NCBI GenBank assembly: GCA_900128395.1
Contig: LT649280.1
Location: forward strand, 1 to 46,326
Source of the DNA: Stramenopiles sp. TOSAG23-2
Taxonomy: Eukaryota
Direction: 5' to 3'
DNA length: 46,326 bases
In this document: positions 1 through 46,326 of the stretch, in pieces
Numbering within the stretch: the first letter of the stretch is position 1
Layout: every line of letters starts with the position of its first letter
Translations under genes and position numbers: made by a program
The notes under the pieces: model-generated
Told to the model about the DNA's origin: nothing
Seen by the model: only the letters and a program-made list of their open reading frames with translations
Databases searched by the model: none

Positions 1-348
1 CCTACTATAGTAAAGCTCTAATGCACCTCTGCAAACTAATACTCTACAAGCACAAGTGTAGGTTTCTATCCTTCCACCATGTTCGAACGTTGAACGCGTT
101 GGATCAGAGTTAATATATACTGCAAATTTTCGTATCATATCATATCATACTAATACGCCGTTCACCGTTCACACACACCGCTGCCCCCTTTTTACTATAT
201 ATTTCAAACTTCAAACCAAATGCACAGATGCACCACGACAACTATCCATCCTCCCTTCTTATCACATTTTTACACATTTTTTATTTTTATATATAATATA
301 CGAACGTCGTATGAAATATACATATATAACCATCATTATATACACATT

Positions 349-1953
349 TCATTCATCTGCTGGAAAACAACGTATATTTTCATAACTTGCACTTTTCTTT
401 TTCAAATAATCAAATTCTTTTATTTTACATAATAATGGTGTAGCGACAGACATTTTATATGTGCAAGTAGATGTCTCTGTAATACCCATTATATAAGTAT
501 GTTGTGAATTTGAACATTCGTATTCAACAAAAACAGCACGTGGTTCATTTGTCAAATCACAACTTGTACCTTTTCCATAATATTGTTTTAATTTAAAAAA
601 TGGATGTGCTCTTTTAAGTGCCGTACCATCAGTTACCATCGCTTTATTTTTATCTTTATCAAATATTCCTAATGTAAATTCCATTGTGATTGCATCATCT
701 TGATTATTTGATTTTTTATTCTTTTCTACATGAAATTGACGTATTTTTCCACCACCACAAAGTTCATATGTCCACCACGATTCAACATAACGTAAACAGA
801 CGCCATTTAATGCTTTTAATGCATTTAATCCACGTTTGCTTAATCCAGTATTAGATGTATCGTTTTCATTTTGTTCCTCCACTTCTTCTTCTTCATATTC
901 ACCTTCAACTTCTACTTGTACATCTTCTTCCACTTCGATTTCTTCTTCGTATTCAATTTCTTGCATATTATCACCATATAATTTTAATTTTTCATTGTCA
1001 ATATTTGCTTTGCATAGTAATGGTGTTTTGAATGTTATATGATAATGCAATGGAGTAGGTTCTTCCACTGAAACTTTGCCATTATTATTTGATGGATTAT
1101 TATTATTATTACTATTAGCAGTAATTGTTGTACTATCACAATGATATGAAACAATTGATTGACGTTTATCTGTACCATCTTTAAAATATTGGGTGTAAAT
1201 ATTCCCAACCATTTCATCTTTATTTTCTTCATATTGACCCAGATTAAAAAGTGGATCATGCTCCAATATTTGAGGTGTTGTTGCAGGACCTTCAGGAGGT
1301 TTTTTTTTTTTATCTGGATGTGGCCGTTTACCAATTGGTACGTGATATTGTCTTACATATTTAAAAGGACAAACTTCATATGTCCAATAACCAGCACGTA
1401 ATAGTGCGCAATTTTGTTTTTCTTTTTCCATCAATGAACGATAAAAAGATAGAGTACCTTCATCTGGTGATACTGATGATGACGATGATGGTGGTGGTGC
1501 AGCTGGAATCATTTTTTTCCGTTTCACTATTCTTTTTACCTTTTTTTTAATAGTTTTCATCTTCTTTTTTCTTGGTTTTTTTTTCTTTTTCTTTTTTTTA
1601 TTTAAATCATTAACAAGATCATTCATTGTAACTTCTTTTACTCCTTCATAATCTTTTAACATTGATTCCATATAACAACGAAATTTTCTTCCATTTGCAG
1701 CAGTCATTAACACACCGTTTGATGAAAATACATAATTCCCTCCTTCTCCTTCACCGATAGTTGCTGAAGATATTGTAGGAGGTGTAGTTGGCAAGTCATA
1801 TTGACTTTTACTATTTTTAACATTAATGACATAGGATGGTACTTGTGCATATGCTGGATAATAATTAAAAATGCTATGAATGATACCGATGAATACGATG
1901 AAAAAAATAATCCTATGGTAATCAAGTAGGAGCAGCGGTGTCATGAATTTCAT
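349..1953 (-). CDS. OS-9/ERLEC1 (XTP3-B)-like ER lectin with two MRH (PRKCSH) domains
   Basis: N-terminal hydrophobic segment. Two MRH motifs, CALLRAGYWTYEVCPFKYVRQYH and CLRYVESWWTYELCGGGKIRQFH. The second has GTSCDLTNEPR...YEC and ETSTCTYKMSVATPLLC. Confidence 0.88.
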   Translation of the reverse strand: MKFMTPLLLLDYHRIIFFIVFIGIIHSIFNYYPAYAQVPSYVINVKNSKSQYDLPTTPPTISSATIGEGEGGNYVFSSNGVLMTAANGRKFRCYMESMLKDYEGVKEVTMNDLVNDLNKKKKKKKKPRKKKMKTIKKKVKRIVKRKKMIPAAPPPSSSSSVSPDEGTLSFYRSLMEKEKQNCALLRAGYWTYEVCPFKYVRQYHVPIGKRPHPDKKKKPPEGPATTPQILEHDPLFNLGQYEENKDEMVGNIYTQYFKDGTDKRQSIVSYHCDSTTITANSNNNNNPSNNNGKVSVEEPTPLHYHITFKTPLLCKANIDNEKLKLYGDNMQEIEYEEEIEVEEDVQVEVEGEYEEEEVEEQNENDTSNTGLSKRGLNALKALNGVCLRYVESWWTYELCGGGKIRQFHVEKNKKSNNQDDAITMEFTLGIFDKDKNKAMVTDGTALKRAHPFFKLKQYYGKGTSCDLTNEPRAVFVEYECSNSQHTYIMGITETSTCTYKMSVATPLLCKIKEFDYLKKKSASYENIRCFPADE

Positions 1954-2089
1954 TTTGTTGTTTTATTTATATCTTCTTCTTTTATATTTTTACATATACA
2001 TATACATATGAATATATTATATTACATCTCCCTCACTCATATATATATATATATTTAATAGCTTTTATATGCAAAAATAGAATCGAAGA

Positions 2090-2326
2090 ATAGAGTGTTA
2101 TCCACATAAAGATGGCTATTATTTTTTTTAATTTTTAAATTTTTTTTCCAACTTTTAGTCCTCTAATATCTAAATAGCATTACACACACACTTTCAGTGA
2201 AAGAACCACTATAACATACCTTAACGTATATATGTAGTGCTATTTGATACTAGTGGGAAAAAAAAAGTTGAAAAAAAATAAAAATAGAAAATTTAAAATG
2301 GCCATCTTTAATGTCAACAACTCTAT
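2090..2326. repeat. Degenerate long inverted repeat (foldback, ~100-bp arms)
   Basis: Paired blocks taaagatggc 2107-2116/gccatcttta 2301-2310, caactttt 2149-2156/aaaagttg 2263-2270, aaatagca 2172-2179/tgctattt 2238-2245 and atagagt 2090/actctat 2326. All are symmetric about ~2208. Confidence 0.75.
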
Positions 2327-2495
2327 AATAAAGAATTAAAAAATAATAGAAGAAAGAAGAATATTATAATGCCCACCTTAACATCAAACCAATTAATTCT
2401 GGGCTGTAGCAAGGGGAGACGAGACGATTTTATGAGTGTAGGGACCGAGTACATCAAACCTGCAACATCATCCATCGGATTTGGTGCATTTTTTA

Positions 2496-2547
2496 GATTG
2501 CCTGATTGCTGGATTGTCTGGATTGCTGAATTGCCTGGATTATGATT
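2496..2547. repeat. Short degenerate tandem repeat (GATTGC[C]TG-like, ~6 units)
   Basis: gattgcct gattgctg gattgtctg gattgctg aattgcctg gattat, in the divergent intergenic region. Confidence 0.6.
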
Positions 2548-3336
2548 TTATATGCCCAAAGCAAAATCGCGGATTTCTGTATTTGATAGACCTATTTTAG
2601 TATACAATTTTTAAAAAGTTCGACACTTGCCTCAAATTTAGAAATTGTTCAGCAAGGAAACTCTGGAACTCCACAAAATCCGTCCTCTCCAGAGAGCTCT
2701 GTCGCATCTGGCCGGGCTGGCACTACTTGCACTTTTCCCCACGCCAGGAAAAAACGATGGATTTTAACCGATTACCAAACTGCTATTTAGAGTGGAATAG
2801 TAATAGTAATATCCGATAATATATAATTATTTACTATGTTCATTTAATTATTTTATAATTATTTTTATAGGATAAAAATTCCTGAAATTTAAATGTCAGT
2901 CTGCCAAGGCACGCACCTTCTTTCTCAGATTTCCAACTAAACCTTTACGGGATCCTATTATGATTGTATTTCCATGCTAATAATTTATTATTTATTTTAA
3001 TCAAAATATATATATATTTACATTATATATTTATAAACCACACCTACACAAGAATCTATCCACACAGAAAGAAAGTTAATGAAGAGGGGAAAGTACTTGC
3101 ATTCATTCACTTACATTATATATATTAATATATATTATATTATCTCATCATTTAAAGTTGTTTTATCTTCATAATAAGTCACTTGTATATAACAGAAACA
3201 GAACAAGGTAGGTGTGGTTTTATATATATATATATATATATATATTATATTATCTCATCATTACACGTTTAATATATATACAGAGTAACAGTAAACGTTT
3301 TTTTTTTAATTGTATATATATAACAAGCATAATATT

Positions 3337-5547
3337 ATGGATGTAGATAATAAAAATAATACCTTTTCAGATAGGAAAGTGAATAACGGTATCAACGTTA
3401 AAGAAGCAACCACCCTACTGTATAGAAACACGATACCAATGTGTTTATCGAATAAACGTGGTCAAATTGAGTGTGCAAATACGTCGTGGTTGGATGCATT
3501 TGGTTTTTCAAATGCAGATGAAGTAAAAGGTAAAACTTTCAAATTAATTCAAGGTTCATTAACAGAACAAAAAACATTAGTTAAAATAATGAACGCATGT
3601 AAAAACGGTATGTCATTTACGGGTAATCTTATAAATTATACGAAACGGCGTAGCCCTGTATTAAATGAATTGAAAATTGATGTAGTAAATGATAATTGTT
3701 TTTTAGTAGCTAGTACGAAGGTTAGTAATTTTTCGCATGTTAGTCTGCTACGAGATGTAACGCATTACGATACAGAGGAGAAGATTATGCGAAAGGCTTT
3801 TAATTCTGAAATACCTACGTGCATAATGAGTGGGAAAGTTGTGTTAGATGCTAATGTACATTGGTGCAGGACATTTAACATTGGTTCCAAAAATGATATT
3901 GTGAATAAAACTACACGTGCTATACAAGGTCCATTAACAGAGACGGCAAAAATCAGTAATTTAATGGAAACCCTATTGGTCCAAAATAAGACATTTAAAG
4001 GTACTTTAACTAATTATACGTTGGACGAACAGCGTACACCATTTTTCAATAGTGTCGAAATAACCCCATTGAGAAATAATTATTTTGTTTCACAAACTGT
4101 TAGATCAGAATCAATTACAGATAAGTTTCCTGGGTATTCCTGCGTTCTTATAAAAAACAACAAAATTGTTAGTGTGAATCAGGACTTGTTAGATCAATGT
4201 GAGATTGCACATCGAAGAGACGTGATTGGATACTCTGTTGGGGTGATCATAGGGTCAGATTTCGACTTTGTAGAGTCGCTAGGTGACATTGTTGATGGGC
4301 AAGTGATAGTTAAACGATCGTTTTTATGTACGAAACGTGGCATGCTTATGTCTGTACAATCAAGAATTTGTAAATTTGGTAAAGATCATATATTGATGAT
4401 ATCATCCACGGAAAGAACGCCGTTTTATTTGACAAGAGCTCAGAAAGTTAGATACGTGAATGATTGTGTGCTCAATTGCCAAGATGGGTTTTATCATGAA
4501 AATACATGTGTATTAAGTCTCAAAAAATACTTTAAGCATAGATTCGGGAATAATGGTGATAACGAAAATGCTGATGAGATAACTGTCGACGACATGGATG
4601 CTGCGGAAATTATTTCATCTTCTCGATCATTCCGAGAAATGTTTAATTATAGTGATGAAGAAGAAATGTTAAATTTAGGATTGTCAGATCTATTAATATT
4701 TAATAAGATAGAGGATAGTATTGCTATCAACAAGGAAATACTACATGATGTAAAAGTCAACGAAGTTAATAGCAAAACGAAAATAAACCAAATTAAAAAA
4801 ATAAACAAGAGCGTTAATCGTTATTTTAATTGCCTAGTATCATTGCGTATGAAAGACGGGACCATTAAATTAAATATAAAAGCTCGCTTGGTGTTGGTAA
4901 ATGATTACGTAAATGAAAAATATTTAGTCATGGTATTACAGGATGATGCCGTTATTAATAGAATGTTAAAGAAAACGACGGAAACGTCTTTTCAAATCGT
5001 AGATAGCCAAACCATCAATAGATCGTATCAATATGATAGTTTTCCGTATATACCATATTTAATGGTAAGAGATGGACTCATTAACACGACTTATGACGAT
5101 CCATATAAGTTTATCAATGTTGGGAATGTAATATTAACTCACTTGTTTTCCCCAGGAGCATTAGCCCAAGTTGTATATACGGAATTAGAAAAAAGCAATA
5201 AATTTGATTATTGTTGTTTTTCGCCGGTTATTGTTCAAGATCCAAAAGATGATTTAGTAGAATATTCTGTTACGGTATATACTACATATGATACAACGGA
5301 TACTCATGTCGCATTTACAATTAAGTGCACTACTGTTTATAATGGCCCGGTATATCTATCTATCATTCGTGGTGGGTGTAATATCGACATATTTAGATAT
5401 GCTTATTTGAAAATTTGGAAAGTCATGGAAAAAATTGGTGCAGCACCAAAGAGTGCATCAGAAGATCAATGGATGAATGAAGAATGTTTTCATCCATTAA
5501 CCCCATCTATTCCAAAAAGGGGTAAAAAAAGAAAGAACGCAACATGA
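3337..5547 (+). CDS. Multi-PAS sensor protein: two Cys-less LOV-like domains, two further PAS-like domains, C-terminal KA1-like domain, basic NLS-like tail
   Basis: First ATG at 3337. LOV-like: ANTSWLDAFGFSNADEVKGKTFKLIQGSLTE...LINYTK and ANVHWCRTF...VNKTTRAIQGPLTE...LTNYT...PFFNSVEITPL. PAS-like: IVSVNQDLLDQC...VIG and SRSFREMFNYSDEEEM...MKDGT...LVMVLQD. Ends PKRGKKRK. Confidence 0.75.
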   Translation: MDVDNKNNTFSDRKVNNGINVKEATTLLYRNTIPMCLSNKRGQIECANTSWLDAFGFSNADEVKGKTFKLIQGSLTEQKTLVKIMNACKNGMSFTGNLINYTKRRSPVLNELKIDVVNDNCFLVASTKVSNFSHVSLLRDVTHYDTEEKIMRKAFNSEIPTCIMSGKVVLDANVHWCRTFNIGSKNDIVNKTTRAIQGPLTETAKISNLMETLLVQNKTFKGTLTNYTLDEQRTPFFNSVEITPLRNNYFVSQTVRSESITDKFPGYSCVLIKNNKIVSVNQDLLDQCEIAHRRDVIGYSVGVIIGSDFDFVESLGDIVDGQVIVKRSFLCTKRGMLMSVQSRICKFGKDHILMISSTERTPFYLTRAQKVRYVNDCVLNCQDGFYHENTCVLSLKKYFKHRFGNNGDNENADEITVDDMDAAEIISSSRSFREMFNYSDEEEMLNLGLSDLLIFNKIEDSIAINKEILHDVKVNEVNSKTKINQIKKINKSVNRYFNCLVSLRMKDGTIKLNIKARLVLVNDYVNEKYLVMVLQDDAVINRMLKKTTETSFQIVDSQTINRSYQYDSFPYIPYLMVRDGLINTTYDDPYKFINVGNVILTHLFSPGALAQVVYTELEKSNKFDYCCFSPVIVQDPKDDLVEYSVTVYTTYDTTDTHVAFTIKCTTVYNGPVYLSIIRGGCNIDIFRYAYLKIWKVMEKIGAAPKSASEDQWMNEECFHPLTPSIPKRGKKRKNAT

Positions 5548-5764
5548 AAGAAGCATGGTGGTCAGTAAAAAATGAGAGTGTCGCGTGTATCCACAGAGAG
5601 TGTATGATATGATAGTATCATACGATGGGGAATTATAAATATAAAATTTAATATATATATTTAAATTTAATATTTAAAACAATTTTTTTAAACATTTACA
5701 CACACCACACACTGTGGCACCTGGCACCTACCACCACCAACACTAATATGTACACACACTCTTT

Positions 5765-7855
5765 CTACTTGCGTCGATTTGCTTTTTTATGTCTTTTCTT
5801 TGCTTTCTGTTTCCTTTTCTCATGTTGGCGTATAATTGCACTATCCTTATCATCATCGCTACTTAAATCATTATCCCCATAAGATTTTTTCTCATAAATA
5901 GCTGTCGCTATATCATATTCCTTTTGTGTTATTTTACCTTTTTTTAATTTTTTTGCTAATCTTTCCTCTGTCCCAAAATCATCCCATGCTTCAGCAAAAT
6001 TTTGAAGATATGATGTATGTCGCCTTTTCTTCTTATTCTTTTTTTTATCATTTTTATTATTTTTACCATTATTATTCTTTCGTTTATTATACTTCCCACC
6101 TCGTTGCATTGCAAGACGTTTTCTAGCCATAGCAACTTCCTCATTTTGTTTCTTAATTGCTTCTAATTTTTCTTGCCGTTGCTTTTCACGTAGTGGGTTT
6201 TTAAATTTAATGGCTTTTATTACATCTTTTGGCTCTCCTTTAAAATTTTTTATCCCAGTACGTAATTCACGCATTTTAGGCACTTGTAATAATACAAATG
6301 CACTTGCTAAGTTCAAAAAGTTTAATTTGGCGATATTAAATACATAAGAGCATTGATGTTCTTTGTATGCACAAACAAAAGAGACAAACGCACGCGTGCC
6401 TTTCTCTAGGAGATCTCTATCTTCCATGATAAATTTTTTTATTGATTGGTATATTGCAGTAGTTTTTTCATTTGATGGAACCTTTGCAATACTATTGTTA
6501 TTTGCACCACGACTCTCAATGGCATTTTCAACTGGTACACCGCGGGCACATAATAAATCTATGTAATCTTTCTCATGCTCTCTTAAAATCATTAACGAAT
6601 TACCAACTCTACCAGCACGTGCGGTTCTACCTACACGATGAACAAAGAAATCTGGATCTTTTGGTGCATCAAATTGTATGATCCAATCGACATCTGGTAT
6701 ATCAATACCACGAGCAGCAACATCCGTGCATACAAGTACTCCAGATTTACTTTGGAAAAATTTTTGATATACAGCATTTCTTTTCTTTTGTATCATTTTA
6801 CCATGAAGTAAAACTACAGGATATGTATTATTATTATTATGGTCGCTACTAGTTATTGACGTTGACGAGGAGGAGGTGGAAGAAGAAGACGACGACGTCG
6901 ATGATGATGATGGCGACAATGCTGCCATTTCAAGTGGCAACAATTTGCTCAATAATTTGCCGAAAAAGTCTACTGATGCGCATGTTGCAAAAAACGTAAT
7001 AATTTTTTTATCTTGATGTGATTTTAAAAAATCTATTAATACAGACATTTTTTCATTGCTTTTACAATATATATGATAATTTTTCAAATTGACTGGCGTT
7101 GTTTGATGTGATGAGGTATTATTTTTATTTTCATGTTCTCGTAGCGTTTTCTGTAGCTGCGACTCTTGGACTTTTACAGCTACAACTACTGGATTTCGTA
7201 ATCCAGCACGAATTAATGATCGTAATTTTTTTGTTTGAGTCGCTGAAAATAACCCCGTACGTCGTTGTTTTGGAATTTTATGTAAGATATTAGATATACT
7301 TTCCTCAAAACCCATATCCAATAAACAATCTGCTTCGTCTAAAATTAACACTTCCAACGAACGTAAAGATATACCTTCATATTTGCCACTAACTAGTTCA
7401 CTTAATCGTCCTGGGGTACCAATTAATACATTACCGGTTTGCTTTGATATTTTGTTAGTAGTGTTTTCTGTATTGGTCCCTCCTGTCATTAAAAGTACAT
7501 TTAATCCTAATGTTTTATCACAAAACGCTTCAGAGACACTGTAAATTTGACGTGCTAACTCTCTTGTTGGGGCTATCATCATACCAGCAACGTCGCCTTT
7601 ATTAAAACGTCCTTCATCCATAATACGTTTTCTCAATATTTCAAAGCATGGAATGACATATGCAAGCGTTTTACCAGAACCTGTACAAGCTTCTACAGCG
7701 ACATCCTTGTTTGTGGTAAACAAGGGTATGGTTGCTGCTTGTACCGGTGTCATATATTTAAACTTTAACTGACGTATAGCTTTTATTGCAAATTCTGATA
7801 ATTTGGGTGTCACATTTTCAAATTTTAATGCTTCCTTTCTAGAGGATGATGCCAT
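5765..7855 (-). CDS. DDX55: DEAD-box RNA helicase DDX55/Spb4 (60S biogenesis)
   Basis: ATG at 7855. Motifs MTPVQAATIPLF..NKDVAVEACTGSGKT, PTRELA, TPGRL, LDEAD, LPKQRR-like IPKQRRTGLFSAT, DVAARGID, HRVGRTARAG and AFVSFV.AY.EH.C..F; basic C-terminus. Confidence 0.93.
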   Translation of the reverse strand: MASSSRKEALKFENVTPKLSEFAIKAIRQLKFKYMTPVQAATIPLFTTNKDVAVEACTGSGKTLAYVIPCFEILRKRIMDEGRFNKGDVAGMMIAPTRELARQIYSVSEAFCDKTLGLNVLLMTGGTNTENTTNKISKQTGNVLIGTPGRLSELVSGKYEGISLRSLEVLILDEADCLLDMGFEESISNILHKIPKQRRTGLFSATQTKKLRSLIRAGLRNPVVVAVKVQESQLQKTLREHENKNNTSSHQTTPVNLKNYHIYCKSNEKMSVLIDFLKSHQDKKIITFFATCASVDFFGKLLSKLLPLEMAALSPSSSSTSSSSSSTSSSSTSITSSDHNNNNTYPVVLLHGKMIQKKRNAVYQKFFQSKSGVLVCTDVAARGIDIPDVDWIIQFDAPKDPDFFVHRVGRTARAGRVGNSLMILREHEKDYIDLLCARGVPVENAIESRGANNNSIAKVPSNEKTTAIYQSIKKFIMEDRDLLEKGTRAFVSFVCAYKEHQCSYVFNIAKLNFLNLASAFVLLQVPKMRELRTGIKNFKGEPKDVIKAIKFKNPLREKQRQEKLEAIKKQNEEVAMARKRLAMQRGGKYNKRKNNNGKNNKNDKKKNKKKRRHTSYLQNFAEAWDDFGTEERLAKKLKKGKITQKEYDIATAIYEKKSYGDNDLSSDDDKDSAIIRQHEKRKQKAKKRHKKANRRK

Positions 7856-8392
7856 ATTTGTTGGGGAAAAAAACGAATAAAAAACGAATAAAAAAAAAGA
7901 ATACACAACAATCTATCTCTGTATATATATATATACACGCACCAAACGAATCTATTTTCCGTTGAATATATCGTATACTACTACTAATTCTGACGATCAA
8001 ATTGGAGATCGTCTTATACGTATAGATATATATATATATATTTAACAATCTTCCTCAGTGATTTATAGCCATCCAGAGGCGGCCATCAAAAAAAAGCACC
8101 TCCTTCCTATTCCATCAAAAAAACAACAAAGTTTTTTACAAGAATCCCGTACTCTGGGGTACTCAAAGACATGGGATAACGAGTAGTAGTTGCATAAAAA
8201 TGTTACTATATAATCCCCGAACCATTGTCGTATGGTGCTATGTGTATGCTATTTTTATAAATGATTTAGTTTATTTTCGTCATTTCTGTAAATTAATAAT
8301 TTATTTTTTTTGTACAAATTTGAATGTAATAATTCGATGCCAGAAAATTCTGCTATCCTATATATCATGTATATATATCGTTCGTATCTAGT

Positions 8393-9703
8393 CTAAAATA
8401 TTTTTAAAAACATGTTTTTAATCATCTCCGCCGCCTCCTCTTTCTTCTTTTGAATCTTGTTCTTCTCATCTTCCTGTTGTTGTTGTTGTTGTTGTATTAT
8501 AATTTCTTCAACATCTTTCTTTCCATCATCATTATCATCGTGTTTTATCCATGATAATGGATTAATAGAAGCAAGTTTCTTACCCTGCTCATTACCAATA
8601 ATTGATTTAGAAAATAATTCCATGGATGGATCTGGATTTACTTCCATCAACTTTACATTATGATTGATATCAACTGCAAAATCAAAACCAAATAATTCAT
8701 ATGTATTACGTAATGGAAAAAATGTTTTTCTAGGTGCATTTTCTTGTAAATTATTGACTAACTCTTTAATCAATATAATCATTTGAGAAAATATGGATGG
8801 ATAAAGTGAATTTTTTTCATTATTATTATTGATGGATTTTCCATCATCATTATCATTCTTCTTGTCTTGTTCTTTCTTATTACGAGTTAATTCTTTTAAA
8901 CTTATGTTTTGTTTTTCTATATTGTACAATTTGCATTTTTTATTTACACTTTGGTTTGTTATATGAATATATTGATCATTCCAATGCGATGAAGAATATG
9001 GTTTAGTTGCAATTAATACACGTGCTTCTTTACATATATATATATTTAGATCACCAACAAAATATACTAATGCACGTATATGAAATTTACGATTATTACA
9101 ACAATTTAATAATAAAGGTGATATATATTCTTGTAATACATATAATCTTGTTTTGTCGTCGGTTGATGCTTTTTTCTTGTTGTTGTTCTTCTTCTTATTA
9201 TTATTGTTTTCCTTTTGAAAATATATTTCACCTAAATCTACATCTGGATTTTTAAATGCTTTTACACCAACAGCATTGCTTTTTTCAGGTGGTTTTATAA
9301 TCCATGCATTTATATTATTATTATTATTATTATTAATAATTTCTTTTATTTCATTTAAATTATTTATTGTGAATGTTTTAATATTATCTTTGCTTGTATA
9401 TTTCATTATTAGATTTTTACGTATCAATGCAGATTTCATAAACATTTTAGGTGCTGTTATATTACCTTTAAATACAGAATCCCAATCTATATGTTTCCAT
9501 AGAATTTTCTTGAATTCTTTTTGTACATTTATTTGTCTCTTCTTATTCTTCTTCTTCTTGAATCTATTATTTTTTTCTTGGCATATCATACAATTATCTG
9601 CATCATGTTCTAACGTTAAATGGATACAATTTTTCCTAATATGTGGTCCTAAACAATATTTGCATTTTAATATAGAGACTTTCGCTGTTGTAATCGACGC
9701 CAT
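8393..9703 (-). CDS. Tubulin-tyrosine ligase-family (ATP-grasp) protein, Pby1/TTL-like, with N-terminal CCHC motif
   Basis: WIIKP...N.VG, YVLQEYI.PLLL...RKFHIR, HITNQS and YELFGFDFAVD....KLMEVN.DP. N-terminal CKYCLGPHIRKNC. Confidence 0.85.
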   Translation of the reverse strand: MASITTAKVSILKCKYCLGPHIRKNCIHLTLEHDADNCMICQEKNNRFKKKKNKKRQINVQKEFKKILWKHIDWDSVFKGNITAPKMFMKSALIRKNLIMKYTSKDNIKTFTINNLNEIKEIINNNNNNNINAWIIKPPEKSNAVGVKAFKNPDVDLGEIYFQKENNNNKKKNNNKKKASTDDKTRLYVLQEYISPLLLNCCNNRKFHIRALVYFVGDLNIYICKEARVLIATKPYSSSHWNDQYIHITNQSVNKKCKLYNIEKQNISLKELTRNKKEQDKKNDNDDGKSINNNNEKNSLYPSIFSQMIILIKELVNNLQENAPRKTFFPLRNTYELFGFDFAVDINHNVKLMEVNPDPSMELFSKSIIGNEQGKKLASINPLSWIKHDDNDDGKKDVEEIIIQQQQQQQEDEKNKIQKKKEEAAEMIKNMFLKIF

Positions 9704-10400
9704 TCGTTATTATATCTTAAAATATTCAAAAGGTGGGAAAATAAAGTAGTACAAGTATATTAATTGTTTTTTTTTTCCCTGTGTAGCAGTTTGTCCGGTT
9801 AGTACAAAAAATTGCAATAATTAAAAAGCTGGGAAAAAAAAACAAAAAAAGACGTCTAGCAAATGATCTAACAAACCAGAGAAAAAATAATCGTTCAATA
9901 AAATAAGCGACTTTTAAATTGAGTAGTAATATAATATATTTGTATATATCAATTCAATCACTGTAATAATATATATACATCAGGGGAAAAAAATTAAATA
10001 AATACAGATGTTGTTGTTGTGTTGATATCAAAAGTCTTTCTAAATTTAGTATTTATTTGCCGTTATTATATAATAAAAAGGCTTTAACTAATTTGAAAAT
10101 GAAGCCCATCTCATCGATACGGTCTTTGTTTTTACAGCCTATTCGCCTGCTACACTAATTGCATCAAATTTCAAATATATATATATATGTATATATATAC
10201 CTTCTTATAAAAGCAAATTATAGACGACTGTAAATGTGTATGTTTAAAAGAGAAATTTTTGTTGTGAAATATATATATATATAGAATACAATACTTAATT
10301 AATTAGAGAGCTAAGGAAGAACAAGTATTTATACATTTGTTTTCCATCATTTATATACGTATTTATAATAAGTTTATTTATTTATTTTTTTTGGTATAAG

Positions 10401-11715
10401 ATGGGGTGGGATTATATTATAGCAAGATATTTTGTATTAAATCCATTACGATTTTTTTTTGATCATATATGTTGGTATTATGCTTATTTTTATATGAATA
10501 ATAAATTCATGTCATATGTTGCGTGCGATTGCCAACCGTGCCATTTAAATATTGTAGTCGATAGAAATTATAAATATGGTAATCGTGATGATGAAATCTT
10601 AGATATAATAAGTCCAACTGGACCGAATGTTGAACATAAAGGTCCTTTAATATATGCACATGGTGGTGGTTGGGTATGTGTAAATCGAGAGTTATTAATG
10701 CAATCAATAACACCATTTATTCGAGCTGGGTATACGGTTTATATTATTGATTATCCATTAGCGCCTGAGAATAAATTTCCACTGCCATTAATATCAACGT
10801 TACGTGCTATATCATGGGTAAAACGCCATACTGGACATGAAAGTGTGACGTTGTTGGGAGATTCTGCTGGTGGAAATTTAATGACGATGGCAGCTGCTTT
10901 AATATATAATAAAACATTATTAAATCAATTCAATCAAACATTAGTAGATTATGATGTGAATTATTATCACAAAAACAACATTAATGTATGGGATTATCCA
11001 TTGATTAATCATGTAGTTTCTATATATGGTGTATTAGATCAAACGCATCATTTGAATAAAACCGAAAATGAAGAATTAATGAAACATATGAATTTTATTG
11101 AACGATTTTTTTTTCAAAGCACAAATTTCGATTTTAAATTTTTGTTTTTACTCGTATCGACATCCAAATGATAAAGAATTTTTTGATGGTATATTAACCC
11201 TCGGTGATTTATTACAACGGGAAGATGAAAATGGTGATAATGTTATACGTAATTATCCCCCATTATTTTTAGCATGTAGTCGACAAGATCCATTAATTTC
11301 ACATACAGTATATATACATGATATTATGAATAATAAAATTAATAACAATCAATTTCAATGTGAAATGTTTATATGTGATGGTATTCATTCGTTTCATGGA
11401 TTACCAATACATTTAACTTTTGGATATTGGAAATCACAATCTTTTCTAGCAACAAAGCATATTTTAAATTATATAACAAATGGACGTATTCAATTGGAAT
11501 TGGATGAAAATATAGTCGTCAATTTTGATTTTGGATTGTTTTTTTATTTATTTTTTTTATTATTTGGTATATTTTGGCTTAGTTCATTTATTATTTATAT
11601 TTTAAATTCATTTCAATATATTGTAAAAATATGTATGGTAATATTATTTTTTTCAATAATATGTAGTCGATATATATTGAAAAGAAGAAGAGAGGGAGAG
11701 GGAAAAAAAGAATAG
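10401..11715 (+). CDS. HSL-family alpha/beta hydrolase (esterase/lipase) with C-terminal TM helices; apparent 1-nt frameshift at T9 11106-11114
   Basis: HGGGW, DYPLAPE..FP and GDSAGG in the first ORF. Candidate catalytic Asp (QDPL) and His (GIHSF) in the second frame. Deleting one T joins them as ERFFF-KAQIS. The 5' end may be spliced (pyrimidine tract + AG before the ATG). Confidence 0.82.
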
Positions 11716-11977
11716 GGAGAGAATAAATAATGATAGTTGGTTTAATTGCGCCGGCATTATTAATTGTTATATAAAATATATACTTTGTATATTATATATA
11801 CATTTTAGTCGGATTCAGTCGAGTGCCTCGATGCAAAAGAGGCCGTGTCACAAATTGAAAGCAAATATTTGAAATACTAATCTCTATCAACGTTTACAGC
11901 GAATATATACTTCCTAATCCGTCACATAGCACCATATACACTGTATAATTATATTAGTTTGGGTAAGAGTTTAAAAT

Positions 11978-13330
11978 TTACAGTCTAATTGATAATCTTC
12001 TCTTTTGCGTTACTCTAGCGGATGGTTCCCATATAAAATCAATACTATTTAGTCGGCGTATTTGTTCTTCTGTTAATTTATAATCAGCATTTCCTTTCTT
12101 TGTTTGTCTTTGCCTATTACACCATATACCAAGATTAATTGTCTCCTTTTTTCCATCTTCATATGTAATTGTATGTTTGTAATTTCTTGATGGCCATTTA
12201 TGTTTACCATTTTTCTCTTTAAATTCTTTCAATGCTTTGAAATATTTCTCCCATACAAATGTATTCGGATCCCATATAAAACCAATAGTATTTAGTCGGC
12301 GTATTTGTTTTTCTGTTAATTTACCACGACCATTTCCTTTTTTTACTTGTCTTCGATTAGTACACCACACACCAAGCTTAATTATCTCCTTTTTTCCATC
12401 TTCATATATAATTGTATGTTTGTAATTTTGTAATAGCGATTGATGTTTACCATTTTTCTCTTTAAATTGATTCAATGCTTTGAAATATTTCTCCCATACA
12501 AATGTAACCGGATCCCATATAAAACCAATTTTATTTAGTCGACGTATTTGTTTTTCTGTTAATTTACCATCACCATTTCCTTTCTTTGCTTGTCTTTGCC
12601 TAGTACACCATTCACCAAGGTTAATTGTCTCCTTTTTTCCATCTTCATATATAATTGTTTGTTTGTAAAGTTTTGATGGCCATTTATGTTTACCATTTTT
12701 CTCTTTAAATTCTTTCAATGCTTTGAAATATTTCTCCCACAATGGTGAATCATGTTCCACCCCAAGTTCCTCATCCTCTCCATCACCGTCAACTTCACCC
12801 TTTATCGCAAGATTATTACTTCCATCATCTCCTCCTTCTGCTTTTACAACATCCAACATAATACACTCCAAAACCCATGTTTCCATATCAATGGTGTTAC
12901 TTTCGTCTGGTTCATCTGCTAAGTTTATCACTTCATTGACTGCATCATCACAATCAACATTGTCATTGTCAACTCCAGTTAGTAACTTTTGAAACCAATC
13001 CCTTGGGCGTTGTAAAGGATATTGTGCACCAGATTCATACCATTTATCAAAGCGATATAAAATGTTCTTTGCGTCTGTTTTATCTCTTTTCTTATCTGCT
13101 TTCATCATTTCTTTGTAAACACGTTTCATGAGACTCATACGTGGTGGTTGATGTCTGCGTCTCAATAATATACCGCCACCAGAAGGAGCATTTGTTTGAA
13201 TCCAAGATTTACAATAATATTTATATAATTCTTCATATCGTGCATTTGTTAAAATTGCATCATCATCTACATGTCGTTTTTTATTTGATGATGATGATGA
13301 TTCGCTTGAGCTATTCTTTCTTTTTGACAT
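11978..13330 (-). CDS. Helicase-associated (HA) domain repeat protein (3 repeats), predicted nuclear nucleic-acid binder
   Basis: Three units of WEKYFKAL.EFKEKNG...LG.WC..QRQ.KK...LTE.QIRRL..I.FIW. Bipartite NLS-like N-terminus (KRK...KKRH). Confidence 0.85.
   Translation of the reverse strand: MSKRKNSSSESSSSSNKKRHVDDDAILTNARYEELYKYYCKSWIQTNAPSGGGILLRRRHQPPRMSLMKRVYKEMMKADKKRDKTDAKNILYRFDKWYESGAQYPLQRPRDWFQKLLTGVDNDNVDCDDAVNEVINLADEPDESNTIDMETWVLECIMLDVVKAEGGDDGSNNLAIKGEVDGDGEDEELGVEHDSPLWEKYFKALKEFKEKNGKHKWPSKLYKQTIIYEDGKKETINLGEWCTRQRQAKKGNGDGKLTEKQIRRLNKIGFIWDPVTFVWEKYFKALNQFKEKNGKHQSLLQNYKHTIIYEDGKKEIIKLGVWCTNRRQVKKGNGRGKLTEKQIRRLNTIGFIWDPNTFVWEKYFKALKEFKEKNGKHKWPSRNYKHTITYEDGKKETINLGIWCNRQRQTKKGNADYKLTEEQIRRLNSIDFIWEPSARVTQKRRLSIRL
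12025..12745 (-). repeat. Intragenic 243-bp tandem repeat x3 (81-aa HA units)
   Basis: Trp codons starting the units at 12739, 12496 and 12253, an exact 243-bp period, with high nucleotide identity. Confidence 0.92.
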
Positions 13331-14059
13331 GTTGTATTGTTTTTATTGTTCTTCTCTTATCATATAAACTGGTTCTTGTATTCTTTCTTATTATATAAAC
13401 TGGTCCTTCTCTTGTATGTATATATATATATAGTAGTTATAATCAATTTGTTCTATTATATATATAAATATGTATGTGTGCATAATAAAAATGTAACATT
13501 GTAATACAACGTGTATTGTTGTCGTAAATTTCAATGAAAAAGAAAAAAAAGACGCATTTTTTTTCCTTGAAAGACGCGGACGACAACAAAATTGGACAAA
13601 ATGCAACAGGAATGCAATAAATAAATAAATGGTGCTAAAAAATAAATTGTACTAATTGAATTTTAATCCTATATAAAAGTATACTGTTGAAATAATTAAA
13701 CCAGAGAGGAAAACTAAAATAGCAGTCGTCGTCTAGATATGCTTCTAGATCCCTGAAAACCCTATGCTGTGTAGTGCTATATTGATTTACGGAAGTCGTC
13801 GAAAAAAAGCAGCCGCAGCAACAAATTCTTCTTCTTTTTTGTTTATAGAATGAATTGATGTGAAAATACAACAGGACGTGAGAGGAGTAAGAGTGATTCA
13901 CCACCAATTGATGTAAAGATTAAGACATATTGTTGTTGCTCCTAGTTTCTAAAACAAAGAATAGTTTATCGTATATTTACATATATACATTTTAACAGTT
14001 ACTTTATATATCGTTCACTCTTTGTGTGTGTGTGTGTGTATTTATATTCTGTGTGGCAA

Positions 14060-15892
14060 ATGACATCATTATCGAATATTGATACGGACTTAAATAATAC
14101 TTTGAAAAGAAAAGCTGAGGAAGAAAATATGGACAATAGTAACGGAGAAGATGTACTTGTTGTCTCAGACAAAATCATCCCAATAACATTGCTTTCTGGT
14201 TTTCTTGGTGCGGGAAAGACAACGTTGTTGAAACATATCATTGAAAACAAAGCAGGAATTAAAGTTGGTTGTGTTGTGAATGATGTTGCTGCTGTGAACA
14301 TTGATGCAAAACTTGTGCGCAATCAAACGACTGAGGGTGGGGATAACACAACCAATGAAATCAAAAGATTAAATAAAGATACGATCGAGTTGCAAAATGG
14401 GTGTGTATGTTGCTCGGTAAGCCAAGAGCTGGCAAAGTCGATGTGGAATTTGATCGATATTTGTGATCGACGTGGTGAAACGTTTGACCATATTATCATT
14501 GAGTCGACTGGTGTTGCGGAACCAAAAAGTGTTCGTGATTTATTTCAAGATTTCGTAGATAATGAAGAACCAATCATTGAAAGGGCAAATTTAGCAAGAA
14601 TGGTCACTGTGGTGGATAGTGTTGATTTTTTTGAAAAATTTGGCTCGAAAGATTCCATGGACAATCGTCCTGATTTAGGACAATTTCAAGGTACCTCTGG
14701 GGAAGTTGCATATCGCGCAGTAGTTGATTTATTGGTTGAACAAGTCGAATGTGCTGATATGATTATATGCAACAAAGTTGATTTAATTGATGAGAAAAAA
14801 CTTGGTTTATTGAAAACTACGATTGGAGAGTTAAATCCAAATGCTACTATTACCGGGGTATCATTTGGTAAAATTGACGTTCCAAAATTTTTAGCAACGG
14901 ACCAAGTGTCATTTACAACAAATGCGGCGAAAGGTAGTTTAGATGTAGAGCACAGGGAAGCAGTAAAAGCAGCATCAAAAAAGACGCCTTCTCCAACAAA
15001 GAAACATAAAACAAACCATGAACATGATGATCATGATCATCATTCACATGATGATTCCCACAATCACGATAATCATGAAAAGCATGCACATGGACATGGT
15101 CATAAAAAAGATGATCATGACCATAAAAAACATGATCATGACCACAAAGAACATGATCACGATCATAAAAAAGATGATCACGATCATGACCATAAAGAAC
15201 ATGATCATGACCATGATCATGACCATAAAAAACATAATCACGATCACGACCATGAAAAACATGATCATGACCACAAAGAACACGACGACCATAAACATGG
15301 ACATGGGCATGGACATCATCATGGACATAGCCATGGTGATGGTGAAGTTTGTTATGACGATCATTCCAAGGAAGATATAAGCAAACCACGTCATGAACGT
15401 TTTGGTATCACTAGCTTTGTATATTCCAAACGTCGTCCATTTAGTCATAATAGATTGAATGATGTAATTAAAGGGTTAAAATTACGTAATATGCCGGAAG
15501 GATTGCATGATGAGACAAGCCCCTTGCGCATGATCATTCGTTCAAAAGGTTTTCTATGGCTCGATAGTAATCATTTGAATTGCTTTTATTGGAGTCATGC
15601 TGGTGCCAATTTTGAAATCAAAGTCGCAGGTACATGGTGGGAAGTTTTACCAGCAGAGCAATGGCCAGATGGTGAACTTCCAAGTGAATTGAAAGAAGAT
15701 TTTGATGGATTGTATGGTGATTGTAGGCAAGAACTTGTTCTTATAGGTGTTCATATGGATGAAGAAGCTATTCGTAAAAAATTTGATGGTGCATTATTGA
15801 CTGATGATGAATATCGCCAATTTCAAGAAAGGTATAAACCAAATGATTGGAAAAAAGTTTTAAGAGAGAAATACAATATAAACGATGTGTAA
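14060..15892 (+). CDS. COG0523/CobW-family G3E GTPase metallochaperone with very long His/Asp-rich insert and CobW_C domain
   Basis: ATG at 14060. GFLGAGKTT, VVND, ELQNGCVCC (CxCC), IIESTG..EP, NKVD. C-terminal GITSFVY..RRPF...IRSKGFLW...GD.RQELVLIG. Confidence 0.93.
   Translation: MTSLSNIDTDLNNTLKRKAEEENMDNSNGEDVLVVSDKIIPITLLSGFLGAGKTTLLKHIIENKAGIKVGCVVNDVAAVNIDAKLVRNQTTEGGDNTTNEIKRLNKDTIELQNGCVCCSVSQELAKSMWNLIDICDRRGETFDHIIIESTGVAEPKSVRDLFQDFVDNEEPIIERANLARMVTVVDSVDFFEKFGSKDSMDNRPDLGQFQGTSGEVAYRAVVDLLVEQVECADMIICNKVDLIDEKKLGLLKTTIGELNPNATITGVSFGKIDVPKFLATDQVSFTTNAAKGSLDVEHREAVKAASKKTPSPTKKHKTNHEHDDHDHHSHDDSHNHDNHEKHAHGHGHKKDDHDHKKHDHDHKEHDHDHKKDDHDHDHKEHDHDHDHDHKKHNHDHDHEKHDHDHKEHDDHKHGHGHGHHHGHSHGDGEVCYDDHSKEDISKPRHERFGITSFVYSKRRPFSHNRLNDVIKGLKLRNMPEGLHDETSPLRMIIRSKGFLWLDSNHLNCFYWSHAGANFEIKVAGTWWEVLPAEQWPDGELPSELKEDFDGLYGDCRQELVLIGVHMDEEAIRKKFDGALLTDDEYRQFQERYKPNDWKKVLREKYNINDV
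15018..15362 (+). repeat. His-Asp low-complexity coding repeat (HDHDHKK/E units; CATGAT-based)
   Basis: About 48 His in ~120 aa, counted from the translation. Confidence 0.85.
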
Positions 15893-16451
15893 AAGGAGGT
15901 GTAGAGAGGTGTGTGTGTGTGTGTTAGCGAAAGTGAAACAATTTATACCGAGTATGATATCGTATATGATATTATGATGTATCGGTGTATATTATCATCT
16001 CGGAGAAAGATCGTGTGTGTGTGTGTATCATATTTTTAAATATACAGACAGGGAAATTGGGATTTTGATTTTTTCTCCTTAATAATTGAATTACAATAAG
16101 GCTTTAGGCTTGCCCAGCTTGCCCGCTTGCGTATAAAATATTTCAGCACATTTTTCATCAAGCGAATCACCAAAAGTTGCCATACTGGCATACTGGCATA
16201 CCTGTATAGATGAATATGAATATATTGTGTTTATTTATCGATCGACAACATTCATATGTGTGTCATAGAAATGTAATAAACATCTAGAAATTTGAAAAAC
16301 AACAAAATAAAAATAAAACAAAGCAGCGTATATATATATATATATAGAAATTTCAAACACGTTGTAATTTATTATTAATTATTTTTTTTTAAGTATTTCT
16401 TATATTAGGTATTATAGATTATATTATTTATTTATTAATTTGTTTCCAAAA

Positions 16452-17640
16452 ATGAACATGAATACATTATTATTATTATTTCTATTATCTACATTATTAG
16501 TGCATGTAACAACAGCAAATATCACAAAAAAAAAAGCAAATAAAAAAACTATCATTTTCATACCATTGGATGAAAGATATGCAACGCGTGGTTTATGGTT
16601 AAATTTAGTACGATTAGCAAATACTGAATATGACGTAAAAACTCCTTCATTAGACATAATTAGTCACCGCAAAGAACCTGCAAATTTTCAAAAATTACAA
16701 CAATGGGTTGAACATACAATATCATCAACTGTTGTTATTGATGATGATAACGAAGGAAATAATTCTTCCACTTCAACAAGTTTTATTTTTTCGTTTGAAC
16801 AGTTAATATACGGTGGATTAATCGCGTCACGTACAGGAAATGAAACATTATCTACAATAATGGGAAGGCTTGAATGGTTAGTAAGTTTGAAACAAAAATA
16901 TCAAGGGATAAAATTTTATTGTTCAACTACAGTGATGAGAATTCCATCTTACAATGGTGATTTTGAAGAACCATGGTATTGGGAATATTATGGGAAAGAT
17001 TTATTTGAATATTCATTTTACAGCAGCAGATATATAAATTTGAAAAATAAAAGTGATTTAATAGAAGCAAATCGTTACAAATCTTTAGTACCAAGTAATG
17101 TTTTAGATAAATTTTTATGGAGACGTGAACGAAATTTTAATATAACTTATACTTTATTTCATTTTCAACAAAAATATCATTCAATGTTTGATTCCTTGTA
17201 TTTAACATTAGATGATACTGGTACGTATGGCTTCAATGTTGATGAAGCGTTGAAATTAAAAGAATTAAAAGCATCATTAAAATTAAACGATGATATTGTT
17301 CGTATATATCCTGGGGCAGATGAAGTTGAATCATGTTTATTGTCGAAAATGATTGTACAAGATTCATTGAAGAAACCAAATATATTGATTCAATGGCGTG
17401 TACCAAATGCAACAAATTTAATACCAAATTATGAAAATCAACCTATCATTGAAACTGTGACGGATCAATTAGAAGCATGTGGTGGTAACGTTTTAACCAA
17501 AAAAATATTTATTAATGATGTACCAGATATAGTATTTGCTGTAAATAATTTTGCAAATATACCACAACTAGAAGCATCTCAACAGATACAAAATCCGGTA
17601 AGCGATTATTCCAAAGTATTTGATGATTTGACGAAAGAAT

Positions 17641-17672
<32 letters not shown>

Positions 17673-20004
17673 GGAACAATTTTAGCATTAGCAGATGTTC
17701 GTTACTCAAATGGTGGAGATATTAGTTTTGTAAATTGGCTACAATCATTGATAGGAAACCCATCAAGACCATGTTTATTGCCTGGTTTTTTCTCATATGC
17801 AGCATGGAATACAGATGGGAATACATTAGGTACTGTTGCAGCAAATGCTATTATATTAAGTGTTTTGTTATCAAATAACAACAACAACAACAATGCAACT
17901 TATTATAACCATTTTAATGAGGAGCATCATTCTTTAATAACCGAAAATAAACGTTTTACTTTATTGCGTTTTTTTGGAAGATACATATTATCAAGGAATT
18001 GGAATTAGAAATGATCTAGTGAATTACATTAGCAAAACAGATGATTCTGTTAATGATTTATCGACTGATATACAGTTTTATCAAGATTATTCATACAAGC
18101 CATTACGGTTTAAAAGTGAAATGTTAGCGAATCTTTTAAATTTAAATTTTATTGGTAACGATAATAATAGCCACATTGCTTTAAAATCGGTTTTTTATCC
18201 ATGGAACCGTACATTTGAAATTGGTTTTGATTTGTACAATGTCGTTGATTCATCGTCGACATTTTTATTATCAAAACAAAAGATGGAAGCGCTAATTGTC
18301 GAAGAAAAGGTTGAACCAACCATTTCACGTAAATTGTTGTACACTCACCGAATTATTAAGAAGGGAAATAATAACAACAATATACAATTGCAACAAGCAA
18401 AAAATGACAACCATAATGCTATTGTTGTTTCGTGTGATATAATAATTGCTGGTGGTTCTACTGCTGCATTTGCTGCTGCCCTAGCCGCTGCGGATGAAGG
18501 CTCCGATTCAATCGTTTGCTTATTAGAACCAACGTCATGGGCCGGTGGACAACTTACTTCAAGCTTAGTAACAGCTATCGATTTCGGAAAGAAAAATCGA
18601 AAAGCTTCTTGTCTTCCAAAATTATTTGCACAATATTTAATGGATGAAGGATATCCAAACGTAAATCCTGGTAAATGCTGGGTAAGCACTTTTTGTTATG
18701 AAGCAAAGGATATCTTAAATAAGTTTATTCTTCCATCAATAATGAAAAGAAAGAATTTGAAAGTTTTTTATCAAACTGTTGTTTCAGATGTTGAAATTGT
18801 TGATAATACAATCATGAAAATAAATGCAATTTCACGTACACCATTATCAGACAAACATTTACATTTACGATATTCAGAGCAAGTGAATGATTGGTATTCA
18901 GCGGAAGATTCGGAATTATTTCAAAAAACACAAATTCAGTTTGCCAGGTCAACCACATCGTCTTCAGCACCTATTGTAATAGATGCTACAGAGAATGGTG
19001 ATGTACTTGTTGTTTCCAGTGCCCCTTTTGTTCAAGGGAATGAATTTATCGAATCGGGCACTGAAAGTGATGATACATGTGGGCAATCTATCGCATATAC
19101 TATGTATCTTTCAAAAGAACAACAAGAACAGAAACTTTCATTATCCTCCAAAACACAACACCTTCGTCGCACTGGTATCAATAATGCAAACAACAATAAT
19201 AATAATAGAGCTCTTCAACAGACAAATTTTTCGCTTGGCAAATTTTCTTGGAGTCAAGTATGGAGTTATCGTCAAGTATCTCAAAATACGTCATTGATGG
19301 CATGGGGGAGTCAAGATGGACATGGTAATGATTATCCATACGGCTACCACTTTTTACCTGTCGCGGACTCTAAATCACAGAAACCATGGAAAGGTGGTTT
19401 AAATTTAACCACATTAAAAGCTGCTGAAAATTACGCCTTGGAATTCTCAAAATGGTATGTTCAGCAAGAGCCACGATTGGGCCATAAAAACATATTGCAA
19501 GTGGATTCATACGAGGACATTGGTACTTTAACTGGATTAAGTCAAGTCCCATATATACGTGACACGAGAAGAAGTATTGGAGTAAACAGTTTTCGTTTAA
19601 ATTCAACACACTTGTCCAAACCTGCTTATTTTAACGATAGGGTAGCATTAGGCGATTACATATATTTTGATGCACATAGAATGCATGATTGTAAACCATT
19701 ACAATACGATGGGGTATTGAAGCCATATTACATACCCTTGCGTGCACTAACGAATGCAAAATATTCAAATTTACTTGTAGCTGGGAAAACAATGAGTCAA
19801 ACAAATGCAGCAAATGCAGCAACAAGGCTGCACCCAGTTGAATTTAGTAGTGGAACCTCAAGTGGTGCATTTGCTGCATATATGATTCAAAATGGTATCG
19901 AAACTACTGAAGATGTGTGCTCTGATTGTAATGCAAAGTCTGAATATTGTAAATTGCAAGAAATAATAAACAAATATCAGCCTATAGAGTGGAGTAAATG
20001 TTAA
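16452..20004 (+). CDS. Signal-peptide protein: DUF4127 domain fused to FAD-dependent oxidoreductase (FAD_oxidored-type); apparent 1-nt frameshift at T7 17969-17975
   Basis: ATG 16452 and signal peptide. DUF4127 motifs FIPLDER, LIYGGLIASR, IYPGADEV, ADVRYSNGGD, YAAWNTDGNTLG, then in the next frame (RF)LEDTYYQ and PWNRTFEI. These continue into CDIIIAGGSTAAFAAALAAA...LEPTSWAGGQLT, IDATENGD, PYIRDTRR and YIPLRAL...NLLVAGK...AATRLHPVE. Confidence 0.8.
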
Positions 20005-20408
20005 AAGTATTGGTGTGTGGTGTAATATGTACGAATATGATATGCATACGTCGTACGAGTCGTATATATTTGATTTAAACATTGTTTTTTGTAAAAATTA
20101 TTACATGATATATTACGGTGTATAATATTTTTATTACGAACGTTCGTATGATATAGTAAAAAAATGTGTTTTTATTTTAAATTATTTAAATAAAAATATT
20201 TTTTTACGAGAGCGTAAATTAATATCATACGAATAGAGTTATAATACCTCCCCCGTATAAAATATCTCATACGAGAATTTCGTACAAATCTTTGTAATAT
20301 CGTACGTATGATACGTCAGGTATAAATATGCGTATAAATTAAATTATATTACGTGTACGTACGAAGTATTATACACATCAATCGATATCTGCTGCTGGAT
20401 CTTCTGAT

Positions 20409-23400
20409 TCATTTTTTTCCTGTTGAAATATATGAAGAAGTCGTTGTACGACTTCCATTTTCTTCTCCTTCTCCACCACTATCACTACTGTAACTGCTTC
20501 TACTTTCACTTCCACTTCCGGTACTATAACTAGAACCGGAACTACTATAACTGCTATAAGATGACTCGGAACTATACGCATCGTGACTTTCATCACTTGA
20601 ACCATCGGAATTTGGATGATGGTCTGTTAATGTCAACGTTTGATGAAGCAAGATTAAGCCTTCAGAATCATGCACTACATCTCTTGCATGTGTAGAGCCA
20701 GCATTACGATGCCCATCTCCATGAAAATGACATTCATTCAATTCATAAAAAGCTGGAATATCATGATCAGCTTGAGTTTCCAATTTCTTCCTTGTCGGAC
20801 TATGCCGCACTGGACTTTGTGGTCCTTCTTCATCATCAGCATCACCATCTTCAAGTAAACTGCTTTCTCTCCTCTCTACTTGTCTTTTATACTCTTGCAC
20901 ATCTAGTCCGTGTAGCGCAGAGTCGCGTTTTGGCAAAGTGAATCCCTCCACGGGTTGAAACATTGTCGAACGACGACGTTCTAAGTCACGTTGTTGTTTT
21001 TTGATATTTTTCTCTCGTTGTTTCTCAATTAAACGACGGAATTTTTTTGGTAAGTTGTTCATAATTTCATCTCTAAATCCTGCTTGTATATCATCTTGAT
21101 TTCCAAATGTCATCACACGACCAGATTGCATTGCCACTGTGGTATATGTTTCTCCAGCTGATACTGCTCCAGGGATATGATCCAGATTTAACGTTACATA
21201 ATGCCGGTATAAATCTCTTGCACCTTTAAAAACAAGGTCATACACCAATTTCATCAACTTTGGTACGTGCCATTTCGTCTTTCGTACAATATCTTTATTT
21301 TCATGATGAAAATTTTGCATCAGTTCTAATATGACTTCCGTAGTAGTTGGGAAAATTGACGTAAATGCTTTAGCCATTTTTACCCCAGTGGCAACGATCG
21401 ATGTTTTCATTAATACTTGCAATTCATATGATGCTTGTAGACGATATAATTTTAAGTAATGTTTCCGTGTTTTTTCTTGAATAAAAGTGCGAATACTTTT
21501 GAACAATCTTTTTTTCCTTTTTTCATGTTCTTGCCTTAATGCAATTTTTAACTTTGAAGTGTCCCGCTTTCTTTTGTGTTGCTTTTCAAAAATTTCATCT
21601 AGTTCCTTCGCCCAACTTTTTAAATGGTATTTACAATTTGATCTGCAAAAATTTTTAAATTTTGGAACTGACATAGGCTCGTGTGTTTTTAATGATGCGA
21701 TTAATTTATCGGTCAAGTCAACATCGCAATCGACCGCTCTCCATTTTAATTCATCTTCTGCGGATATAACCGACTCTCGAATTTGTATATTTTGCAAAAG
21801 GTAAATTGGCCTATACGCCCTGTAACCACATATCATGCATGTTGCAGTGTCTGAATCGCGTTTTCTAAATATTAACTCTTCATGACAATTCATGCATTGG
21901 GCATGTAATGACGATTGAGGTTTCTCCGGCTTTATTTTTTCATAATAATCTGTTTCAGTCACTCGCTTCAACTGATGCTGCGCGGTTTCCATAAAATAAT
22001 TGGCAGATCGATATGATAAAAAATTTCGTCTTAAATCAATATTCATGATACAAGGAAATTCTTTCAATGCCTCGCACAACGCATGTACATGCACATCAGT
22101 CAATCCCTTTTTATACAAATTTATAGTGCCAGCTGCCCACAATTGATTTTTTGCAAATCCTTTCTTTTTTCCTGTTTTAGGATCTTCGACTTTTGGATCA
22201 TCATCTCTTATATATTCTAATATGTATTCATATTTGTTTTTTGGCAAGCCTTCGTCTTCAAATTTCTGTTTTAATAATTCAATAAACATCTCGCCAGCTT
22301 CTTCATCCATCAAATGTTGCTTCTTTTGACAAAATACTTTAACATACATCCTATGAAAAAAATGCTCTGCTAAAAGACTTTTGCGTAAATTCTCTCCTAT
22401 GTATTGCATAAAATCTTCTTTCTCTACATCTGCTGTCGTATTTCCAGCTATAGTCGTAGCAAGTTTATCCAGTGTCCAATCTGATGCCCATATATGTGCT
22501 AGTTTTAACACTTTGCCAAAACCAAGTGCGTTCATCCTTCCCCTATTTCCCCTATCCTCTTTGTTCCACATACGTCTCACCTCAATCATTCTTGATTCAA
22601 ATAAACATTCTCCTCTTATTTCAAGAAACTCTTCAATAAAGTCTTTTGGGATCTTATTTCCTGCCACTTTAAATGCAGGATCTTCTCCTAAATCGTACAC
22701 TGCTGTGTAATTAGTTTCCAATTCTGGCTCTTTTGTAGCCATAGCTTTGAAAGTATCTTTAAAATTCCCTTGCCAAACTTTGTCGGTCTTTTTCAATCTT
22801 TTTTTTAAATATTTTACTATCGATGGTACATGTTGCCTTGAGGCTGTCATATGACCCATCCTTCCATTGTATCCTGATTCACCAACACCATACATTTTCC
22901 CTCTCTTCGTAACAAATACAGAGTGTTTTCCCCCTGCTGCGACCCGCCACACATGCTTTGTCTCAGCAAAAGCACCTGTGTTTACAAGTTGTGGGACATT
23001 ATATTTATTGCTTTTATCTCTGTTATTTCTTGGACTTTTAGGACTGCCGGGACTATTACTGCCTTTTTTTTTTCTCCTTTTGCTTTTTCTAGAAGATTTG
23101 CCTGTGCTACTTGTATTAGGTCTTGATGGAGAATTAATTTCTAATAGTGCTTCTTGCCCAGGACATAGAACACCTAACTGTGAATACCTATTCGAACCAA
23201 AAGCAAAAACTTTACCATCTTCCGTACATACTACTGTATGTTCTGCACCACATGCAACATCTGTGACTTCCATTTCCGCTAATCCATCTACAATAGTCAT
23301 ACTTGCACTATCTTTATATTCACCTAATCCTAATTGACCCATGTCTCCCCGACCGCAAGTAAAAATATCACCAGTTTCTGTTATTGCAGCCGTATGATAA

Positions 23401-24362
23401 GCACCCAATGCTACATGTGACACTAATACCTGTTGGAGTGAAAGAATTATTTTTGGTTCCATTTTGCTATCGGCATTTCTCCTTGTTGCCTCCGTATGCA
23501 TATCTGGAACTAATCCATGTCCGCATTGCCCATATGAATTATCCCCCCACGTCCAAATTGTACCATCCTCACTTAACACTGCGGTATGTAAATATCCTGC
23601 GCTTACACATACTGGTGCGATTTCGACAGAATTTTTAACTAATGTCGGTTTGCATAGACGTGATGGCCGGCAATATCCCACCCCAAGCTGTCCAATATCA
23701 TTTTTTCCCATTGAAAATACATAACGATCATGTGGTCTACTTATAACGCATGAATGTGCTAAACCAGCAGCAACATCTATTACAAATACATCTCTTAGTG
23801 ATCCTATAACAGTAGGAGCTGCCACATTTTTAAAATGATTATGCCCCAGTTGACCATCCTTCCCTCTACCGAAACTTAAGCAAACTCCTTGATCTGTACA
23901 AACTAATGTATGTTGGAATCCCGTGCTAATTTTTGTTACTCGATATGGACGAAGTGCCTCCGAGTAAAGTGGCATAAATGTACTTAACGCATTAGATGCT
24001 TTTGCTAGAACAGTCCCATCTCTTAATGTTTGACCATCACCATCTTCTTCATCATCTAATCCGAGAGCACGGGGTGGTGGAACGATTTTTGGTTTGTGTG
24101 TTGCTAAATGCTTCTTCGCCATTGTACCACATTTAATACCTCGCAAAATACGTTCTCTCTCCCATCCACTTTCTTCTATCCTAACTTCTTGTCGTCTCTC
24201 CCAAATTCTATTTTCTCTATCTTCCCATAGCATTTCCATAAAAGCTTTTTTCTTTAGTTTTTTCATATACGCTTTCTTTTTTCTAATGCGTTTATTCCTC
24301 GCAGCTTTTTCCTCCGCCTCCCTTCTAATTTGTTTTTTCGATTTTTCTCCGAATCCCAACAT
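20409..24362 (-). CDS. RCC1-repeat protein with large internal insert (EF-hand-like, LRR-like, CxxC-CxxC) and Ser-rich tail
   Basis: Six consecutive RCC1 repeats (e.g. VSAGYLHTAVLSEDGTIWTWGDNSYGQCG) and a seventh (AVSAGETYTTVAMQSGRVMTFGN) near 21100-21180. Confidence 0.85.
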   Translation of the reverse strand: MLGFGEKSKKQIRREAEEKAARNKRIRKKKAYMKKLKKKAFMEMLWEDRENRIWERRQEVRIEESGWERERILRGIKCGTMAKKHLATHKPKIVPPPRALGLDDEEDGDGQTLRDGTVLAKASNALSTFMPLYSEALRPYRVTKISTGFQHTLVCTDQGVCLSFGRGKDGQLGHNHFKNVAAPTVIGSLRDVFVIDVAAGLAHSCVISRPHDRYVFSMGKNDIGQLGVGYCRPSRLCKPTLVKNSVEIAPVCVSAGYLHTAVLSEDGTIWTWGDNSYGQCGHGLVPDMHTEATRRNADSKMEPKIILSLQQVLVSHVALGAYHTAAITETGDIFTCGRGDMGQLGLGEYKDSASMTIVDGLAEMEVTDVACGAEHTVVCTEDGKVFAFGSNRYSQLGVLCPGQEALLEINSPSRPNTSSTGKSSRKSKRRKKKGSNSPGSPKSPRNNRDKSNKYNVPQLVNTGAFAETKHVWRVAAGGKHSVFVTKRGKMYGVGESGYNGRMGHMTASRQHVPSIVKYLKKRLKKTDKVWQGNFKDTFKAMATKEPELETNYTAVYDLGEDPAFKVAGNKIPKDFIEEFLEIRGECLFESRMIEVRRMWNKEDRGNRGRMNALGFGKVLKLAHIWASDWTLDKLATTIAGNTTADVEKEDFMQYIGENLRKSLLAEHFFHRMYVKVFCQKKQHLMDEEAGEMFIELLKQKFEDEGLPKNKYEYILEYIRDDDPKVEDPKTGKKKGFAKNQLWAAGTINLYKKGLTDVHVHALCEALKEFPCIMNIDLRRNFLSYRSANYFMETAQHQLKRVTETDYYEKIKPEKPQSSLHAQCMNCHEELIFRKRDSDTATCMICGYRAYRPIYLLQNIQIRESVISAEDELKWRAVDCDVDLTDKLIASLKTHEPMSVPKFKNFCRSNCKYHLKSWAKELDEIFEKQHKRKRDTSKLKIALRQEHEKRKKRLFKSIRTFIQEKTRKHYLKLYRLQASYELQVLMKTSIVATGVKMAKAFTSIFPTTTEVILELMQNFHHENKDIVRKTKWHVPKLMKLVYDLVFKGARDLYRHYVTLNLDHIPGAVSAGETYTTVAMQSGRVMTFGNQDDIQAGFRDEIMNNLPKKFRRLIEKQREKNIKKQQRDLERRRSTMFQPVEGFTLPKRDSALHGLDVQEYKRQVERRESSLLEDGDADDEEGPQSPVRHSPTRKKLETQADHDIPAFYELNECHFHGDGHRNAGSTHARDVVHDSEGLILLHQTLTLTDHHPNSDGSSDESHDAYSSESSYSSYSSSGSSYSTGSGSESRSSYSSDSGGEGEENGSRTTTSSYISTGKK

Positions 24363-25125
24363 CTTTCAAGGTTATTATTATATACTATGATGAGTCACGT
24401 CAAAAATGAAAAAGAAAAATTTGTACCTGTCACGTTCTGCGGCCGTGCAGTATTAAAAGTTCAATACTAGGGTGGAAAAAGTATTGTAACGTTATGCCTT
24501 TATTATATCAAGTCAAGTAACATATAAATATTGTATTTCTTCTTGTGAGGTATGAAGTTTTTATATGGTATCTATAGTTATATATATTCATATGTTGAAA
24601 ATAATAATAATAAAAAAAAAAATGTAGACCAGTAGAGTAATAGGTGAATGTATTATTATGTTTGTTGTTGTATAAATTATTTGTATCCGGGTGACCGTTG
24701 GTTCCAAAAAATGCGAATTCCTTCTGATATTTCTTTTCACATTAGCTATTTCAATATACCGTAGAATAAATTTGGTATATTTTCGTTTGACACCAGCCTT
24801 TTTTTTTTTGTAATAAAAATTTGCGCGTGAATATTGTATTATACTAAAGTCTAGTAATTATACTCTTTTTACAGTAATGTTCCTATATAACAACCAGCCT
24901 ATTTTTTTGGTTTAGGTTTTAGTTTACCAGCAGTTTATGTTTAGTGCTTTAGTAGGTTGTTGTTGAAATAATAATAATTCATAATAATAAACAACAATAA
25001 TACAATAATATAAAAAATGCAATTTACATATTATATATAGAACTATATTGGATGGAACAAATAAAAGTCGTATGACCATTGTATTATATATTTACGTGAT
25101 TACCTGTATTTACTTTTTTATTAAC

Positions 25126-26574
25126 ATGCCATTACATAAAAAAAAATCACGTTGGACGAAAGAAGCCCGTGAAGCTAGATTAAAAAAACATAATTCTGTA
25201 CAATTTCATAGTGCCGCGAAACACTTTCCACAATTACTAGAGTGTTTCGACAATGGAGAATCTGTAACGCCTGGAATAACACATGATGGTTGCGTTGTTC
25301 TGCCAACGTTTCTATCGTTGCATGAGAGAAAAGTAAAAGCATTGAAAACTAACCAAAAATTTACTGCATTAAAAGAGACTGAAACTGATAAATCATCGCC
25401 AAAAAAATCAAAGAAACCGTTTATACGAGAATTTTCGAAAAATTTAACTTCCTCCGTTTTAGATGAAATTCAGACCTTGTCAAAGTTTAGACATGACGTG
25501 ATATTTAAGAACGAATTAAATCAAAGCGATTATAAAGGTGCTCACCAACTTCATTTTGAAGATGAAGAGGAGCTATCAGATGCAAAATTACAAAGAAAAG
25601 TTCTGTTTCACATACGAAAAGTAGCTGAAATGAAACAAGTCACTGGGGATTTAAATTTATCAAGTTTTGAAGGTGAAGCTATGCTGCCAGAAGAATTTCG
25701 TCGATTATTTAAACTCGCATTGCATATAGGTTTAAATGATAGACAATTGAGGCTTGTTATTGAACATTTTGATAAGGATGGAGATGGAAGTGTCGATTTC
25801 ATTGAAATTCATTCTCAATTAATGCAGCCGCATCGTTTGACACAAAGTACTAAACAAAATCAAGAAGAAAAATTTCAAGAAGCAATGAAACAAATTAGAT
25901 TAAAAGCAGCTTCGCAAGTAGACCATGGAATTAATCGAATGACAGGTGAAAAAAAGAAATTTGATTTAAAATCACTTTTTGGGCATTTTGATACTGATGG
26001 CGATGGAACAGTAACAAGGGAAGAATTTTTACAATGCATGGTTGCATTAGGAATTGAATTAAATAAATTTGAATTGAATACGATATTTTGGACATTGGAT
26101 CCAGATAAATCTGGACATTTAACTTATCAAGAATTTTCTAGGGCATTTTTTGATCGTAGAAATAGAAATAAAAAGAAGCCAAAACGTTTAAAACCACATT
26201 GGACTCCAAATAATGCAAGCCAAGCACGTACTCATTTTTCAGAAGGTAGAAACAATTGTGTAGCAATGGGAGCAGAATATAAACCAAAGAAAACAATGGA
26301 ATCGCTTTCGCGTCCATCTACGTCTGATAGAAGTAAAGTAATAGGGCCAGGCATATGGCATATCACTTCTAATACCGAAGCCCAAGAGTCTATGTCGCGA
26401 AAAGTATATTTACATTCAAAAACAGCTGAAGTTATAGATTTTGAGAAAACATTGACAAAAATGAAATCAGAACAAAATTTGCGACATGTATTAAATAGAC
26501 ACGAGGAGGGAAGAGATAATTGGAAGAAGAAAAATCCTGACTATAAAAAGAAGAAATATGTAATTTATATTTAA
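25126..26574 (+). CDS. EF-hand calcium-binding protein
   Basis: Probable ATG 25126 (MPLHKKK). EF loops DKDGDGSVDFIE, DTDGDGTVTREE and DPDKSGHLTYQE. Confidence 0.85.
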   Translation: MPLHKKKSRWTKEAREARLKKHNSVQFHSAAKHFPQLLECFDNGESVTPGITHDGCVVLPTFLSLHERKVKALKTNQKFTALKETETDKSSPKKSKKPFIREFSKNLTSSVLDEIQTLSKFRHDVIFKNELNQSDYKGAHQLHFEDEEELSDAKLQRKVLFHIRKVAEMKQVTGDLNLSSFEGEAMLPEEFRRLFKLALHIGLNDRQLRLVIEHFDKDGDGSVDFIEIHSQLMQPHRLTQSTKQNQEEKFQEAMKQIRLKAASQVDHGINRMTGEKKKFDLKSLFGHFDTDGDGTVTREEFLQCMVALGIELNKFELNTIFWTLDPDKSGHLTYQEFSRAFFDRRNRNKKKPKRLKPHWTPNNASQARTHFSEGRNNCVAMGAEYKPKKTMESLSRPSTSDRSKVIGPGIWHITSNTEAQESMSRKVYLHSKTAEVIDFEKTLTKMKSEQNLRHVLNRHEEGRDNWKKKNPDYKKKKYVIYI

Positions 26575-26783
26575 AAAATAGTGTAAACTAAATGAGATTT
26601 TTTATGTTTTGTGTGTAATTTTACTTGAGTGCCGTTTCAAAAAATTGTGACTCTTTTCTTCCCTCTAAAAGAGAAAAACGTCGTATGTAATTCGTAATGT
26701 ATGGTCGAAAAATACGAATAAAAATTCGTAGATAAATGTATGCAACACACACGATTGTTCATTTACTCACACGCATGTTTTTT

Positions 26784-27726
26784 TTATATTTTTGATGTCA
26801 CATTTTCGTCAATAATTGTATTTTTAATAAAACCTAATTTTTCAATGTGACATTCAACAATATCACCTGGTTTTAAAAAAACAGGTGGTTTCCTTGCTGC
26901 ACCAACACCAGATGGCGTGCCGGTAAAAATCAAATCACCTGGTTTTAATGTCCATAACATGGAACAATATTGGATAATATTTTGACAATTATGAATCAAA
27001 TATTTCGTATTTGAAGATTGCATTGTTTCGCCATTTAATATACATGATAAGTCCAATGCATTTGGATCTTTTATTACATCTTTGGTTACAATCCATGGCC
27101 CAGTTGGACATGAATTATCAGGTGTTTTCCCTATAAAATGTTGTTTTGCAGGATTTTTTTTCGGTGAATGTTGATAATCCCTTGCTGTAATATCATTTCC
27201 TAACATATACCCAGCAACATAATCCAATGCATTTGATTCAGTAGCACCTTTGCAAGTTTTACCAATAACTATAACTAACTCAGATTCATAATCTAAGTGT
27301 TTGGTATATGTTGGGCGAATTATATCATCAAATGGCCCAATCAATGATGTATTGAATTTAATAAACAACGGCACTGGTGAATTAGGATCAAGTGCTGAGT
27401 TATCCATACCTGCGATTTTTGCGCCTGAATTCATAGACTCTTCAACATGGTCTTTATAATTGGCACCAGCACATATTATTTTCTCTGGATTTGTAATAGG
27501 TTGACATAATACCACACTATCCATTTTGATATGTTCACCAGAATTCATTGCTTCTTTTGCCAAGGCAATACCTTTCTCACCCATTGACAAAAATGCAAGC
27601 ATATTTGATGGAATATTTTTGTTTGTATTATTTAAATCAATAATAATATTATCATTTTTTCTCGTGTATGACACCAATTCGTTTTGTCGATAATGGATTT
27701 GATTTTTTAAATGTTATTAATCTCAT
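26784..27726 (-). CDS. FAHD2: Fumarylacetoacetate hydrolase-family protein, FAHD2-like; apparent 1-nt frameshift at 27655-27660
   Basis: PEKIICAGANYKDH, LDYESELVIVIGK, GNDITARD, GK..D..CPTGPWIVT and PGDLIFTGTPSGVG. The probable true N-terminus, MRLITFKKSNPLSTKRIGVIHEK, starts at ATG 27726 in another frame and joins NDNIIIDLN if one A is removed. Confidence 0.9.
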
Positions 27727-28357
27727 ATTTTCTCGAATTTCTTTTTCTATTATTTCATAATATTATTATATGTGCTTTGCTATACAATGATGGTAAAAAT
27801 GTATTGTTGATTTCAGATTGATGTGATATCTATATTTTCAATGTCTTATCCGTGGGTATATGTTGTGTCCCCCATAGTGAATAGTTTTAAAAATGTATGC
27901 TATTATATAATATTTTCCGTGTTGTGAATAGTGAATAGTGTTAAAAATGTTGTATTTTTTTGATATAGTCTAATTTTCCATACAAGTATAAGTTATGTGT
28001 CCTTTGGTCCTAGTAAACGAAAGACGAAAAATGCACAATATTAATATACCCTAATGCTAACCATAAGACCTTAACCTGGCTGGAAATTTTTTTTTTGTGT
28101 AAAAATTGATCAATTCGAAGAAGTTCCTTCATACAAAGAGAACCAAAATAGCACTAATAACAATGGGAACATTTTGAATAAAAAAATATAATATAAAATT
28201 CATAGATATATATTATAGAAACAGTACCTGTTGCAAATGTTACTGTTGAACATATCGATTAATTCAATATAAATAAACAAATTCATATTGTCGTCGTCTA
28301 TTAAAATAAGTCATCATCAATAGTATTTGTAGTATATATATATTAAAGAAAAAAAAT

Positions 28358-29728
28358 ATGGCATTTTTATATTCAGTTTTACCAGAAAAATATCGACCGG
28401 AAAATATACCAGATCAAAAAACATTAGCTGGATTTAGAACCCCGGCAGTTAATTTCATAACACAATATACGCAAATAAACCGTGACAATTTACCGATTCA
28501 TGAGAGTGCTTTATTATCCAAAGCATCGAAAGAAACGCTTGATAATTCTTCCACTGGTTTTGTAGTTGGTGGTGCTATTCCATTTGCATTATCTAAATTT
28601 GTTAAATTCAGGGCTGGTGTTGGAATCATACGTATGTGCGCTGGTGTAGTTGGTGCAACATTTGGAAGTTATGTTGCAGCAAAAAATACTACTGATAAAT
28701 ATATTATTACCATAATGACAACTGATAATGAAGGTGCTATGTCAAAAGGTTTACGCAATATGTTGTTTGAATATGCACCTCGGAGTGAACTATATAAATT
28801 TGTGCAACAAAAATTAAAAGCGAATGGTTTTAGTGAAGAAGCATGGGAATCAAAAGATACATTTGCAACAAAAGATGAAGAAACACAAAAATGGATAGAA
28901 GAAAATGAAAAAAATAGCAGCAAAAATAGTAATAATAATAATAATAATAATAATATTGTTGTTGATAAACTATCATCATCCTCAGAAATTGCAATACAGA
29001 ATAGTCCAAATAAGAATGCAGCATTGAATGTAAGACATGAAAAGGTACAAGAGTATAAGATGAAGAGGGATGTCAAAAGAAATGGTAGTATATCGAGTGA
29101 TACATCAATTGAATTACCAGAAACTAAAGATAATGAAGTTGCAGCTAAACGTAAGGCATATCAACATTTTTTAAAAGAAGAAAAATTAAAAGCTGGATAT
29201 GGATATAATGATAATAAAATGAGTAAGGAAGATGAAGCCAAAGTGGAGAATGCTGTCATTAGTAAATTAGCTGCATGGAATAAGGAAAGAAAAAAGCGAA
29301 AAGAAGATAGTTTGACTTATAATTTCAATTCAAGCAAGAACGATATAAGTAATGGAAGTAATAGTAACAATAATCTGGAAAATCAAGTGGAGGATAGATC
29401 TGATTTTAATGATGAAGAGGCTAGTAATAATAATACATCATTCGATTTTTTCAATACATATCTTTTTCAAAACGATGATAATAACAATTCAGATGATTCC
29501 ACTGTTGAAAATGATCATCGTGGAGAGAATAGGGAAGATACTCAACAAAGCAATAAAGGAAATATGGATACATTATCCCCTTTTGATAAATGGAAACGAA
29601 TTGATTCATATATGGATTATGGTGATACAGGTAATAGTAATAGTAAACAATCAACATTCAATACACAAAATAATAATAAGAAAAAAACAACATGGGAAGA
29701 AATAAGACATAAACATCGATTTGCATAA
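28358..29728 (+). CDS. Hypothetical protein with two Gly-rich TM helices and disordered tail; OCIA-domain-like architecture
   Basis: 456-aa ORF. TM-like GFVVGGAIPFALS and MCAGVVGATFGSYV, followed by NEGAMSKGLR. C-terminal KKTTWEEIRHKH. Confidence 0.65.
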   Translation: MAFLYSVLPEKYRPENIPDQKTLAGFRTPAVNFITQYTQINRDNLPIHESALLSKASKETLDNSSTGFVVGGAIPFALSKFVKFRAGVGIIRMCAGVVGATFGSYVAAKNTTDKYIITIMTTDNEGAMSKGLRNMLFEYAPRSELYKFVQQKLKANGFSEEAWESKDTFATKDEETQKWIEENEKNSSKNSNNNNNNNNIVVDKLSSSSEIAIQNSPNKNAALNVRHEKVQEYKMKRDVKRNGSISSDTSIELPETKDNEVAAKRKAYQHFLKEEKLKAGYGYNDNKMSKEDEAKVENAVISKLAAWNKERKKRKEDSLTYNFNSSKNDISNGSNSNNNLENQVEDRSDFNDEEASNNNTSFDFFNTYLFQNDDNNNSDDSTVENDHRGENREDTQQSNKGNMDTLSPFDKWKRIDSYMDYGDTGNSNSKQSTFNTQNNNKKKTTWEEIRHKHRFA

Positions 29729-30079
29729 AAAAAAGGGGGCCGGGGACTATTACATGTGTGGTGTGATGTGAAAAGAAAAAGAGAGATTAAAATGTGGCGT
29801 GTGTGCTTTGTGTTGCAATGTGTTGTATATTAATATATATTATATTACACTTCTAGAGTGTTTTTACTTTTTGTAAAATTAATACTCACTATAGCTCCTC
29901 CTTTGTTTTTGTATTTTGCTGTTTGCTCCTTTCGCATTGGGCTTGTTCTAATTGAACAATTGAACAATTGAACTAAAAATATAAAGACAAAAGGTTGGAA
30001 AAAGATAGATACAACAGGTTCATTGTGTATTTTTTTTTTACTTTTCCTTCTTCATATTACATAATACATATATATAAAG

Positions 30080-32542
30080 ATGATTTCTTTCATGCAAAAA
30101 ACATCCATGATACGGCGGAATCATCGTCATATTAATAATTTTTTAAAAAGTAATAATAATACTAATTATATTAATAATAATAATAATAATAAATTCAAAT
30201 GTAAGAACAAAACATATCAATTCTTCTCATCATCATCATCCCATATAGATTTGGATCACAGCGCTAAAATCCAATTAAAAGCATTACGACAAGCAATGCA
30301 AGGAAAAGGAAAATTCGAAGAGTTAGGAATTGGAGGACTAGACGATTTATTAAATAATATATTTCAACGTACTTTTGCATCTAGAATGTTGCCACCAGAT
30401 ACAATTGATAAATTAAACCTTTCTCATACAAAAGGAATGTTATTGTACGGTCCACCCGGAACGGGTAAAACTTTATGCGCTAGGCAAATAGGATTTTTAT
30501 TGGGTGCGCGTACACCAACACATATAAATGGCCCGGAAATATTTAGCTCTCCTGTAGGTGAAAGCGAAGAGGCAATTCGAAGTATATTTAAAGCAAGTGA
30601 AAGAGAGTGGAGAATGCAAGGTAATAAGTCTCCATTACATGTAATAATCTTTGATGAAATTGATGCTATATGTAAAAGACGTGATGCATCTATGGCTAGT
30701 GGGCGTTCACGCGTACATGACAATGTGGTGAACCAACTCTTGACTAAGATCGACGGGTTACAACGTCAAAACAATTTATTAGTGATCGGGGTAACCAATC
30801 GAAAGGATTTATTAGATGAAGCATTGCTTCGTCCGGGACGGCTTGAAGTTCATGTTGAAATAGGATTGCCAGATGAGAAAGGACGTGAACAAATTTTACA
30901 GATTTATACTCGTGATTTAGTGAAGGAAGATATGTTGGAAGATGATGTAAAATTAACTACGTTGGCAAAATTGACTGTTGGGTTTACAGGTGCTGAAATT
31001 GAAGGTTTAGTACGATCATCTGTAGCATATTCCCTTGCGGAGCAACAATCAAAGTTAACAGTAAATGCAAATACTATAGGCGATAATGATGAAAATGACA
31101 ACAATGAAACAAATGATGTAGATGAGTTTTTACAAAATCAATTAAAAGCAAAAGTTGGAATGAAGCATTTTAGAAAGGCAATTGAGGAAATTGAGCGGCC
31201 GGCAGCATTGGGGGGAGCACATGGTTCATTACCCATACCAAATTTTAAATTTGGAAAAACAAAACGAACATCGCTTGGGTATCAATTAGTTGAAAAAGAG
31301 TTGATACAAACTATTGAAATAGCAAAAGCAAATGCTAATTTGGGAAAGGATCCTAATAATAATGTTGATATGACTACTACTACTATTGATAATAATAATA
31401 ATAAAATGGATAGTAAGAATCAACAAAAAATACCTTCATCCATCTTGTTAACAGGGAAGGATAATGTTGGTAGAATGACTATGATTTCAGAAATTGCTGC
31501 AAATTCAAGCTTTGAATTTGTACGGGTAGTCAAACCACGTGCACTGGTTGGCATGTTGCCATCTCATGCACAAGAATATATTATAGGTGCATTTACTGAT
31601 GCACAGCGCGCACCATTTTCATTATTAGTATTAGAAGATTTAGATACATTAATAGATATGTGCGGAGAGGAACTGGAAACCATTTTATATTCCTTATTGA
31701 CATGTAAAACGGAAAACAATTGTGAATTAGTTGTAGTTGGTCTTTGTCCTGAAAATAAAATAGAACAACATATATCGCGTGGTTTTCAAAAACATTTACA
31801 AATGCCTGGTGTGGATCATAATGAAACCATTTCGTTCTTATTAAATTCAAATGTATGTGGTAATAGTTATGAAAATGCAGAAATAATGGCAATTACAGAA
31901 AATAATAGTAATAATGATGGTAGTTTTCTAGCATTAAACAACATGGTTGAAGGAATCCTTTTCGATGCGAAAAATAATGATATAACACAAGGAAGTGGTA
32001 AGGAAGATGGTGTGTTGGAAAGATTTAAACTGCCAACAAATATGACACCTGAACAACAAGAGATTTATGATGATATTGCTAGAACTAGAACTACAGGTGT
32101 TAAAGGTCCGTTTGGACCATGGCTTGCAAATCCTGCCCTTGCTCAACCTGCACAAACGCTTGGCCGTGTATGTAGATATGAAACATCGTTTTCACTTATG
32201 GAATCTGAATTAATAATTCTCATGACAGCAACTTATTTCAAATCATCAACGGAATGGGAAATTCATGTTCATGAAGCACGTCGTGCAGGTTTACGTGAAG
32301 ATATTATTGATGCAATTGCAAAGCAAGAAAAACCTGTCTTTAATGAAGACGAAAAAACTTTATCTGCGTTACATACGTTTGTCCGTGACTTATTAATTAA
32401 TTCAAAAGTTTCTAATCATTCATATAAACAATTAAAAGAAGCATATGATGGTGATGAGACACCAATAGTTGAAACTGTTGGTATTGTTGGTTATTATACT
32501 TTAGTAGCTTATACATTAAATACGTTTGAGATAGAGCCTTGA
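30080..32542 (+). CDS. NSF/Sec18-like AAA+ ATPase (no N-domain, degenerate D2) fused to C-terminal carboxymuconolactone decarboxylase/AhpD-like domain
   Basis: NSF D1 signatures GIGGLD...IF.R.FASR, GPPGTGKT, NGPEI, LHVIIFDEIDAICK.R, VHD.VVNQLL.KIDG and LLRPGRLEV. CMD-like tail MTPEQQEIYD...GPFGPWL.NP...ELIIL...EW..H...AGL...GIVGYY.LV...LN.F. Confidence 0.87.
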   Translation: MISFMQKTSMIRRNHRHINNFLKSNNNTNYINNNNNNKFKCKNKTYQFFSSSSSHIDLDHSAKIQLKALRQAMQGKGKFEELGIGGLDDLLNNIFQRTFASRMLPPDTIDKLNLSHTKGMLLYGPPGTGKTLCARQIGFLLGARTPTHINGPEIFSSPVGESEEAIRSIFKASEREWRMQGNKSPLHVIIFDEIDAICKRRDASMASGRSRVHDNVVNQLLTKIDGLQRQNNLLVIGVTNRKDLLDEALLRPGRLEVHVEIGLPDEKGREQILQIYTRDLVKEDMLEDDVKLTTLAKLTVGFTGAEIEGLVRSSVAYSLAEQQSKLTVNANTIGDNDENDNNETNDVDEFLQNQLKAKVGMKHFRKAIEEIERPAALGGAHGSLPIPNFKFGKTKRTSLGYQLVEKELIQTIEIAKANANLGKDPNNNVDMTTTTIDNNNNKMDSKNQQKIPSSILLTGKDNVGRMTMISEIAANSSFEFVRVVKPRALVGMLPSHAQEYIIGAFTDAQRAPFSLLVLEDLDTLIDMCGEELETILYSLLTCKTENNCELVVVGLCPENKIEQHISRGFQKHLQMPGVDHNETISFLLNSNVCGNSYENAEIMAITENNSNNDGSFLALNNMVEGILFDAKNNDITQGSGKEDGVLERFKLPTNMTPEQQEIYDDIARTRTTGVKGPFGPWLANPALAQPAQTLGRVCRYETSFSLMESELIILMTATYFKSSTEWEIHVHEARRAGLREDIIDAIAKQEKPVFNEDEKTLSALHTFVRDLLINSKVSNHSYKQLKEAYDGDETPIVETVGIVGYYTLVAYTLNTFEIEP

Positions 32543-33130
32543 GAGAGAGAGAGATGAGAGAGAGTACGAGTGATATTTTTTTTGTTTTTTTTTTTTATAA
32601 AATGTATATGACAGCGTAAAAGATCGAAGGGGCAGGTTTCATATGAGTAGCTAGCTACCCGTCCTGTCCGTACACGGCACGGTCTCAAATTGGGCTACTA
32701 TATGTAAATAGAGCACTGGAAAATGGACTAAAATTAAAAACCGGTTTTAAAATAAAATAACACTGTTTACTATAGACTAAATTTACTAGAAAAATCTCCA
32801 AAAATAGCTATCGAATAAGGTTTTTTTATAATGGCATTACCATACAGACTTCGCAAACTTTAATAAAGGTCTAACTAATATAATATTACAGGTAGTTTTG
32901 TACTACCAAGTAAAAAAAAAATTCAAAAATTATATTATCAAAATAGCAACAATACGTTAAAAAAAATGTATTTTTAAAAGAATAACTATAATTAATAATA
33001 ATAATGAGGTTGTCAGGTATACGTCATCGATAGTGAAAGTACCATATAATATCAATAATAACAATTTGTATTATTCGTTTTTTTTTCTTTGTAAATACGG
33101 AGGAGCAATAAAGAAATTCAAATACAAAAC

Positions 33131-33436
33131 ATGGCGGATCAAAAAGAAGATGATGAATTGGGAAAATTTAAAATTATATTCAATGAAATGGAACCGGATA
33201 TGAATGAGTTTATGATGGAAACGGTTAGTGGAGCAATGAGGTTGCATTTAAAAGGTGAATTAAAAAGTTATAACGACGTTGCAGGTCAAGTGAAAAAACA
33301 ATTTCAAGAAAAATATAATGGCGCGTGGCATGTAATAGTAGGTGCACAGTTTGGATCCTTTGTTACGCATGAAACAACTACCATAGCGTATGTCAATTTA
33401 CTCAAAACGTATTTTTTAATCTTTAAACATGGTTAA
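33131..33436 (+). CDS. Dynein light chain type 1 (LC8-family) protein
   Basis: 101 aa. VAGQVKKQFQEKYNGAWHVIVGAQFGSFVTHE...FLIFKHG. Confidence 0.9.
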   Translation: MADQKEDDELGKFKIIFNEMEPDMNEFMMETVSGAMRLHLKGELKSYNDVAGQVKKQFQEKYNGAWHVIVGAQFGSFVTHETTTIAYVNLLKTYFLIFKHG

Positions 33437-33714
33437 GTATAGTTTTAGAGAGAGTCAGAAAATTAAATTATATATAAGAGGATAAAAAAAAAGTGGAACT
33501 CCAGCAAACAAAAAGAGTGCACGGAACGAACGAAAAGAAATATGTGATGTGTATATATATCATGCACAAATGATATAGATAGATTGTTAATAAAAATACT
33601 TTTTTTATTTACACAAAAATAGTTGTCGATTTCTCTCTCTGTGTCTCTCTCTCGTCTTTCTCGTACATATCATATGATCTCATTAATATTTTAATTTTTC
33701 GTTTTCGTTTTCTA

Positions 33715-35403
33715 TTAACGCAAACCAACTTCTTTTTCTATTAACGCTAAACCAACTTCTTCATCATCATCATCTGATACTTTATTTCGATTTCGTTCAT
33801 TGACTAACCATTGTTCTCGTTTACCATTTTCTATTGCATATATACGTTTTTTACTCCAATATTTCCAAACAAAACCAACAATAGCACATATTAAAACGGT
33901 TGGATAAAATCCATCAAATAAAATTGTCGTTTTTTTACTTCCATCATCTAATATTTCATTTGATTTCGTAGTAAATGAATCTACAAGGAAATATACCAGT
34001 GTTGTTGGCCATTTAAATGCTAAATTCGCTACTGTATTTAACAATGTCATGTATGTACCACCTAATCTTGGATCACTAATTTTCGCAAAAAGTCCAACTT
34101 GTCCTAAAAACATAGCAGTGGCTATGATTGAGATAGCAATATATAATACAATGATTGCAATATAATACCATAATGGTAATGGTAACTTTGCATCTGGATT
34201 TGGTGTTGGTGTATTGTAAATCAAACCTGCAAATAAAACATAAAGTATGATACGTGGTACATATAATTCAGTAAATAATGCAAATGGTTTTTTTCCAGCA
34301 GTTCGTTTTGCGATCACACCTGGTAAAAAAATACTAATCAATCCGATAATTGTTCCAATCGTAGCCATATGCTCTTTTGGCATACCTTTTGATTGGAGTT
34401 TTAAACCAGCAATTGCATCACCTGGTGCAAATGCAACTTTACTTAGAAATATGACAAAGCATAAGCTTTGTACTGCTGGTAAGCGAAATATATTCCACAT
34501 TTCAACATATGCCTCTTTAACACTTGGTATTGATGGTGCTGGTTTTTCAACTTTGAACATCGCAATTAAAATCGTTGTTATTATAAATAAAAATCCCCAT
34601 GCACGCATATTCCAACCAATCGTTGCCACTTTGTATGAATTTAACACTAAAAATCCAACAAAAGACAACATGTTTCCCAATGTTTGTCCAGCTGCATTAC
34701 ATGTTGCTGCATATCCAACATTTTCTTTTTTTAACATGGTTAATGCCCATCCATCCACTGCAATATCTTGCGTAGCGCATAGAAAGAACAAGGTGAAAAA
34801 AATACCAGTTAAAAATGTGATATCAAAATCATCTCCTGTTTGATTTGGATCCATTAACGTATCAACAGAAGCACTGCTTGCAATCATGACAATGCCAATA
34901 AGCAATTGAGTAGGCACTAACCATGTTTTACGTTGTCCCCATGAATGCATAAATAAAGCATCTACTATTGGTGCCCATAATAATTTTAACGAAAATGGCC
35001 AACTAGCAAAACTAAATTTACCTTGTACAGACATAGATACTTTACGTTCTTCCAATAACATTGGTATAGCGGCAGAGATACCCATTGGTACACCTTGCAA
35101 TGTATATAGTAATAATAATAAACATATATTCATGTAATCGCCTTTTAATGACGATGAAGCAGTCTTCGATGCCTTTGTCATGGCCTTGTTCTTCATTTTC
35201 TTCTTTGTTTTTGAAGGGGAAGAAGAAGAAGACGTAGTAGAATTTTTTTTCCGTGTTGATTTTTTCGTAGATGATGAGCGTTTTTTAAGTGCTGGTGATT
35301 TTTTTTTACTAGAAGTATTTTTTTTATTCGTTGGCGTTGAAGAAGATTGCTTATTCTTGTTTGTTCGTTTCTTGCTTGATCCTCTTATTCTCCTTGTTGA
35401 CAT
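33715..35403 (-). CDS. SLC33A1: Acetyl-CoA transporter 1 (AT-1), MFS
   Basis: LLLLYTLQGVPMG, WPFSLKLLWAPIVD, RKTWLVPTQ, ATQDIAVDGWALTML..ENVGYAATCN..GQT.G and AKISDP.LGGTYMTLLNTV.N. Confidence 0.95.
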   Translation of the reverse strand: MSTRRIRGSSKKRTNKNKQSSSTPTNKKNTSSKKKSPALKKRSSSTKKSTRKKNSTTSSSSSPSKTKKKMKNKAMTKASKTASSSLKGDYMNICLLLLLYTLQGVPMGISAAIPMLLEERKVSMSVQGKFSFASWPFSLKLLWAPIVDALFMHSWGQRKTWLVPTQLLIGIVMIASSASVDTLMDPNQTGDDFDITFLTGIFFTLFFLCATQDIAVDGWALTMLKKENVGYAATCNAAGQTLGNMLSFVGFLVLNSYKVATIGWNMRAWGFLFIITTILIAMFKVEKPAPSIPSVKEAYVEMWNIFRLPAVQSLCFVIFLSKVAFAPGDAIAGLKLQSKGMPKEHMATIGTIIGLISIFLPGVIAKRTAGKKPFALFTELYVPRIILYVLFAGLIYNTPTPNPDAKLPLPLWYYIAIIVLYIAISIIATAMFLGQVGLFAKISDPRLGGTYMTLLNTVANLAFKWPTTLVYFLVDSFTTKSNEILDDGSKKTTILFDGFYPTVLICAIVGFVWKYWSKKRIYAIENGKREQWLVNERNRNKVSDDDDEEVGLALIEKEVGLR

Positions 35404-36542
35404 GTTTTTTTTTTCTATTTATGTTTTTCTATCTTGTTTGTATTTTAATATACGTATATTCTTGGAATTATATAACTATAACTGTAAGAACAAAAAGAAT
35501 TAAAAAAATATAGACAATTAATTTAAAAAATCAATATTATTATCACAATTATTTTCGTATCTTGATATTAATATCTTGATGCCGTATTAAACAAAAAAAA
35601 ACACAAAATGTAGAAATGGGTGTGTATTATTACTAGATATATATGTTATATTTCTTGCAATTATTTGAAAAAAAAACAAAGGCAACAATGTAAATACATT
35701 CTTCCTGATTATCTTGTATTTTTTATTAAATAATGCCACGTGTGTGGTGGTGTTTTTATTGTCTTTTTTCATGATTTTTTGCAGAGTATTTCCAGGATTG
35801 TTGGTTTGCGCGCCGGGGTGGGGAGGGATGGTCAGTAGTATGCACGTATAATATATTATTACAACACTGTAATAGGGAATAAATATGCCAGCATTTATCA
35901 ATAAAGCAATTATAGTGTGAGGCGCTACCAAGTACAAATTTCCTTCCTTGAACCTTTGTGAGGTATAGAGTATAACTTTAACTTACATCAAAGCAACCAA
36001 AGTTATAAAGGTGCCAACCAGCCAAAGAATTACGAATAAATAATACAACTTGTTTTTACTAAGAATGAATAAAAATACGCAACTAGGTAAAAGTATATAT
36101 CTAAATTAAAATACAAACATAAGTTTATTGCTAAAACGAAAATGGCGAGTTTAGCAAGGTTGATTGGGTTAGGATTAACCAACAAAATGAAGGAGGGTGC
36201 GAACTTTACAGGAAATATTGATATATTTGGTAAATGTTTAAACGCCGATGCGTGTAAGATCTCGTAGGAGTTTTAAAACGTTTTCCTTTTCCTTTATTTA
36301 CAGTTTTATAACATGTTCTTTGTATTTTGTTTCAATATTAAACTTCCGCTTTTACAACCGCATCATATTAAATTTTTTTATATTTACTTGTTGGAAAACT
36401 TTGTATAAATTTGCTATAAAATTGATTCTTTTGTTCCTGTGTTAATCCATTTGGAGACTTTGGGATATTATCTCTTACTCTATTATAATCATAATAAATT
36501 TGACCATCTTTAGTACCCGTGGTACTATAAACAGTTATACCG

Positions 36543-37136
36543 TTATACCTGCATGGCAAAAAAAGATATTAACAGAGTGAAGAATAATGATGCAGCAGTT
36601 GATGACACTGCCGCTTTACCACTATCCAAGGCGGCAGGCGATGGTGCACCATCGCCTGCTGCCTTGCAATCCCAAGTGCCGTTCTTGTAAGCCACGAGCT
36701 TTTCTGCGTCGGTTAACGAGTCAGACATCAACGAGCAAGGGCGTGGTTCCTCCATAGTAGCACAAGTTAACCAGTAATACGATTGCGAGCCACTATTGGG
36801 AGCAGTACACCACGTCATCTTCGACTGTGCCTCGGTGAGTCCTAGACAACAGCATTTGGGTGATGTTATACCATTGTCATTGTCCGTTGTGAGCTCCGCT
36901 GCACTTACATCAGGGTACTTTTCCTTGCACGCGTCCTTGCATCCGTCCATAGTGGCAGGTAGAAACGTCCATTTGGCCTTACCGCCATTAGTAGTACTAT
37001 TGCAATCTTCATATAATGTGTCAGCTAAATGAGCTTCGACGGGCACAGGCCAGCTTTCAGTTACCCCCAGGCCCGGCATCGCTGCTGATGTCGCATGTAT
37101 GCATACTATTAAAATTGTTAAAGCAAATATTTTCAT
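36543..37136 (-). CDS. Small Cys-rich secreted, probably GPI-anchored surface protein
   Basis: ATG 37136, signal peptide MKIFALTILIVCIHATSA, 10 Cys in the mature part, and a small-residue spacer plus hydrophobic C-tail (DSGKAAVSSTAASLFFTLLISFFAMQV). GC content is visibly higher than flanking genes. Confidence 0.75.
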   Translation of the reverse strand: MKIFALTILIVCIHATSAAMPGLGVTESWPVPVEAHLADTLYEDCNSTTNGGKAKWTFLPATMDGCKDACKEKYPDVSAAELTTDNDNGITSPKCCCLGLTEAQSKMTWCTAPNSGSQSYYWLTCATMEEPRPCSLMSDSLTDAEKLVAYKNGTWDCKAAGDGAPSPAALDSGKAAVSSTAASLFFTLLISFFAMQV

Positions 37137-37175
37137 GGTCAGCTTTTGCACTTTTATTTATAATACTAATCAAAC

Positions 37176-37229
37176 TTAGTCTAGGTCTAAAGTCTAGGAC
37201 CTAGATTAGTCTAGGTCCGCCTAGACTTT
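37176..37229. promoter_or_regulatory. CTAG-rich palindromic hairpin upstream of the GPI-protein gene
   Basis: aaagtctagg 37189-37198 pairs with cctagacttt 37220-37229. Inner ggacctaga-ttag-tctaggtcc. agtctagg occurs three times. A regulatory role is inferred from position only. Confidence 0.45.
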
Positions 37230-37491
37230 TCATTAAATCAAACTCATCATAATATATTTTTTTTTTCATCCTGCATGCCCAACATGCTGCATGCACTCCT
37301 CAGCAGCCAAGTTACAATTTTCCAAATCCGAAAATAACACCCCTTGTGTCTATGCTATTGGTTTTACGCGTACTACTATGCTAGAATAATCGTTAATTCT
37401 TTTAAAAAAATATATTAAGTATATATATGTGTATACTAATAGTGCTAACAAACAGTAATATTTTAATACGACACGCATACACAGTTATATA

Positions 37492-38583
37492 TTACACATA
37501 CCTCGCGTTCATTCGAGCAAGTATCGCTGCGATTTTTTTAGCTCTTTTTGGATCGGAATCATTTTTAATATTTTCATTTCGTACCTCCCGCCCATATAAT
37601 CCATCATTGCCTCTAATACATTCACTGTTTTCATAATATCTATCAGGGTGGTTTCTATCATATTCTTCAGAACAATCTAATGGTGTATTTCCATTAAAAT
37701 CAATTGCATTGATGATATCCAAAGTCGTGGATGGGTGGTTTAATAGTTGCTTCAAAACTTTTACATTACTAAAATACGCAGCGATATGCAAAACATTTTG
37801 TCCAATTCGGTTATCCGAATTCTCTTCATCACCCCATGATTCACTTTCACTGGTAGAGGATACTACAGGACTTAAGCTGGCACCATTGTTTAATAAATAT
37901 CCCATTATATCAAATTCCCAATCATCATCATGACGGACAATAGCATGCATTAACGGTGTTATTCCATCTGAACAACTTATATTTACATCCGCACCATTTT
38001 CGCATAGAAATTTTACTATTGGCATAATACAATCCCAACGAATACAATTACTAATAGCAAGTGTTAACGGTGTAAATTCAGATCGTGTCGACCCGGACAT
38101 CATGTCTTTCAAGTATACACCACCGCCAATATTTCTATCATTAATCATTTCACTTAGACTGATACCATTTAAGTCTTTATCAAGGTGATGGTGATTGACA
38201 TAAAATTTTATCGCTTCAATATCACCATTTACAATTGCAGCCATAAATGGTTTTCGAATTTGAGGGAATTGCTTTTTGTAAAATGCTTTTATGCTCAACA
38301 TTTCCTCTTCATTGGTCCGCTTCGGTTGTGACAGTTGTGTCGTTTGATTTGATTGTTTTCCAATCGTAACTTTTGGCGAAGCATTACTTTTTGAATTATT
38401 ATCACTTGAACCTTCATTGTTATTATCATTAACATCCTCTATTAATGTACCATCATCAGGTGGTAACTTAGCTGCTGCTGCTTTTAATTTTTCTGCTTCC
38501 TCATTGTATTTTTGAATATCAATTTCTTCTTGTGGGGGTAGCACTTTTCGCTTTTTTGTTGGTGATGGGTCTTGTTTCAACAT
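37492..38583 (-). CDS. Ankyrin-repeat protein with SV40-type NLS
   Basis: FTPLTLAI...IVKFLCENGADVN, GITPLMHAI...YLLNNGA, GQNVLHIAA and GNTPLD. N-terminal PTKKRKV. Confidence 0.88.
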   Translation of the reverse strand: MLKQDPSPTKKRKVLPPQEEIDIQKYNEEAEKLKAAAAKLPPDDGTLIEDVNDNNNEGSSDNNSKSNASPKVTIGKQSNQTTQLSQPKRTNEEEMLSIKAFYKKQFPQIRKPFMAAIVNGDIEAIKFYVNHHHLDKDLNGISLSEMINDRNIGGGVYLKDMMSGSTRSEFTPLTLAISNCIRWDCIMPIVKFLCENGADVNISCSDGITPLMHAIVRHDDDWEFDIMGYLLNNGASLSPVVSSTSESESWGDEENSDNRIGQNVLHIAAYFSNVKVLKQLLNHPSTTLDIINAIDFNGNTPLDCSEEYDRNHPDRYYENSECIRGNDGLYGREVRNENIKNDSDPKRAKKIAAILARMNARYV

Positions 38584-38727
38584 TATTGGTGTCGTTTATT
38601 GTATTGCAATTGATGCTATTTTTATTCATAATGTATTTTCTATCTTTCTTATTTATATATATACTATAGTATATATATAATATATCTTTAATTTATGAAA
38701 AATGCAAAAGTGTTGGTCGTATTTTTA

Positions 38728-38909
38728 AATCTCAGCTTACTCTATCAAATGACACATAATTTATACTTGAAAGGGAAATTAGAATAGAATACCACATTAC
38801 ACTCATCTTATGGCCTTAATCTCAGCTTACTCTATCAAATGACACATAATTTATACTTGAAAGGGAAATTAGAATAGAATACCACATTACACTCATCTTA
38901 TGGCCTTAA
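38728..38909. repeat. Exact 90-bp tandem duplication
   Basis: ctcagcttactctatc... starts at 38731 and 38821. Confidence 0.92.
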
Positions 38910-39202
38910 ATAAAAACAAAAAATAAAAATCATCCAAAAAAAAAATCAAACAACAAAATTGAAACAAAATTTTTATTTTCAATAAGAAGTTGCGGTAGAG
39001 GCCAAGGAAAGGAGAGAAGATTCTGATGTGCCGTGTGTGGGAGTGTGAAATTGCTTTTTAGTGTGTGTTGTCTTTCTCATTGTTTAGTGTGTCTTTGTGC
39101 CTGTGTAGTATCGATCATTTAGTGTGGTGGATCGCATTGTTCAGTGTACGCGCATGTGTATATATACACAATAGAAGGAAAATAATTATATAATTAACAA
39201 AA

Positions 39203-39679
39203 ATGTTGTATTTTATTTACATTGGTTGTACTATATTTTTTTTTATTTGTCTAGATGATGGTATGCAAACGTATTTAAAAGCGCGTATTGATCAAGCACG
39301 TGCTGCTTCTGCTTGGAAGTTAAATGCATATGCGCATATAAATTTATGTTTATGGATGTTAACATTTGGTGAAGGTGATTTAAGTTTTGTCGGCCCTTTC
39401 ACAAATAAGGATCAACAAACGGTGAATTTACTTGCAATACCACTTACATTTCTTTATTATTTTTGGTCAAGATATGCTATGGCAGAAGATGCAGGAAGAT
39501 TACGTTTTATTGTTCCTGTGCTATTTTACATCATTGGATGGTTCACAGTATGGCCTAAATTTTTTACAATCGATCAATATGAATGGCCATCAATAGTTAC
39601 TGCTACATGGATATTTATCTTTTGGAGTGAAACAAGTGCATTTTATTATGGAATGAAATGTCTTTTAGGATCAGATTGA
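39203..39679 (+). CDS. Hypothetical multi-pass membrane protein (5' end uncertain, possibly a terminal exon)
   Basis: About four hydrophobic segments with Trp/Tyr/Phe. A T-rich tract + CTAG ending at 39254 resembles a splice acceptor. Confidence 0.55.
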   Translation: MLYFIYIGCTIFFFICLDDGMQTYLKARIDQARAASAWKLNAYAHINLCLWMLTFGEGDLSFVGPFTNKDQQTVNLLAIPLTFLYYFWSRYAMAEDAGRLRFIVPVLFYIIGWFTVWPKFFTIDQYEWPSIVTATWIFIFWSETSAFYYGMKCLLGSD

Positions 39680-39846
39680 GGATCGACAAAGAAGTGTATC
39701 ATATTTTGGACCATTTGTATCATATCATAGTATTGGTATATTATATTATTATGGAATGAAATGTCTTTTAGGATCAGATTGAGGATCGACAAAGAAGTGT
39801 ATCATATTTTGGACCATTTGTATCATAGTATTGGTATATTATATTG
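39644..39846. repeat. 103-bp tandem duplication including the stop codon of the 39203 gene
   Basis: atggaatgaaatgtc at 39648 and 39751; the second copy lacks one tcata unit. Confidence 0.9.
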
Positions 39847-39956
39847 TTGATATATACTTCAATGTTTCGTACGAAGTACGAACAAAATATATATAACACC
39901 TCTTTTTTTTAATTTCACCTTCTCAAACACGCATATGTGTTGTGTATAGAATTAAA

Positions 39957-40162
39957 TTACTGCCCTGGTCTCCATACATGTGCTGAACTACCACCATTAT
40001 CTGTTGGATTACCTTCCTCCGCTTCTTCCTCCGCTTCTACTTCCTGTTGAGCTTCATGCTTACTGCCCTGGTCTCCATACATGTGCTGAACTACCACCAT
40101 TATCTGTTGGATTACCTTCCTCCTCTTCTTCCTCCGCTTCTACTTCCTGTTGAGCTTCATGC
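39957..40162. repeat. 103-bp tandem duplication of the 3' end of the 40060-41148 gene
   Basis: ttactgccctggtctcc at 39957 and 40060; one mismatch (cctccgctt vs cctcctctt). Confidence 0.9.
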
Positions 40163-41058
40163 CATGCTTTGACAATATCCAATGCCTCGTTTGCAACTGA
40201 TACCATAGCATCACCGTCGTTTTCAAACCATTCTGATGGTGCAATAATTTCATCTAAAATATGCAATTTCACAGAATAACCAATTAATCCATCTTCATTC
40301 GTTTCTTGCTCAAACTTTGGTTCTTCCCATCCTTTTCGCTCACTAAGAGCTCTTAAAAAGTAAATAGCCCCACTTTGCTCATGTACTGGTAATTTTTTCC
40401 TTTCTTCATCGTATAAATCTTCCTCTGCATGATTTTTTGGTCGAATCCACATCATTGCATCCATTTTCTTTTTCTCTTCTTCCTCTTGTTTTTGCCTTTG
40501 AAGCAATTGATCGTCTAATAATTTCTTTGCTTCCGCTTTTGCATCACGGCCATACGCAGCATTGATGGTATCCCAACGTTTGCGCATACGAGCAGGATCT
40601 TTTTTTGCATCAAGGACATACATTCCATCAAAAAAGTTTTGCCTATATTCTGGTACTTCATTATCATAAATAGTCCATTTTCCTGGGGTCATAGATGGTT
40701 GAACATTTAATTTAAATTGCTTGAGCACTGAATTAAAGGCTTGCAATGTGCGTTTTGAAACGTCTCCGCCAGAATGTAAAATAATCTTTCCTTGGAAATT
40801 GATCTGAACCATGTCAATTCCATCTAATTGCAAAGCTACAAAATCTCCACGCCATTGTGGTTTAAAGTGAAAACGTTCTCTTCCACCACTACCACCTTTT
40901 TTATCCCTACGATTATATTTTTGTTTTTTATTATTACTACTATTGTCATAATTATCGCGTGATCTTTTTTTCTTATTATTATTATTTCGACTGTTATTAT
41001 TACGATTATTATTGTTGTTGTGAAAACTATTTTTTTTATTTTTATTGTTACCACGATT

Positions 41059-41089
<31 letters not shown>

Positions 41090-41148
41090 TTATTTTTTTT
41101 TCTTTCCGGTTTTTGTTTTTTAATTAATTCATCTAATGATAAATCCAT
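40060..41148 (-). CDS. Putative RNA-binding protein: ALYREF-type N-terminal UBM, Asn/Arg-rich linker, degenerate dsRBD
   Basis: Starts MDLSLDELIK. C-terminal AIYFLRALSERKGWEEPKFE...YSVKL...DAMVSVANEALDIV follows the dsRBD alpha-beta-beta-beta-alpha pattern. Confidence 0.6.
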
Positions 41149-41310
41149 CTTTTTTTTGTAAATATGTAAAAATATTAATTTATATATATATATATATTGT
41201 GTTGTATGTAATTTAAAATTGAAAAAAATAAAATATATATGTGTATATATTCCTCTTCCAGTGATGATGACGACTATACTTATGTTCCATATTTCTCTAC
41301 ACCTACATCA

Positions 41311-41530
41311 ACACTTCACTATGTGATATATATGTTTTTACAGTTGTTATTATTCATTTTTTATTCTTCAGAATTTATTTTACAATTTAAAAAGTTTTTT
41401 AGTATACTTTTATATAGGATACACTTCACTATGTGATATATATGTTTTTACAGTTGTTATTATTCATTTTTTATTCTTCAGAATTTATTTTACAATTTAA
41501 AAAGTTTTTTAGTATACTTTTATATAGGAT
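41311..41530. repeat. Exact 110-bp tandem duplication
   Basis: acacttcactatgtg... at 41311 and 41421. Confidence 0.92.
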
Positions 41531-41872
41531 AAAACTCATTTAGTACAAAATATTTAGCACCATTTAGCATGTGCGCGTCTTTAAACAAAGGCGTCTTTTT
41601 TTTCTTCTTTGAATGATGAAATGTGCAAATATGATGAAATTTAACGAGGTGCGAAGAAATCAGGAAAAAAGAGGGCAAAGCTAAACAAAAATTGTTTATA
41701 AATAATATTACACCATTACAAAACAATAATAATTCAGACACCACCTTTATGAACGAACAAAAAAATAATACATAATAGAAATATAAAATAATTTACATAA
41801 TTCATACAAGTACACAACGTGGTTTGTAATAAATATACATACACGCACATATTTAGCACATTATTAATATAG

Positions 41873-43345
41873 ATGAAGTTACTGCAAATCTTGTTCCTCC
41901 TGATCTTATTGGTTGTGGTTGTACTTTGTGTTGGTTGCTTGGCAGGAGATGTGCGAGGAACTAAGAAACGTGGTGTTATTGAGTTGACAGCGAAAGGATT
42001 GAAAAAGTTATTGCCATGGTTTGCACGTCACCATAATAGTTTTGTATTCGGAAATGCAATGGCGGTGAAGTTAAAATTTATAAAAGATACCAACTATGTG
42101 GTTGCATCAAATGCATACAATAATACGATTAAGACGACAAATCTTCTGAAAGCAATTAAAAGAAATCTAATAGTTCTTAAAGGAAAAAACAAGTTGGCAA
42201 GTGAAAAGAAGAGTAGTTTGAGTGAAACAAAACTCAAAACAGTTACCTCAAAGTGCGGACTGTCATCTGAAGAGTTCGAGAAGCAGGTATATATACCTGA
42301 TGAAGAGTTGGTGGAATCATGTTACAGCTACGATTATTCAAAACTGAAAGAAGTACATCCAAAATACAGAGATGAAATAAATAAAAAAATTAATGAACAC
42401 CTTAAAAGGTACTTAAAAGGTTGGAAACGTGAAGACTGTAACTGTGAATTTCGTATAGCACGTGAAAAATATTTATTAAAACAATTTGATAAGAAGTATT
42501 TTTATTGTAAGGAAAAAGAATTGATATGGGACATGAGATTCGCGGTAGAAACTAAGACGGAGTTAAAGAGTAAACGATACGACCCACTAACCAAAGAAGA
42601 GATCGAAAAAACGCTTTGCGGCAGGGAATACGGAACTTGCGTTCGCTATCCTATTTTTAGACTCATCAACTGCAAAAAATATAGTTATGATTCATGTTGC
42701 CCACAGGAAAACGTACAAAAGTGTCCGAGTGGTAAATGGCAACATTGTATGTATCCACATCGGAGCAAACAATCTGAAAACAGTTTGAAAAAGTGTTACG
42801 ATATGACACAACGATATACACAAGGCACATATGACACAAGCAATATAGAAAAAGGCGCAGCATTGAAATGGAAAAACCAACAGTGTTGTCTAGAATATGA
42901 TGAAACGGCGTATAAAAGTGTATACGGAAACAATGATATAAAAACTGGAAACGCAGAGACGGGTTCATTGTTGGAAATATCCAATACGGGTTATTCTGAC
43001 ATGTGGAAAGAATTCATCACGTATGTCCATTCACGGAGTAACCAGGTGTGCAGAAGCGATATACTTCAAGACGTCCATGTTAAGGACGATGGAACATTTT
43101 CCTTTCGTTGCTCGAGCAACGTCTTAATTTGCAAATGCATTTCCCATGTTGCTGAAACAGGAGAGGAACAACTATTCGAAGCTGGAAATGTAAAATTGGC
43201 AGTCTTTCAGCATGATGGTATTGTAGGGTATGAAATATCTGAATATGGAGAGGGGTTAGTATACGGCGACGTGAACGAAGGCGATTTGGAAGGGGCACGG
43301 AAAAGGAGGAGGAGGTTGTTCGGTCGTAGTGGTGGTGGCAGTTAA
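41873..43345 (+). CDS. Secreted Cys-rich hypothetical protein with C-terminal RKRRRRL-GRSGGGS motif
   Basis: 490-aa ORF with signal peptide MKLLQILFLLILLVVVVLCVGCLA and many Cys (CC pairs). No recognised domain. Confidence 0.72.
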   Translation: MKLLQILFLLILLVVVVLCVGCLAGDVRGTKKRGVIELTAKGLKKLLPWFARHHNSFVFGNAMAVKLKFIKDTNYVVASNAYNNTIKTTNLLKAIKRNLIVLKGKNKLASEKKSSLSETKLKTVTSKCGLSSEEFEKQVYIPDEELVESCYSYDYSKLKEVHPKYRDEINKKINEHLKRYLKGWKREDCNCEFRIAREKYLLKQFDKKYFYCKEKELIWDMRFAVETKTELKSKRYDPLTKEEIEKTLCGREYGTCVRYPIFRLINCKKYSYDSCCPQENVQKCPSGKWQHCMYPHRSKQSENSLKKCYDMTQRYTQGTYDTSNIEKGAALKWKNQQCCLEYDETAYKSVYGNNDIKTGNAETGSLLEISNTGYSDMWKEFITYVHSRSNQVCRSDILQDVHVKDDGTFSFRCSSNVLICKCISHVAETGEEQLFEAGNVKLAVFQHDGIVGYEISEYGEGLVYGDVNEGDLEGARKRRRRLFGRSGGGS

Positions 43346-43562
43346 CGTATTAATAATCCACAGGAATATATAGCGAGAGAGTTTGCAATGGCAACAAAAT
43401 CCTATATATTAGGTTTCATATAGAAGTCTATTAAAATCAGTATAAAATTTTATCAAAAGCATCTTACGTAACAGTAAGTACTGTATCGTTACACTAATGC
43501 TATTTATATATTTAGTACACAGTCTAATTGCCTCTAAGACTATCGTAAGGCAAGCATTGTAT

Positions 43563-45536
43563 CTACATATTGCAGTCGCCATCATCAAAATTACATTCTT
43601 CTACATTGCATTCTCTATCGCATTCATAGTCGCCTAGAAGTATGTCTTGGCAAAAGATGGAACATTGCGAAACGCAACCCGCTTTATTTCTGGCAACAAT
43701 ATCTTGAATATTTTTGGAAGCGCTATTTTGTATCCATCCATTCGTACAAATAGGGTTGTTGTGCAGATATACATATTCCAGTGCATTTAACGATTCAAAA
43801 GTGTCAGGAAGAGACGTGATTGAATTATTTCTTAAATCAATGTCTTTAAGACTTGCTAAGTTTCCTATTTCACTAGGCACATTTGTAACATTATTATTGT
43901 TATATCTTACATACCGAAGTGTTTCACTTAAACCAATTTGTGAAGGTATATTTTTTAAATGATTTCCATCAACGAAAAGTGCTTGTAGACGTAAACTGAA
44001 TAAAGCATCAGGTAGTTCATGCAAACTATTATTGCTTAAAAGCAAACGAGTGAGCGACTTTGAATTTGTTATTGCTGGTGATATTTCGGTGATATTATTG
44101 TTATGCAATTGTATAAGAAATATGTAATTATTTCCCCAAGCGGAATCTGGTAACTGCTTCAATTTATTATTTGCTAATTTTAATGTATTCATTGGCATGT
44201 TTCCGAAACTTTTTGGTACCTCCGTCAATTCATTGTAACTCAAATCCAAAACACTCACTTTTCTAAACTTCTTATCCAACCCATCTGGAATCACCTCCAA
44301 CGGCCCGTGATTGATTCGCATCACTTTTAATGCATTCATCTCCTGTATTTCCTTCGGCAATGTCGTCCAATTGTGTTTTCGTACATTCAATACGACGCAA
44401 TTACAGGTGGGACGAAAGGCATTGCCACAAAACGGTGTTTTGACCACACAGCTGTCCCATAACAATGGTTCGCAGGTAGTGTTGTTCTGTACCACCAGTT
44501 GCACCATCGCTATTATTAAAAACATCAACCCAAATAAAAATTTACAAACGGCCGCTCCCATATGTACCGCGCGCGGAACAGCTGCTTGTTGTTGTTCTGC
44601 TATTTCAAAATGACTCAAACCGCGATAGAGGCTTTTTCGACGTCTGCTAGCTCGCGTGGCTGTTTTTTCTTGTGCTTCTAAAGTAGCATCTGCGGTACGA
44701 GAACGAATAATTTCTTCTAAGATGGTATCCAATTTCATCAGCATCATAAATGCAGGAAAAAAGGCTATTTGTATCATATCTTGAACCGATATGGGCACCT
44801 TGTATCCAAACCACATCAACAATATTGGCAATGCGGTACATAAAAAATCGACCGAGGTGTCCACTTTTACTTGCCTATCTCTTCGGTTGCTATTGTTTTC
44901 CCTCGCCATAAAGCTTACCGTGTGAAAACAGTCGATACTGAGAGCGATACACAATACTGATGTCCACTCCACTGGCAACGAACAAGTATACACGGTAAAG
45001 ATATTTATCGTTTGAATGATAGATTCATACATCTCTGAGGCATACAATTGCCACAAATAGTATTTGCCAAATATCTGAAAACTATTGTATCGATTTTTTG
45101 CCCGTTCAAAAAAAGTGGTGGCAGCTTCTGGTGTTTCTTCTTCTTGCGTTTTTCTCTCTTCTTCCATAAAGGTGTCGGCTATGTGTTTCCAACGTATCAG
45201 GTAGTAAAGCACTACCAATACAAATAGACCACCCATCACCATAAACAACCAGACAAACTCTCGGTGAAAGTTGTTAAAATACGAGGTGTACTGATAGGTG
45301 ATAAAACCAAACAAACCGGCTATGATCAGCATAAAAAAAATCACCGCCACACCGTCCCAACCTACGTGGGTGCAAAAGGCGATCTTTACGTCCACCGACT
45401 GGGTTGCCTTTTCTGTTTCTGCCGGTGTGGCATGTTCTTCGGTCAATTCGACCTCTTTTGGGTCGGTAGAAGTATTTGAAGTGTCCATGGTATAAAACAA
45501 AGGCAACTGCTTTGTTTCTGTTTGCAAGTTAGACAT
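43563..45536 (-). CDS. Multi-TM protein with leucine-rich repeats and C-terminal LNR (Notch/Lin-12)-like module
   Basis: Several N-terminal TM helices and a Cys cap CEPLLWDSCVVKTPFC...CNC. LRRs LDLSYNELTEVP, LKLANNKLKQLP and IDLRNNSITSLP. Terminal C...C...LGDYECDRECNVEECNFDDGDC. Confidence 0.88.
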   Translation of the reverse strand: MSNLQTETKQLPLFYTMDTSNTSTDPKEVELTEEHATPAETEKATQSVDVKIAFCTHVGWDGVAVIFFMLIIAGLFGFITYQYTSYFNNFHREFVWLFMVMGGLFVLVVLYYLIRWKHIADTFMEEERKTQEEETPEAATTFFERAKNRYNSFQIFGKYYLWQLYASEMYESIIQTINIFTVYTCSLPVEWTSVLCIALSIDCFHTVSFMARENNSNRRDRQVKVDTSVDFLCTALPILLMWFGYKVPISVQDMIQIAFFPAFMMLMKLDTILEEIIRSRTADATLEAQEKTATRASRRRKSLYRGLSHFEIAEQQQAAVPRAVHMGAAVCKFLFGLMFLIIAMVQLVVQNNTTCEPLLWDSCVVKTPFCGNAFRPTCNCVVLNVRKHNWTTLPKEIQEMNALKVMRINHGPLEVIPDGLDKKFRKVSVLDLSYNELTEVPKSFGNMPMNTLKLANNKLKQLPDSAWGNNYIFLIQLHNNNITEISPAITNSKSLTRLLLSNNSLHELPDALFSLRLQALFVDGNHLKNIPSQIGLSETLRYVRYNNNNVTNVPSEIGNLASLKDIDLRNNSITSLPDTFESLNALEYVYLHNNPICTNGWIQNSASKNIQDIVARNKAGCVSQCSIFCQDILLGDYECDRECNVEECNFDDGDCNM

Positions 45537-45665
45537 ATATACAAACGCTTTGTATTTGAATAAATGTTTTTATTATTTTTGTATTAATTTTTTTGTAATA
45601 ATTTTTCTATTTTCTACTCGTACCCTCACGATAAATAACACTATCTCACAGAGGGATTTCAAGGC

Positions 45666-45853
45666 CTCGAGAGCTGTATCATAAAAGCAGCTAACCTCTC
45701 GAGCAGTCCCATAAATATCACAACAACAATGGTAATTGCCTGTTGTTGGCCATCGGCACCTCTCGAGGGGTAGCTCTTGCACGCATGGAGCTCTCGAGAT
45801 CGAGAGCTGCCACATCACCGCATTCCGAAAATGATTTGGGGTCTCGAGAGGTG
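45666..45853. promoter_or_regulatory. Cluster of CTCGAG palindromes upstream of the TM-LRR-LNR gene
   Basis: CTCGAG at 45666, 45698, 45762, 45793 and 45843. cacctctcgag 45757-45767 and ctcgagaggtg 45843-45853 form a perfect 11-bp inverted pair. Function is inferred from position. Confidence 0.45.
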
Positions 45854-46326
45854 TTTAAGGAGGGTGTTTGGAGGGTAGGGTTGGCGATAAAAATTCGTGG
45901 AGGAATTTTTCCCGCAAAATGAAAATCTTAAGACGGTGCTGTGTGCTGTGTCGGTCTAGCGTGTAAAAATCCCAAAACTGTGAATATTTTTTTGGGGTTA
46001 CTATGGACGTACCATTACCCGTGCCGATTTTACTTGGATGATAAATAAATTCAATAATTAGAATAATTTCAATAATGTGCTAATATAATAATTTCGAAAT
46101 AATAATTTGTTGCATTTATTACCTAAGTATTGCTGCTATTGCTACCTTTACGGGCACTATATTTTTTTATTATTTTGAAATTATTAAAATTTCGTTTAAA
46201 TATTAATATATTGAAAAAAAAAGGATAGAAAGAGACGAGGAATAATATATATTATGTATAAACAAGCTAATACTTTTTCGATTTTGTGCCTTTCTTATAT
46301 ATATATGTGTGTGTGTATTAAAATAT

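What the first reader, a model, noticed from the sequence alone, without database searches (positions are those of the whole stretch)
30080..32542. NSF-like ATPase rewired: organelle-type presequence instead of N-domain, altered pore loop, fused CMD/AhpD-like enzyme
Seen: NSF D1 begins ~75 aa from the start, so the SNAP/SNARE-binding N-domain is absent. The leader is basic/Ser/Asn-rich, lacks acidic residues and ends FFSSSSS, like a mitochondrial presequence. Pore loop 1 reads SSPVGESE where NSF has NKYVGESE, so the aromatic residue is lost. The D2 Walker A is degenerate (GKDNVGRM). A complete bacterial-type CMD-family domain lacking the AhpD CxxC follows in frame from ~32020, with no intergenic-like spacer. 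Inference: a neofunctionalised NSF paralogue not acting in vesicle fusion, possibly a mitochondrial AAA+ scaffold or activase for the fused oligomeric enzyme. I know of no described protein with this architecture.
Basis: partly seen in the sequence, partly recalled or inferred. Interest (0 to 1): 0.75.

Follow-up and report, generated by a model that had tools for sequence, protein, structure and literature searches.

The report
NSF-derived ATPase fused to CMD domain
A marine protist gene encodes a relative of the vesicle-fusion ATPase NSF that has lost its cargo-binding head, gained what looks like a mitochondrial address tag and, in one sub-lineage, a small enzyme-like tail, so it probably does a new and still unknown job.

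Summary
ORF 30080-32542 (+) encodes 820 aa. It has an acid-free basic leader (1-56), an NSF/Sec18-type D1 with intact ATPase motifs but Pro in place of the pore-loop Tyr, a D2 with a K->R P-loop, and a C-terminal CMD/AhpD-fold domain without CxxC.

It is not a one-off or an artefact. It belongs to a small family found only in EukProt entries (one labelled MAST-4) and in unnamed ENA, JGI and NCBI records. That family holds 11 clusters at 90% identity, and two representatives plus a fragment among 1.84 billion. In the tree all 11 family rows group together (100/100).

Every family row lacks the N-domain, lacks a pore-loop aromatic and has GR in D2, and every row that reaches its own N-terminus starts with a basic leader, so these changes predate the fusion. 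Only one subclade (4 clusters, 98/93) carries the CMD domain. Elsewhere the ATPase is unfused, and close CMD homologues (45-59% identity) stand alone in other protists, several with presequence-like N-termini.

Best reading: a probably mitochondrial, D1-driven hexameric remodeller that does not act on SNAREs, with self-associating CMD domains under the D2 ring. Localisation, substrate and CMD chemistry are untested. Six literature searches found no description.

The parts
30080..32542 (+). Whole gene: single uninterrupted ORF of 820 aa plus stop
   Evidence: Listed. An in-frame stop lies 5 codons upstream of the ATG. Orthologues with the same architecture are P0001-P0004.
30080..30247 (+). Leader, residues 1-56: basic, Asn/Ser-rich, no acidic residue, ends FFSSSSS; putative mitochondrial presequence
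   Evidence: Residues 1-56 hold 9 K/R and 0 D/E. The longest hydrophobic run is 2 residues, so it is not a signal peptide. AF2 pLDDT is below 50 for residues 1-54. Identity to the orthologues is 17-24%.
30248..30325 (+). Residues 57-82: conserved helix and linker that aligns with the NSF N-D1 linker
   Evidence: It aligns to Sec18 and NSF residues before D1. Identity is 100% to P0002 and 65-71% to P0003 and P0004. AF2 predicts a helix at 60-73.
30326..31204 (+). D1 AAA+ module, residues 83-375: Walker A GPPGTGKT (124-131), Walker B IIFDEID, sensor TNR, Arg fingers RPGR; likely the active motor
   Evidence: Pfam AAA 2e-41 and AAA_lid_3. These motifs are identical in all 12 family rows apart from GAPGTGKT in P0005 and small changes in the flanking residues. 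Identity to the fused orthologues is 78-92%.
30536..30571 (+). Pore loop 1, residues 153-164, EIFSSPVGESEE: Pro158 at the position of the NSF Tyr
   Evidence: alignment. In the family this position is P in 3 rows, L in 8 and K in 1, of 12. In canonical NSFs it is Y, F or W in 140 of the 144 with a recognisable motif.
31205..31435 (+). D1-D2 connector, residues 376-452, with a conserved helix (399-421) and an Asn/Thr-rich low-complexity insert
   Evidence: AF2 secondary structure and pLDDT dips. Residues 331-452, which include this connector, are 37-64% identical to the orthologues.
31436..31990 (+). D2 AAA+ module, residues 453-637, with the variant P-loop G459-KDNV-G464-R465-M466-T467 (nt 31454-31480); probably a non-hydrolysing ring-forming domain
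   Evidence: Query 453-527 aligns to Sec18 D2 561-635 at 5.5e-09. GR is found in 12 of 12 family rows, against GK[TS] in 169 of 184 NSFs. AF2 predicts five strands plus a lid. The Foldseek match to Sec18/NSF spans D1 and D2.
31991..32029 (+). Short D2-CMD linker, residues 638-650, in frame with no stop
   Evidence: pLDDT is below 50 for residues 637-646. The linker varies in length among the orthologues.
32030..32539 (+). CMD/AhpD-fold domain, residues 651-820, without CxxC. It keeps R699, E710, E725 and H729 (site region nt 32207-32266). A homodimer is predicted.
   Evidence: Sequence evidence. AF2 pLDDT 93.7. Foldseek 6e8l TM 0.77. Dimer ipSAE 0.92 against a best control of 0.00.

Best explanation
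This is a real, conserved nuclear gene of an uncultured marine protist. The nearest named relative among the orthologues is labelled MAST-4, a heterotrophic stramenopile.

It encodes a type-II AAA+ ATPase descended from NSF/Sec18 that no longer acts on SNARE complexes.

Proposed working, with each step marked as shown or inferred:
1. Import (inferred). The acid-free basic leader of about 55 aa directs import into mitochondria and is cut near F49|S50.
2. Assembly (inferred by analogy with NSF D2). The mature protein forms a hexamer through D2. D2's conserved P-loop, GxxxxGR[MT]T, may still hold nucleotide but probably does not hydrolyse it.
3. Motor. D1 keeps every catalytic motif (shown), so it is taken to be the ATP-driven motor (inferred).
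4. Substrate grip. The pore-loop-1 aromatic is replaced by Pro, Leu or Lys (shown). The protein therefore probably does not grip substrates by the usual aromatic paddle and more likely serves a dedicated client than acts as a general unfoldase (speculative).
5. CMD tail. The C-terminal CMD-fold domains self-associate; a dimer is predicted. They would form a crown of three dimers under the D2 ring, or bridge two rings (inferred).
6. CMD chemistry. The domain keeps a non-thiol Arg/Glu/Glu/His site that is invariant in stand-alone eukaryotic and bacterial homologues (shown). It is therefore likely an active enzyme or ligand binder, and not an AhpD-type peroxidase (inferred).

History: the fusion arose once, inside a family whose other members are unfused. 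It joined two proteins that elsewhere exist separately, both apparently mitochondrial.
For: Gene is real:
- Uninterrupted 820-codon ORF.
- The same fused architecture occurs in P0001 (100% identity; 8 of the 15 listed cluster members are 811-821 aa long), P0002 (75%), P0003 (53%; 6 of 9 members are 828 aa) and P0004 (53%). These come from ENA, JGI, NCBI, Logan and EukProt.
- 20 of the 24 listed runs, from 14 studies, hold the stretch or part of it, including 6 RNA runs. An oligo-dT cDNA run holds 0.67 of the sampled words.

NSF descent:
- The best solved relatives are Sec18 (2.4e-98) and NSF (3.6e-94), with a second match to D2.
- The full-length model matches Sec18/NSF D1-D2 over about 540-565 columns, TM up to 0.79 when normalised by the target.

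Distinct family:
- 11 of 11 family rows form one clade, UFBoot 100 / SH-aLRT 100, with a stem of 1.37 changes per site.
- Among 1.84 billion representatives only P0013 (868 bits), P0005 (833 bits) and the fragment P0240 belong to the family. The next hits score 519 bits and 468 bits or less.

Not NSF in function:
- No N-domain.
- Aromatic pore-loop residue in 0 of 12 family rows, against 140 of 144 NSFs.
- D2 has GR in 12 of 12 family rows, against GK[TS] in 169 of 184 NSFs.

D1 is constrained: the Walker A, Walker B, sensor and Arg-finger motifs are identical in all 12 rows apart from GAPGTGKT in P0005 and small changes in the flanking residues, and D1 is 78-92% identical across the fused orthologues.

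Leader:
- 0 D/E in residues 1-56.
- All 11 family leaders are basic, with 0-3 D/E in the first 40 residues and hydrophobic runs of 5 residues or fewer.
- The R-x-[FYL]-[SA] motif occurs in 5 of 11 family leaders, against 7 of 185 NSF N-termini.

CMD domain:
- 34 shorter homologues were found. The stand-alone eukaryotic ones are 45-59% identical.
- They include proteins from Rhynchopus, Acanthoeca, Pavlovales and Thraustochytrium sp. LLF1b. Several carry presequence-like extensions.
- Invariant residues are R699, E710, E725 and H729.
- The fold is confirmed.
- Homodimer ipSAE is 0.92 against a best control of 0.00. That mark was reached by 20 of 30 proteins solved as pairs of one chain and by 1 of 23 solved as single chains. 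The runs agree in at least 98% of contacts and the partner's pLDDT is at least 90. The pass may come from memory of solved CMD oligomers.
- Passages of PMC3141380 say the family mostly forms planar hexamers built of dimers.

Single fusion: the 4 fused proteins form a clade in the D1 tree (98/93) and in the CMD tree (SH-aLRT 87).
Against: - No targeting predictor was run. The window's own leader lacks the Arg of the R-3-type motif (it reads QFFS) and is unusually Asn-rich, so it could be low-complexity sequence typical of this AT-rich genome.
- 36 of 185 canonical NSF N-termini also have 1 or fewer D/E in their first 40 residues, so acid poverty alone is weak evidence.
- The RNA evidence is only word sharing in assembled contigs.
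- Seven of the 11 family clusters lack the CMD domain, and the stand-alone CMD occurs in lineages where no member of this ATPase family was found. The two parts are therefore not obligate partners.
- A canonical NSF in the same genome could not be looked for, because no genome is held.
- No ATPase activity, oligomer or CMD chemistry has been measured.
- The window's Pro at the pore loop could also mean that D1 has lost substrate translocation altogether.
Confidence: 0.7

Rival explanations
1. Same protein, but not mitochondrial. The N-terminal 56 residues are only Asn-rich low-complexity sequence of an AT-rich genome, and the ATPase-CMD protein works in the cytosol or at another membrane.
For: The window's leader has 14 Asn in 56 residues and no R-x-[FYL]-[SA] motif. 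The neighbouring ORF 28358-29728 is also Asn-rich. No predictor was run and no experiment exists.
Against: Orthologues from GC-richer genomes have Arg/Ala/Ser-rich, acid-poor leaders at the same position, despite only 17-24% identity. The motif occurs in 5 of 11 family leaders, against 7 of 185 controls. Stand-alone CMD homologues also carry such leaders.
Confidence: 0.2
2. AAA+ activase. The ATPase ring exists mainly to remodel or activate the CMD-fold enzyme, as Rubisco activases (comparison from background knowledge) remodel their own enzyme. The fusion simply tethers the motor to its client.
For: Fusion of two proteins that are separate elsewhere suggests functional linkage. Both parts are conserved in the fused clade, D1 at 78-92% and CMD at 56-79% identity. 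The CMD domain is predicted to self-associate, and its family commonly forms hexamers (PMC3141380 passages).
Against: Seven of the 11 family clusters lack the CMD domain. None of the 34 shorter CMD homologues bears a gene-model name of the style carried by the unfused EukProt member P0005; this is weak evidence. Stand-alone CMDs occur in choanoflagellate, diplonemid and haptophyte data, where no family ATPase appeared. The CMD sits at the D2 end, away from the D1 face where NSF-type motors engage substrates (background knowledge).
Confidence: 0.25
3. Artefact: a chimeric assembly or a read-through of two adjacent genes, or a canonical NSF whose N-domain exon lies upstream.
For: None beyond the a priori possibility.
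Against: The fused frame recurs in 4 clusters down to 53% identity, on many independent contigs. An in-frame stop lies 5 codons upstream of the ATG. Orthologues start at the same place with their own leaders. The N-domain profile finds nothing in the 46-kb window.
Confidence: 0.03

Closest known systems
NSF / Sec18 (vesicle-fusing ATPase, type-II AAA+)
   Same: The tandem D1-D2 has the highest sequence similarity (Sec18 2.4e-98, NSF 3.6e-94) and the highest structural similarity. D1 has complete ATPase motifs. D2 is more divergent and plausibly structural.
   Different: There is no N-domain, so there is no SNAP/SNARE docking site. The pore-loop Tyr is replaced by P, L or K. The D2 Walker Lys is replaced by Arg. 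The protein adds an N-terminal leader and, in one subclade, a C-terminal CMD domain. It forms a separate clade with 100/100 support and a long stem.
AhpD / CMD family (PF02627), e.g. S. pneumoniae AhpD 6e8l, SMU.961 3lvy, PA0269 2o4d
   Same: It has the all-helical CMD fold (TM 0.76-0.77). The Glu and His of the proton-relay hairpin are conserved as E710 and H729. It is predicted to self-associate.
   Different: Both catalytic cysteines are absent. Cys130 corresponds to S722 and Cys133 to the invariant E725. It is not an AhpD peroxidase, and its chemistry is unknown.
Stand-alone eukaryotic CMD-like proteins (Thraustochytrium sp. LLF1b, Acanthoeca spectabilis, Rhynchopus euleeides, Pavlovales sp.)
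   Same: They are 45-59% identical over the whole domain and share the invariant residues. Some have presequence-like N-termini. They fall in the same eukaryote-type group in the CMD tree (SH-aLRT 98).
   Different: They are 160-230 aa proteins without any AAA+ part. None of the 80 CMD-encoding loci fetched holds an AAA match.
p97/Cdc48 D1 ring and mitochondrial SKD3/CLPB (background knowledge, plus the search listing only)
   Same: These are precedents for an AAA+ ring whose pore loop lacks an aromatic residue (p97 D1) and for a mitochondrial AAA+ protein with a replaced accessory domain (SKD3).
   Different: They belong to different clades of AAA+ proteins. Neither derives from NSF, and neither carries a CMD domain.

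Membership tests
NSF/Sec18 (functional SNARE disassembly ATPase) | N-terminal double-psi-barrel / alpha-beta-roll N-domain that binds SNAP-SNARE | tested here: not met
   No N-domain family appears among the 15 Pfam hits. D1 starts at about residue 75-83. An HMM of 171 NSF N-domains finds 0 hits at E<=10 in the six-frame window.
NSF/Sec18 (functional SNARE disassembly ATPase) | D1 with Walker A, Walker B, sensor and Arg fingers | tested here: met
   GPPGTGKT, IIFDEID, TNR and RPGR are present. They are identical in all 12 family rows apart from GAPGTGKT in P0005 and small changes in the flanking residues.
NSF/Sec18 (functional SNARE disassembly ATPase) | Aromatic residue in D1 pore loop 1 (YVG) | tested here: not met
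   The window has PVG. The family has P, L or K in 12 of 12 rows. Canonical NSFs have Y, F or W in 140 of the 144 with a recognisable motif.
NSF/Sec18 (functional SNARE disassembly ATPase) | D2 P-loop GxxxxGK[ST] for ATP-dependent hexamerisation | tested here: not met
   The window has GKDNVGRMT, and 12 of 12 family rows have GR. NSFs have GK[TS] in 169 of 184 and GR in 1.
NSF/Sec18 (evolutionary lineage) | Closest similarity and tree position with NSF rather than other classical AAA clades | tested here: met
   The best PDB hits are Sec18 and NSF, ahead of VAT and Cdc48. The family groups with 29 NSFs against the Cdc48-like outgroup with 100/100 support. Its place relative to the NSFs is unresolved.
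CMD family (Pfam PF02627) | Match to the family profile, and the CMD fold | tested here: met
   This copy scores below the gathering score (15.5 and 18.1 bits against 23), but 17 of 21 aligned homologues match. A profile search hits PA0269, Atu0492 and AhpD. Foldseek TM is 0.77.
AhpD alkylhydroperoxidase | Catalytic CxxC with the Glu/His proton relay | tested here: not met
   E710 and H729 are present, but the Cys positions are S722 and E725. The relay is defined in passages of PMC3141380.
gamma-carboxymuconolactone decarboxylase (PcaC) | Match to a curated PcaC model, and the beta-ketoadipate pathway context | tested here: inconclusive
   No CMD, PcaC or AhpD model appears among the 21 NCBIfam hits at E<=0.1. 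The PcaC active site is not defined, according to PMC3141380. Pathway context cannot be tested in a eukaryote window.
Mitochondrial matrix-targeted proteins (presequence) | N-terminal basic, acid-poor, non-hydrophobic leader with an MPP-type cleavage motif | tested here: inconclusive
   The composition fits: 9 K/R, 0 D/E and a longest hydrophobic run of 2 residues. The R-x-[FYL]-[SA] motif is in 5 of 11 family leaders but not in the window's own. No TargetP or MitoFates was available.

The most novel reading that the evidence does not exclude
The NSF lineage, otherwise devoted to SNARE recycling, gave rise in a group of marine stramenopiles to an ATP-driven machine inside the mitochondrion. 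In one sub-lineage this machine became physically coupled to a non-thiol CMD-fold enzyme. The result would be a new class of organellar AAA+ remodeller, or of enzyme-activase fusion, with a non-aromatic pore.
Probability: 0.35. Interest if true: 0.75.

Novelty: new variant of a known kind. Interest (0 to 1): 0.6.

Why it matters
NSF is usually seen as a single-purpose ATPase (background knowledge). A paralogue that has shed the N-domain, the pore-loop tyrosine and the D2 lysine, yet keeps D1 under strong constraint, shows that the NSF scaffold can be redeployed.

It also offers a natural experiment on what an AAA+ ring does without an aromatic pore loop.

If the protein is mitochondrial, it adds an unrecognised AAA+ machine to the organelle of MAST-type flagellates, abundant but uncultured ocean grazers.

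The one-off fusion to a CMD-fold domain gives a testable lead to the function of a eukaryotic CMD subfamily that has no known role.

Tried and rejected
- Own genome: none is held. A second, canonical NSF could not be sought.
- Metagenome scan with the CMD alignment (did not complete, one search was answered): it returned 80 loci at 36-48% identity. None of the 80 holds an AAA match. It therefore gave no extra fused loci and no synteny.
- Neighbours of the CMD homologues in the 50 of these loci that are at least 4 kb long: recurrent ORFs are a putative cyclase (18 loci), DUF1194 (15), LysE (13) and a GDSL-like lipase (11). ORF calling was crude and homology is distant, so I drew no functional conclusion.
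- ESM Atlas: it returned only generic NSF/AAA clusters (score 0.90 or less) and added nothing.
- Outgroup: P0231 (519 bits) turned out to be a triple-AAA Cdc48-like protein. I used it only as an outgroup.
- Tree: the Phytophthora row (P0015) was badly cut by my motif rule (branch length 8.6), so its place is meaningless. P0239 was dropped because it lacked the motif. The origin of the family relative to stramenopile NSFs is unresolved.
- Taxonomy: taxid 87120, read from a source name, gave an implausible fungus, so I did not use it.
- Literature searches: I saw listings only, except for passages of PMC3141380. None describes an N-domain-less NSF paralogue or an AAA-CMD fusion. Supplements were not consulted.
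Full report
**1. Observation**

The window is AT-rich (GC 0.24-0.41 per kb) and gene-dense, with long uninterrupted ORFs (26 of 150 aa or more).

ORF 30080..32542 (+) starts with ATG and encodes 820 aa. An in-frame stop lies five codons upstream of the ATG.

Pfam gives:
- AAA at residues 120-262 (2e-41);
- AAA_lid_3 at 289-325;
- a sub-threshold CMD match at 693-751 (15.5 bits against a cut-off of 23).

Against solved structures the best matches are Sec18 (2.4e-98; query 45-320 against Sec18 206-478) and NSF (3.6e-94). Second, weaker stretches align query 453-527 to Sec18 D2 561-635 (5.5e-09) and query 442-579 to NSF D2.

The same alignments show the pore loop as EIFSSPVGESEE, where Sec18 and NSF have ..KYVG.SE.. 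. The D2 P-loop reads GKDNVGRMT, where NSF has GPPHSGKTA.

Residues 1-56 contain 9 K/R, no D/E and 14 Asn, and end in FFSSSSS.

Every factual element of the finding is therefore present at the stated coordinates.

**2. No hidden N-domain, no artefact**

- None of the 15 Pfam families at E<=0.1 is a CDC48_N or NSF_N type.
The best single tblastn hit was a 34-residue match at E 0.01, 12 kb away in another ORF.
- The upstream ORF (28358-29728) is an unrelated Asn-rich protein without a Pfam family.
- Orthologues begin at the same point with their own leaders.

**3. It is a family**

The homologue search found 7924 proteins at E<=1e-5 among the 8000 candidates scored. Of the 120 best that it listed, the four closest are full-length relatives:
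- P0001: 100% identity, 817 aa.
- P0002: 75%, 793 aa.
- P0003: 53%, 828 aa; EukProt name 'Stramenopile-MAST_4_protein_286'.
- P0004: 53%, 757 aa; JGI name 'AAA+-type ATPase/alkylhydroperoxidase family enzyme'.

It also found seven shorter relatives (P0005-7, P0009-11 and P0013; 492-690 aa; 45-50% identity).

Cluster listings show the fused length recurring on many contigs: 8 of the 15 listed members of cluster 1 are 811-821 aa, and 6 of the 9 members of cluster 3 are 828 aa. The shorter forms also recur at fixed lengths: 5 of the 6 members of the P0010 cluster are 555 aa, and 6 and 3 of the 15 listed members of the P0013 cluster are 521 and 543 aa. These sit on contigs longer than the ORF, so the short forms look complete and are not truncations. 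I could not inspect those contigs.

The alignment (A1) shows that all twelve rows share the N-domain-less start, the pore loop F-S-S-x-V-G and the D2 motif G-R-[MT]-T. Only the window and P0001-P0004 continue into the CMD domain.

A profile of A1, searched against 1.84 billion representatives, gave 868 and 833 bits for two family representatives (P0013 and P0005) and 452 bits for a 242-aa family fragment (P0240). It then dropped to 519 bits for a triple-AAA Cdc48-like protein, and canonical NSFs scored 468 bits or less. The family is therefore very narrow.

A maximum-likelihood tree of D1 (43 rows, 273 columns, LG+C20) gave these results:
- It places 11 of 11 family rows in one clade (UFBoot 100 / SH-aLRT 100) on a stem of 1.37 changes per site.
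- The family sits with 29 NSFs, against the outgroup.
- The four fused proteins form a clade (98/93).
- The family's position relative to the NSFs is unresolved.
- One NSF row (P0015) was badly cut and one (P0239) was dropped.

**4. What changed relative to NSF**

| Feature | This family (12 aligned rows) | Canonical NSFs fetched (193) |
|---|---|---|
| D1 pore-loop aromatic position | P in 3, L in 8, K in 1 | Y, F or W in 140 of the 144 that matched my pattern (49 did not match it) |
| D2 P-loop | GR in 12 | GK[TS] in 169 of 184; GR in 1 |

The Walker A, Walker B, sensor-1 and Arg-finger motifs of D1 are identical in all 12 rows, apart from GAPGTGKT in P0005 and small changes in the flanking residues.

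Identity of the window to P0002, P0003 and P0004, by domain:

| Region | P0002 | P0003 | P0004 |
|---|---|---|---|
| D1 | 92% | 78% | 80% |
| D2 | 67% | 36% | 36% |
| CMD | 79% | 61% | 56% |
| Leader | 24% | 17% | no leader in the P0004 model |

D1 and CMD are thus the constrained parts. D2 is a conserved variant and has not simply decayed. The leader is conserved in character only.

**5. The leader**

- All 11 family leaders examined are basic and acid-poor (0-3 D/E in the first 40 residues).
- None has a hydrophobic run longer than 5 residues, which argues against a signal peptide.
- Five of the 11 contain R-x-[FYL]-[SA] near their end, against 7 of 185 canonical NSF N-termini. I recall this as the R-3-type site of the mitochondrial processing peptidase; that is background knowledge and I did not look it up.
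- The window's own leader has QFFS at the aligned place and lacks the Arg.
- 36 of the 185 controls also have 1 or fewer D/E in their first 40 residues, so composition alone is weak evidence.
- AF2 leaves residues 1-54 disordered.

Mitochondrial targeting is therefore a supported inference and has not been shown.

**6. The C-terminal domain**

A region search with residues 640-820 among shorter proteins found 34 homologues. Stand-alone proteins of 160-230 aa are 45-59% identical. They come from Rhynchopus euleeides, Acanthoeca spectabilis, Pavlovales sp. CCMP2436 and Thraustochytrium sp. LLF1b and from many environmental sequences. Relatives at 31-47% identity include several that JGI annotates as 4-carboxymuconolactone decarboxylase.

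Alignment A2 gives the invariant residues P677, P685, Q692, G695, R699, E710, E725 and H729.

The profile hits PA0269, Atu0492 and AhpD structures. In that alignment the first AhpD/PA0269 cysteine corresponds to S722, the second to E725, the relay Glu to E710 and the relay His to H729. The relay residues are as stated in passages of PMC3141380.

Pfam CMD is matched by 17 of the 21 aligned members. No AhpD, PcaC or other CMD-type NCBIfam model appears among the 21 families found at E<=0.1.

The AF2 model of the domain (pLDDT 93.7) superposes on S. pneumoniae AhpD 6e8l (TM 0.77), SMU.961 3lvy (0.76) and Atu0492.

A quick CMD tree (45 rows) separates a eukaryote-type group of 31 rows, which includes the four fused domains, from 14 other rows, of which the nine metagenome loci have 53-66% GC (SH-aLRT 98). 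The fused domains form a clade (87). Their neighbours include the Thraustochytrium protein.

Several stand-alone proteins have presequence-like N-termini: P0195, P0198/P0217, P0188/P0218 and P0213.

Two copies of the domain are predicted to form a symmetric dimer:
- ipSAE is 0.92 against a best control of 0.00.
- The mark was reached by 20 of 30 proteins solved as pairs of one chain, and by 1 of 23 solved as single chains.
- The runs agree in at least 98% of contacts, and the partner's pLDDT is at least 90.
- Because CMD-family oligomers are solved, this pass may reflect memory of those structures.
- The interface uses the conserved C-terminal GYY...TLN helix.

PMC3141380 (passages only) reports that family members mostly form planar hexamers built of dimers. 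That geometry would fit under a hexameric AAA+ ring. This last step is my inference.

**7. Whole-protein anatomy**

AF2 on a 57-row alignment gave mean pLDDT 83.1:

| Residues | Feature |
|---|---|
| 1-54 | disordered leader |
| 60-73 | helix |
| to about 375 | D1 |
| 399-421 | conserved helix |
| to 452 | low-complexity insert |
| 453-637 | D2: five strands and a lid |
| 637-646 | low-confidence linker |
| 657-815 | CMD helices |

Foldseek with the whole model returns Sec18/NSF chains over about 540-565 columns, with TM up to 0.79 when normalised by the target.

**8. Expression and occurrence**

Of 24 runs listed, 20 from 14 studies hold the stretch or part of it. Fifteen hold half or more of its words. 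Two may be the source of this DNA. Six are RNA runs, with shares of 0.25-0.67; the highest is an oligo-dT cDNA library.

Transcription of the fused junction is therefore likely but has not been shown.

**9. Mechanism and rivals**

My best reading (confidence 0.7 for the package, about 0.65 for the mitochondrial part) has four parts:
- an imported, D1-driven ring held together by a non-hydrolysing D2;
- no action on SNAREs;
- substrate contact that does not depend on an aromatic paddle;
- in the window's subclade, self-associating CMD domains with a non-thiol Glu/Glu/His/Arg site.

Whether the CMD domain is a coupled enzyme, a client or an adaptor is open.

The activase idea (0.25) is weakened because 7 of the 11 family clusters lack the CMD domain, and because stand-alone CMDs occur where no family ATPase was found.

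A non-mitochondrial location (0.2) is not excluded. Artefact or a missing exon (0.03) is nearly excluded.

**10. Novelty**

Six full-text searches (listings only, except for passages of PMC3141380) gave no description of an N-domain-less NSF paralogue or of an AAA-CMD fusion. Supplements could not be read and might list the gene in MAST genome papers. Automatic annotations of the orthologues do exist.

I rate it a new variant of a known kind, with interest 0.6.

Noticed in passing
window 20409-24362 (-), 25048-26574 (+), 26784-27677 (-), 33131-33436 (+), 33715-35403 (-), 37492-38583 (-): The neighbouring genes are ordinary eukaryotic genes in long intron-free ORFs: an RCC1-repeat protein (1316 aa), an EF-hand protein, an FAA hydrolase, dynein light chain LC8, an acetyl-CoA transporter and an ankyrin protein. 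This points to a compact, AT-rich protist genome.
   Followed up: partly
window 28358-29728 (+): A 456-aa Asn/Ser-rich ORF lies directly upstream on the same strand. It has no Pfam family at E<=1e-5. The ORFs at 36543-37151, 40060-41148 and 41873-43345 also have no Pfam family.
   Followed up: no
loci L006-L080 (metagenome contigs holding CMD homologues at 36-42% identity): Within 3 kb of the CMD homologue, a 'Putative cyclase' (PF04199) ORF recurs in 18 of the 50 loci of 4 kb or more. DUF1194 recurs in 15, LysE in 13 and a GDSL-like lipase in 11. ORF calling was crude, but this may be a lead to the chemistry of this CMD subfamily.
   Followed up: partly
proteins P0195, P0198/P0217, P0188/P0218, P0213: Stand-alone CMD homologues from Acanthoeca, Thraustochytrium sp. 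LLF1b, an MMETSP transcriptome and a Rhynchopus isoform carry Arg-rich, acid-poor N-terminal extensions of 20-57 aa. These suggest that this CMD subfamily is organellar in several eukaryote groups.
   Followed up: partly
protein P0240 (242 aa fragment): This is a further family member known only as a fragment. It has the leader MLWTRRFTSRRLFCS..., and its pore loop and D1 match the unfused subgroup. It hints at more lineages than the 11 clusters counted.
   Followed up: no
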